In this document: positions 1 to 64,000 of the stretch, one piece after another
Layout: the number at the start of each line of letters is the position of its first letter
How positions within the stretch are numbered: position 1 is the first letter of the stretch
Made by a program: the position numbers and the translations under genes
Assembly: GCA_030390025.1 (NCBI GenBank)
Contig: CM059431.1
Coordinates: forward strand, 101,806,001-101,870,000
Direction of reading: 5' to 3'
From: Squalus acanthias
Taxonomy: Eukaryota
DNA length: 64,000 bases
The notes under the pieces: generated by a model
The model's input: the letters and a program-made list of their open reading frames with translations, nothing else
The model's database searches: none
What the model was told of the DNA's origin: nothing

Positions 1-464
1 AAATACCCCGCAGTTGTCAGATTGATATAACTTGTAGATGCACCTTATGTACAAGGCAGAATTATGACCCACATCTTGCTGGACCAGTAACGCTGTGTTA
101 ACGACGCACGCTGTTATTAGTGTGCCAATTGGCCAGCGAGTTCAGGGGATGAGATACGCCGTGAGTTGCGAATCTCCAGCACTTGCTGCTCGATTTACGT
201 AGCTCCGCTGTTTACTTCGCACTAACGGCATCGCCGTTATTTTTAAGAACTTGCTGGATTTTCACTCATTCCTGCAGGTGGTAAATTGTTCTCAGAGATT
301 TAAAAAAAATTAATTTTTCATTTTTTTCTAACTTTTCTGACTTTTTTCTCTCTCTCTCAATCCAGTCTTTCATTCCCTCTCTTTATTTCTCTTTCTGTAC
401 CTGATTTGACACTAATTCACCCGATTTCCTTCTCCGTCGTTCCTCTGTTTCTTTCTCAATCCTC

Positions 465-625
465 TCAAGACCCTCCGACAGTGGAGCGCTCCCTCAGTAC
501 TGCCCCTCCGACAGTGCACTGAAGTATCGGTCTAAATTTTGTGCTGAAGTGTCTGGAGTGGGACTTGAACAAATAACCTTCTGACTCGGAGGCGAGGGTG
601 CTGCCCACTGAGCCACGGCTGACAC
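465..625 (-). mobile_element. Deu-domain SINE 5' fragment with about 1.5 copies of the 33-bp unit
   Basis: ccctccgacagtggagcgctccctcagtactgcccctccgacagtg followed by the tRNA head on the minus strand. Confidence 0.75.
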
Positions 626-732
626 TGTAAATCTGATTGCTGTGGTTTTTTCATGCAAGAATAGAAGCATTGCCGGATTTAGTTCCGGGAAATGAAGCGG
701 GACGAATAACTCGTAAAAATTAGGAGTCATAG

Positions 733-985
733 TCTCAGGATAAAAGGTCGGCCATTTGGGACTGAGGTGAGGAGGAATTTCTTCACTCAGAGGGTTGTGA
801 ATCTTTGGAATTCTCTGCCCCAGAGGGCTGTGGAGGCTGATTTTTGGACTCTAGGGGAATTGAGGGATATGGAGATCGGGTGGGAAATGGAGTTGAGGTC
901 GAAGATCAGCCATGATCTTACTGAATGGCGGAGCAGGCTCGAGGGGCCTTGTGGCCGACTCCTGCTCCTAATTCTTATGTTCTTA
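733..985 (+). mobile_element. CR1 3' end
   Basis: [17 protein letters not shown] and gatcagccatgatct...ggagcaggctcgagggg tail. Confidence 0.85.
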
Positions 986-1494
986 AAAATCGGGGAGGGA
1001 TTGGGAAAAATTAGCCACAGCATATTTAGGTTCAGTGTGAAAAAAGAAAAGGGTAATTCAGTTAAAGATAAAGCTGGTTAATTTTTTTTTAAAGGTGAAA
1101 TTCAATGTGATAAGAAAGGATTTGAATCAAATTAACTTGGCAGAACAGTTAGCAAAGGATGTGGGGAATCTTCAGATAGAGTACAAAATAGGTTTAGGGT
1201 TTTCAAAGAATAGAACCCCATTAATAAATAGAAAGATGGAAACTAAACGAGCTTAAACGGGAGGCAGATAACAAAACTGAGGGCTGATAATACCAGAGGA
1301 AATCGTGAGCATAGAAAATGGAGAGGGAAAGTGAAAACTGAGATGAGGGCTAAAGGATAATAGGAGAAAAAGGCTGGCAAGATTATACAGCAGGAAGTAG
1401 TTTGGGTTTATATAAGTATATAAAAAGAATAAGAGAGAGTTGGGGGGGAATCTCATGGAGGAGAATGAAGGTATGGTGGGGAGTTTTTTTTTAA

Positions 1495-1747
1495 ATTCGT
1501 TCCTGTGATGTGGGCGTCGCTGGGAAGGCCAGCGTTTATTGCCCATCCCTAGTTGCCCTTGAGAAGGTGGTGGTGAGCCGCCTTCTTGAACCGCTGCAGT
1601 CCGTGTGGTGAAGGTGCTCCCACAGTGCTGTTAGGGAGGGAGTTCCAGGATTTTGACCCAGCGACGATGAAGGAACGGCCGATATATTTCCAAGTCAGGA
1701 TGGCGTGTGAGTGATCTGGAGGTGGTGGTGTTCCCACGCACCTGCCT
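1495..1747 (-). mobile_element. 3' end of the 47088-48680 LINE family
   Basis: [36 protein letters not shown]. Confidence 0.88.
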
Positions 1748-2164
1748 GTATGTTAAATGAATAGTTGCCATCCGTTTTGGCAAATGATGGTGCAAGTGAG
1801 AAGGAGCGAGTTGTTGGAGCTCATAATGCTTGGTCACATTCCGCAGGGAACAGTTAAGGCAGAGACTTCTTGTATCTTCAGGGGAGAGCAGATAAACATT
1901 TGTAGCAGGGCGCTGGGGGTAAGTGGGATTAGATTCTGATTTCTCTGGCCAACCTCCGTCGTGGGCTGAATGTCCTTTTTCTGTGATGTAAATATCTAGG
2001 GACAAAGGATAGTCAGGACTCCTGCGTAAAAATGTTTTTGTTCTATACATATGGTTGTGATTTAGAATTAAAAACTTGGTTTGGGTACACGTTTCATGTG
2101 GCAGATAGTCACGCGATATCACTGCACGATAGATTACTCTGTGTTAAGGTTCATACTGTGTTAA

Positions 2165-2485
2165 GGGCAACACGGTGGCATAGTGGTTAGCACTGGTGCC
2201 GCACAGCGCCAGAGACCCGGGTTCGAATCTGGCCTCGGGTGACTGTCTGTGTGGAGTTTGCACATTCTCCCCGTGTCTGCGTGGGTTTCCTCCGGGTGCT
2301 CCGGTTTCCTCCCACAGTCCAAAAATGTGCGGGTTAGGTTGATTTGGCTATGATAAATTGACCCTTAGTGTTAGGGGGGGATTAAATATGTGGGGTTACA
2401 GGGATAGGATGGGATATGTTCGGGGGAATTAAATACGTGGGGTTACGGGGATAGGGTGGGATATGTGTCGGTGCAGGCTCGATGG
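2165..2485 (+). mobile_element. HE1-like V-SINE (tRNA-derived)
   Basis: A box tggcatagtgg, B box ggttcgaatct, V-domain tctgtgtggagtttgcacattctccccgtgtctgcgtgggtttcctccgggtgctccggtttcctcccaca. Confidence 0.85.
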
Positions 2486-2694
2486 GGATTCTGTGTGAGA
2501 AAGCAGGGACAGGGTACTGGATTTGGATGATCAGCCATGATCGTATTGAATGGTGGAGCAGGCTCGACGGGCCGAATGGCCTACTCCTGCTCCTAGTTTC
2601 TATGTTTCTATGTTTACTGTACCTTTATTATTCAGTATTCTCGCACACAGGACAATTGTTTACCCTAAATATAAATAATGTGCTCGGTATTAAT

Positions 2695-3356
2695 GGGCCG
2701 GCGGGCGAATGCCTCCAAGCCGCAGTAAAACTCCGCACCTACCCGAGGTCCCGGAGGTTCAAAGACTCGCGCTCCCGGGCCTCCACGTGTACGCCTGCGC
2801 AAAGACCCATGGATCCCGGGGCGCCCGCGGTTCGCAAGCGTCCCTGGGATCACGCGGGAACGGCCCCACCAATCACAAAAGGGGGATCCCCATTGTGCTT
2901 GTGGGGATTCCATTTACGCACGGAATCCCTGGTGAGCATGAATAGGAATCCCCTAAAAACACAATTACACACCAGTTCAACAAAAATAAATCATGACATG
3001 TTCGAAATTAATTAAAATACAATTACATTTAAATGTTTTAAAGGGGCTAAAAATAACCTATAACTAATTTTAAAGTTTTTTTCATGTTTAAATAATTATT
3101 TTTTTTTAATTATTTTAATATTTATTTAAACTCTTACGCTGGTAAAAGAAGGCCCTGCACCAGGCAAAAGAGTTTCACGGGCATTCGGTGGGCAAATAGC
3201 CGCGACTTCCCGCCGGTGACTGTCCATTTCCCGGGGATGCGGACGATGTGTCGAGCCCAAACTTGACAGATCGCAAGTTCCGGGTTTTCTCGCACACGGA
3301 CACCCAGGACTTACGGGGCCCTGTCCATGGTCCTACGCCACGGAAAATCCGGGCCT
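2695..3356. mobile_element. GC-rich-ended, AT-rich-centred MITE-like element
   Basis: gggcc...ggaaaatccgggcc ends; same architecture as 44434-45176; left TIR degraded. Confidence 0.45.
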
Positions 3357-3666
3357 ATATATATATTAATTAAAAACCATTAACGAACCATAGCAAGGTT
3401 GCAGTTCTGTGAAAGGTTAATGTATTGAATTAAAATGTCGTTCAGATAATCAAGCGCCACCCTGTTAAAGTGGGTTGGGCTCATCGTATTGCATATTGGC
3501 AGCATTTATAATACTCAACATACACAAGCTGGGGTAAGAATTTGTGCTCTTACTATTTTCCGATCGGACTTTTATTTTTACAAGCCAAAAGGAATGTGGG
3601 TCCCTGTAAAGACTGTGTGCTGGTGACGAGAAACTTGTAATGAAATGACCTTGTCTCTGTTTCCAG

Positions 3667-3710
3667 TGTAAGAAAGCTATCCAGTGTACTTGGAATTTCT
3701 GTCGACAATG
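3667..3710 (+). CDS. DOCK9: DOCK9-like exon, 44 nt ([14 protein letters not shown]), probably alternative
   Basis: tttccag|TGTAAG...AATG|gtaaga; phase 2 to 1, joins the next exon in frame; resembles recalled DOCK9 isoform segment [15 protein letters not shown]. Confidence 0.8.
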
Positions 3711-6700
3711 GTAAGACACACAGCAAGGTTACATCGTTGGTTGTTTGTTGCTACGCTTCTGATCCCTGTTGGACAGAGGTTCCCAAACGTTTTGTTTTTG
3801 CTGTTGCTCCATTTGGAGGTTCGTGTCCCGTGTGCGCGCGCTCGCTCGCTCGTGACCTCTCTTTCTCAGAAACAGTATTTGTGCGTAATTAATGTTGGTG
3901 GGGGTATATAGCTGGTAGCCCTGAATGCTTCAGCTGTCGTATCACCTTTAGCCGGTTGAATTCTGCTCCCTTTAACACTTGTTTTGAGTCTTAACCCGAT
4001 GTCCAGTCGAACTCCCTGACTGGGGAATTCTTCGGATCTGCTCCCGTGCTTTGCTGGTTGTTACTTTGCCGAAACTGCTGCGGGGAACCCCCCACCCCCA
4101 CCCAATTAATGTCAGGACCACCGGGGGTTTCCGCTAAACCGCTGGCGAGGTAACGCCAGTGAATTGGGCTTATACTTGCTGGAGTTTAGAAGAATGAGAG
4201 GGGATCTCATTGAAACTTATAAAATTCTAACAGGACTAGACAGACTAGATGCAGGAAGGATGTTCCCGATGGCCGGGGAGTCCAGAACCAGGGGTCACAG
4301 TCTAAGGATAAGTGGTAAGCCATTTAGGACTGAGATGAGGAGGAATTTCTTCACCCAGAGAGTGGTGAACCTGTGGAATTCTCTACCACAGAAGGCAGTT
4401 GAGGCCAATTCATTAAATATATTCAAGAAGGAGTTAGATATATTTCTTAAGGCTAAAGGGATATGGAGAGAAAGCAGGGACAGGGTACTGAATTTGGATG
4501 ATCAGCCATGATCGCATTGAATGGCGGAGCAGGCTCGAGGGACCGAATGGCCTACTCCTGCTCCTATCTTCTATGTTTCTATGAAGCGGGAAGGAGATCG
4601 GAGGAATTTCCCGACTGCCATGGCGGTGTGAGCGACTTGACTGAAAGGCAAACCGCAGTGTTCTCTCCTCCTCTCTCTGCGGCTAAGGAGTCTGAGCCCA
4701 GGGGTGGGCAGCTCTCTGCAGACGGAGCTGGAATGGGTCTGTGGGTGGGTTGTCTGGGCGGTTGGGACAAGGAGCAATGAGTCGTCGGGTTGCTTCGGAG
4801 GAGGTAAAAATATAAGTTTAATTCTTTTGCGTCCAAACATCAAGGACCCGGGAAAGAAAGAGCTTGGATTTATATCGCGCCTTTCACAACCTTGAGTCAG
4901 GACATCCCAAAGCGCTTGACAGTCAATGACGGACTTTTTGAAGTGTAGTCAACGTTGCAATGGGTGCGAAAGCCATTATTCATTTCTAACCAGCAGCAAC
5001 AGGAAATCCAAGCAGGGCAAAATAAACTTTCCAGAAAAGTGCAGTGCACTGAGCGACAAAGTAACTTTCGAGGCCACGGCAAGTTTAACAGGAGCGCGAT
5101 TCATCTACTCCCTGTAAACACCGCAGGGGGTCCAAGGTCTCGTTTGGAACCCAGGGCTGATCAGCACTTCCAGTTCCGCTGTGCAGAGGTACAGACCAGA
5201 GGGTCAACAAGTGGGTTTTTTTTTTGTTAGCTGAAAGAAACTGCTAAGTATTGAAAATGCCTGTAAGCTGGAACCGCCTGCAAGGGGTGGGCTTGTCTCT
5301 AGGTTTTGCAGATTTGGGGGAATCGGCCTGAGAGAGTTGAGGAGAGGGACAAGGCGCCACCAGCGGAGAGAATACACGTTAACGGGATTACCCGTCGCTG
5401 AGTTGCAGCGAGCGCACGCTTTGCGCCCCCCCCCCCCCCCCCAACAATCATGTCGCGCCTCCGAGTTTGATGACCTCTGATCTGGATTGTTTCATGCAAA
5501 CATCAACCGGCATCTCTTTGTTACAATATGCATGTTCAGAGACCAGAGGAGTCCTTGAAGAGACTATTTCTTTCAAGGGATGTTTAAATTTCAGGTACAT
5601 TTATTTACATTTTTTTTGTGTAATGATTTAATTCTACAAGTGGCGGGGGGGGGGGGGGGGGGGGGTTTAGAGTGAATGTTTTACACTGGAAAAGATCAAA
5701 TCAGAAAGAATGCTCATTATGTTCCACTTAAACGCCCTGATCTTTTTATTTGCTTCCCAAGACCGTGAATCATGATGATTGCACGCATACAGGGTCACCC
5801 GCCAGTGCCTTGCTTAAGCGGCTGTCACACATCAGCCCTCACAGTAAGGGGTGTGGTGCTATTCGAACATAAAGCCTGATTCCCTCTACACCGAACATGT
5901 ACATGTGAAATTTAAGATAATGGTGTTTAAGATGATCAAAGGAGTTGATAGGGTAGCTAGAGAGAAACTATTTCCTCTCGGGGTGGGAGGGGGGGGCAGT
6001 CCAGAACAAGGGGGCATCACCTTATGATCACCAGATCACACTATCATTTAGCAAAGGTGCTCTCCACATCACAGGCGACACGAGGTCCATTAATGGAAGT
6101 GAACAGTGACGCTGGACCCGAGGGAATATTCATTGTTGACCTGTCAATTTGTAATGGTGCCCATAGATACCTCTCCTTCCCATTTTAGGCAATTCTGGGG
6201 AACATGAAGTATGGTATGCAGCACAATTCACGTAAGGATAGTGTGGCTTTAACATTATATTTATTGCTGTTAGTCGCAGTACTGACATTCCAGTGTGGGA
6301 CAGGATGGAAAACAAGTCTTCACATTTGGCAGAATATTTGATCATTGTGTTGAGTGGAATTTGTAAATTTTGCTTTCCATACACAACTAGCACACTTCCA
6401 TAACCTTAAAATTAGAGCCAGGCCGTTCAGGGGTGATGTCAGGAAGCACTTCTTCACACAAAGGCTGGTGGAAATCTGGAACTCTCTCCCCAGAAAAAGC
6501 TGTGGAGCATAAACACCGGCACGGACCAGTTGGGCCGAATGGCCTGTTTCCGTGCTGTAGACGCGATGTATTCTCTGCGTCAGAGGACGGTATCTCTCCA
6601 CTGCGTGCTCGGATTTAGGATAGAAAGTGAAGCTCAGTCACAATAGCATGTTTGTACAGACTGCGCACGCCAAGTGAAGCAGCATCTTATTTGGCGTTAA

Positions 6701-9700
6701 CACCTGGTTGCTTCATTTTACGGTACAACACCTCTCTATATTTGTAAGTTGCATTTTAATTGGGCCTGCGGTATTCAATGGTGTCAGACGTGGTAACGAC
6801 GGTCTTGCTATCTTTAATTAGGCTACAGCCATTCTGACGCTGATGTTCTTCATCAGTCCCTCGTCGAGGCCAACATTGCGACAGAAGTATGTCTCACTGT
6901 TCTGGATATGATGGGTTTATTCACACACGTTTTCAAGGTACTGTATGATCATTCAGATGTGGCGGATGTCGATTTGTCCGTTTTTGAAATGGGTCTTTGT
7001 AACTTTCCAATGTGCCCTTCTCCCAGCGCAGGGGGATACAAAAACCCATCTACTGATCCTTACACTTACTCTTAACACACGGAGTTACCCAGAGCCTGCA
7101 GCTCAGAAACAGGCCATTCGTCGGCCCAGCGGGTCTAAGCTGGTCCTTCCCGTGCCAGCGCAGGAGATGCAACACCTGCCCGTTTACCTCCCCCCTTCCC
7201 ACTGTCCAGGGCCCCAAACACTCCTACCAGGTGAAACAGCGATTTACTTGTACATCTTGCAATTTAGCATACTGTATTCGCTGCTCACCATGCTGTCGCC
7301 TCTACATTGGGGAGACCAAACGCCGTTTGTGTGACCGCTTTGCAGAACACCTCCGTTCAGTCCGTAAGGGGGACCCCGAGCTTCCGGTCGCCTGTCACTT
7401 TAATTCTCTGCTCCACTCCCACTCTGACCTCTCCGTCCTCGGCCTCTTACATTGTTCTACCGAAGCTCAACTTAAGCTCGAGGAACAGTTACTCATCTTT
7501 CGATGAGGCACTTTACAGCCTTCTGGACTCAACATTGAGTTCAACAATTTCGGACCGTAACCTCTGCCCCTATTTTTTCAGACAGCAGCTGTTGATGATT
7601 CTGCCATTCCCTTTTGTCATTTAACCACTCCTGCCTTCCACCCTTTCACAGACCCTCCCTTTTGTTCTTTCCTCCCTTTCCCTGCCCCTGGTTAAAAACT
7701 GTTACATCCCGAACTTTTTCCAGTTCTGACGAAGGGTCACAGACCTGAAACGTTGACTCAGTTTCTCTCTCCACGGATGCTGCCTAACCTGCCAAGTGTT
7801 TTCAACATTTTCTGTTTTTGTTTCGGATTCCAGCATCCGCAGTATTTTGCTATTGTGCTGGTCCGTGCCGGTGTTTCTGCTCCACATGAGCCTCCTCCCA
7901 CTCCTCTTCATCTCACCCTATCAGCATATCCTTCTATTCCTTTCTCCCTCCTGTGCTTTTTCAGCTTCCCCTCTGTTAACTTCACGTTCTGAATACAGAA
8001 ATGCCCCTTGTGCCAAGGTAAATTTAATTCTTGATTTGAAGGAAAACTTGTCTTCAATGCCAATTTACATTTTTTTTAAAAACACGTCAGTGTTACGGGA
8101 TTTTAAAAGAATTAGCGTGAGAACTAGAAATCTGAAATGGAAAAAATTGAAATGCACAGCTCGAACTCAGCTGAAAATTCTTTTTGTTTGAGATGCTGAC
8201 TATTCCGTGCATCCCAACACATTATTTTATTTTTTTTTACTTCCCATCTGCTGTTAACATTAAAAATTGCAGCGTACTAGTGGAGCAGAAATAAAAAAGC
8301 ACAGTGCAGGTGTGGCCACCATTTCAAGCAAATGTAGAATAGGACTGGAGAACTACAACTCGTGGGGATGTGCTTTGATTCGATCCAAATGGATAAAGAG
8401 GGAGGGCAGTGTGGCTGGATTGCAGGAGATCCACAAGAAAGTCTTGCATTTCTATAGCGCCTTTCACGACCACCGGACGTCCCAAAGCGCTTTACAGCCA
8501 ATGAAGTATTTTTTTGAAGTGCGGTCACTGTTGTAACGTAGGAAACGCGGCAGCCAATTTGCGCACAGCAAGCTCCCACACACAGCAATGTGATAATAAA
8601 CAGATCATCTGTTTTTTTAGTGATGTTGGTTGAGAGATAAATATTGGCCCAGAACACCGGGGAGAACTCCCCAGCTCTCAATTCAGAATCGTGCGGTGGG
8701 ATATTTTGCATCCACCTGAGAGCAGATGGGGCCTCGGTTTAACGTCTCATCCGAAAGACGACACCGCCGACAGTGCGGCGCTCCCTGGTACTGCCCCTCC
8801 GACAGTGCGGCGCTCCCTCAGTACTGCCCCTCTGACAGTGCGGCGCTCCCTCACTACTGCCCCTCCGACAGCGCGGCGCTCCCTCAGTACTGCCCCTCCG
8901 ACAGCGCGGCGCTCCCTCAGTACTGCCCCTCCGACAGTGCGTACCTCCCTGGTACTGCCCCTCCGACAGTGCGGCGCTCCCTCAGTACTGCCTCTCCGAT
9001 AGTGCGTAGCTCCCTGGTACTGCCCCTCCGACAGTGCGGCGCTCCCTCAGTACTGCCCCTCCGACAGTGCGGAGCTCCCTCAGTACTGCCCCTCCGACAG
9101 TGCGGAGCTCCCTCAGTACTGCCCCTCCGACAGTGCGGAGCTCCCTCAGTACTCCCCCTCCGATAGTGCGTAGCTCCCTCTGTACTGCCCCTCCGACAGT
9201 GCGGAGCTCCCTCAGTACTGCCCCTCCGACAGTGCGGAGCTCCCTCAGTACTGCCCCTCCGACAGTGCGGAGCTCCCTCAGTACTGCCCCTCCGACAGTG
9301 CGGAGCTCCCTCAGTACTGCCCCTCCGACAGTGCGGCGCTCCCTCAGTACTGCCCCTCCGACAGTGCGGCGCTCCCTCAGTACTGCTCCTCCGACAGTGT
9401 GGCGCTCCCTCAGTACTGCCCCTCCGACAGTGCGGAGCTCCCTCAGTACTGCCCCTCCGACAGTGCGGAGCTCCCTCAGTACTGCCCCTCCGACAGTGCG
9501 GCGCTCCCTCAGTACTGCCCCTCCGACAGTGCAGCACTCCATCAATACTGCCCCTCCGACAGCGCGGCGCTCCCTCAGTACTGCCCCTCCGACAGTGCGG
9601 AGCTCCCTCAGTACTCCCCCTCCGATAGTGCGTAGCTCCCTCTGTACTGCCCCTCCGACAGTGCGGAGCTCCCTCAGTACTGCCCCTCCGACAGTGCGGA

Positions 9701-12700
9701 GCTCCCTCAGTACTGCCCCTCCGACAGTGTGGCGCTCCCTCAGTACTGCCCCTCCGACAGTGCGGAGCTCCCTCAGTACTGCCCCTCCGACAGTGTGGCG
9801 CTCCCTCAGTACTGCCCCTCCGACAGTGCGGAGCTCCCTCAGTACTCCCCCTCCGATAGTGCGTAGCTCCCTCTGTACTGCCCCTCCGACAGTGCGGAGC
9901 TCCCTCTGTACTGCCCCTCCGACAGTGCGGAGCTCCCTCAGTACTGCCCCTCCGACAGTGCAGCGCTCCCTCAGTACCGCCCCTCCGACAGTGCAGTGCT
10001 CCCTCAGTACTGCCCCTCCGACAGCACGGCGCTCCCTCAGTACTGCCCCTCCACAGTGCAGCGGAGCTCCCTCAGTACTGCACTGGAGTGTCAGGCTTAG
10101 ATTTTGTGTTGAAGTCTCTGGTGTTTTTTTTATTCATTCACTGGCAAGGCCAGCATTTATTGCCCATCCCTAATTGCCCTCGAGAAGGTGGCGGTGGTGA
10201 GCCGCCTTGACAACTGAGTGGCTTGCTAGGCCATTTCAGAGGGCAGTTAAGAATCAACCACATTGCTGTGGGTCTGGAGTCACATATCGGCCAGACCGGG
10301 GTAAGGGCGGCAGATTTCCTTCCCTAAAGGACATTAGTGAACCAGATGGGTTTTTACAACAATCCGGTAGTTTCATGGTCACCATTACTGACACTAGCTT
10401 TTTATTCCAGATTTATTTAATTAACTGAATTTAATTTACAGTCAATCTATCTCTACATACATAATTAAGCCTCTGTGTATCTTGTGTCGTGCCTTAAATG
10501 TGTGCATCGTATCGAGGTGGTCACATTCTAAATAAAATCAGGGCGCACCATCACAGTGTCAGGCAAGAAAGGATTGTCTGCCCATCTCGCCCACCTATCC
10601 AAAGTATTCCCATGGAGCATTTCTAATAATTACGTACTTTCCTGGTGATTGATGGAATTTTGTTGGGCAATGTTATTCACCATTACGGAACCAAGGCGGG
10701 TAGATGGAGCTAAGATACAGATCAGCCATGATCTAACTGAATGGTGGAACAGGCTCGAGGGGCTGAATGGCCTCCTCCTGTTCCTGTGTTACTAATAACC
10801 AGGAATCCCATTTGTTGACACAGAACCTATTTCCTTCTTGAAACCCAGTGCGGATTCTTGTTCCACCACCCAAGCCGGTATTTCTTTATCACAAACTAAC
10901 CACCCTTTTAGTTTAAAAAATAACAGTTCCTGCTCCATTTCCTATTTTCATTTGGTGTCCTTAATTTGTAAATATGACCCCTTGTGCTTAAATTCTGTTC
11001 AGGGCAGAAAAGTTGACTTGGATCCAATTTGTTCAAACCTTTGAGAAAAGGCCCAAGGTCGTCAATCTTTCCTCCCACATCATTCCGTGAAGTTCTGCAA
11101 TCAACTGTGTAGCTTTTCTCTGTACCCCCTCCAACAACTGAATATCCTTCTCTGAACACCCTCCAACAACTGAATATCCTTCTCTGTACCCCCTCCAACA
11201 ACTGAATATCCTTCTCTGTACCCCCTCCAACAACTGAATATCCTTCTCTGTACCCCCTCCAACAACTGAATATCCTTCTCTGTACCCCTCCAACAACTGA
11301 ATATCCTTCTCTATTCCCCCTCCAACAACTGAATATCCTTCTCTGTACTCCCTCCAACAACTGAATATCCTTCTCTATTCCCCCTCCAACAACTGAATAT
11401 CCTTCTCTGAACACCCTCCAACAACTGAATATCCTTCTCTGTACCCCCTCCAACAACTGAATATCCTTCTCTGTACCCCCTCCAACAACTGAATATCCTT
11501 CTCTGTACCCCCTCCAACAACTGAATATCCTTCTCTGTACCCCCTCCAACAACTGAATATCCTTCTCTGTACCCCCTCCAATAACTGAATATCCTTCTCT
11601 GTACCCCCTCCAACAACTGAATATCCTTCTCTGTACCCCCTCCAACAACTGAATATCCTTCTCTGTACCCCCTCCAACAACTGAATATCCTTCTCTGTAC
11701 CCCCTCCAATACCTGAATATCCTTCTCTATACCCCTCCAACAACTGAATATCCTTCTCTGTACCCCCTCCAACAACTGAATATCCTGCTCTGTACCCTCT
11801 CCAATAAGTGACTATCCTTTTTTGAATTGGGGGGACCAAAACTCCACACAGTACTCCAGATGTATTTATGTTAAATTTACTTTCCATTCCAGCATGAATT
11901 ATTCATAGAATCATACCGCTCCGAAGGAGACCATTCGGCCCATCGTGCCTGTGCCGGCTCTTTGAAAGAGCTCTCCAATTAACCCCACTCCCCCCTACTC
12001 TTTCCCCAGAGCCTTGCAAATTTCACCTTTTCAAGTATTTATCCAATTCCCCTTTTGAAAGTTACTATTGAATCTGCTTCCACCGCCCTTTCAGGCAGCG
12101 CATTCCAGATCACAACAACTCACTGCGTTAAAAACATTCTCCTCATTTCCCCTCTGGTTCTTTTGCCAATCACCTTAAATCTGTGTCCTCTGGTTACTGA
12201 CCCTCTTTCCACTGGAAACACTTTCTCCTTATTCATGCTGTCAGAAACCCTTCATACTCTGTTCTTTATTCAAAATGCTTAGGAATGCAATCCCAGTCAC
12301 TTGATCTATTCTCGAGGAGTGGTTGAGGCCAAAATCATAGATGCATTTAAGGGGAAGCTAGATAAACACATGAGGGGGAAAGGAATAGAAGGCTATGCTG
12401 ATAGGGTGGGATGAAGAGGGGTGGGAGGAGGCTCGTGTGGAGCATAAACACCGGCATCGACCAGATGGACCGAATGGCCTGTTTCCGTGCTGTAAATACC
12501 TTCTAATACTTTGATGTTTTGCCCTACCAGGGCCATTCTCGCAGCAGCTGATCGGCTAACGTGAAGTTGACGCATTCATTTGATCTGCTTTCCTCTCTAG
12601 GGCCAGCTGCTTGCCGACCACGGGCACAACCCGCTGATGAAGAAGGTTTTCGACGTTCTCCTCTGCTTTGTACAAATCAACCAGTCGGAAACCGCGCTGA

Positions 12701-15700
12701 AGTTCGTCTTTGCTGCTTTGCGGAACCTTGTCTACAAGGTACGAAAGTCACTTTATTTATTTTTTTGCCCCTCTCCTCTTAATAAGGTGTTTACTGCTTG
12801 CCGTTCCAGAAGATTATCTGCGTTTGCACAGAAACCCATTGCCGAGATATTTATTTTTCAGTTTCCATCCACGTTCTTCGAAGGCCGAGCCGATATGTGC
12901 GCCGCAATGTGCTATGAAATTTTGAAGTGTTGCAATTCTAAACTGAGCACAATCCGCAGTGACGCGTCTACGCTCCTTTATTTCTTAATGAGGAACAATT
13001 TTGAGTGGACACGAAGAAAATCCTTTGTGAGAACTCACCTGCAGGTCAGTGCCATCGAAGAAACTGCCTGAACGGGCGGTGGAAGCAGATTCAATAGTAA
13101 CTTTCAAAAGGGGAATTTGGATTTGTACTTGGAAAAAAAATTGCAGGGCGCAGAGGAGTGGGATTAATTGGATAGCTCTTTGTACTCCAAGGATTAAATT
13201 ACGAGGAGAGATTACACAAACTAGGGTTGTATTCCCTGGAATTTAGAAGGTTAAGGGGTGATCTGATCGAAGTTTTCAAGATATTAAGGGAACAGATGGG
13301 GTAGATAGAGAGAAACTATTTCCGCTGGTTGGGGAGTCTAGGACGAGGGGGCATAGTCTAAAAATTAGAGCCAGACCTTTCAGGAGTGAAATTGGGAAAC
13401 ACTTCTACACACAAAGGGTGGTAGAAGTTTGGAACTCTCTTCCCAAACGGCGATTGATGCTAGATCAATTGTTAATTTTAAATCTGAGATTGATAGCTTT
13501 CTGTTAACCAAAGGTATTAAGGGATATGGGCCAAAGGTGGGTAGATGGAGTTAGGTCGCAGATCAGCCCATGATCTCATTGACTGGTGGAACAGGCCCGA
13601 GGGGCTGAATGGCCTCCTCCTGCTCCTATGTTCTTTCAAAGAGCCGGCACAGGCACAATGGGCCGAATTGCCTCCTTCTGTGCTGTATGATTCTATGATA
13701 AAATAAGCTAAATTTCCCACTGTTAAATTGACTGCTTTATTTTCAGTAAATGACAATCAAATACACAATTTCTACATTTTGTACATCTCCACAACAGGTT
13801 TTGCTGTAGCCGGGTATCTGACGGCCTCTGCCATTAGTTAGACTTGCACCCTTCAGCTCAGGATATTTTTTGCCCACTAAGTTGCTGAAAGCGCGAGCTG
13901 ATAACGTCGCAACGAGGGGAAACACGGGGCATCTGGGACCTGAGCGAGCAGGGCAAGCAACAGGGTATCTCCTCAACCAATGAGATTGAAGGAATGGGAA
14001 ATAAACAGCGGAGGGAGGGTGAATTAAAGGGGGTGAATTCAATGTCAAATCAGGTACAGAAAAAGAAAGCCTTGCATTTATACAGCGCCTTTCACGACTA
14101 TCGGACGTCCCAAAGCGCTTTACAGCCAATGAAGTACTTTTGAAATGTAGTCACTGTTGTAATGTAGGAAACGCGGCAGCCAATTTGTGCACAGCAAGCT
14201 CCCAGAAACAGCAATGTGATAATGACCGAATAATCTGTTTTTGTTATGTTGGTTGAGGGATAAATATTGGCCCAGGACACCGGGGAGAACTCCCCTGCTC
14301 TTCTTCGAAATAGTGCTGTGGGATCTTTTACGTCCACCTGAGGGGGCAGACGGGACCTCGGTTTAAAGTCTCATCTGAAAGACGGCACCTCTGACAGTGC
14401 AGCACTCCCTCAGCACTGTACTGGAGTGTCAGCCTAGATTTTGTGCTCGAGTCCCTGGAGTGGGACTATGAACCCACAACCTTCTGACTCAGAGGCGAGA
14501 GTGCTACCAACTGAGCCACTGGCTGACATCATGGAAGAGAAATAAAGAGATGGAAAGAATGATTGGATTGAGAGAGAAAGAAAAAAAACGATACAGAAAG
14601 GAAAAGTAACTACTGTATAAAAAAATTAAAAATTTGACATTTTTTTAAATCTCCCCGAAAAATTCAAAAACCTGAAGGGATGAGACTCCGCACTTGTAAT
14701 CGTTAATTTTCGGTGCGAGAGGTTAATTGGCAGTCATTAACATTAACCATGTTGTTAAGAGTCTCTTGTAATGACGAGACTTAACTTTCTGTGGCGAGTT
14801 TAATGGGCGAATACAGCAAGTTCCTTTAAAATATTCAGCGAGGCGAAGGGCGAGATGACGTTTGCGCGAAGTTACGACGGAGCGCCGTGACTCGGACAGC
14901 AACCTTCAGATATTTGCGTTTAACCGTGCGTCTGCCCCTGGCCTGGAGTTGCTGTGCCATTCACCCGTAAATAACGGCGAGCGCCACTAACCTCACCGTT
15001 ATTTTGACAGCCAATTCTGGCCCAATATTGTTCACGCTCGTCGTCTTCACCTGACTGTCCGACACCACATTAAGCAAGATCAGAGCCTGCATTTAGATAG
15101 CGCCTTTCACAGCCTCGGGATGTCTCGAAGGATTTTACAGCCAATGGATTACTTTTGAAGGCCAGTCCCCGTCGTTACATTGGGTCGATTGGGCTTATAC
15201 TCGCTGGAGTATAGAAGAATGAGAGGGGATCTCATCGAAACATATAAAATTCTGACAGGTCTGGACAAACTAGATGCAGGAAGGATGTTCCCGATGGTCG
15301 GGGAGTCCAGAACCAGGGGTCACAGTCTAAGGATAAGGGGTAAGCCATTTAGGACTGAGATGAGGAAGAATTTCTTCACCTAGAGAGTGGTGAACCTGTG
15401 GAATTCTCTACCACAGAAGTTAGTTGAGGCCAAGTCATTAAATATATTCAAGAATGAGTTAGATATATTTCATAAAGCTAAAGGTATCAAGGGATATGGG
15501 GAGAAGGCAGGTACAGGGTACTGAGTTTGGATGATCAGCCATGATCTCATCGAATGGCGGAGCAGGCTCGAGGGGCCGAATGGCCTACTCCTGCTCCTAT
15601 CTTCTATGTTTCTATAAGCAAATGTGGCAGCTAATTTACGCAAAGCAAGGTCCCACAAACCGACAAGACAAATGGCCAGTTCATCTATTGTTTGGTGGTG

Positions 15701-18700
15701 TTGGTTGCGAGATGAATCGTGGCCAGAGCACTGGGAGAAAACGCTCGTCTACTTTGAATAGTGCCGTGGGGTCATTTACGTCCACCTGAGCAAGGAGGTG
15801 GGATCTGGCCTTGACCACCTTACCTGAAAGACAACTTCTCATACGGCACAGAAGGAGGCCATACGGCCCATCGAGTCCGTGCCGGCTCTCTGTGGAGCAA
15901 TCCAGTCAGTCCCATTCCCCCGCTCTATCCCCGTAGCCCTGCAAGTTTATTTCCCTCAAGTGCCTGTCCAGTCTCCCCTTGAAAACATTGAGTGTCTCCG
16001 CTTCCACCACTTCCATCGGCAGCAAGTTCCAGGTCCTCCCCACTCGCTGCGTAAAAAAGTTTTTCCTCACGTCCCCGCTGTATCTCTTTCCCAAAACCTT
16101 AAATCTGTGTCCCCTAGTCCTTGTACCATCAACTAGTGGGAGCAGCCTTTCCCCGTCTAGCCTATCCAAACCCGTCATAATCTTGTACACCTCTTATCAA
16201 ATCACCCCTATATGCATGTCCTATATGGCGTCAGAATATGTGCAAGGGACAAAGAATTTTCTCTCTCGTTTCTTTTCAATAAAACCTTAATGTTACTACA
16301 TGGGTTTATGTAACTGTGCCATTGTGAAATGGATATTGCTCTGGTTGCAGTTCACTTTAATAGTCCCCTTTTGTTTGTAATGATTTTGATCTTGCAGCTA
16401 GTAAAAAGGATTAAGGTACACCGTGTTCAACTTCGAAAAGAACACTCGCACACTGTTCTTTCACCTTTGAGACCTCGGCTCAAATCCAACTGGAGCTGAT
16501 GGGAAGAAGGCCTACAGTAGCCTGTGAGGACTCGGGCAGGGACCCACAGTGCTGAGCTCTTCCCCCTCCCCCACCCCCAGTTTGGCACCATATTGCCCAT
16601 CTGAGATACCATGAGAATGAAGGGTATGGGAAACGAAAACTATCAGTGTGGAGACTTGAGGTTTGGCCGATGGGATGTTGAGGGGGAACCGAAGCAGTCT
16701 TACCCGTAAGACAAGGTTTTTTGTTTCTGCGCTAAAAATCTGATTTGTATACTGGCCCGGATTTTGCGGTCGGTATCAGGCAGCGTACTCCGAGTGGGCC
16801 GTCACACCTCCTTTGAAATCCACCGCAAGTTCGGGATTTCCACGTGCGCCAAGTCCCGAACTTGCGGTCTCGTCAACCTACGCGCTGACGGGCCTTCCGC
16901 ACCGCCACCGAAAACCCAATCACCGGCGCGGAGTTGGGCTAACTGCCCACCAGCTGCCCAGCAGTTACGTACGGAACTTTTTACGGCTGGTGCAAGCAGG
17001 CGCAGGGCCTGTTTGCACAGCGTAAGGGGAATAACCCGAAATGGAAAAAAAATGCTTTTTTAAAAAAAAATTATGTAACATCCAGGAAGATTAAAAGCTT
17101 CAATGAGAAGCAATCCTAGTTGTAAGATTTTGGATCGCAGGTCACACACATTACCCAGAGGGTCTTAGGGAGTTGTAAGGCACTTTATTAAGGAGCGGCA
17201 GTTTAAGTTAAGTACAACACGCAATCAGGATAGACGTAGTAGACACAAGACCGTGACAACATAAGAACATAAGAAATAGGAGCAGGAATAGGCCACTTGG
17301 CCCCTCAAGCCTGCTCCGCCATTCAATAAGATCATGGCTGATCTTGGGCTCAAAGCCACTTCCCCGCCCGCTCCCCATAACCCTTCACTCCCTTATCTTG
17401 CAAAATTCTGTCTATCTCCACTTTAAATGTATTTAACGACCCAGCCTCCACAGCTCTCTGGGGCAGAGAATTCCACAGATTTACGACCCTCTGAGAGAAG
17501 AAATTCCTCCTCATAGAATCATAGAATCAGAGACTGTGTCATGTCTTTGATAAACTGCCTGTGATTTTCAACCCACTTTGTTAGTCTATCATCTCAGTTC
17601 TAAAAGGGCGACCCTTTATTCTGAGACTGTGCCCCCGAGTTCTAGATTTCCCCATGAGGGGAAACATCCTCTCTGCATCTACCCTGTCGAGCCCCCTCAG
17701 TATCTTATATGTTTCGACAAGCAGCTGGTATCGGTCCTGATCGGACAGTCGGCTGGCTCTTCCCTTCCCTTCACTGTCTGTGCTAAAAGCTCTTTAGGTA
17801 TATCTTTTGCTCTTTTTTTTAGGGGTGGGCCTAGGGTAGATTAGCAAAGATACAACAACAACTTGTATTTATATAGCACCTTTAACGTAGTAAAACATCC
17901 CAAGGCGCTGCACAGGAGCATTTTAAGACAAAAAAAATTTGACATCGATCCACATAAGGATAAATTAGGGCAGGTGACCAAAAGCTTGGTCAGAGAGGTA
18001 GGTTTTAAGGAGCGTCCTAAAGGAAGAGAGAGAGGTAGCGAGGCGGAGAGGTTTAGGCAGGGAATTCCAGAGCTCAGGGCCCAGGCAACAACCTTTCTAG
18101 CAGACAAACAGCAGACAGCGAGTCTGGAAACAAGGTCACCGCCACTTATAACCTCCGCAGGGAACCAAGAAAATCAGCAAATTCGAAGCGTCTTTCCAGT
18201 TATTCTAACACCAGTCTGTTTTGTCTCAAGTTATTTCTTCCAATTCACAGTTTCTTACAATAGTGTATGTTAAAGCTGCGGGGTTTTTTTTAAATAACGT
18301 TCGCATTTCATAACTTTCTGCACAGTGCGCAGCGCTTGTTTAGAAATGGGAATTATAAGTAATGAATTGGATTCATTGATACAAATGATACAAAGATAGG
18401 TGGGTTAGCGAGTTGTGAGGAGGACACAAAGAGTCTGCAAAGGGATATAGACAGGTTAAGTGAGTGGGCAAAAATTTGGCAGATGGAGTATAATGTGGGA
18501 AAATGCGAGGTTATCCACTTTGGAAGGAAGAATGAAAAAGCAAATTATTATTTAAATGGAGTGAGACTACAAAATGCTGCGGTACAGAGGGATCTGGGGG
18601 GGTCCTAGTACATGAAACACAAAAAGTTAGCATGCAGGTACAGCAAGTAATTAGGAAGGCTAATGGAATGTTGGCCTTTATTGCAAGGGGTATGGAGTAT

Positions 18701-21700
18701 AAAAGTAGGGAAGTTTTGATGCAACTGTACAGGGCGCTGGTGAGACCGCACCTGGAGTACTGCGTACAGTTTTGGTCTCCATATTTAAGGAAGGATATAC
18801 TTGCATTGGAGGCAGTGCAGAGAAGGTTCACTAGGTTGATTCCTGGGATGAAGGGGTTGACGTATGACGAAAGGTTGAGCAGGTTGGGCCGATACTCATT
18901 GGAGTTTAGAAGAATGAGAGGTGATCTTACTGAAACATATAAGATTCTGAGGGGGACTGACAGGGTAGATGCTGAGAGAATGTTTCCCCTCGTGGGGGAA
19001 TCTAGAACTAGGGGGCATAGTTTGAGAATAAGGGGTCGCCCATTTAAAACGGAGATGAGGAGGAATTTCTTCTCTCAGAGGGTCGTGAATCTTTGGAATT
19101 CTCTACCCCAGAGAGCTGTGGAGGCGGAGTCATTGAATATATTCAAGGCGGAGATTGACAGACATTTGAATTACAAGGGAGTCGAGGGTATGGGGAGAGA
19201 GCGGGAAAGTGGTGTTGAGGCCAAGATTGGATCAGCCATGATATTGAATGGCGGAGCAGGCTCGAGGGGCCAATTGGCCGACTCCTGCTCCTGTTTCTTA
19301 TGTTCTTATTCCCACGATAAAAGCTAAATCTTGTGACGCTGCAGCAATGAAGTAATTTAAAATGAATGAAAGGCAGTCTGTTTTCTGATTGGAGGACCGG
19401 GCCCGCGGGATCCCGCGTAGGCTTCCGCACGGGCTGCGCCCCTGGGATCCGTGGGCCGTCGCACTGCCCCCCTCTCCTCGGAGCGTCGGAGCGCAGGTTT
19501 ACGCAGGAGGGCCGCCGTCGGCTAGTCGCGTATTCTTTTCGCGGGTCCGTGGCGCACTCCGGAGCTACGCCGCCGACCGCAATTTCTGGGCCAGTAATTT
19601 GAGCAACGTGGCTAAATGGGAATTGACTGCTCATGTGAGGGGCATCGGATCATTTGAACTAAGAGGAATAGGCTGCCCCCGTCATATAATCGGACTGCAA
19701 GAGCTTGACGTTGGGTGCCTGAAATTTGAAAGCGCTTCAGATCCTAACTCCACCACTCAATGAGCTGCAGAAGACCGCGGCCGAGAAATTCGCCTCCGGC
19801 GGTGGCGCAGAACGGGCGGTATCGGATCCGCGGCCCGTTACACGCACCACCTGATGCTCAGTTCCGTTGACGGGCGGCCAACCCGATCCGATCCGCTACC
19901 GCCCGTTCTATGTCACCGCTCCAGACCAATTTCTGGGCCCATGTGGTGATTTAGTTCAGGAGGAGATGGTGAAACTTTTCAGAAACTCAGTACGAATAAA
20001 TGAATCTTTAAACCTGTTGTTATAACATCTGCAGCAAATGTCAGGGTGCGGTAGCATAGCGGTTAGGGTACTGGACTAGTGATCCGGAGACGTGAGTTCA
20101 AATCCCACCACGGCAGCTGGGGAATTTAAATTCAATTAAATAAATCTGGAATAAAAAGCACTTAGTTTTACACTTCGCAATATCCAACTATTCGAGGGGT
20201 ACAGTCACATAGTGGTTATGTTACTGGACTAATAATCCAAAATTAAATTCAGTTAATTAAATAAATCTGGAATAAAAAGCTAGTATCAGTAAAGGTGACC
20301 ATGAAACTGTCGTAAAAACCCATCTGGTTCACTGATGTCCTTCAGGGAAGGAAATCTGCCGCCTTTACCCGGTCTGGCCGATATGTGACTCCAGACCCAC
20401 AGCAATGTGGTTGATTCTTAACTGCCCTCTGAAACGGCCGAGCGAGACACTCAGTTGTACCAAACTGCTACGACAAAGTCACCGTGGGAGCACCTTCACC
20501 ACACGGACCGCAGCGGTTCAAGAAGGCGGCTCACCACCACCTTCTCAGGGCAATTAGGGGGGGGCAATAAATGCTGGCCCTTGCCAGCGACGCCCACAAA
20601 TAAAATAAAATCAGACTTTTGTCAAATTGGCAGTGACCGTTCAAACAAGTTATGTTGACCAGAACATTTTTTAGCACTTTCTCTCTCAATATTACCAGAA
20701 GTAACGTGTTGGATTTAAATATCACAAGTCTTGGAACGATTCCAGTGCAATGGTGAGAAAGCGGAACCCACTGCCACATGGAATGGCTGAGGCAGATCAC
20801 GTAGATGCATTTAAAAGAAAGACTTGCAATTGTATAGCACCTTTCACGACCTTCGGATATCCCAAAGTGCTTTACAGCCAATGAAGTACTTTTGAAGTGT
20901 AGTCACTGTTGTAATGTAGAAAACGCAACAGCCAATTTGCGCACAGCAAGCTCCCACAAACAGCAATGTGATAATGACCAGATCATCTGTTTTTAGTGAT
21001 GTTGGTTGAGGGATAAATATTGGCCCCAGGACACCGGGGAGAACTCCCCCTGTTATACTCCCCACTTAAAGGAAGAGCTAGATAAACACACGAGGGGGAA
21101 AGCAATAGAAGGATACGCTGATAGGGTGAGATGAAGAGGGGTGGAGGAGGCTCGTGTGGAGCATAAACACTGGCATTGACCAGATGGGCCGAATGGCCTG
21201 TTTCTGTGCTGTAAACTCTATGCAATAAGAGCATTGGAAAATAGCTTTGTGTAATTTTTTTTTTGTTTGCGGTCTAAGTGATTGTATTGGTTTCTGCAGG
21301 TAATCATCGCAGTAAGCCAATTAATAGCGGATGTGGTTGGAATTGGAGGGACAAGATTCCAGCAATCACTGGCTATTATTAACAATTGTGCCAATAGTGA
21401 CAAAGCTGTAAAGGTGAGCAACCTATGATTGTTTAGTTGTTCGATCGATGATCAATTGTTGCCTTTTTTTCTGTGTGTGTGTGTGTATTCTTGCAGCACA
21501 CTCTTTTTCTTCGACGGCTGTGGTCGGTTCCCATTGGCACCAAGTGTCTTCCTGTACCCAGGTTGCCATTCAGTGGGTGCGAGCTCTCTACCACCCAGAG
21601 TGTGTACCATCTACAAGATGCACTGCAGCAACTCGCCAAGGCTTCTTCGGCAACACCTCCCAAACCCGCACCCTCTACCATCTAGAAGGACAAGGGCAGC

Positions 21701-22831
21701 AGGCGCATGGGAACACCACCACCTCCAAGTTCCCCTCTAAGTCACACACCATCCTGACTTGGAAATATATCGGCCGTTCCTTTATCGTCGCTGGGTCAAA
21801 ATCCTGGAACTCCCTCCCTAACAGCACTGTACGAGCACCTTCACCACACGGACTGCAGCGGTTCAAGAAGGCGGCTCACCACCACCTTCTCGAGGGCAAC
21901 TAGGGATGGGCAATAAATGCTGGCCTTGCTGGTGACTCCCACATCCTAGGAACGAATAATATTTTTAAAAAGAGCTGAGACTGGAGCTCAGTCCCGTCCT
22001 GCCCCCCCACACCCACCCCCCAACGCATGCACTTTGCAGCAAGACCCAATGAACGGCGATCAGGGGAAACAATACTGGCTGATTTTGTTTTTATTGCACA
22101 ATTACCCCCCCACCCCCCAACCCCAACCAGAAAAAGGCTCTGGGGTCTGAGGTCAATTGCTGTCACTATTATTTCAGTATTGGTCGAGCAAAATGCACCG
22201 TTCATTTTTGTCCGATCAATGGCTCGTTGTAAATATCTTCTTTTGCCACACTCGCTTGTTGTATTCATTGAACGTTAAATGAGGAATCTAATATTCTTCT
22301 GGGCTTCCGTTGCTGTTAGCGTACAGACACTTGGAAGCGCAGTCCCCAACACGTGCGCCCTTTCCGCTTATCCAGAACACTCGCCTGTACTGGGCGAACA
22401 GTGACTGCTGCCAACAAACAGACTGGAAGCTACCCAGAAGCGTTCTGCTCATAAATGTTAACGTTAACCAATTCAACTTGTAATTTTTATTTTCTTCAGT
22501 TCGGCAGCAGCAGCGACCTCTCTTCCCCCACCCCCCTCCCCTCCTTTATCTCTCGGCTCAGTTCGGCAGCGCATAAATGTTATTTCAGCTTTTAATTTTT
22601 ATTTTCTTCTCCTGGCGCGGTTCAGTTCAGCAGCAGCAATCAGACTTTAAATTTTTATCTTCTTGAGTTCGGCCGCAGCAATCTCTCATCCCCACCCCCT
22701 CCTCCCTCTCTCTCTCTCCCCTCCCCCTCCTCTCTCTCTCTCTCTCTCTCTCTCTCCTCCCTCCCTCTCTCTCCCCTCCCCTCCCCTCCTCCCTCTCTCT
22801 CTCTCTCTCTCCCCACCCCCTCCCCTCCCCT

Positions 22832-22871
<40 letters not shown>

Positions 22872-22879
22872 CCTCCCCA

Positions 22880-22915
<36 letters not shown>

Positions 22916-25058
22916 CCTCCATTCCCCTCCTCCCTCTCTCTCTCTCTCTCTCCCCTCCCCCTCCCCTCCTCTCTCTCTCACCAATCTGTGGGAGGTCCGC
23001 TGAGAACAACCAAACACCCACTGGAACGGCGCAGGCCCAACCACTTTATTTTGTTGGCAGCAGCCCCGTCCTTGGGCAAATGGCGCTGACCCTTTGACAT
23101 CACACGGGCGCCAATTACAAACCGTATTAAACGGGCCGACTATTTCAGGCAGTTCAGCACTTACCAACTTTTTAAAAGCCAATTTTGTTATGGCTGCATC
23201 TCGCTTTGCAACATAAACAGCGAGACAGGCCGGGCCAGAGAGAGCGAGACAGAGGCAGAACCAGAGAGAGAGAGAGACAGGCCGGGCCAGAGAGAGAAAG
23301 AGAGACAGGCCGGGCCAGAGAGAGAGAGAGAAAGACAGGCCGAGCCAGAGAGAGAGAGAGAGAGAGAGAGACAGGCCGGGCCAGAGAGAGAGAGAGACAG
23401 GCCGGGCCAGAGAGAGAGAGAGACAGGCCGGGCCAGAGAGAGAGAGAGACAGGCCGGGCCCAGAGAGAGAGAGAGACAGGCCGGGCCAGAGAGAGAGAGA
23501 GGGAGACAGGCCGGGCCAGAGAGAGAGAGAGGGAGACAGGCTGGGCCAGAGAGAGAGAGAGCGAGACAGGCCGGGCCAGAGAGAGAGAGAGCGAGACAGG
23601 CCGGGCCAGAAAGAGAGAGAGAGAGACAGGCCGGGCCAGAGAGAGAGAGAGAGAGACAGGCCGGGCCAGAGAGAGAGAGAGACCGGCCGGGCCAGAGAGA
23701 GAGAGAGACAGGCTGGGCCAGAGAGAGAGAGAGACAGGCCGGGCCAGAGAGAGAGAGAGACAGGCCGGGCCAGAGAGAGAGAGAGAGAGGCCAGGCCAGA
23801 GAGAGAGAGAGAGAGGCCAGGCCGGGCCCAGAGAGAGAGAGAGAGAGGCCAGGCCAGAGAGAGAGAGAGACAGGCCGGGCCAGAGAGAGAGAGGCCAGGC
23901 CGGGCCCAGAGAGAGAGAGAGAGAGGCCAGGCCAGAGAGAGAGAGAGACAGGCCGGGCCAGAGAGAGACAGGGCCAGGCCAGAGACAGAGAGAGAGACAG
24001 GCCGGGCCCAGAGAGAGTCAGAGAGAGACAGGCCGGGCCCAGAGAGAGAGAGAGAGACAGGCCGGGCCAGAGAGAGCGACAGGGAGAGGCCGGGCCAGAG
24101 AGAGAGAGAGAGAGAGGCCGGGCCAGAGCGAAGCACAAATAGAATCCAGACATGGTAGCAGAGGTTGAAGCTGCCCAAAGTTTCCACTGCCTCCTGTGGT
24201 TGTTAACAGTGCCAACAGCTGATGGGGGCTCTGGGCAGCTACAGTCAGCTGTTCCCACTGTTAACTACGGGAGGCAGTTCGAAAAGTGCAGCCCCGCCAC
24301 CTTCAGTCACCCCCACCCCCATCCCCGGGGCCTCAAACCCCCGCCAGCCATTCTCGTCAGCTTGTTGAATCCCCACCTCTAAACAAGAAGTTCTTGATTG
24401 CACCGGCCACTGCGTATAGCGGGCGAATCGCGTTGACACCGCGGTGCGGGCGATGTTTATATATTTACCTGAAAGAGGAGACTTGGTAAAACTATGCGAC
24501 AAAGTGATGTTCCAAGTGCCTCTTCCATTGCAGGCCACTGGATTCCCTTCCGAGGTGAAAGACTTAACAAAGCGTATTCGCACAGTACTGATGGCTACGG
24601 CCCAAATGAAAGAGCATGACAATGATCCGGAAATGCTTGTGGATCTTCAGTACAGCCTGGCAAAGTCCTACGCTAGCACTCCGGAGCTGAGGAAAACCTG
24701 GCTGGACAGCATGGCAAAAATCCACGTCAAACATGGCGATCTGTCCGAGGTAATTTAACAAGACCATCATCCTCTTGTTTGAAGGAAGAAAGAACTTGCA
24801 TTTATATAGCGCCTTTCACAACCTCAGGAAGTCCCAACGCACTTTACAGCCAATTAAGTACTTTTGAAGTTCAGGAAACGCAGCAGCCAATCTGCGCACA
24901 GCAAGCTCCCACAAACAGCAACGTGATAATGACCAGATAATCTAGTTTTTTTTAGTATTGTTGATTGAAGGATAAATATTGGCCCAAGGCACCGGGGATA
25001 ACTCTTCTTCAAAATAGTGGCCGTGGGATCGTTTACATACACCTGAGGGCAGACGGGG

Positions 25059-25089
<31 letters not shown>

Positions 25090-28000
25090 ACCTCAGACAG
25101 TGCGGCACTCCCTCAGTACTGCCCCTCCGACAGTGGAGCACTCCCTCAGTACTGCCCCTCCGACAGTGCGGCGCTCCCTCAGTACTGCCCCTCCGACAGT
25201 GCAGGCGCTCCCTCAGTACTGCTCCTCCGACAGTGGAGCACTCCCTCAGTACTGCCCCTCCGACAGTGCAGCGCTCCCTCAGTACTGCCCCTCCGACAGT
25301 GCGGCGCTCCCTCAGTACTGCTCCTCCGACAGTGCAGCACTCCCTCAGTACTGCCCCTCCGACAGTGCGGCGCTCCCTCAGTACTGCCCCTCCGACAGTG
25401 CGGCGCTCCCTCAGTACTGTCCCTCCGACAGTGCGGCGCTCGCTCAGTACTGCCCCTCCGACAGTGCGGCGCTCGCTCAGTACTGCCCCTCCGACAGTGG
25501 AGCACTCCCTCAGTACTGCCCCTCCGACAGTGCGGCGCTCCCTCAGTACTGCCCCTCTGACAGTGGAGCACTCCCTCAGTACTGCCCCTCCCACAGTACG
25601 GCGCTCCCTCAGTACTGCCCCTCCGACAGTGCGGCGCTCGCTCAGTACTGCCCCTCCGACAGTGCGGCGCTTGCTCAGTACTAGCACTGGGAGTGTCAGC
25701 CTAGATTTTTGTGCTCAAGTCTCTGGAGTGGGACTTGAACCCACAACCTTCTGACTCAGAGGTGAGGGCGCTGCCCACTGAGCCACTGGTGCTGTTCTAT
25801 CTCAGGTTGTTTCACACGCCCAGAAACTACTTTAAGAACCTGCTTAAGTTTGCAGACTTGAGCTTTCCAGCCTAACTGCGCAGTAAATTCCCATTAGCTC
25901 ATCGACAAAGTATGAGAGAAAATAGTGCGACACCGAGGCTTTGGTATTTTAAAGGGGGTGGGCGGGAATGGTGCGCGCGAGCCTCTAGATACGCGGTATC
26001 CCCGGGGAGTCCTGTGATGCGGAGGGGCCCAGCCGATCTCAACGGCCGATCGGCATTTGCATGATCGTTCCCGGGGTCCTGTGGGAACGGTCATCGAGGT
26101 CCTTCATCTCCAGCAAGCTGCCTGGGGTCGCCCAGTAGCTGTCTGCAGCTCGCCGATTTGATGCAATGAGGGCCAAAATGAGGTGCACATCAGGCCAATC
26201 GGTGAACAGAATTTCTCCCCTGAAGTGTGCGCAGAAGCATGACCTTTGATAAGTTACATATCTTTCCTAGTTATTGTTTGGAGACTGTTGCTCATTTTTA
26301 AGCACTTCAGCTCAATTGCAACTCATTATTTTGGCGTTATTCTTTCAGCCATATATTTTCCAAAACTTCATTTTAATTCAGGATTGGTAATTGCTCTCTT
26401 TTTCTTTTTGGTTTTCAGGCAGCCATGTGCTACGTCCATGTCGCAGCACTCGTGGCTGAATATCTCAAAAGGAAAGGTAAGGTGAACACATTGGTTGTGT
26501 TGAAAGACCATGGGTGTTTTGGTCAGGCAGTGTTGGTGCCTTACTGAAAGGAACGACTTGCATTTATATAGCGCCATTCACGACCTCGGGACGTCCCAAA
26601 GCGCTTTACAGCCAATGAAGTACTTTTTTGAAGTGCTGTCACTGTTGTAATGCAGGAAACACGGCAGCCAATTTGCGCACAGCAAGCTCCCACAAGCAGC
26701 GATGTGATATTCACCGGATAATCTGCTATAGTGATGTTGGTTGAGGGATAAATATTGGCCCCAGGACACTCCTTATTGAACTAGCGAACTACTTGCTGAT
26801 GCTGGTAACAGTCTCCACAGCTCATTCCGTCAGCGGTGGCCCGCAATTTTAAAATAAAACCTAACTGTTAATATACCTTTTAAAAGAACCGGCTGCTTGT
26901 GCATAAAGAGGTTTATGTCGTCTTCTGAAAATCAGTCATCCCTCTCGCTACCCATTTTTCGGTTGGTGTTGAATACCGCAGTGAATTTTGCCACCCAATG
27001 TTTGGGGAGAAGATCAGGTAGAACTTTATCTTTTCAAGGAACTCTAGCTTCCTGAAGAAATGTTCAGCAAACAGACAGTGCAGCGCTCCCTCAGTACTGC
27101 CCCTCCGACAGTGCGGAGCTCCCTCAGTACTGCCCCTCCGACAGTGCGGAGCTCCCTCAGTACTGCCCCTCCGACAGTGCGGAGCTCCCTCAGTACTGCC
27201 CCTCCGACAGTGCGGCGCTCCCTCAGTACTGCCCCTCCGACAGTGCAGCACTCCCTCAGTACTGCCCCTCTGACAGTGCAGCGCTCCCTCAGTACTGCCC
27301 CTCCGACAGTGCGGCGCTCCCTCAGTACCGCCCCTCCGACAGTGCGGCACTCCCTCAGTACTGCCCCTCCGACAGTGCGGCGCTCCCTCAGTACTGCCCC
27401 TCTGACAGTGCGGCACTCCCTCAGTACTGCCCCTCCGACAGTGCTGCGCTCCCTTAGTACTGCCCCTCCGACAGTGCAGCGTTCCCTCAGTACTGCCCCT
27501 CCGACAGTGCAGCGCTCCCTCAGCACTGCCCCTCCGACAGTGCTGCGCTCCCTTAGTACTGCCCCTCCGACAGTGCAGCGTTCCCTCAGTACTGCCCCTC
27601 CGACAGTGCAGCGCTCCCTCAGTACTGCCCCTCCGACAATGCAGCGCTCCCTCAGTACTGCCCCTCCGACAGTGCAGCCTTCCCACAGTATTGCCCCTCC
27701 GACAGTGCAGTGCTCCCTCAGTACCGCCCCTCCGACAGTGCAGCCTTCCCTCAGTACTGCCCCTCCGACAGTGCGGCGCTCCCTCAGTACTGCCCCTCCG
27801 ACTGTGCAGCGCCCCCTCAGTACTGCCCCTGCGACAGTGCAGCACTCCCTCAGTACTGCCCCTCCGACAGTGCAGCACTCCCTCAGTACTGCCCCTCCGA
27901 CTGTGCAGCGCCCCCTCAGTACCGCCCCTCCGACAGTGCAGCGCTCCCTCAGTACTGCCCCTCCGACTGTGCAGCGCCCCCTCAGTACTGCCCCTCCGAC

Positions 28001-31000
28001 AGTGCGGCGCTCCCTCAGTACTGCCCCTCCGACAGTGCGGCGCTCCCTCAGTACTGCCCCTCCGACAGTGCGGCGCTCCCTCAGTACTGCCCCTCCGACA
28101 GTGCAGCGCTCCCTCAGTACTGCCCCTCCGACAGTGCGGCGCTCCCTCAGTACTGCCCCTCCGACAGTGCGGCGCCCCCTCAGTACTGCCCCTCCGACAG
28201 TGCGGCGCCCCCTCAGTACTGCCCCATCCGACAGTGCGGCGCTCCCTCAGTCTGCCCTTGTGCTCAAGTCTCTGGAGTGGGACGTGAACCTCGCAACCTT
28301 GTGACTCGGAGGTGAGAGAGTGCTGCCGACTGAGCCACGGCCGACCCTCTGATTTATTAAGTGCATCTGAAGCTGAGGCATGAAACGGGGCTGAGACTCA
28401 AGTCCATCCATTGTTTGAGTATTTGGGGAAATCCACACCGAGTGTAAACAGGTCTCTCGTTTCAGGCGTTATCAGAAACTTTATTGGCCCTTGAGACCTG
28501 TAGCTTTTAATTAAATAAATCTAATCTGATTTCCTTTGAAAAAACCCCAGCCCCCAACAAATCATTGAGCGATGCACGTATTCTCAGACAGACTCCGGCT
28601 GGCACGAGTCTGCATGTAATCTGGTTGCTCGGTGTTGAATCAGTGAGGAGGTCAAAGGCGTCTACTGACGGAGTGCTGACTACCTCAGCAAAGTGCGAAT
28701 GCAGCAAAGTTGAAGTACAAAAGACACTGAACAAGGAAATATTTACCAGACCTGAACATTGTGTGCTGTGGCTCTCGGACGCGAGAACCTGCACATGCGG
28801 ATGGAGACTTCTCTGCAGTTGGAAAAATAAAATTAGAGAGCTTCAATTTTGATTATTTTTTTACCAACGAAGGTATATCACCTTTTCTGTTCCTAGACAT
28901 AGAACATAGGAGCCTCGCGGTGGTCTGTAAAGTTCCATTTAGATTGCCTCCCTCCTGTCCAAGCTGTTGTAACCAATGATGTGTTTTTTCTTCAAGATTC
29001 TCGTCCCAATTTAGGCATGAAAAATTATAAGCTACTTGTCTCCCCCGCCCCCCCCCCCCCCCCCCCCCCAGGCCATTTCAGTGTGAGATCAGGAAGCACT
29101 TTCTCACGCAAATGGGTGGTGGAAATCTGCAACTTTCTCCGCGCCCCCCCGCCACACACACCACCGAAAGGCTGTAGATGCTGGAGGTGGTGGGGGGGGG
29201 GTCAATTAAAATTGACGAGGACGAAATTGATAGTTCTCGTTAGGTAATGGCATCACGCAGCATGAAGCAAAGGCGGTTCAATAGAACTGAGCTACAGATC
29301 AGCCATGATCTCATCGAATGGCGGGACGGGCGCGAGGGGCTGAACGGCCGCCTCCTGTTCCTGTGTCCCGTGCAATCTCCCTTCCTCAGATATTCCAAAA
29401 GCCAACCACCCTCTCGGTGTAATAATGTTTACTTGGCACCCTGCCTGAAACCACAAATTATATTTTGAGTCCCTTTGTTTTGCTGACATGTATCAAATCA
29501 AATTCCCTGATTAATCCTCTATATTCCCGAGCCTTATTAATTTGAATACTTCCATCATGTTCCCTGCAGTCTTCACTTTTTATAATACAACGTTCGGACA
29601 TCTCTTGTTATTCACCAGTTGCTTCCCACAGATTGATTGGCCCTTTCGGAGCTCCACAAAACGCCAATCTTGCTCATCTACCGTTTTTCATGACATCATT
29701 AAGACAACTTCAAAGAATTTGCTTTGGAAACAGCCAGATTTTGACCTGTTTGCCTCTCTGCTGCCATCAATCACTGATAAAACAAAATGGTGCGGTGTGT
29801 GCAAAGTTTGTGACATAGCACACGCTGTTTTGTATCAGCCGTGGCTCAGTGGGTAGCACAATCCCAGTGCAGTGCTGAGGGAGCGCCGCACTGTCGATGG
29901 GGCAATACTGAGGGAGCGCCGCACTGTCGGAGGGGCAATACTGAGGGAGCGCCGCACTGTCGGAGGGGCAGTACTGAGGGAGCGCCGCACTGTCGGAGGG
30001 GCGGTACTGAGGGAGCGCCGCACTGTCGGAGGGGCAGTACTGAGGGAGCGCCGCACTGTCGGAGGGGCAGTACTGAGGGAGCGCCGCACTGTCGGAGGGG
30101 GCAGTGCTGAGGGAGCGCCGCACTGTCGGAGGGGGCAGTACTGAGGGAGCGCCGCACTGTCGGAGGGGGCAGTACTGAGGGAGCGCCGCACTGTCGGAGG
30201 GGCAGTACTGAGGGAGCGCCGCACTGTCGGAGGGGCAATACTGAGGGAGCGCCGCACTGTCGGAGGGGCAGTACTGAGGGAGCGCCGCACTGTCGGAGGG
30301 GCAATACTGAGGGAGCGCCGCACTGTCGGAGGGGCAGTACTGAGGGAGCGCCGCACTGTCGGAGGGGCAGTACTGAGGGAGCGCCGCACTGTCGGAGGGG
30401 CAGTACTGAGGGAGCGCCGCACTGTCGGAGGGGCAGTGCTGAGGGTGCGCCGCACTGTCGGAGGGGCAGTGCTGAGGGAGCGCCGCACTGTCGGAGGGGC
30501 AGTACTGAGGGAGCGCCGCACTGTCGGAGGGTGCAGTACTGAGGGAGCGCCGCACTGTCGGAGGGGGCAGTACTGAGGGAGCGCCGCACTGTCGGAGGGG
30601 GCAGTACTGAGGGAGCGCCGCACTGTCGGAGGGGCAGTACTGAGGGAGCGCCGCACTGTCGCAGGTGCCGTCTTTCAGATGAGACGTTAAACCGAGGCCC
30701 CGACTGCCCCTCTCAGGTGGACGTAAAAGATCCCACGGCCACTATTTCGAAGAAGAGCAGGGGAGTTCTACCCGGTGTCCTGGGGCCAATAATTATCCCT
30801 CAATCAACCTCATTATCACATTGCTGTTTGTGGGAGCTTGCTGTGCGCAAATTGGCTGCCGCGTTTCCTACATTACAACAGTGACCACACTTCAAAAAGC
30901 ACTTAATTGGTTGTAAAGCGCTTTGGGACGTCCTGAGGTCGTGAAAGGTGCTATAGAAATGCAGGTCTTTCTTTATTAAAAATGTGATCTTAGCTGCTGA

Positions 31001-34000
31001 CGTACAACAAGAAACGGTGTCGCTGTTTATCTGAAATTTTCTGAAACAAACACAGCCTGTGTAACCGGTAATCAGAACATTTTGTACAGGCATCCAAAAC
31101 TACTTCTGAATTGATAATACCCTAAGAAGAGAGAAACTGTTCCCATTGGCGGAAGGGTCGAGAACCAGAGGACACAGATTTAAGGTGATTGGCAGAAGAA
31201 CCAAAGGCGACATGAGGAAAAACTTTTTTACGCAGCGAGTGGTTGGGATCTGGAATGCGCTGCCTGAGAGGGTGGTGGAGGCAGACTCAATCACGGCTTT
31301 CAAAAGGGAATTGGATAAGTAGCTGAAGGAAAAAAATTCACAAGGGCTACGGGGAAAGGGCGGGGGAGTGGGACTAGCTGAGGTGCTCTTGCAGAGAGCC
31401 GGCACGGGCTCGACAGGCCGAATGGCCTCCTTCTGTGCTGTAACCATTCAATGAAAACAGTGTTGGTTAATTCAGTGAATGGAACTGCCCAACAATTTCC
31501 TGTTGCAGTTTTCCATGAGTATGGCATCTTTAATTTGCTGAGCTTTCCCTTATAACTAACGGAGTTGGTAAGCTTGAGGTCATTCAAAACTCTGCTGCCC
31601 GTGTCCTAACTCGCACCAAGTCCCGTTCACCCATCACCCCTGTGGTCGCTGACCTACATTGGCTCCCGGTCCGGCAACGCCTCGATTTAAAAAATTCTCA
31701 TCATTGTTTTCAAATCCCTCCATGGCCTCGCCCCTTCCTATCTCTGTAACCTCCTCCAGCGCTCCAACTCTCTGAGATCTCTGCACTCCTCCAATTCTGG
31801 CCTCCTGCGCATCCCCGATTTTCATCGCTCCACATTGGTGGCCGTGCCTTCAGTTGCCTGGGCCCTAAGCTCTGGAATTCCTTCCCTAAACCTCTCCGCC
31901 TCTCTCTCCTCCTTTAAGACGCTCCTTAAAACCTGCCTCTTTGACCAAGCTTTTGGTCACCTGTCCCTAATATCTCCTTCTGTGGCTTGGTGTCAAATTT
32001 TGTTTGATAATCGCTCCTGTGAACCAATTTGGGAGGTTTTACTGCGTTAATGGTGCTATATAAAAGCGACTTGTTGCTGTTATTTTTGTTGTTGTTGGTG
32101 CTAAGGTGTGGTTATCACATTTGTTGAATGCGAATTTCCGTCCAGATAAGAATGTGTTATCTGGTACACAGCCAGACTTACTGGAACAAGCAATATCATC
32201 CATTAGGTTAACAAAGTGATTTTCTAAACTTTCACCACTGGAACCTGGTTGAAATTCCCACTAAGACTAATTCCCTTCTTTCAGATTTATTTATTTATTT
32301 TTAATCCGCACCAAACAATATTTTGGACAAAATGGGCTCTGAAAACTATGAATTGTCTATTTCTGTACTGCTTTTATCCCTGTAGACTTGATAATTCTGT
32401 GATCTTTTCGAATTTCCAAGGGTGATACCAGAACTGAGAGGTTATAATGATCAGGAAAGATCGATCAGGCTGGGGGTCTTTTGTCCAGAAAACTGAAGAC
32501 TGAGGGGCGACCTGATAGAGGTCTTTAAAATTATGAAGGGGTTTGATAGGGTAGACGCAGAGAGAGTTTTTCCACTTGTGGGGGAGACCAAAACTAGGGC
32601 CCATCAATATAAGATAGTCACTAATAAATCCAATCGGGAATTCAGGAGAAACTTCTTTACCCAGAGAGTGGTGAGAATGTGGAACTCGCTACCACAGGGA
32701 GTGGTTGAGGCGAATAGCGTCGATGCATTTAAGGGAAAGCTCGATAAGCACATGAGGGAGACAGGAAAAGAAGGATATGCTGATGGGGTGGGATGAAGAG
32801 GGGTGGGAGGAGGCTCGTGTGGAGCATAAACACCAGCACGGACCAGTTGGGCCAAATGGCCTGTTCTGTGCCGTAAATTCCTCTAAGTCAGTAATACTCT
32901 TCAAAACAAAGAACGCGAGCAAAAGTAACTGATTGATTGTTTAATCTGTTGAAATGAATTTGTAGGAGAAGTGATTTAATATGACACTCTGTGGTATATC
33001 TTGCAGAAACTTGCCCATCTCTATAAAATTCATCAAGCTTACCAAAGAAAATTGCTGAGGTTACGTGGAACTTGCTATCACAGTGAGTGGTTGAGGCGAA
33101 TAGCGCAGATGTATAGAAAGAGAGAGCGCGATAAGTACACGAGGGAGAAAGGAATAGAAGGTTATGTCCAAAAGCAAAATACTGCGGAAGCTGGAAATCT
33201 GAAATAAAAAACAGAAAATGCTGGAAATACTCAGTAGGTCAGGCAGCATCTGTCGAGAGAGAAACAGAGTTAACGTTTCAGGTCGATGACCCTTCGTCAG
33301 AACTGGAAAAAGTTAGAGGTTTAACAGGTTTTTTAAGCAAGTGTAGGGGCAGGGAGAAGGGGGAGGGGAGGAAAGAACAAAAGGGAAGGTCTGTGATAGG
33401 GTGGAAGGCAGGAGTGATTAAGAGACAAAAGGGATGATGGTGCAAGGCAAAAGGAGATGGTAATGGGACAAGTTAAGAAAGAAAAGATGAGTCTTGATGA
33501 AGTGCATGTCTACCTGAGAGGGCAGGTGGCATCTTGAGTAGTCTAATCAGATTTGCAGGTCGCTCTGACCTTTCAGTTGCAGGAAGTGATGTAAGAAAAC
33601 TACTAGGCACTTGGTCTAAGCGTTAAACAAAGCTTTAATCAACTGTTTTCCAACATGGAGATCTAGTTGTGTCCTTCAGTAGTTCCTGTTAAAGAATGTC
33701 CTGAGCAAGCTGGGCCCATGCCCGAGTATTTATACTCTCCCTGGACAGCGCCACCAGCAGGCTGCCCAGTATTATTTCATAAGTCATTTCCACATGAATG
33801 ACAAGATTCATGTCCGGAAGTATAAATGATACCAAGAAGGGCAGTCTGGTAAATGCATCTTCATATTCCATTTGCCTCTTCCAGGTGTATTTAAACAAGG
33901 CTGCACAGCTTTTAAGGTGATCACGCCCAACATAGATGAGGAGGCAGCAATGATGGAGGATGTGGGAATGCAAGATGTCCACTACAATGAGGTGAGTTGA

Positions 34001-37000
34001 TCTGAGCGTTATCATAATCTGCAATTTTGCCCTTTCCTTACAATATTCAAACTCTGATGTTGGTGCTGTTCTTGCTGCATGTCTGCACTCAGTCCTGACC
34101 AAGACTGCCTTCGATCACTGCTTGGGCTCAACCGGCCACTTGCTTTGATGGAATCTTTATTCCTCGGTTCTTTTTTTTTACGTGATTGTCTGTTTTTTTT
34201 TGGGTGCGCAGCGCGGTCTCATAACGGGTCAAGAGAGTCGCGCTGACCAGGCGGGTATCTGGAGTTGGGTCGCAGATCAGCCGTGATCTCGTTGAATGGC
34301 GGAACAGGCTCGAGGGGCTGAACGGCCTCCTCCTGCTCCTGGGGTGGAAGCTTTATGCATGCTCCTCTGAGCAATAGTCTTCCACTTTATATTTAAGGAT
34401 AATAAGGTTCTGTGAAAGAAAGAAGGAACTTGCATTAGACAGCGCCTTTCACAACCTCAAGATGTCCCAAAGCGCTTTACAGCCAATGAAGGACTTTTTT
34501 TTTTGAAGTGTGGTCGCTGTTGTAATAGGGGAAACGCGGCAGCCAATTTACGCACAGCAAGCTCCCACAAACAGCAATGTGATAATGATCAGATGACGAT
34601 TTTTTTTTTTAGTCATGTGGGGTGAAGGAGAACTCCCCCACTCTTCGAAATAGTGGCCGCGGGATCTCTCACGTCCACCCGAGAGAGCAGACGGGGCCTC
34701 GGTTTAACGTCTCAGCCGAAAGACGGCACCTCCGACAGTGCAGCACTCCCTCGGCACGGGCCCTGGAATACCCTAGGGGTTGGCGCACTACAGCTCCAAT
34801 ACTCACGGGCGTAGTATCAGCCTAACTCATTATCAATAAGTGCAGAATATACGTTGTGAGCAAACTCCAGGGTGATAAGAATATACTGAAGTTGCAAATT
34901 TAGTTATCAACCATTTTAAAAACACAAATTGCCTCAGAGATGGACTCTTAACCTTTCCTCATTGAGCGACCACTAGTTAATCATTGATAGGATCACAGTC
35001 GACATAATTAAAATGCTGCTTGCTATAGAACATCTGTTTACACAGTTGTCCTGTCATGGGATTGTATTACTGATAATTAGCATTTTTGTTGTGCTTTAGT
35101 CATTGATATCTCCTGAGTCAGCTAAAGCAGCTCAAAAATACTTGACAATTTAAGACAAAAATAATGATGCATTCCATCTAATTTCCCTCCCTTATCCTGT
35201 CCTCAAAGCATTGACTTATCATCATTAACATTCTCATCCTTGTGTTCAAATCCCTCCATGGCCTCGCCCCCTCCCTATCTCTAGTGCAACGCTCTCCTGG
35301 CCGGCCTCCCACGTTCTACCCTATGTAAACTTGAGCTCATCCAATACTCTGCTGCCCCCGTGTCCTAACTCGCACCGAGTCCCGTTCGCCCATCACCCCC
35401 TGTGCTCGCTGACCGACATTGACTCCCGGTCCGGCAACGCCTCGATTTCAAAATTCTCATTCTGGTTTTCAAATCCCTCCATGGCCTCCTCGCCCCTCCC
35501 TATCTCTGTAACCTCCTCCAGCCCCCCCCCCACCAGATCTCTGCACTCCCCCAATTCAATTCTGGCCTCTTGCGCCTCCCCAATTTTCATCGTTCCACCA
35601 TTGGCGGCCGTACCTTCAGCTGTACTATTCCGTAGACTCGGGATGACTGCAGTCCGCCGAGTCCCGTGCCCGAGATGACTATTAAGCACTTCCCGTTGGC
35701 CACTGGGCGAGGACTGGGTCGGGTGTGTGATGGACTCCGCAGTCGGATAGCCTCTCACTTGACAGCATGATTCCCCACTGCCGTTCGGTGAATCACTCCC
35801 CACGATGAGTCACTGCTTTGAGGACGAGATAAAGGAGGAAAATTAGAGAGAATATATTTTTACTTTTTCTGAAATTGTCAAGTATTTTTGAGGTGATTAT
35901 AGCTCTATAAAAAGATATTTATCAACTAAATGCTGCCATCATTGTATTTCACTCTTGCTCAAGCTGTCTACTTTGTTTCTATCAGTTTGTATTCAATGTA
36001 AATCGATTTTAAAACATTTAAATTTTTTTTCCATATCACCTTTAATGGGGAAAAAGCAAAGGCTCCTAAGAAATGAACACTGAAAAATAGTAGGGTTACT
36101 GGAGGTGATTGGATGTGAGGACCTGTTTGACCCTAAGCTGAGCTTCTGACCCCATATCCTCGCCCATCACCAAAACCGGCTACTTCCACCTCCGTAGCAT
36201 CGCCCTTCTCTGTCCCCACCTCAGCTCATCTGCTGCTGAAACCCTCATTCACGCCATTGTTACCTCTGGACCCGACTATTCCAACGCTCTCCTGGCTGGC
36301 CTCCCACCTTGCCCCCTCTGTCAACTTGCACTCATTCAAACCTCTGCTGCCTGTATCCTAACTCACTCAAAATAGGGCTTCACGGGGGCGTTATTGGCCA
36401 AAATTTGACACCGAGCCGCATAAGGAGAAATTAGGACAGCTTGGTCAAAGAGGTAGCTTTTGAGGCGTGTCTTAAAGGAGGAGAGAGAGAGACGGAGAGG
36501 TTTAGGGAGGGAATTCCAGAGCTTAGGGCCCAGGCATCTGAAGGCACGGCCGCCAATAGTGGAGCGAAGAAAATTGGGGATGCGCAAGATGCCAGAATTG
36601 GAGGAGCGCAGAGATCTCGGAAGGTTGTAGGGCTGGAGGAGGCTACAGAGATAAGGAGGGGCGAGGCCATGGAGGAATTGGTCAACGGGACTTGGTGCGA
36701 GTTAGGACACGGGCAGCAGAGTATTGGATGAGCTCAAGTTTACGGAGGATGGAAGATGGGAGGCTGGCCAGGAGAGCGTTGGAATAGTTAAGTCTAGAGG
36801 TAGCAAAGGCATGGATGAGGGTTATGGCTTCACGAGTGGACGGAAGAAACTGGAAAAGCAAAAAGAAGGGGCGGAGGGGCAGGGAAATGTGAATATTTTA
36901 AAAGTCCTTCCTTCCATTTGATTTCCAATACAAAAGATGTTGATTGGTTTTGTATGGGGCATTACATAAGAACAGAACAAATAGGAGCAGGAGTAGGCCC

Positions 37001-40000
37001 TTCGAGCCTGCTCCGCCATTCAGTGAGATCATGGCTGATCTTCTGCCTCAACTCTATTCACCGGCCCTATCGCCATATCCCTTGATGCCCTTACTAGTCA
37101 GAAATCTATCGACTTCTGTTTTGAATATACCCAATGACTGAGCCTCCACAGCCCTCTGGGGTAGAGAATTCCAAAGATCCACCACCCTCTGTGAAGAAAT
37201 TTCTTCTCATCTCAGTCCTGAATGGCCTACCCTTTATCCTGAGGCTGTGGCCCCTGGTTCTAGACTCCCCAGCCAAGGGAAACATTCTCCCAGCATCCAC
37301 CCTATCAAGCCCTGTAATAATTTTGTATGCTTCAATGAGATCCCCTCTCATTCTTCTGAATTCAAAAGAATGCAGGCCTAGTTTACTCAATCTCTTCTCA
37401 TACGACAGTCCCGCCATCCCAGGAATCGATCTCGTGAACCTTCGTTGCACTCCCTCTATGGCAAGTATATCCTTCCTTAGGTAAGGAGACCAAAATTGTA
37501 CACAGTACTCCAGGTGTGGTCTCACCAAGGCCCTATATAATTGGAGTAAGACTTCTTTACTCCTGTACTCAAATCCTCTTGTAATGAAGGCCAGCATACC
37601 ATTTGCCTTCCTAATGGCTTGCTGCACCTGCACATTCACTTTCAGTGACTCATGTACAAGGACATCCAGGTCCCTTTGAGCATCTGCATTCCCTAATCTT
37701 TCACCATTTTCTACCAAAGTGGGTAACTTCACATTTATCCACATTATATTCTATCTGCCATGTTCTCGCCCACTCACTGAGCCTGTCGAGATCCCCTTGA
37801 AGCCTCTTCACATCCTCTTCACAACTGACACTGCCACCTAGCTTTGTATCATCAGCAAATTTGGAAATGTTACATTTAGTCCCCTCATCCAAATCATTGA
37901 TATAGATTGTGAATAGCTGGGGCCCAAGCACCAATCCTGCGGTACCTCACTAGTCACAGCCTGCCATCCTGAAAAAGACCCGTTTATCCCTACTCTTTGT
38001 TTTCTGTCTGTTAACCAATTCTCAATCCATGCTAGTATATTACCCCCAATTCCATGTGCTCTAACTTTGTTCACCAACCTCTTGTGTGGGACCTTATCGA
38101 AGGCCTTCTGAAAATCCAGATACACCATATCTACCGGTTCCCCTTTGTCTACTCCACTAGTTACATCCTCAAAGAACTCCAATAGGTTTGTTAAACAGGA
38201 TTTCCCTTTCATAAATCCATGTTGACTTTGTCCAATCTTACTTTTAGTTTCTAAGTGCCCAGTTATTGCATCCTTTATAATAGATTCCAGCATTTTCCCA
38301 ACTACTGATGTGAGGCTAACAGGTCTGTAGTTCCCCATTTTCTCTCTCCCTCTCTTAAATAGCGGGATTACATTTGCTATCCTCCAATCTGCAGGAACCG
38401 TTCCAGAATCTATAGAATTTTGGAAGATGACAACCAATGCATCCACTATCCCAATGGTCACCTCTTTCAAAACCCTAGGATGTAGGTCATCCGGTCCTTA
38501 GATTACATAGGATATACGGCACAGAAACAGGCCATTCGGCCCAACCAGTCCATGCCGGCGTTTATGCTCCACTCGAGCCTCCTCCCGTCTTTCCTCATCT
38601 AACTCTATCAGCATAACCCTCTAATCCCTTCTCCCTCATATGCTTGTCCAGCCTCCCCTTAAATGCAACTATACTATTCGCTTCAACCACTCCCTGTGAT
38701 AGCGAGTTCCACATTCTCACCACTCTTTGGGTAAAGAAGTTTCTTCTGAATTCCCTATTGGATTTCTTGGTGACTATCTTATATTGATGGCCTCTAGTTA
38801 TGCTCTTCCCCACAAGTGGAAACATTCTCTGTCTATCCACTTTATCAAAATTTTTCATAATTTTAAAGACCTCTATTGGGTCACCCCTCAGCCTTTTTTC
38901 AAGAGAAAAGAGACCCAGCCTGTTCATCCTTTCCGGATATGTATACCCTCGCATATCTGGTATCATCCTTGTAAATCTTCTCTGCACCTTTTCCAGTGCC
39001 TCTATATCCTTTTATAATATGGCGACCAGAACTGTACACAGTACTCCAAGTGTGGTCTAACCAAGGTCGATACAAGTTTAGCATAACTTCCCTACTTTTC
39101 AATTCTATCCCTCTAGAAATAAACCCTAGTGCTTGGTTTTTTTTATGGCCTTGTTAACCTGTGGCGCAACTTTTAGTGATTTGTGTATTTGTACTCCGAG
39201 ATCCCTTTGCTCCTCTACCCCACCTAGACTCGCACCCTCCAAGTAATAAGTGACCTCCCTATTCTTCCTACCAATTTTTCAGCATTGTGTTGCATTACAA
39301 CCGGTGAAGTAACTTTGCAAACATTTGGTACTTGGACTCATTTCTAACTTGCTGGATATTCATGTCAGCTGACTTCCAGCATGTTTGTCTTTCAGCATTG
39401 GATTGCAGTAACACTGAAAATATTGTAAACTTTGCAATCTTTGTTTAACAGTTGATGAATTTACTGCTGTGAACTTTTGTTGCTTATGATACTTAGTTTA
39501 GTTTATTACATTGCCTGCTGTTGTAATACTGCTATTAATTACGTGGTATTGAAATTTACAACACAGTTTGATTTTATATTCAGATTTTATTGCAGTCAAT
39601 CGTAGCTTTATTGCACCGTGAGCTTACTTTGCAGATTTGTTTTTATTTTGGGAGTGCTGTACACTGCACATTACCAGCAAATTGGTGCGACTGCATTATC
39701 CGTGCGTTAATGGTGCAACATTAGCAAATTGATTTGCATGGAGACTTAGAATCATATGGCACAGAAGGAGGCCATTCGGCCCATCGTGCCTGTGCCAGCT
39801 CTTTGAAAGAGCTCTCAGATTAGTCTCACTCCCCCTGCTCTTTCCCCCGTAGCCCTGCAATTTTTTTTGTTTTCAAGTATTTATCCATTTCACTTTTGAA
39901 AGTTACTATTGAATCTGCTTCCACCGCCCTTTCAGGCAGCGCATTCCAGATCACAACAACTCGCTGCGTAAAAACAATTCTCCTCATCTCCCCCTCTGGT

Positions 40001-43000
40001 TCTTTTGCCAATTATCTTAAATCTGTGTCCTCTGGTTACCGACGCTCCTGCCACTGGAAACAGTTTCTCCTTATTTACTCGTATCAAAACCCTTCATAAT
40101 TTTGAACACCTCCATTAAATCTTCCCTTAACCTTCTCTGCTCTAAGGAGAACAATCTTAGCTTCTATAATCGCTCCACGTAACTGAAGTCCCTCATCCCT
40201 GGTCCCATTCCAGTAAATCTCCTCTCCAGGGCCTTGACATCCTTCCGAAAGATAGCCAGAATTGGACATAAAACTCCAGTACTCAAGCAAAATGTTGGAA
40301 ATCTGAAATAAAAACAGCAAATGCTGGGAATACTCAGCAGGTCAGGCAGCATCTGTGGAGAGAGAGAGAGAGAGAGAAACGGAGTTAACGTTTCAGGTCG
40401 ATGATCAGGTTGAAAAAGTTAGAGCCGGGGAGTGGGACTAATAGCAGTTTACTTCTCTAACTTTTTCCAGTTCTGACGAAGGATCATCGACCTGAAACGT
40501 TGACTCTGTTTCTCTCTCTGCAGATGCTGCCTGACCGGCTGAGTGTTTCCAGCATTTTCTCTGTTTAATATAAAACTCCAGCATTTCCTTTAAAATGATG
40601 GTATTTGTGCTGCAGCCAGCTATCCATCTGTATGGTATTTTCTCAGTTCATTACTCATCATTTTGTTGTGATGCAGTTCACTGGGTATTTACAGACACCA
40701 TCTGACTTGCCAAACAGCCATGTCAAATGTGGCTATCTTCGTTCATTACCAATGACCATTTGTCTCATCAGTCGGATTGGATGCACGATTCATTACTGCA
40801 GTTCCGGGCAGGTTGAGAATAGCAATTATTACAGGGCTTGCTTGATAGGGTGGATGCTGGGAGAATGTTTCCCTTGGCTGGGGAGTCTAGAACCAGGGGC
40901 CACAGCCTCAAGATAAAGGGAAGGCCATTCAGGACTGAGATGAGAAGAAATTTCTTCACTCAGAGGGTGGTGAATCTTTGAAATTCTCTACCCCAGAGGG
41001 CTGTGGAGGCTCAGTCATTGGGTATATTCAAAACAGAAGTCGATAGATTTCTGACTAGTAAGGGCATCAAGGGATATGGCGATAGGGCCGGTGAATGGAG
41101 TTGAGGCAGAAGATCAGCCATGACCTCATTGAATGGCGGAGCAGGCTCGAAGGGCCGAATGGCCGACTCCTGCTCCTATTTCTTATGTTCTCATTGTGAA
41201 TGCTCACCATTAGACAATGTTTTGGTGTTTTGAATGTGACTACTTGTGCTGTGCCATTTGAATAGTTTGGTACAATTATTCATCTTAGTTTCAGCTGGTA
41301 AACAGTTCGAAGCGTCGTCAGATTTGAGGGGGCCAAAGTGACCATTCACAGGATTCTCCCAGTTACAGAAAAGGCTGGGATTCCAAGGCTGTCCAGGCCA
41401 TAGAAAGAAGGAAAGGACTTGCGTTTATATAGCGCCTTTCACAACCCCAGGACGTCTCAAAACGCTTTACAGCCAATGAAGTAATTTGTTTTTGAAGTGC
41501 GGTCACTGTTGTAATGTAGGAAACGCTTCTGCCAATTTGCGCACAGCAAGCTCCCACAAACAGCAGTGTGATAGTGACCAGATCATCTGTTTTAGTGATG
41601 TTGCTTGTTGGGATAAATATTGGCCCCAGGACACCGGGGAGAACTCCCTTGTGTCATGGGATCTTTTGCACCCACCCAAGAGGGCAGACGGGGCTAGTTA
41701 TCACTCAGTATCAATTCCAGGTTGATGTGAAGTACATGGTGTTAATGTATTTTTTTAATTATTCGTTCGCGGGGCGTGTGGGCGTCGCTGGCAAGGCCAG
41801 CATTTATTGCCCTCGAGAAGGTGGTGGTGAGCCGCCATTTCAGAGGGCAGTTAAGAGTCAACAACATTGCTGTGGGTCTGGAGTCAGATATAGGCCAGAC
41901 CAGGTAAGGACGGCAGATTTCCTTCCCTAAAGGACATTAGTGAACCAGTTGGGTTTTTACGACAATCCGGTAGTTTCATGGTCACCATTACTGATACTAC
42001 ATTTTTTTTTTAAATTCCAGATTTATTTGATTGAATTTAAATTCCCCAGCTGCCTGGGTCATCTCCGGATCATTAGTCCAGGCCTCTGGATTACCGGTCC
42101 AGTAACATAACCGCTATGCTACTGTACCCAATTGCTGTTATATCTAGTGTGCGTCTTCCACTGTGAACTGCGATCTCTGTGTAACAGGGCAGAGTTTCCT
42201 CTCTGGGCACAATCGGCAATCCGGGCGCAAATTGCACTTAAAATTGCGCTCGTTTCCCGAAGTGAAGTTACGGTTCAAGCTTCTGCTCAAATTTATTCAG
42301 AGAAAAAAAAATATGAGCAGGAGTAGGCCATTCGGCCCTTCAAGCCTGCTCCGCCATTCAATATGATCATGGCTGATCCTCTATCTCAATACCATATTCC
42401 TGCTCTCTCCCCATACCCCTTGATGCCTTTTGTGTCTAGAAATCTATCTATCTCCTTCTTAAATAGATTCAGTGACTTGGCCTCCACAGCCTTCTGTGGT
42501 AGAGAATTCCACAGGTTCACCACCCTCTGAGTGAAGAAATTTCTCTCATCTCAGTCCTAAATGTCCTACCCCGTATCCTGAGACTGTGACCCCTCGTTCT
42601 GGACTCCCCAGCCAGGGGAAACATCCTCCCTGCACTCAGTCTGTCTAGCCCTGTCAGAATTTTATACGTTTCAATGAGATCCCCTCTCATTCTTCTAAAC
42701 TCAAGTGAATACAGGCCTAGTCCACCCAATCTCTCCTCATACGACAGTCCTGCCATCCCAGGAATCAGTCTGGTGAACCTTCGCTGCACTCCCTCTATGG
42801 CAAGTATATCCTTCCTTAGGTAAGGAGACCAAAACTGTACACAGTACTCCAGGTGTGGTCTCACCAAGGCCCTGTACAACTGTAGTAAGACATCCTTGCT
42901 CCTGTACTCAAATCCTCTTGCAATGAAGGCCAACATTCCATTTGCCTTCCTAACTGCTTGCTGCACCTGTATGTTTGCTTTCAGTGACTGGTGTACAATA

Positions 43001-46000
43001 TTTGCATATTGCCAGAATGTAAAATCTCCCGTGAACCAGTGCAATCAAGCAGCGTAACAGAACGTAATCCTTCCTTTTCCTTTCCATTAAGAAGTATTCC
43101 TCGATGTGTTTAAGAACCTGGTGCAGTTTGATTAATTCGGCTGAAAATGGGTTTATCACCAAAAAATAAACACTTTTAATCAGAGTGTCCAGTCCGCCAC
43201 CTGTGAGTAACCCGATTTAAAATCACTGAAAATGACTTTTTTTTAAAAACTATATTGAACCATTTACTAGTTTCATTGGTGGACACTGGTCAGTTCCTTA
43301 GTAAAATTAAAGATTTTTTAATGTTTAAAAACTTTTAAAAGGTGCCTGTGCACTGAAAAACAGCTTAATTTTAAGAGTCTCCTCAAAGGGGCTCAATCGG
43401 CGGAGCGTCGCCACACTCATCATTTCAGCTCGGGGGGTGTGGCCGGTTTTGTGGGCGGGGCTGGCTTCCGGCACGATGTTTTTTTTAAACCAGCGCAAAA
43501 GATGGCGGAACTTGCGCTTAAAATTCCTCGATCTTTTATGCTGGTTTGGCCGATTTCCGAGCGATTTAACCTAACTACACGATCGCAGGAAATTCAGAGG
43601 AGTGGCAGGGCCGGAACGGAACGGAAAGCACGGAACAAAACAACAGGGGCTTGCAGCCAGTCCAGCTCATCGCCTTCGCAAAAAAAACAAAACCTGTACA
43701 ATCTGCTCTTTGTACAAACCATTTCATCTTGTGTGTCAGCCGTGGCTCAGTGGGCAGCACACTCGCCTCTGAGTCAGAAGATTGTGGGTTCAAGTCCCAC
43801 TCCAGAGACTTGAGCACAAAAATCAGGCTGACACTCCAGTGCAGTGCTGAGGGAGCGCCGCACTGTCGGAGGTGCCGTCTTTCAGATGAGACATTAAACC
43901 GAGGCCGCGTCTGCCCTCTCGGGTGGACGTAAAAGATCCCATGGCCACTATTTTGAAGAAGAGCAGGGGAGTTATCCCCGGTGTCCTGGGCCAATATTTA
44001 TCCCTCAATCAACATCACTAAAACAGATTATCTGGTCATTATCACATTGTTGTTTGTGGGAGCTTACTGTGCGCAAATTGGCTGCTGCGTTTCCTACATT
44101 ACAACAGTGACTCCACTTCAAAAAGTACTTCATTGGCTGTAAAGCGCTTTGAGACGTCCGGTGGTCGTGAAAGGCGCTATATAAATGCAAGTCTTTCTTT
44201 CCTTCTTTTGGTTTGCCCCTCCCCCAGAAAAGAGGTAAATGAAGCCAATCCCACTCGACTGGTCTCACCTTGCAACCGATGTTCACCCTGCGTAACAGAC
44301 TGCATTCCTTATCATGACTGTTCTGTGGTTCCAGGGGCCATCATCTCCTGTTGTACTTGGCCTTTTAACCTTCAATCCCATTCCAAACCAGCTACTCATC
44401 AATTGATTTTCAAGTTGTTAATTAATAGTTAATGGCCCAAAAATTAGTGTCTCTACGCGAGAGTACGCACTGTGTACTCTCGCGTATTCTGTCTCCAATT
44501 GCCGGTTTTCTGCATGCACTGCGCATGCGCTGAAAACCGGCACTTGGTGATTTCAAAAGGGGGCGGTTCCTAGGTGAACCGCGTGCGCGCTACAGGCTGC
44601 GCGCATGCAGTGCACTTAGTGCTTTGAACGCGCAGGTAAGCATGGAAGATTTTGCACATAAAGAAAGGAGGCGTAAGACCCTCTTTTAACAAGGTAAGTA
44701 GTTAATTAAGTATTATTTTGAATTTTTTTCAACAGGTATATCTTTTTTAGAGACTTTAAAGAAAGGTAAGTTTATTTTTATAACTTTTTAAAAGATTTTA
44801 AATTTTTTCAAAAATTTAATTTTTTGTTTAAAGTGGTTAATTTATTTAACTATACTTATTTTATTAATGTGATGGTTTTTTTTTTATTTAATTGAGGTTT
44901 AGCTGTTCTTTTTGAGGGGGTATAGATTCATAGCTTTCACAGCACTTGCTGTGAAAACTATGAATGAAAGATGGTGTGCTGCCATTGGCTCTAACTGAAT
45001 CACGTGATCCCACAGCTCGCACGAATTAACTGCGCCTGTGGGATACGGAAGCACTGCACAGCTGCTGTCTAGAAAATCAAGTTCGTGCGAGCTCGGAATG
45101 AAAAGGCAGGCGCGCAGTGAGATATCGCGGGGAAGCCTTACCCCCGCACGAAGGCTCCGTCATTAATTTCTGGGCCAATGACTTTAGTTTATTCCGCCCA
45201 GCTGGTACTCTGTGAGATGGGTGGAGGGAGACAAAACCATTCATAACAATCCCTAATCTCGTTTTGCTTGAATTTGTTAGTTTTGTAGTTAAATGCATAC
45301 TCTTGTGTTCAATTAAGGTTAAATTCTGATCCTTGTTTTCAAATCCCTTCGTGGCCTCGCCCCTCCCTATCTCTGTAATCGCCTACAACTCTCCGAGATC
45401 TCTGCACTCCTCCAATTCTGGCCTCTTGCGAGTCCCCGATTTCCATCGCTCCACCATTGGTGGCCGTGCCTTCTGTTGCCTTGGCCCTAAGTTCTGGAAT
45501 TTCCTCCCTAAACCTCTCCGCCTCTCTATCCCTCTCTCCTCCTTTAAGACCACCCTTAAAACCCACCTCACCTGCCCTAATATCTCCTTATGTGGCTCGG
45601 TATCAAATTTTGTCGAATTACACTCCTGTGAAGCGCCTTGGGACGTTTTACTAAAGGCGCTGTATAAATGCAAGTTATTGTTACAATATGTTTCTATCTG
45701 CAATCTTTTCCCATCAGCATTTTATAGGCCCGAATCACAAAGGGCTGTGGATGCTCAGTCGTGGAGTATATTCAAGACAGAGATCGATAGATTCTTGGAC
45801 TCTAAGGGAATCAAGTGATATGGGGATGGGGCGGGAAAGTAGAGTTGAGGCCGAAGATCAGCCATGATCTTATTGAATGGCGGAGCAGGCTCGAGGCGGC
45901 GAATGGCCGACTCCTGCTCCTAATTCTTATGTTCTAAGTTTTTTTTTCATGAATTCAAGTTCGGTTGTGTGAGTAGCCTTGTTTTTCTTCATAACTTAGC

Positions 46001-46418
46001 TCATCGATTCTCAAACTATTTTCCGCCAAGCCCAACACAACAGTTCTGTTCTCTTGCACCCTCTGACTAAAGATACCAACAACAGCAAATGTCCAGAACA
46101 ACAACAGCTTGCATTTATATAGCGCCTTTAAAGTAGTAAAATGTCCCAAGGCGCTTCACAGGAGCGATTATCAAACAAAATTTGACAGAGTAGCACAGGT
46201 GACCAAAAGCTTGGACAACGAGGTAGGTTTTAACGATCATCTTAAAGTAGGAGAGAGAGGTGGAGCGGTTTAGGGAGGGAATTCCAGAGATTAGGGCCTC
46301 GGCAGCTGAAGGCATGGCCACCAATGGTGGGACGATTGAAAACAGGGATGCTCAAGAGGCCAGAATTGGAGGAGCGCAGAGATCTCGGAGGATTGTACGG
46401 CTGTAGAATTAAAGTTTG

Positions 46419-46449
<31 letters not shown>

Positions 46450-46626
46450 GTCTACATCTCTCTCTCTCTGTCTTTCTCTCTCTCTGTCTCTCTTTCTCTG
46501 TCTCCCACTCTCTCTCGCTCTGTCTCTCTCGCTCTGTCTCTCTCTCCGTCTCTCTCTCTCCGTCTCTCTCTGTCTCTATCTCTCTTTCTATCTCTCTCTC
46601 TCCCCGTCTGTCTCTCTCTCTGTCTG

Positions 46627-46667
<41 letters not shown>

Positions 46668-49600
46668 TAGTGTATATGGATGGCAAGATTTAGGTACAAG
46701 AGGGCCGAGAAATCGGCGGAGAGAGGTGAAAAGGAGCTGAGATGGAGATTGAAATCACCCAGGATGAGGAGTCGCTCAGAGAGGATTTCCGGATGAGAAA
46801 TTTGGGGGAAGGACGGAGAGAACGAGGATTTCAAAGGAGAGGCGTGAGGGGTGGAAGAAAGCGAGATGCTCAAAGGAGGAGATGGTACCAGAGGAGTAGG
46901 GGGACAGACCAGGGTGTGATTTGGTGATGAGGGCCACACCAGCACTGGGGGAAGTTCGGGCAGGGCAGGTGGTGGAAAATATAGCCAGGCCGGGTGGCTT
47001 TCCCTTTCCTATTCTCTCTCCTTTTTCCACACTCCTCATTTTGATTATTTTTACAAAAGCAAAATACTGCCAGTCTTCAGCCAATTCGATTCACTCCACG
47101 TGATATCAAGAAACGGCTGAGCGCACTGGATGCAGCAAAGGCTATGGGCCCCGACAACATCCCGGCTATCGTGCTGAAGACTTGTGCTCCAGAACTAGCC
47201 GCGCCTCTAGCCAAGCTGTTCCAGTACAGCTACAACACTGGCATCTATCCGACAATGTGGAAAACTGCCCAGATATATCCTGTCCACAAAAACCAGGGCA
47301 AATCCAATCCGGCCAATTACCGCCCCATCAGCCTACTCTCAATCATCAGCAAAGTGATGGAAGATGTCATCGACAGTGCTATCAAGCGGCACTTACTCAC
47401 CAATAACCTGCTCACCGATGGTCAGTGTGTGTTCCGCTAAGACCACTCGGCTCCGACCTCATTACAGCCTTGGCCCAAACATGCACAAAGGAGCTGAATT
47501 CCAGAGGTGAGGTGAGAGTGACTGCCCTTGACATCAAGGCAGCATTTGACCGAGTGTGACATCAAAGAGCCCTCGTAAAACTGAAGTCAATGGGAATTGG
47601 GGAAATTTCTCCACTGGCTGGAGTCATACCTAGCACAAAGGAAGATGGCTGTGGTGGTTGGAGGTCAATCATCACAGCCCCAGGGCATCGCTGCAAGAGT
47701 TCCTCAGGGCAGTGTCCTAGGCCCAACCATCTTCAGCTGCTTCATCAATGGCCTTCCCTCCATTATAAGGTCAGAAGTGGAGATGTTCACTGATGACTGC
47801 AGTGTGTTCAGTGCCATTCGCAACTCCTCAGATAATGAAGCAGTCCATGCCTGCTGCAGCAAGACCTGGACGACATTCAGGCTTGGGCTGATACGTGGCA
47901 GGTAACATTCGCGCCATTCAAGTGCCAGGCAATGACTATCTCCAACAAGTGAGAGTCTAAATACCGCCCCTTGACATTCAACGGCATTACATCGCTGACT
48001 CACCCACCATCAACATCCTGGGGGGTCGCCATTGACCAGAAACTTAACTGGACCAGCCACATAAATACTGTGGCAACAAGAGCAGGTCAGAGGCTGGGTA
48101 TTCTGCGGCGAGTGTCTCACCTCCTGACACCCCAAAGCCTTTCCACCATCTACAAGGCACAAGTCAGGAATGTGATGGATACTCTCCACTTGCCTGGATG
48201 AGTGCAGCTCCAACAGCACTCAAAAAGTTTGACACCATCCAGGACAAAGCAGCCCGCTTGATTGGCACCCCATCCACCACCTTAAACATTCACTCCCTCC
48301 ACCACCGGCGTACCGTGGCTGCAGTGTGTACCATCTACAAGATGCACTGCAGCAACTCACCAAGGCTTCTTCGGCAGCACCTCCCAAACCCGCGACCTCT
48401 TCCACCTAGAAGGACAAGGGCAGCAGGAGCATGGGAACACCACCACCTCGAAGTTGCCCTCCAAGTCACACACCATCCTGACTTAGAAGTATATCGCCGA
48501 TCCTTCATCGTCGCTGGGTCAAAATCCTGGAACTCCCTCCCTAACAGCACTGTGAGAGCACCTTCACCACACGGACTGCAGCGGTTCAAGAAGGCGTCTC
48601 ACCACCACCTTCTCAAGGGCAATTAGGGATGGGCAATAAAATGCTGGCCTTGCCAGCGACACCCACATCCAAAGAACGAGTAAAAAGAATTAATATATTC
48701 TATGGGGGCAAAGTTCAGTTGCTTTGTGCCTCCTGTTAGCGCCCCCAAGGGTCCGTCAGCCCGACACTCCTCTTGCGTGCCGGGCTCTTTTGCCGGCACC
48801 CCGCTCTCTGGTGGTCCAGCAGGGCCCTGGCTCGCGCTGCGCTAGGCCCCTCCCCTTTAATAAAGGGCGGGAGGCCTGCAGTACCGCGGCGCGACGTGCT
48901 GGCGCGCATGGCGCCGCTGCACATAGCGCCGCAATATTGAACTAAAGCGCCCCAAGAGGGAGGGGGAGCGCTTCCAGTAGCGCCCCGCCTCCTGCTTGGG
49001 GCGCTACCATTCAATTTCGGGCGAGGGGGCGCTAAAATTAGCGCCCCGGCGAAGTTAGCGCCCCAAAGGGGACGCGACCGAATTTTTCCCCCTATACCTT
49101 TTCTCTCCTCATTTTTCAAAGTTCAAAATACTTTCTCTACCATTAGTAACTTGTGCTCTTGCCTCTGAAGTCAGAAGATGCAAGCTGCATTCCTGGATGT
49201 GAGCGACAGTAATGAGAGAGTGCTGCACTGACTGACCAGGCTGAGCGCCCATTCACTGGTGTCAATGGTTTAGGTGACCCAGCCACAAATTTAACTGGCC
49301 ATTGACCTCATTGCTGTGGTGGGATCGTGCTGTGTACAAGATGGCTGCCTGTACTGTGAAACGCTTTGGGACATGCCCGGGAGATGTGATGAGCTGCTAT
49401 AACCATGCACGTCTTCCCATAAGTCAGTGTTTGATGTGTTTTTAAAGCATTGGCAGCCCAATTGTATCTTGGCAATACAAGAATTCGCGCATTAAGGGTT
49501 AATGTCTTATTTATTCGTGTGCGTATTGCAGTTGGCGCAGTTTTAAAATGATCTGAGTAAAACAACATGGACTAGTTTTGTACAAGCATACATGGTGCAA

Positions 49601-52600
49601 ATAGTATGCAACTGCTTCTGTAGCTGATATAAATTAATTAATAGATTTGTATCTATATTGTAATAAAAACAGAAAATGGTGGAGATCAATTGTTAATTTT
49701 AAATCTGAGATTGATAGCTTTTTGTTAACCAAAGGTATTAAGGGATATGGGGCAAAGGTGGGTATATGGAGTTAGATCGCAGGTCAGCCATGATCTCATT
49801 GAATGGCGGAACAGGCTCGAGGGGCTGAATGGCCTCCTCCTGTCCCTATGAAACACTCAGCAGGTCAGGCAGCATCAGTGGAGAGAGAGAGAAACAGAAT
49901 TCACGTTTCAGGTCGGTGACCTTTCCATCGTCATCGGTCACAAACCCGAAACGTTAACCCTGTTTCTCTCTCTCTCTCGCCACAGACGCTGCCTGACCTG
50001 CTGAGTGTGTCCAGCGTTTTCCGTTTTTATTTCAGATTTCCAGCCTCCGCAGTGTTTTGCTTTTTGTGTTTCTGCATTGTATTGTTTTAAACTTTTGCCG
50101 TGACTTGGAAGCGGTTTTCCTGGGGGTTTGCCGGATTGCACACTCCCGACACCAAAAACACTGTGGAGGGATCGCACTTTATGTAAGAACGGCAGAATCT
50201 GGAATTTGACTAATCTGTCTCGCATTCAGTCTGTTTAGTTTGTGATGAACAGAAAGATGCACATGTTCAAGGTGTGGGCCGACAGAAATGTGTCACCTTT
50301 CCCAGACTGAAATGTTAAACTTCAACCTTATGTAGTGAGGGGTTTTGACAGAGTGAATAAGGAGAAACTGTTTCCAGTGGCAGGAGGGTCGGTAACCAGA
50401 GGACACAGATTTAAGATAATTGGCAAAAGAACCACGTTTTTTTACGCAGCGAGTTGTTGTGATCTGGAACGCGCTGCCTGAAAGGGCGGTGAAAGCAGAT
50501 TCAATGGTAACTTTCAAAAGGGAATTGGATAAATACTTAAAATGGAAAATTTGCAGGGCTACGGGGAAAGAGCGGGGAGTGGGACTAATTGGAGAGCTCT
50601 TTCAAAGAGCAGGCACAGGCACGATGGGCCGAATGGCCTCCCTCTGGCAGTCTCCCTGTTAAGCAATGCCTCGATTTTAAAATTCTCATCCTTATTTTCC
50701 AATCCCTCCATGGCCTCGCCCCTTCTTGTCTCTGTAATCTCCTCCAGCCCCACAACCCCCCCACCCCCCCGGCGAGATATCTGCGCTCCTCTAATTCTGG
50801 CCTCTTGAGCATCCCTGATTATAATCGCTCAACCTTTGGTGACGTGCCTTCGGCTGCCTGGGCCCTAAGCTCTGGAATTCCCTCCCTAAACCTCTCCGCC
50901 TCTCTACCTCTCCCTCCTTTAAGATGCTCCTTAAAATCCACCTCTTTGACTAGGCTGTTGGTCACCTGTGGCTTTGGTGTCAAATATTTTTCGATAATCG
51001 CTCCTGTGAAGCGCCTTGGGACGTTTTACTATGTTAAAGACGCTGTATAAATGCAAGTTGTTGTTGTGCTGTAAGATTCTGTGAGCGGTAATTGTTGGGT
51101 TTAAAGACTGCGCCTTGCTAATACTGGTGTTTGAACAGGACGTGCTGATGGAGTTGTTGGAACAGTGTGCTGATGGACTCTGGAAAGCAGAACGTTATGA
51201 GCTTATTTCGAACGTCTACAAGCTAATTATTCCGGTTTATGAGAAAAGGCGTGAATTTGAGGTAAGTGAAGCTTAGCCCTCACATAAATTACAGGGATAT
51301 AGAACAAAATTAATGGATTTTACACATTGAGCAAGTCAGGCTAAATGCAATCTACCAACAATTCGCATATTAATGCCAGATTAACCTCAATGTTGTTTTC
51401 AATCTGGAGAAGGTGCAGAAAAGATTTACAACGGATGATGCCAGAACTGAGAGGTTATAACTATCAGGAAAGATTGAACAGGCGGGGGCTCTCTACTCTA
51501 GAGAAGAGAAGGCTGAGGGGTGACCTGATAGAGGGCTTCAAAATTATGATGGGGTTCAATAGGGTAGACACAGAGAAGGTGTTTCCACTTGTGGGGGAGA
51601 CCAGAACTAGGGGCCATCAATATAAGATAGTCACTAATAAATCCAGTAGGGAATTCAGGAGAAACTTCTTTACCCAGAGAGTGGTGAGAATGTGGAACTC
51701 GCTACCACAGGGAGTGGTCGAGGCGAATAGCAGAGATACATTTAAGGGGAAGCTGAATAAACACACGAGGGGGAAAGGAATAGAAGGATATGCTGATGGG
51801 GTGAGATGAAGAGGGGTGGGAGGAGGCTCGTGTGGAGCATAAACACCGGCACGGACCAGTTGGGCCGAATGGCCTGTTTCCGTGCTGTGAAATTCTCTGT
51901 AAATCAATAATACTCTTCAAAACAAAGAAGGCAAGCAGAAGTAGCTGTTTGTTTAATCTATTGAAAGTTTGCTGAATGAATTTGTTGGAGTGGAAATGTA
52001 ATATGACTCCCTATCCTGTACCTTGCAGAAACTTGCCCATCTCTACGAAACTCTTCATCAAGCTTACAAGAAGATCGCTGAGGTTATCCACACAGGAAAA
52101 CGACTTCTCGGCACCTACTTTCGAGTAGCCTTTTTTGGTCAGGTAACTATCTGCTTTCTATTTAATGTCTGTATTAACCAGTTTCTATCATGTGCAACTT
52201 AGACAGTAAAGTGTGGACTGATCTGTTCTTCTGAAAGCTTTTATAGTTTTGATAGTTCTTTGATAAAACTTTTAAAAGGTTTGACAGAGTAAATAAGGAG
52301 AAACTGTTTCCAGTGGCAGGAGGGTCGGTAACCAGAGGGACACAGATTTGAGGTGATTGGCAAAAGAACCAGAGGGGAAATGAGAATTATTTTTTTAATG
52401 CAGCGAGTTGTTGTGATCTGGAATGCGCTGCCTGAAAGGGCGGTGGAAGCAGATTCAAATAGTATCTTTCAAAAGGGGATTGGATAAATACTAGAAGGGG
52501 AGAAATTTGCAGGGCTACGGGGAAAGGGCAGGGGGAGTAGGACTAACTGGAGAGCTCTTTCAAAGAGCCGGCACAGGCAAGATGGGTCAAACGGCCTCCT

Positions 52601-55600
52601 ATGCCGCATGGTGAACCTGTATAAAACACTGGTTCGGCCGCAACTGGAGTATTGTCCAATTCTGGGCACCGCACTTTAGGAAGGATGTGAAGGCCATAGA
52701 GAGGGAGCAGAAAAGATTTACAAGAATGGATCCAGGGATGAGGGACTTCAGTTACGTGGATAGACTGGAGAAGCTGAGATTGTTCTCCTTCGAGCAGAGA
52801 AGGTTGAGAGGAGATTTGATAGAAGTGTTCAAAATCATGAGGGGTCTGGACAGAGTAGATAGAGAAAAACTGTTCCCATTGGCGGAAGGGTCGAGAACCA
52901 GAGGACACAGATTCAAAGTGATTGGCGGAAGAACATGAGGGGAAAACTTTTTTTTTTCTTGATTTTGAATCATAAATGCTTTTTTTTTGAATGTTGATTA
53001 ACAAAAAAACAATTTTTTTTTCCAAAAGATTGTCTTGAAATGTTTAGTTTATTAAATGCCTTGCTTATTCGTAGCATTAATACATTCTTTCCACTCTTTT
53101 CCCTTTTTAAAGGCAGCGGTAAGTTCTGCAGTAGGTCCTTTGGTGTAAGCTGTGAACGCTTGCTGTGCCTTGGTGTGACCTCGCTAGTTTGCTTCTGAAG
53201 TCATCTGCTTTGCAAACGTAACCGTAAAGCTGAACGGCAGGAATGCCGTTTTACGAATACCCTACACTGCCTTGCTTTGTACATAGTGCTGCATGTCGAG
53301 AAGTGGAAATATTTGGCTGATTCTGCAATCCACTTTGCACTGTAATAAATCACCAGTCCACTTTATATTTAAAAAAAAACACAGCCTTAAAACTCACCGA
53401 CGCATTGTGAAGTTTGATTTTTATTTTTTTTGCCGTTAGGCTTGGCGTGTTCTTCAGTTTTTAGATGAGTACCTCTAGTGCAACTGCTAGGAACAAATGT
53501 AATTACCATTTTGTTCTTTTGTTCTTATAACCTTTATAGCAATACCAGTTTACAGACAATGAGAGAGATGTGGAGGTAATTCAAAGATGGTATCACAAGT
53601 AATGCAGTAAAGCTCACTGCATTAAAGGCGCTCTGATTTGATGTGGGTAGTTTTTGTCAGTCTGATTAAAAGTGCGCATCACCCGTACTCCATCCAACTC
53701 TTGTGCATCACCCGTTATATTCTATTACTGGAACGATGTCTGCTGCACCCATATTGTAATTATTTGTCTACATTTTAAGACTGGTTTATTTCCACGTACC
53801 GCATCTAATTTTTTTATTTTGCACAAGAGTTACTTTCTCCGCCTGTGCCTCTCCTCGGTGCTTTTAGTGATTTTTTTTATCAGTCAGGTCCCTGGAGACG
53901 ACCTGCGGCGAGGCAGAAACCAGGCTTGAGCCACACAACGTGGACTGCTTTTGAGGGCCAGTATTACTGAGGCGTTGTGAGCATTCCATAAGTGACGGCG
54001 CCAGGCAGCTTGTCAAAAGCCTTGCTTATGGTTTGGAGAGCCGGTACTTCCATCCAAATGCCAATCCGTGTAAAGACGTATCATTAAAATCTCGGACTTT
54101 GCACAAGCGTCTGCGGCGTTCAGTCTTCACGGCCAATGAAATACACCAGTTAAGTTCCGTAGCAAAAAAAAATAAAAAATTACTTGGTCTTCACAATCCA
54201 CCTGTTGTGTTTTTTTCATCTAAATCTAACCTTTTTGCAGCATACTTTGAATGAATCCGGTTGCAAAGTCATACCTGCGATTTGTAAAATGATTCCCTCT
54301 GCCATTGCCCTTTGGACCGAGCTCTGCGAGCCCGATGTTCTGACCCTTGTACTAACCTGAAAAGCAGTGCCAGCAGTTGCTGTGTTAAACGGGCACCGAA
54401 CTCTCATCTTATTGTCACTCTGAAACAAAAATGAGACTCGGATTCTTCTCCCCAAGTTAGATCTGATAATAAAAACATACTATAAAAATGTAACAGGTAA
54501 AAAATAAAAAGTGATATTTGGCGACATGACATTGGCCAGTTTGAATCCTTGTAAGACACGGCTGGAGAGTAGCATCGCCTTGGATTCACAGCCACGAACC
54601 TTAATTCCTTCTGAAATTATTTGAAAACCAGTTGGTGTGCTTGGGGGGAAGTTTGGAGAATCTTTCGTTTGCTTTTGTTTTGTCTTTTCCAAGCTTTGAT
54701 TTGACGTTGGTTCATCACGCCGCATCTCTGCTTTATTTGGAGTAATTTTCACACGTCGCCTGACCTGTTTAACCTCGTTTTTTTTGAACAGGGGTTCTTT
54801 GAGGATGCGGATGGAAAGGAGTACATTTATAAAGAGCCTAAACTGACCCAGCTGTCTGAGATCTCCCAGCGACTGCTGAAACTTTATTCCGACAAGTTTG
54901 GCTCGGAGAATGTAAGAATGATCTACGACGATGGAAAGGTGAGAGCAGTGTTATCAAATGTCCGCCTTCTTTGGCAATTCTGCGCTTTCGTAAGCACTTT
55001 CTTATCACCTACCTTGCGCAACCTGGTGCTTCTGTTGTGTATTGCTTCCCTTAAGAAATTCTGCAGGTGCCCTTGTGGGAGTTTCCAAAACTTCAACACT
55101 TCTGGGAAACGTGAGAGGTTCAAATACTTTATCCAACGTGGGCTATTGTTTAAGATTATAAAAACATCTTCAAGTAACTCCTACATTCATACATATTTCT
55201 GATTATATTGACCGGCTGAATGGGTTTACTGCACCATTGTGTGGTTTTTTTATTCCAATAAAAAGGGATATACAGTATATATATATATATATCTTGTGCT
55301 CTTTATCACAATGTCCCAAAGTGCTTTACAACCAATGGATTACTTTTGAAGTGCAGTCACTTTTTATGTCGGCAAACATGACCCCACAATCCTCAAATCA
55401 TAGAATGATACAGCACAGAAGGAGACCATTCGGCCCATCGTGCCTGTGCCGGCTCTTTGAAAGAGCGCTCCAATTAGTCCCACTCCCCCCTGCTCTTTCC
55501 CCATAGTCCAACAGTTAGTTCCTCCTCTGAGTTAAATTTCATCTGTCGTGTGTCTGCACATTTCACCAGTCTGACTATGTCCTCCTGAAGTCTGTTACTA

Positions 55601-57226
55601 TCCTCCTCGTCCTCATCCTCCAAGTTTCGTATCCCCTGCAAACTTTGAAGTGATGCCCCCTATATCCAAGTCCAGGTCATTGATATATATCAAAAACAGC
55701 AGTAGTCCAAACACCGAGTCCTGGGGGAACAGCACTGCGCATGTCCCTCTAGTCTGGAAAAACAACTGCTCACTACACAAGAATCAAGTGAGAGGAATGA
55801 CCAGTTAATCTGTCTTTAGTGGGGTTGCTTTGGTACTGAGGCAGAATCTGTTTACTGTCTCATCTGGTCACCACATTACAGGAAAGATGTGATTGCATTA
55901 GAGAGGGTGCAGAGGAGATTTATGAGGATGTTGCCTGGGCTGGGGAACTTTAGCTACGAGGAAAGATTGGATAGGCTGGGGTTGTTTTCTTTGGAACAGA
56001 GGAGGCTGAGGGGAGACTTGATTGAGGTGTATAAAATTATGAGGGGCCCAGATAGAGTGGATAGGAAGGACCTATTTCCCCTAGCAGAGAGGTCAATAAC
56101 CAGGGGGCATAGATTTAAAGTAATTGGTAGAAGGATTAGAGGGGAGTTGAGGAGAACTTTGTTCACCCAGAGGGTGGTGGGGGTCTGGAACTCGCTGCCT
56201 GAAAGGGTGGGAGAGGCAGAAACCCTCATCACATTTAAAAAGTACTTGGATATGCACTTGAAGTGTCGTAACCTACAGGGCTACGGACCAAGAGCTGGAA
56301 AGTGGGATTAGGCTGGAGAGCTCTTTTTCGACCGGCCAAATTGGCCTCCTTCTGTGCCATAAATTTCTGATTCTAATATACAGACTTCTCTCTTCCTACA
56401 AACTTCGCAAGAGCCTCCTTTTTAAGTTGAGATAGAAACATTCCATCAGGCAATCTAACCCATCAATCGACCTTCACCGAGGTTGGAGTTTCCACTAAAC
56501 TAAACAAACACGCTTATTCAAAATGCCGTTAGCACACTTGGCATTGACAAGTGAGTAACAGGAAATTTGGCTCGTGGCTTCTGTTACGATTCGTTTATCT
56601 GATCAACTCCTTGCTCAGCAGTTTGACCAAGGATTATGTTTGTACCAAAATATTTAAAGAGGTTAGTGTGTTTGTTGCTGATTTTCCTACATTAAATTGC
56701 CAATTGTCCTTTCCCCAGAGTAGGTAGAACCAGAATTCTTTTGGGAATCCAACCTTTGTATCGGGGGAATACTTCTATGAATCTACGATTCTATAACACC
56801 TCATAAAATAGGAGAGAATTTACATTTATGTAGTGCCTTTCCCGACCACAGGCCTTCAATTAGTGCCTTCAATTACCACAGTCAATCTTACACCCCTCTC
56901 TCTCTTTAAGTTGGGAGAAATTTGATCCTCCGCTAAAATGTTAACTGTTGCCCTTGAGTTAACGGATTATGTTTACTCCAGTGTTTTCTGATGAAGTTAT
57001 ATTCTTTTTCAAAAGGTCAATCCAAAAGACTTAGACTCGAAATATGCCTACATTCAAGTGACGTATGTGACTCCGTATCTCGACGAGAAGGAGTTGCTGG
57101 ACCGAAAAACAGATTTCGAGAAAAGTCACAATATTCAGCGGTTTGTATTCGAGATGCCGTTCACCATCTCTGGAAAGAAGCAAGGAGGAGTTGAGCAACA
57201 GTGTAAGAGAAGAACTATCCTGACAA
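3667..57226 (+). CDS. DOCK9: DOCK-D (Zizimin) family Cdc42 GEF, DOCK9-like (DOCK9/DOCK11), internal part of a multi-exon gene; 14 exons in window, start and stop outside
   Basis: Exons with AG/GT borders and compatible phases join into one open frame matching recalled DOCK9 sequence ([69 protein letters not shown]). Family is certain; DOCK9 versus DOCK11 orthology is not. Confidence 0.85.
4022..4613. mobile_element. MITE-like element with 3-bp TSD (ACT), interrupted by CR1
   Basis: ggggaattcttcggatct versus agatcggaggaatttcccg imperfect TIRs; act on both flanks. Confidence 0.65.
4165..4582 (+). mobile_element. CR1 3' fragment nested in a MITE
   Basis: ORF 4164-4511 [17 protein letters not shown]. 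Confidence 0.9.
6822..6937 (+). CDS. DOCK9: DOCK9-like exon ([39 protein letters not shown])
   Basis: attag|GC...AAG|gtactg, 116 nt, phase 1 to 0. Confidence 0.95.
7145..7852 (+). mobile_element. Penelope-like element 3' fragment: GIY-YIG endonuclease remnant plus terminal repeat
   Basis: ORF 7231-7506 has AYCIRC...[17 protein letters not shown]...VACHFN, a PLE-type GIY-YIG motif; premature stop; followed by a hammerhead-bearing repeat. Confidence 0.9.
7722..7758 (+). ncRNA. Minimal type I hammerhead ribozyme motif (Penelope-associated)
   Basis: agtt-CTGACGA-a-gggtc-aca-gacct-GAAA-cg-TT-gact: stem I, core, stem II, palindromic ACGT stem III, GUU site. Confidence 0.75.
8436..10120 (-). mobile_element. 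Deu-domain SINE carrying an internal 33-bp minisatellite
   Basis: SINE tail and core at 8436-8766, array, then SINE sequence resumes (cactggagtgtcagg...aagtctctgg). Confidence 0.85.
8767..10080. repeat. 33-bp minisatellite, about 40 copies
   Basis: unit ccgacagtgcggcgctccctcagtactgcccct; period 33 read directly (9061, 9094). Confidence 0.97.
10125..10440 (-). mobile_element. Third SINE family fragment
   Basis: reverse complement aligns to 20245-20580. Confidence 0.78.
10900..11865 (-). mobile_element. Older CR1 fragment hosting the 32-bp minisatellite
   Basis: ctggagtactgtgtggagttttggtcccc on the minus strand before the array; [11 protein letters not shown] after it. Confidence 0.75.
11116..11810. 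repeat. 32-bp minisatellite, about 21 copies, inside a minus-strand CR1 fragment
   Basis: unit ctccaacaactgaatatccttctctgtacccc; minus strand encodes the CR1 motif [12 protein letters not shown]. Confidence 0.95.
11905..12250 (-). mobile_element. CR1 3' fragment
   Basis: same subfamily as 39745-40250 and 50335-50640. Confidence 0.8.
12601..12738 (+). CDS. DOCK9: DOCK9-like exon ([18 protein letters not shown]...ALRNLVYK)
   Basis: ctctctag|GGC...AAG|gtacga, 138 nt, phase 0. Confidence 0.95.
12862..13044 (+). CDS. DOCK9: DOCK9-like exon ([24 protein letters not shown]...FVRTHLQ)
   Basis: tttttcag|TTT...CAG|gtcagt, 183 nt, phase 0. Confidence 0.95.
13064..13695 (+). mobile_element. Nested CR1 3' fragments
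   Basis: gaatttagaaggttaaggggtgatctgatcgaag...ggaactctct, two CR1 tails. Confidence 0.85.
13800..15025 (-). mobile_element. MITE-like element split by a SINE; inverted relative of about 90-462
   Basis: shared ttctgtacctgatttgaca...aattcaccc and tctctctcaatcca...ctctttatttctctt; ends in aattctggccc. Confidence 0.6.
14063..14528 (-). mobile_element. Full-length Deu-domain SINE nested in a MITE-like element
   Basis: reverse complement aligns end to end with 43735-44200. Confidence 0.85.
15180..15615 (+). mobile_element. CR1 3' fragment
   Basis: very similar to 4165-4582. Confidence 0.9.
15840..16200 (-). mobile_element. CR1 3' fragment
   Basis: ORF 15906-16190 [10 protein letters not shown]...KNFFTQRV. 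Confidence 0.88.
17260..17720 (-). mobile_element. CR1 3' fragment nested in a putative LTR
   Basis: aacataagaacataagaaataggagcagga tail; CR1 ORF2 end. Confidence 0.85.
17850..18090 (-). mobile_element. L2 3' fragment nested in a putative LTR
   Basis: caacaacaacttgtatttatatagcacc tail. Confidence 0.85.
18382..19310 (+). mobile_element. CR1 LINE 3' fragment
   Basis: ORF 18632-19327: [12 protein letters not shown]...[13 protein letters not shown]...[16 protein letters not shown]. Confidence 0.93.
19779..19939. mobile_element. Short hairpin MITE
   Basis: ggccgagaaatt...aatttctgggcc; cggtggcgcagaacgggcggtatcggatc pairs with gatccgctaccgcccgttctatgtcaccg. Confidence 0.7.
20043..20605 (+). mobile_element. 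Third tRNA-derived SINE family (two tandem heads) with a tail from the 47-kb LINE family
   Basis: tagcatagcggtta / gagttcaaatcc boxes; core ctggttcactgatgtccttcagggaaggaaatctgcc; tail gggcaataaatgctggcc. Confidence 0.75.
20815..21050 (-). mobile_element. Deu-domain SINE 3' fragment
   Basis: aligns to 43965-44200. Confidence 0.8.
21300..21413 (+). CDS. DOCK9: DOCK9-like exon ([38 protein letters not shown])
   Basis: tttctgcag|GTA...AAG|gtgagc, 114 nt, phase 0. Confidence 0.95.
21600..21955 (+). mobile_element. 3' end of the 47088-48680 LINE family
   Basis: [20 protein letters not shown]...HHHLLEGN. Confidence 0.88.
22690..22980. repeat. CT-rich polypyrimidine microsatellite
   Basis: (ct)n interspersed with ccctcc. 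Confidence 0.95.
23221..24128. repeat. Compound satellite: caggccgggcc plus variable (AG)n
   Basis: dozens of acaggccgggcc(ag)n units. Confidence 0.95.
24534..24749 (+). CDS. DOCK9: DOCK9-like exon ([28 protein letters not shown]...HGDLSE)
   Basis: ccattgcag|GCC...GAG|gtaatt, 216 nt, phase 0. Confidence 0.96.
24785..25790 (-). mobile_element. Deu-domain SINE, full length, with internal 33-bp minisatellite
   Basis: tail, core, array 25095-25682, tRNA head to about 25790. Confidence 0.85.
25095..25682. repeat. 33-bp minisatellite, about 18 copies
   Basis: same unit as 8767-10080. Confidence 0.97.
26419..26476 (+). CDS. DOCK9: DOCK9-like exon ([19 protein letters not shown]), DHR2 N-terminal region
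   Basis: gttttcag|GCA...AAAG|gtaagg, 58 nt, phase 0 to 1. Confidence 0.95.
27073..28250. repeat. 33-bp minisatellite, about 36 copies, followed by a SINE head to about 28345
   Basis: same unit; then gtgctcaagtctctggagtgggac...ctgagccacggc. Confidence 0.97.
29835..30972 (+). mobile_element. Deu-domain SINE with internal 33-bp minisatellite
   Basis: cagccgtggctcagtgggtagcac head, array, then ggtgccgtctttcagatgagacg core and tail. Confidence 0.85.
29868..30660. repeat. 33-bp minisatellite, about 24 copies, opposite orientation
   Basis: unit cagtactgagggagcgccgcactgtcggagggg. Confidence 0.97.
31125..31450 (+). mobile_element. CR1 3' fragment
   Basis: gagaaactgttcccattggcggaagggtcgagaaccagaggacacag. 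Confidence 0.85.
31570..32085 (+). mobile_element. L2 LINE 3' fragment
   Basis: gctgacctacattggctcccggtc (DLHWLPV) L2 signature and gctatataaa tail. Confidence 0.88.
32420..32878 (+). mobile_element. CR1 3' fragment, part of the segment duplicated with 51435-52087
   Basis: ORF 32533-32796; co-linear with 51435-51890. Confidence 0.9.
33007..33063 (+). pseudogene. Decayed partial duplicate of DOCK exon 52029-52142 (pseudo-exon)
   Basis: ttgcag|aaacttgcccatctctataaaattcatcaagcttaccaaagaaaattgctgaggtta aligns to 52023-52087 with a 3-nt deletion and a 2-nt insertion; upstream intron sequence is also duplicated. Confidence 0.9.
33170..33495 (-). mobile_element. Penelope-like terminal repeat fragment
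   Basis: reverse complement aligns to 7600-7852 (gatgctgcctgacct..., ttccagcattttctgtttttatttcagatttccagc). Confidence 0.85.
33268..33304 (-). ncRNA. Minimal type I hammerhead ribozyme motif (Penelope-associated)
   Basis: reverse complement reads agtt-CTGACGA-a-gggtc-atc-gacct-GAAA-cg-TT-aact, all stems intact. Confidence 0.78.
33885..33991 (+). CDS. DOCK9: DOCK9-like exon ([36 protein letters not shown])
   Basis: ctcttccag|GT...GAG|gtgagt, 107 nt, phase 1 to 0. Confidence 0.95.
34415..34760 (-). mobile_element. Deu-domain SINE fragment
   Basis: aligns to about 43845-44200. Confidence 0.8.
36130..36830. mobile_element. L2 fragments (+ at 36130-36365, - at about 36380-36830)
   Basis: gactattccaacgctctcctggctggcctccc ([11 protein letters not shown]); [16 protein letters not shown] on the minus strand. 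Confidence 0.8.
36965..38498 (-). mobile_element. CR1 LINE, 5' truncated (about 1.5 kb), disrupted reverse transcriptase
   Basis: [51 protein letters not shown] split over several frames; CR1 3' UTR. Confidence 0.95.
38500..39275 (-). mobile_element. CR1 LINE 3' fragment
   Basis: QRRFTRMIP...[16 protein letters not shown]. Confidence 0.9.
39745..40250 (-). mobile_element. CR1 3' fragment
   Basis: [14 protein letters not shown]. Confidence 0.85.
40285..40570. mobile_element. Penelope-like terminal repeats in inverted arrangement
   Basis: about 40310-40405 is the reverse complement of about 40483-40565; same family as 7720-7850. Confidence 0.8.
40469..40505 (+). ncRNA. Minimal hammerhead ribozyme motif with one stem II mismatch
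   Basis: agtt-CTGACGA-a-ggatc-atc-gacct-GAAA-cg-TT-gact. Confidence 0.65.
40825..41190 (+). mobile_element. CR1 3' fragment, near-identical inverted partner of 36965-37320
   Basis: shares gggtatattcaaaacagaagtcgatagatttctgactagtaagggcatcaagggatatggcgatagggccggtgaat. Confidence 0.88.
41403..41695 (-). mobile_element. Deu-domain SINE fragment
   Basis: aligns to about 43905-44200. Confidence 0.8.
41755..42130 (-). mobile_element. Third SINE family copy
   Basis: reverse complement aligns to 20195-20600. Confidence 0.78.
42315..42997 (-). mobile_element. CR1 LINE 3' fragment
   Basis: ORF 42517-43044 has CR1 ORF2 C-terminal motifs. Confidence 0.92.
43735..44200 (+). mobile_element. Full-length Deu-domain SINE (SacSINE1-like), tRNA head and L2-type tail
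   Basis: tggctcagtgg / gttcaagtcc boxes; gtcggaggtgccgtctttcagatgagac...aaagatcccatggc Deu-like core; tail aaggcgctatataaatgcaag. Confidence 0.85.
44434..45176. mobile_element. MITE-like non-autonomous DNA transposon, TSD AAT
   Basis: ggcccaaaaatta...taatttctgggcc; GC-rich ends, AT-rich centre. Confidence 0.7.
45320..45685 (+). mobile_element. L2 3' fragment
   Basis: [17 protein letters not shown]. Confidence 0.85.
46095..47010 (-). mobile_element. L2 fragments: 3' end (46095-46400) and endonuclease-region remnant (46680-47010)
   Basis: L2 tail; [14 protein letters not shown] motif in ORF 46667-46945. Confidence 0.75.
46416..46665. repeat. (CT)n/(CTGT) microsatellite
   Basis: direct reading. 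Confidence 0.95.
47088..48680 (+). mobile_element. Non-LTR retrotransposon of a second CR1-group family, 5' truncated, disrupted RT
   Basis: [53 protein letters not shown]; stops and frameshifts; tail gggcaataaaatgctggcc. Confidence 0.9.
48704..49092. mobile_element. MITE-like element, TSD TAT
   Basis: gggggcaaagttc...gaatttttccccc; internal tagcgcccc / ggggcgcta repeats. Confidence 0.7.
49660..50065. mobile_element. Penelope-like inverted terminal repeats; left arm interrupted by a CR1 tail (about 49683-49850)
   Basis: acactcagcaggtcaggcagc...aaacag versus ctgtttctctc...gctgcctgacctgctgagtgt; hammerhead cores decayed. Confidence 0.75.
50650..51066 (+). mobile_element. L2 3' fragment
   Basis: [18 protein letters not shown]; tail gctgtataaatgcaagttgttgttg. 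Confidence 0.85.
51139..51261 (+). CDS. DOCK9: DOCK9-like exon ([41 protein letters not shown])
   Basis: ttgaacag|GAC...GAG|gtaagt, 123 nt, phase 0. Confidence 0.95.
51405..51890 (+). mobile_element. CR1 3' fragment
   Basis: ORF 51345-51809. Confidence 0.9.
52029..52142 (+). CDS. DOCK9: DOCK9-like exon ([38 protein letters not shown])
   Basis: ccttgcag|AAA...CAG|gtaact, 114 nt, phase 0. Confidence 0.95.
52270..52960 (+). mobile_element. Two adjacent CR1 fragments
   Basis: 3' end to about 52605, then a RPQLEYCPI...[13 protein letters not shown] fragment. Confidence 0.85.
53113..53118 (+). CDS. DOCK9: 6-nt microexon (Ala-Ala)
   Basis: long pyrimidine tract, tttttaaag|GCAGCG|gtaagt (consensus donor); matches the AA in recalled DOCK9 GQ-AA-QYQFTD. 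Confidence 0.8.
53540..53575 (+). CDS. DOCK9: 36-nt cassette exon ([12 protein letters not shown])
   Basis: cctttatag|CAA...GAG|gtaatt; matches recalled DOCK9 QYQFTDSETDVE. Confidence 0.88.
54792..54938 (+). CDS. DOCK9: DOCK9-like exon ([49 protein letters not shown])
   Basis: ttttgaacag|GGG...AAG|gtgaga, 147 nt, phase 0. Confidence 0.95.
55860..56372 (+). mobile_element. CR1 3' fragment
   Basis: ORF 55889-56311. Confidence 0.9.
57016..57226 (+). CDS. DOCK9: DOCK9-like exon ([18 protein letters not shown]...[10 protein letters not shown])
   Basis: ttttcaaaag|GTC...ACAA|gtaagt, 211 nt, phase 0 to 1. Confidence 0.95.
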
Positions 57227-57327
57227 GTAAGTGCCATTTCTCATTGCTTTGTCCCACACTGGAATAAAACCCCCAGGGTGTTACCTCTCCTCCCCCCCCC
57301 ACCCCCCCCCCCCCCCCCCCCCCCCCG

Positions 57328-57765
57328 AGCTCGCTGACCTACATTGGCTCCCGGTCCGGCAACGCCTCGATTTCAAAATTCTCAGCCTTGTTTTCAAATC
57401 CCTCCATGGCCTCGCCCCCCTCTCTATCTCTGTAACCTCCTCCAGCCCTACAACCCTCCAAGATCTCTGCGCTCCTCCAATTCTGGCCTTTTGTCCATCC
57501 CCGATTTTCATCGCTCCACCATTGGCAGCCGTGCCTTCAGCTGCCTCGGCCCTAAGCTCTGGAATTCCCTCCCTAAACCTCTCCACCTCTCTTTCCTCTT
57601 TTAAGACGCTCCTTAAAACCTACCTCTTTGACCAAGTTATTGGTTACCTGCCCTAATATCTCCTTATGATGTGGCTCGGTGTCAAATTTTGTCTGATAAC
57701 GCTCCAGTGAAGCGCCTTGGGACGTTTTACTACGTTAAAGGCGCTGTATAAATGCAAGTTGTTGT
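57328..57765 (+). mobile_element. L2 LINE 3' fragment
   Basis: [30 protein letters not shown]. Confidence 0.9.
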
Positions 57766-58154
57766 ATAGAGATAGTCTGTCTCAGCTTTTGAGCAAACTG
57801 AAATTATCCTTTGTTTTTGATGCAATGATTTTATTAAACAAATGAATTCGCTATTTATACTATCTCTATTGATCGTATGACCTGTTGAATTTATTTACGG
57901 AGTCACTGTTTATGAATTTTTTTTCCACCACTTTCCACAGCAGATTAAAGTTAACAGAACAGAATCAATACAAAAGCAATTTCTGGAGGATTAGAAGTAG
58001 TTTGAAAATATTGCGCACCTGCTGGACCATCCCATCTGTTTAGCGAGGACCAAACACCTCCCAAAATGGTCAAAGATCGTAAATAACATGACATGGCAAA
58101 GCACCAGCTGGAGAAGATCATTATAATTTTTGCTGCTTCAAAAGGAAATGCACC

Positions 58155-59790
58155 ATAGAATTATAGAAGTTTACGGCACAGAAGGAGGCCATTCGGCCCA
58201 TCGTGTCTGTGCCGGCCGACAAAGAGCTCTCCACCCTGATCCCATTTTCCAGCTCTTGGTCTGTAGCCCTGCAGGTTACGGCACTTCAAGAGCATATCCA
58301 AGTACTTTTTAAATGTGATGAGGGTTTCTGCCTCTACCACCCTTTCAGGCAGTGAGTTCCAGACCCCCACCACCCTCTGGGTGAAGAAATTTTGTCTCAA
58401 ATCCCCTCTAATCCTTCTACCAATTACTTTAAATCTCTGCCCCCTGGTTATTGACCCTTCTGCTAAGGGAAATAGGTCCTTCCTATCCACTCTATCTAGG
58501 CCCCTCATAATTTTATACACCTCAATTAGGTCTCCCCTCAGCCACCTCCTGCTCCAAAGAAAACAGACCCAGCCTATCCATCTCATGGTAGCAGGATCTG
58601 TCCCCCTTTCCTCTAGCTTGTAAAAAGGTTTTTGTAAGCTTAACATTTTGAGAATTCTATAGCCATTGCTAGTTCATGTGTAAAAGAATCATAGAATGGT
58701 CACAGCACAGAAGGAGGCCGTTCGGCCTGTCGAGCTCGTGCTGGCTCTCTGCAAGAGCACCTCAGCTCGTCCCCAGCTCGGGCTTCCAGCAACACTGATG
58801 AGGAATGGGCTGAACTTGAAACCATAGAAGCTTACAGCACAGGAGGAGGCCGTTTGGTCCATCGCATCTGGGCTGGCACTCATGTGAAAGCAATGCCAAA
58901 CTAATCCCGAGATCCCGTTTCCCCCCCCCCCCCCATCGAGCCCTGTTTCTTCCTCTGCTTCAACTACTTGTTGAATTTTCCTTTAAAAGCAATGATCTCT
59001 GCCTCGGCCACTCCCTGTGGCAGTGCAGTCCGTTCTCCGAAAAGCTGTGGAAAGAAACTTCCCCTAACCCCTTCTCCTCAATCTCTGTCACAATTCCAAG
59101 TTGATGACTTTTTGTCGCTGACTCCCCAACCAGAGAGAGTCGTCTTTCCCTGTTCGCCTCATCAAAACTTTTCATAAACTTTTTAAAACCTCGATAAAAT
59201 CTCTTCCTTGGCCTTCTCTGCTTCATGCGGAAACAGTCCCAGTATCTCCAAGTCTCTCCTCCTAACCGGAGCTTCTCGTCCCTGGCATCATCCTGGTAAA
59301 TCTACACGGCTCTCTGTAGCTTTAGTGTCCTTTCTATAATGGAGTGCCCAGAACTGTACACCGTGCTCTGGCTGAGGCCTAATCAATGTTTTGGAGACGT
59401 TCATCATTGCTTTATTTTTATACTCTGTGCATCTATTTATAAACACAAAATGCTGTTGGCCTTTTTTATGGCTTAATCCAGCTGCACTCAGACTTTCAGT
59501 TGTATTGTGTATGTGGACCTCCAAGTCTCTCTGTTCATCTACATCCTTCAACATCTTTCCAACAGGGGAGTCCAGGGTTATGGGGAGTGGGCAGGAAAGT
59601 AGAGTTGAGGCCAAAATCGGATCAGCCATGATCTCATTAAATGGCGGAGCAGGCTCAAGGGGCCGAATGGCCTGCTCCTACTCCAATTTCCTATGTTCTT
59701 ATCCAGTCTGTACTCCCCTTTCTTTGCTTATCCTCCCAAAATGTATTACCTCACACTTATCCACATTAAATTGAATCTACCACCAGCCTG
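58155..59790 (-). mobile_element. Cluster of CR1 fragments of different ages
   Basis: ORFs 58161-58646, 58960-59226 and 59288-59629 carry CR1 motifs; a + strand CR1 tail is nested at about 59565-59700. Confidence 0.8.
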
Positions 59791-59897
59791 CCCATTCTGC
59801 TAACCAATGCTCCCTCTTACTGTTTTGGGGCCGGCAGAGAGGTGGGGGAGGTTGCTGGTCACCTTCCTTTATGTTTCTGAAGCCTTTTGCGCTCCTC

Positions 59898-60241
59898 CTG
59901 AGGGAGCGCTGCACTGTCGGAGGTGCCGTCTTTCGGATGCGACGTTAAATCTCTCAGGTGGACATAAAAGATCCCATGGCCAGTATTTCGAAGAAGAACA
60001 TGGGAGTTATCCCCGGTGTCCTGGTCAATATTTATCCCTCAACCAGCATCAGTAAAACAGATTGTCTGGCCATTATCACATTGCTGTTTGTGGGAGCTTG
60101 CTGTGCGCAAATTGGCTGCCGCGTTTCCTACATTACAACAGTGACTCCACTTCAACAAAAAAAAGTACTTCATTGGCTGTAAAGCGCTTTGGGACGTCCG
60201 GTGGTCGTGAAAGGTGCTGTAGAAATGCAAGTCTTTCTTTC
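59898..60241 (+). mobile_element. Deu-domain SINE, 5' truncated
   Basis: ctgagggagcgctgcactgtcggaggtgccgtctttcggatg...gcaagtctttcttt. Confidence 0.8.
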
Positions 60242-60801
60242 CTTGCTGTATGCCGAACCTCCTCAGCAAATTTAGCTGGTGTTCCCTGTACTCAACTTGA
60301 GAGCGAATAAAAGTGGACCTTTTTCAACCCTTCTCCAATCCGTGCAGCACCCATTTCCCCAAACTCTTTGTTTCTGTCCATCAACCAATCTTCTAGCCAT
60401 GTTGCTGCATTTCCTCTGGTACCATGTGCCTGTATTTTTCTAACAAGCCTCCTCTGAGACACATTTAACAAATCCGTGCTGGCTCTCCTCGATAAGCCCA
60501 TGCTAAGAATGATGAAGAAGTGATATATACCAGGAGGGTGTGTGTGAAGGAAACTGTATTAGAGGATATTGAGGAGAGAGAATCACAAAATACATTTGCA
60601 ACTTGTTTCATCTCGATCCAGTCCAAGAATGTCTTGTGGAACTGCCCTTTTATTAAGTAAAACATGTGGAATGAAACTTGGTACCGCGAACAGCAAGAAC
60701 TTGGGACCTCAGGACGTCCCAAAGTGCTTTACAGCCAATGACGTGCAGTCGCTGTTGTAAGAATAATATGATCTATACACCAAACATCCTTTCTCAAGTC
60801 A

Positions 60802-61006
60802 AATGTGAGAAGTCGCACAACACCAGGTTATAGTCCAACAGCTTTATTTGAAATCACAAGCTTTCGGAGCGCTGCTCCTTCGTCAGCACTTCACCTGACA
60901 AAGGAGCAGCGCTCCGAAAGCTTGTGATTTCAAATAAAGCTGTTGGACTATAACCTGGTGTTGTGCGACTTCTCACATTTGTCCAACACCGGCATCTCCA
61001 CATCAA
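60802..61006. mobile_element. Young palindromic Penelope-type insertion (second family) with hammerhead motifs and 11-bp TSD
   Basis: 87-bp arms 60800-60886 and 60895-60981 with one mismatch; TSD ttctcaagtca at 60791-60801 and 61007-61017; ctgacgaaggagcagcgctccgaaagctt core. Confidence 0.85.
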
Positions 61007-61289
61007 TTCTCAAGTCATGTATTGCTGTTGGGTAACTAGAAGCCTTGCCATATTCCAAAGTCTGGTGGTGTTTTGGAATGGTGCCAGTTGATGATCTTGG
61101 CACACAAACTTCAGCTGTGATTAGTGCTGTAATGATCGATTGATTCCCTGTAAAAATGCTTCACTCGATATTTTATAGTCAGATATACTTTAGTATTCTT
61201 TAAAATGAAATTTAATCTAATTAGCTTGTGTGTATGTATTTATCAGTTTCCTCTTACGGTCATAAATCACTGATTACATGTTCACTTTG

Positions 61290-62155
61290 CTTGTTCACCT
61301 CTAGGCTTGATTATTCCCAGTCATTCCTGACTGATAGCCCATCCGCCAGTCTCCATAAACTACAGCTTGTTCATGACTTGGCTGCCCATATGTTGTCTTG
61401 CACTGAGTCCCACTCACCCACCACCTCAACCTTGCCAACCTACATTGGCTCCTCATCACCTGAAGCATTCAATTTACAATCCTTGACTTGGCCTTCAAAT
61501 TCCTCCATTGCCCCACTCACTTTATCCACTGTATCTCTGCAACATCCTCCAACCTTGCATCCCCATCTGCACCCTTCAGTCCTCTCTAACTCTGACCTTT
61601 TATCAATTCCTCCATCCTTCACCCTGCCACTGGTGGTAGAACTTCTAGTTACATTGGCCTAACTCTGGGACTCCCTCCCTATACTTACACACCTCTTCTC
61701 TCTCCACCTTTTAAAGTCTCTCGGGATAAGGGGTCAGCCATTTAGGACTGAGATGAAGAGAAATTTCTTCTCTCAGAGGGTTGTGAATCTTTGGAATTCT
61801 CGACCCCAGAGGGCTGTTGGTGCTCAGTTGTTGAGTATATTCAAGGCTGAGATAGATTGATTTTTGGACTCTGGGGGAATCAAGGGATACGGGGATCGGG
61901 CAGGAAAGTGGGGTTGAGGTCGAAGATCAGCCATGATGTTATTGAATGACGGAGCAGGCTCGAGGGGCCGTGTGGCCAACTCCTGCTGCTAATTCTTATG
62001 TTCTACTCAAAACCACTCTTTTCAACCAAACTTTTGGGCGCCTCTCCTAATCTCACCGTCTACAACTCAGGTGTCCATTCCCCCCATCTACTTCCATCGT
62101 GAAAACCTTCGGCGTCTCTTGACATTAACAGCACTATTATAAAAACAAGTTGTAG
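61290..62155 (+). mobile_element. Old L2 fragment interrupted by a CR1 tail (about 61718-62005)
   Basis: TSRLDYSQSFL...LHKLQLVH. Confidence 0.7.
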
Positions 62156-62214
62156 TTGGTGACGTATGAAAATAGAAAATCAAACCTAAGCATTCAACAA
62201 GGTCTACTAATGAA

Positions 62215-63480
62215 GGAAGGAAAGATTGAACAGGCTGGGGCTCTTTTCTCTAGAAAAGAGAAGGCTGAGGGGCGACCTGATAAGAGATCTTTAAAATTAT
62301 GAAAGGATTTGATAGGGTAGACGTAGAGAAGATGTTTCCACTTGTGGGGGAGACCAGAACTAGGGGCCATAAATATAAGATAGTCACTAATAAATCCGAT
62401 AGGGAATTCAGGAGAAACTTCTTTACCCAGAGAGTGGTGAGAATGTGGAACTCGCTACCATAGGGAGTGGTTGAGGCGAATAGCATAGATACATTTAAGC
62501 GGAACCTAGATAAACACATGAGGGAGACAGGAATAGGGTGAGATGCGGTAGGGGTGGGAGGAGGCTCGTGTGGAGCATAAACACCGGCACGGACCAGTTG
62601 GGCCGAATGGCCTGTTTTTGTGCTGTCTGATTCTCTGTTGCAGATTGAGCCAATGAAAACAGGAAGGTCTCGAGTGTAATCTGTGCCAAGTTAGCTGATA
62701 TCAGCTGTAGTGGCAGTGAGAGGTAGAGGACGTACTCTCAGGTACTGAGAAGTGTAGTGTGACAGAGGGACCTTGGAGTGCATGTCCACAGATCCCTGCA
62801 GGTAGCAGGACAGGTAGATAAGGTGGTTAAGAAGGCATACGGGATACTTGCTTTTATTAGCCGAGGCATAGAATATAAGAGCAGGGAGGTTAAGCTTGAA
62901 CTGTATAAAACTAGTTAGGCCACAGCTAGAGTACTGCGTGCAGTTCTGGTCACCACATTACAGGAAGGATGTGATTGCACTGGAGAGGGTACAGAGGAGA
63001 TTTACAAGGATGTTGCCAGGACTGGAGAATTTTAGCTATGAGGAAAGATTGGATAGGCTGGGGTTGTTTTCTTTGGAACAGAGGAGGTTGAGGGGAGATT
63101 TAATTGAGGTGTATAAAATGATGAGGGGCCGAGATAGAGTGGATAGGAAGGACCTATTTCCCTTAGCAGAGAGGTCAGTAACCAGGGGGCATAGATTTAA
63201 AGTAATTGGTCGGAGGTTTAGAGGGAATTTGAGGAGAACTTTTTTCACCCAGAGGGTGGTGGGGGTCTGGAACTCACTGCCTGAAAGGGTGGTAGAGGCA
63301 GAAACCCTCATCACATTTAAAAGGCACTTGGATATGCACTTGAAGTGTCGTAACCTACAGGGCTACGGACCAAGAGCTGGAAAGTGGGATTAAGCTGGAT
63401 AGCTCCTTTTTGGTCGGCACAGACACGATGGGCCGAATGGCCTCCTTCTGTGCCGTAAACGTCTATGGTTCTATGAATTA
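62215..63480 (+). mobile_element. Two CR1 3' fragments (62215-62630, 62740-63480)
   Basis: ORF 62896-63393 [13 protein letters not shown]...[12 protein letters not shown]. Confidence 0.9.
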
Positions 63481-63547
63481 ATCTCGGCATTCCCTAACTA
63501 GTGAGGGAAAATTGGTCAGTGTTCCTGATTCACATAGCTGTGAAACA

Positions 63548-63900
63548 ACAGCAACAACTTGCATTTATATAGCGCCTTTAACGTAGTAAAATGTCCCAGG
63601 GTGCTTCACAGAAGCGATTATCAAACAAAAATTTGACACTGAGGCACATAAGGAGATATTGGGGCAGGTGAACAAAAGCTTAGTTAAAGAGGTAGGTTTT
63701 AAGGGGCGTCTTAAAAGGAGGAGAGAGAGAGAGGCGGAGAGGTTTAAGGAGGGAATTCCAGAACTTAGGGCCCAGGCAGCTGAAGGCACGACCACCAATG
63801 GATCAGCGATGAAAATCGGGGATGCTCAAGAGGCCAGAATTAGAGGAGCGCAGAGATCTCAGAGGGTTGTGGGGCTGGAGGAGGTTACAGAGATAGGGAG
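63548..63900 (-). mobile_element. L2 3' fragment
   Basis: caacaacttgcatttatatagcgcc tail and L2 body. Confidence 0.88.
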
Positions 63901-64000
63901 TGAGCACTTGCTGCAAATGTTCTTGTGTGGATGTTGGGTTAGGACAAGCTTAGCTTTTGATTTATGATGGCTCACAAGAGTGAATAGCCTGTTGGAGCAG

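Follow-up and report, generated by a model that had tools for sequence, protein, structure and literature searches.

How did half a coding exon, still preceded by its splice acceptor, come to lie in another intron of its own gene, between two pieces of one retrotransposon family? The locus that raises this question is found in a 64,000-nucleotide stretch of contig CM059431.1 of Squalus acanthias (hereafter the window). The copied block, about 650 bases of retrotransposon tail, intron and half exon, occupies another DOCK9 intron 19 kb from its source, in the same gene and on the same strand.

Judged by the proteins that its exons encode, the host gene is an orthologue of DOCK9. The exon next to the donor site finds its best match among solved structures in human DOCK9 (E 2.7e-20, compared with 1.5e-08 for DOCK10) and is identical to two shark proteins, one of them named DOCK9-like; two shark proteins map 11-12 exons across the window. 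The true exon from which the fragment was copied, KLAHLY...FFGQ (52029-52142, plus strand), shows 95% and 90% identity to two shark DOCK9-type proteins. The copy itself is placed in a phase-1 intron between the exon at 26419-26476 (plus strand), which ends in phase 1, and that at 33885-33991 (plus strand), which was located by protein mapping. The donor exon lies three exons after the upstream one. The place of this host intron (26477-33884) is also that of an optional exon, about 23-27 residues long, in many DOCK9 proteins of tetrapods (12 distinct inserts among 120 matches); when 12 such peptides were compared with the host intron, only chance matches appeared (best E 0.074 among the matches listed). 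Elsewhere in the gene, the exons at 12601-12738 and 12862-13044 are only 123 bases apart, other introns here reaching up to 17 kb.

BLASTN and local alignment matched 32412-33063 with 51424-52086 at 85.4% identity over 669 columns. The non-repeat part alone, 32881-33063 against 51897-52086, is 77% identical over 196 columns (E 5e-39 by BLASTN within the 64-kb window); its alignment score of 223.5 was reached by none of 300 shuffles, the shuffle maximum being 56. This stretch of non-repeat intron and half exon, 174 to about 180 bases long, has a single other copy within the window. A 92% identical pair (21599-21959 and 48323-48683) was considered as a second gene-fragment copy and rejected, as it belongs to a repeat family with four more partial copies.

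All parts of the structure lie on the plus strand. Segment A (32412-32678) is a 5′-truncated CR1-type LINE containing the last part of ORF2, segment B (32679-32779) is a CR1 part that recurs downstream as B′, and segment C (32780-32880) holds the ORF2 stop, the 3′ UTR and a degenerate CR1 tail. Segment D opens with a copy of the non-repeat intron end that precedes the donor exon (32881-33006, with the acceptor TTGCAG at 33001-33006) and closes with the first 57 bases of the KLAHLY exon (33007-33063), which match the start of 52029-52142 except for a 3-base deletion and a 2-base insertion. It is followed by B′ (33065-33166), a second CR1 piece cut at both ends and 83% identical to 32679-32779 and 80% to 51692-51792. 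At the donor site, a CR1 stub of about 500 bases (51404-51900, plus strand), which starts inside ORF2 and has no 5′ UTR, leads into the intron end and the first part of the true exon (51901-52086, plus strand, by window alignments). The 5′ ends of the two CR1 stubs fall within 20 bases of each other, 51404 versus the equivalent of 51424. The first-pass annotation had described the duplication of CR1 end, intron, acceptor and about 57 nucleotides of exon, the indels in the exon copy, and the return to a CR1 piece followed by another repeat, all of which these alignments bear out; its left end, given as 32420, has to be moved, since the alignment begins at 32412.

The translation of the donor stub matches reverse transcriptase proteins, PF00078 being present on three of five matches, and the LINE family tail, as read in contig loose ends, is an 8-base repeat. 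From the end of the reverse transcriptase ORF and the 8-base tail we take the family to belong to the CR1 clade. A 36-base CR1 pattern had no match in viral contigs and none in metagenome contigs, which suggests that these contain no DNA of this animal. B′ is truncated by a high-copy repeat on the minus strand (33169-33493, right end approximate) that matches 7855-7608 and, to judge by its motif, is presumably of Penelope type. Position 33169 is a common end of that family, with 1269, 1332 and 1334 loose ends in three sequencing runs, and the 1.2 kb at 33167-34400 contain no CR1 3′ remainder after B′.

Several other repeats in the window deserve mention in their own right. On the minus strand, 7972-7099 holds another CR1 piece of this subfamily, interrupted by a repeat of the type that truncates B′, which entered by the same repeat end; a CR1-like 3′ remainder follows at 7135-7099. 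Two such nestings in 64 kb may be due to chance given the copy numbers. A 33-base minisatellite forms four arrays of 18-40 copies with 91-96% matches (8767-10081, 25091-25682, 27074-28257 and 29869-30665), which occur in both orientations and are each apparently joined to the same dispersed repeat. Further tandem arrays consist of 22 copies of a 32-base unit (11116-11819) and about 30 copies of a 26-base AG-rich unit (23263-24128). Finally, 60800-60981 is a 182-base near-perfect palindrome (94.5%) without another copy in the window, and its arms resemble the end of a presumably Penelope-type repeat.

The two ends of the copied block were examined for traces of the process that made it. Homology stops on the left 20 bases inside the donor stub and on the right in the middle of the exon. 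Upstream of the CR1, homology was not significant: the gapped alignment score was reached by 11 of 300 shuffles, and the anchored comparison yielded a faint T-rich likeness with a score of 12, which 9.7% of 300 random windows reached (p ~0.10). Downstream homology was likewise not significant (scores reached by 115 and 138 of 300 shuffles), and no second copy of the neighbouring exon at 51139-51261 exists in the window. Non-repeat flank directly adjoins the left end, where there is no poly(A/T) tract, and the right junction reads GGTTAC/GTGGAAC, with neither a tail nor a poly(A/T) tract; no poly(A) signal, AATAAA or ATTAAA, was found in 250 bases of the donor. The donor end (GGTTAT) and the CR1 sequence before B (GAGAAT) share AT where the copy reads GGTTAC, so that microhomology at the right junction amounts to at most 1-2 bases, and only if one later substitution is allowed. 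A comparison of the left flank with three right-end stretches gave no direct repeat longer than 6 bases, and matches of 5-6 bases were at chance level. Target-site duplications of the CR1 clade peak at 3-5 bp according to the available part of one study (PMC4245944), and a duplication of that size could have decayed here. A circular intermediate, suggested by 8 bases in segment A that match the end of D, was rejected: the start of B′ lies about 230 bases beyond the point of the CR1 that such an intermediate would predict.

Having delimited the block, we asked which of its parts derive from the donor. Substitutions relative to the donor amount to 11.6% in A, 12.9% in B, 5.0% in C, 18.0% in the intron part of D (2 gaps) and 7.3% in its exon part (4 of 55 aligned bases, 2 gaps). 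An unrelated window copy at 62.2 kb differs by 9.3% from A (over 32453-32678), 13.9% from B and 8.7% from C. For A and B, the donor is thus no better a match than an unrelated copy, whereas for C it is: C differs by 5.0% from the donor, by 8.7-10% from four other window copies and by 17% from a fifth. At site 32785, copy and donor agree against five other rows; the letter at 32791 is private to the copy. CR1 majority letters were taken from sequencing-run contigs, with 40 of 196 difference rows listed, 19 of them in A-C. At these 19 sites, a selected subset, the donor shares none of the copy's non-majority letters, and five other window copies share 0 of 17, 2 of 16, 1 of 8, 1 of 5 and 1 of 7. 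B′ carries the copy's letter at three of the six sites that it covers, other window copies at none or one of those. If the allele shares are taken from runs X1 and X12, the probability of at least three shared letters out of six is 0.009-0.05; if they are taken from X8, it is 0.11-0.22; these values assume independence and are too kind, as the sites lie in a GA-rich stretch of uncertain alignment and are not independent. B and B′ are still 16% apart.

This pattern of site sharing leans, suggestively at most, towards a resident CR1 whose segment B was doubled around an imported C-D patch. The absence of sharing at the 19 sites also fits a copy of the whole block made soon after the donor CR1 had inserted, with a shared fraction below 15%, and the near-coincident 5′ ends of the stubs agree better with such a block copy than with separate insertion of the two. 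Divergence is higher in the copied intron than in the CR1 part (18.0% versus 10.4%, Fisher p 0.028), which no model considered here explains well.

To place the event in time, we compared contigs from four of 21 sequencing runs with the locus. Run X1 matched both flanks without a difference, over 396 and 313 bases. In organism B (run X8), one contig of depth 2 spans 32893-33221, across both the D-B′ and the B′-repeat junctions, and another covers the left junction; contigs of organism D (run X12) cover the left junction only. Because the organism B contigs span the junctions, the structure is not an assembly artefact and is older than the split from organism B: the event is old. The junction-spanning contig of organism B carries 28 substitutions in 329 bases, compared with 25 in 408 in the left flank. 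It shares the 3-base deletion in the exon piece, lacks a 4-base stretch at 32931 as the donor does, and has 2 extra bases at 33043, within the exon piece. The exon piece thus keeps taking indels, as neutral DNA does, and bears no sign of constraint outside its splice-site letters. None of the contigs listed for X1 and X12 lies over the copied exon piece and those of the RNA-like run X15 have only true-exon letters there, which is evidence neither way; B-B′ joints in the contig data stem from other CR1 copies and were left out. As a separate observation, exon position 33964 reads A for G in most of the depth in all four runs and the X1 contig of the locus has no difference; the A probably comes from a paralogous DOCK exon aligned at low stringency.

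On balance we favour a DNA-level duplication made by repair with template switching, probably primed by CR1 homology, and regard this reading as probable, if modestly so. In its favour are the repair-like character of the ends, namely the stop in mid-exon, the missing tail and poly(A) signal, and the lack of direct repeats above 6 bases in the stretches compared, and the single extra copy in the window, in the same gene and on the same strand. The first-pass annotation had named template switching mediated by repeats, or ectopic repair, as its second option, and this option fits best. From the observed anatomy, the two ends and the presence in a second organism, we infer the direction, the mechanism and the order of events. 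A break or stalled fork at the 32.4-kb site would have been repaired from the 51.4-kb site, by a process of the SDSA or MMBIR type. In the version that we prefer, a CR1 was already resident at 32.4 kb; its broken end would have invaded the then near-identical CR1 at 51.4 kb, and synthesis would have passed beyond the CR1 tail to copy about 180 bases of adjoining intron and exon. Released in mid-exon, the nascent strand would have rejoined its own locus about 100 bases back, which would double segment B and give the order A-B-C-D-B′, before a later repeat insertion truncated B′. A simpler version, which we count as part of this reading, would have the whole A-D block copied beside a CR1 piece. 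Against repair stand the weak link between B and B′ and a distance of 19 kb, beyond the <5-kb group of duplications that Pace et al. classed with confidence; among the relatives, organism B has the filled site, and no empty one was seen.

Template switching during CR1 retrotransposition could produce much of the same anatomy. A CR1 RNA, B′ plus a tail since lost, would have been reverse transcribed first, followed by a jump in mid-exon to unspliced DOCK9 pre-mRNA and back through the intron and the CR1 stub, and the A-D-B′ unit would have been inserted at 32412. Such a chimera would have all parts on the sense strand and a left flank of non-repeat DNA, as found here. The host-derived D is fused 5′ of the truncated LINE B′ on the same strand, also in organism B, and host piece followed by CR1 is the order of known LINE chimeras; zero shared private sites would fit an event at about the time of the CR1 burst. 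This reading gives no reason, however, for B′ and the copy's own B to have minor variants in common (3 of 6). Its main hallmarks, the CR1 tail and the right-hand target-site duplication, are missing from view as well, B′ being cut by another repeat, and we consider it possible but doubtful.

Two further explanations appear less probable still. The block may be what is left of a larger intragenic duplication, segmental or tandem, that later lost its flanks to deletion or to repeats that overwrote them, with B′ as an unrelated insertion. The nearly coinciding CR1 5′ ends, the faint T-rich likeness just left of both stubs and the greater divergence of D than of any other part would suit this origin, but the flank homologies described above are not significant, the upstream one being heavily gapped, and the exon at 51139-51261 was not carried along; we regard it as unlikely. 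Classical 3′ transduction, the other option of the first-pass annotation, supposes that the donor CR1 gave a read-through transcript, that priming took place at the downstream end of this transcript, and that the product went in 19 kb upstream. The order of a CR1 3′ end and its own downstream flank is correct, and the left homology stops inside the CR1 instead of extending significantly into unique flank, so that transduction withstands the refutation that the annotation had proposed. The proposed source, by contrast, is a stub of some 500 bases that starts within ORF2 at 51404, with neither 5′ UTR nor promoter; the 3′ end lies in mid-exon without tail or poly(A) signal, the three right-end stretches gave no direct repeat longer than 6 bases, and B′ is left as a coincidence. 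In addition, priming in most LINEs other than L1 is held to depend on the element's own 3′ tail, according to the accessible part of a study in which LINEs other than the CR1 family seen here were tested (PMC3747384). No report of CR1 3′ transduction was found in the literature searched, which excludes most subscription papers, and the word "transduction" is absent from a 2026 survey of CR1 (PMC13343379). Taken together, transduction seems very unlikely at this locus.

A duplicated acceptor raises the question of splicing. The copied acceptor keeps TTGCAG and has 11 pyrimidines among the 17 positions from -20 to -4; the true acceptor has 13 there, and the gene's other acceptors, where listed, have 8-15. 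The first-pass annotation had described a decoy 3′ splice site without a donor. Its acceptor is indeed retained and the exon's own donor was not copied; a consensus candidate donor, ACA/GTGAGT at 33083, nevertheless lies 76 bases after the copied acceptor, inside B′. It is the only GTAAGT or GTGAGT among the 425 GT sites of 26490-33870, although by crude counts 67 of these sites fit the nine-base U1 consensus at least equally well. At this place, the LINE's other copies have GGGAGT. The candidate pseudoexon so defined (33007-33082, plus strand, 76 bases) contains a premature stop in the host reading phase: all four candidate exon ends read ETCPSL-stop, that is, a stop after six codons, and the donor's own letters would stop in this phase too. 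Hence in this species the piece can be only a poison exon, never a coding one.

Among the 15 listed of 1679 joints in one RNA-like run of contigs, which drop rare forms, no junction used the copied acceptor. We think it unlikely that inclusion of the half-exon would be detectable in RNA, and a regulatory role is highly improbable. Any splicing of it would yield a premature-stop exon at a low level, which nonsense-mediated decay would remove. One may picture a fuller history, in which a CR1 reverse transcriptase captured unspliced DOCK9 pre-mRNA and returned it to the gene of origin, one G-to-T substitution in the CR1 next to it provided the donor, and the 76-base premature-stop exon now tunes DOCK9 by nonsense-mediated decay in sharks of this group; we find this scarcely credible. 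The product is most likely a neutral, decaying relic. If RNA showed regulated inclusion of the 76 bases, however, the locus would exemplify a regulatory exon whose acceptor arose by duplication and whose donor came from a LINE.

As it stands, the locus matters little, being one more local copy of a gene fragment, of a class already described in other vertebrates; no report of this locus itself was found in the literature searched, which excludes most subscription papers. Even so, it illustrates clearly that CR1 copies, where they are dense in shark introns, can give rise to small duplications with splice signals in them. Should many CR1-D-CR1 structures turn up genome-wide, DNA repair and reverse-transcriptase jumps could be told apart in a CR1-rich genome.

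Known systems provide several points of comparison. In L1 3′ transduction, a promoter-bearing source gives rise to an insertion with poly(A) and a short target-site duplication. Our locus resembles it in having a LINE 3′ end followed by its downstream flank, and differs in that none of these three features is seen and a LINE piece follows the flank. In the accessible parts of the literature on LINE chimeras, template switching is described for the L1, L2 and RTE clades, and a single U6-CR1 case, from turkey, has been resolved incompletely (PMC4476161). Like the U6/LINE chimeras (PMC4476161) and those of Magnaporthe (PMC2104539), the shark locus has a host-derived piece 5′ of a truncated LINE on the same strand. 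In the portions of those reports at hand, the partners are abundant small or non-coding RNAs or mRNAs, and tail and target-site duplication are kept, whereas the shark piece bears an intron, comes from the host gene itself and shows neither hallmark.

The likeness to DNA-level events is closer. Class 2 templated sequence insertions (PMC5110952) and the templated insertions attributed to FoSTeS/MMBIR (Gu et al., 2016, PMC5120786), as far as the available text of the two papers goes, are likewise patches copied from elsewhere without poly(A) or a short target-site duplication; those events are recent, human and have known empty sites, whereas the shark event is old and known from the filled site only. 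Pace, Sen, Batzer and Feschotte (2009, PMC2671141) described repair-mediated duplications that lie within transposable elements and have no poly(A); they were found in primates and in six further vertebrates, zebrafish and chicken among them, and sharks do not appear in the genomes listed in the accessible part of that paper. The same part defines them as inserts of 50 bp or more with one donor, and no more than one, elsewhere, the confident set having donors at <5 kb and more distant ones not being classed with confidence; 4 of 824 donors were partial exon/intron sequences, and 58 donors lay on the same chromosome beyond 5 kb. Two features set our locus apart from these duplications as reported there: the same CR1 family is present at both the donor and the acceptor junctions, and the apparent target duplication is about 100 bases long, compared with 4-21 in their table. 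In other respects it corresponds to them as the accessible text describes them, being the one extra copy in the window of nearby DNA, placed within a transposable element, without poly(A) and with a partial exon/intron donor; microhomology, which such duplications have at their ends, comes to at most 1-2 bases here. With its donor 19 kb away, the shark copy works like a member of their confident set and belongs to their more distant group.
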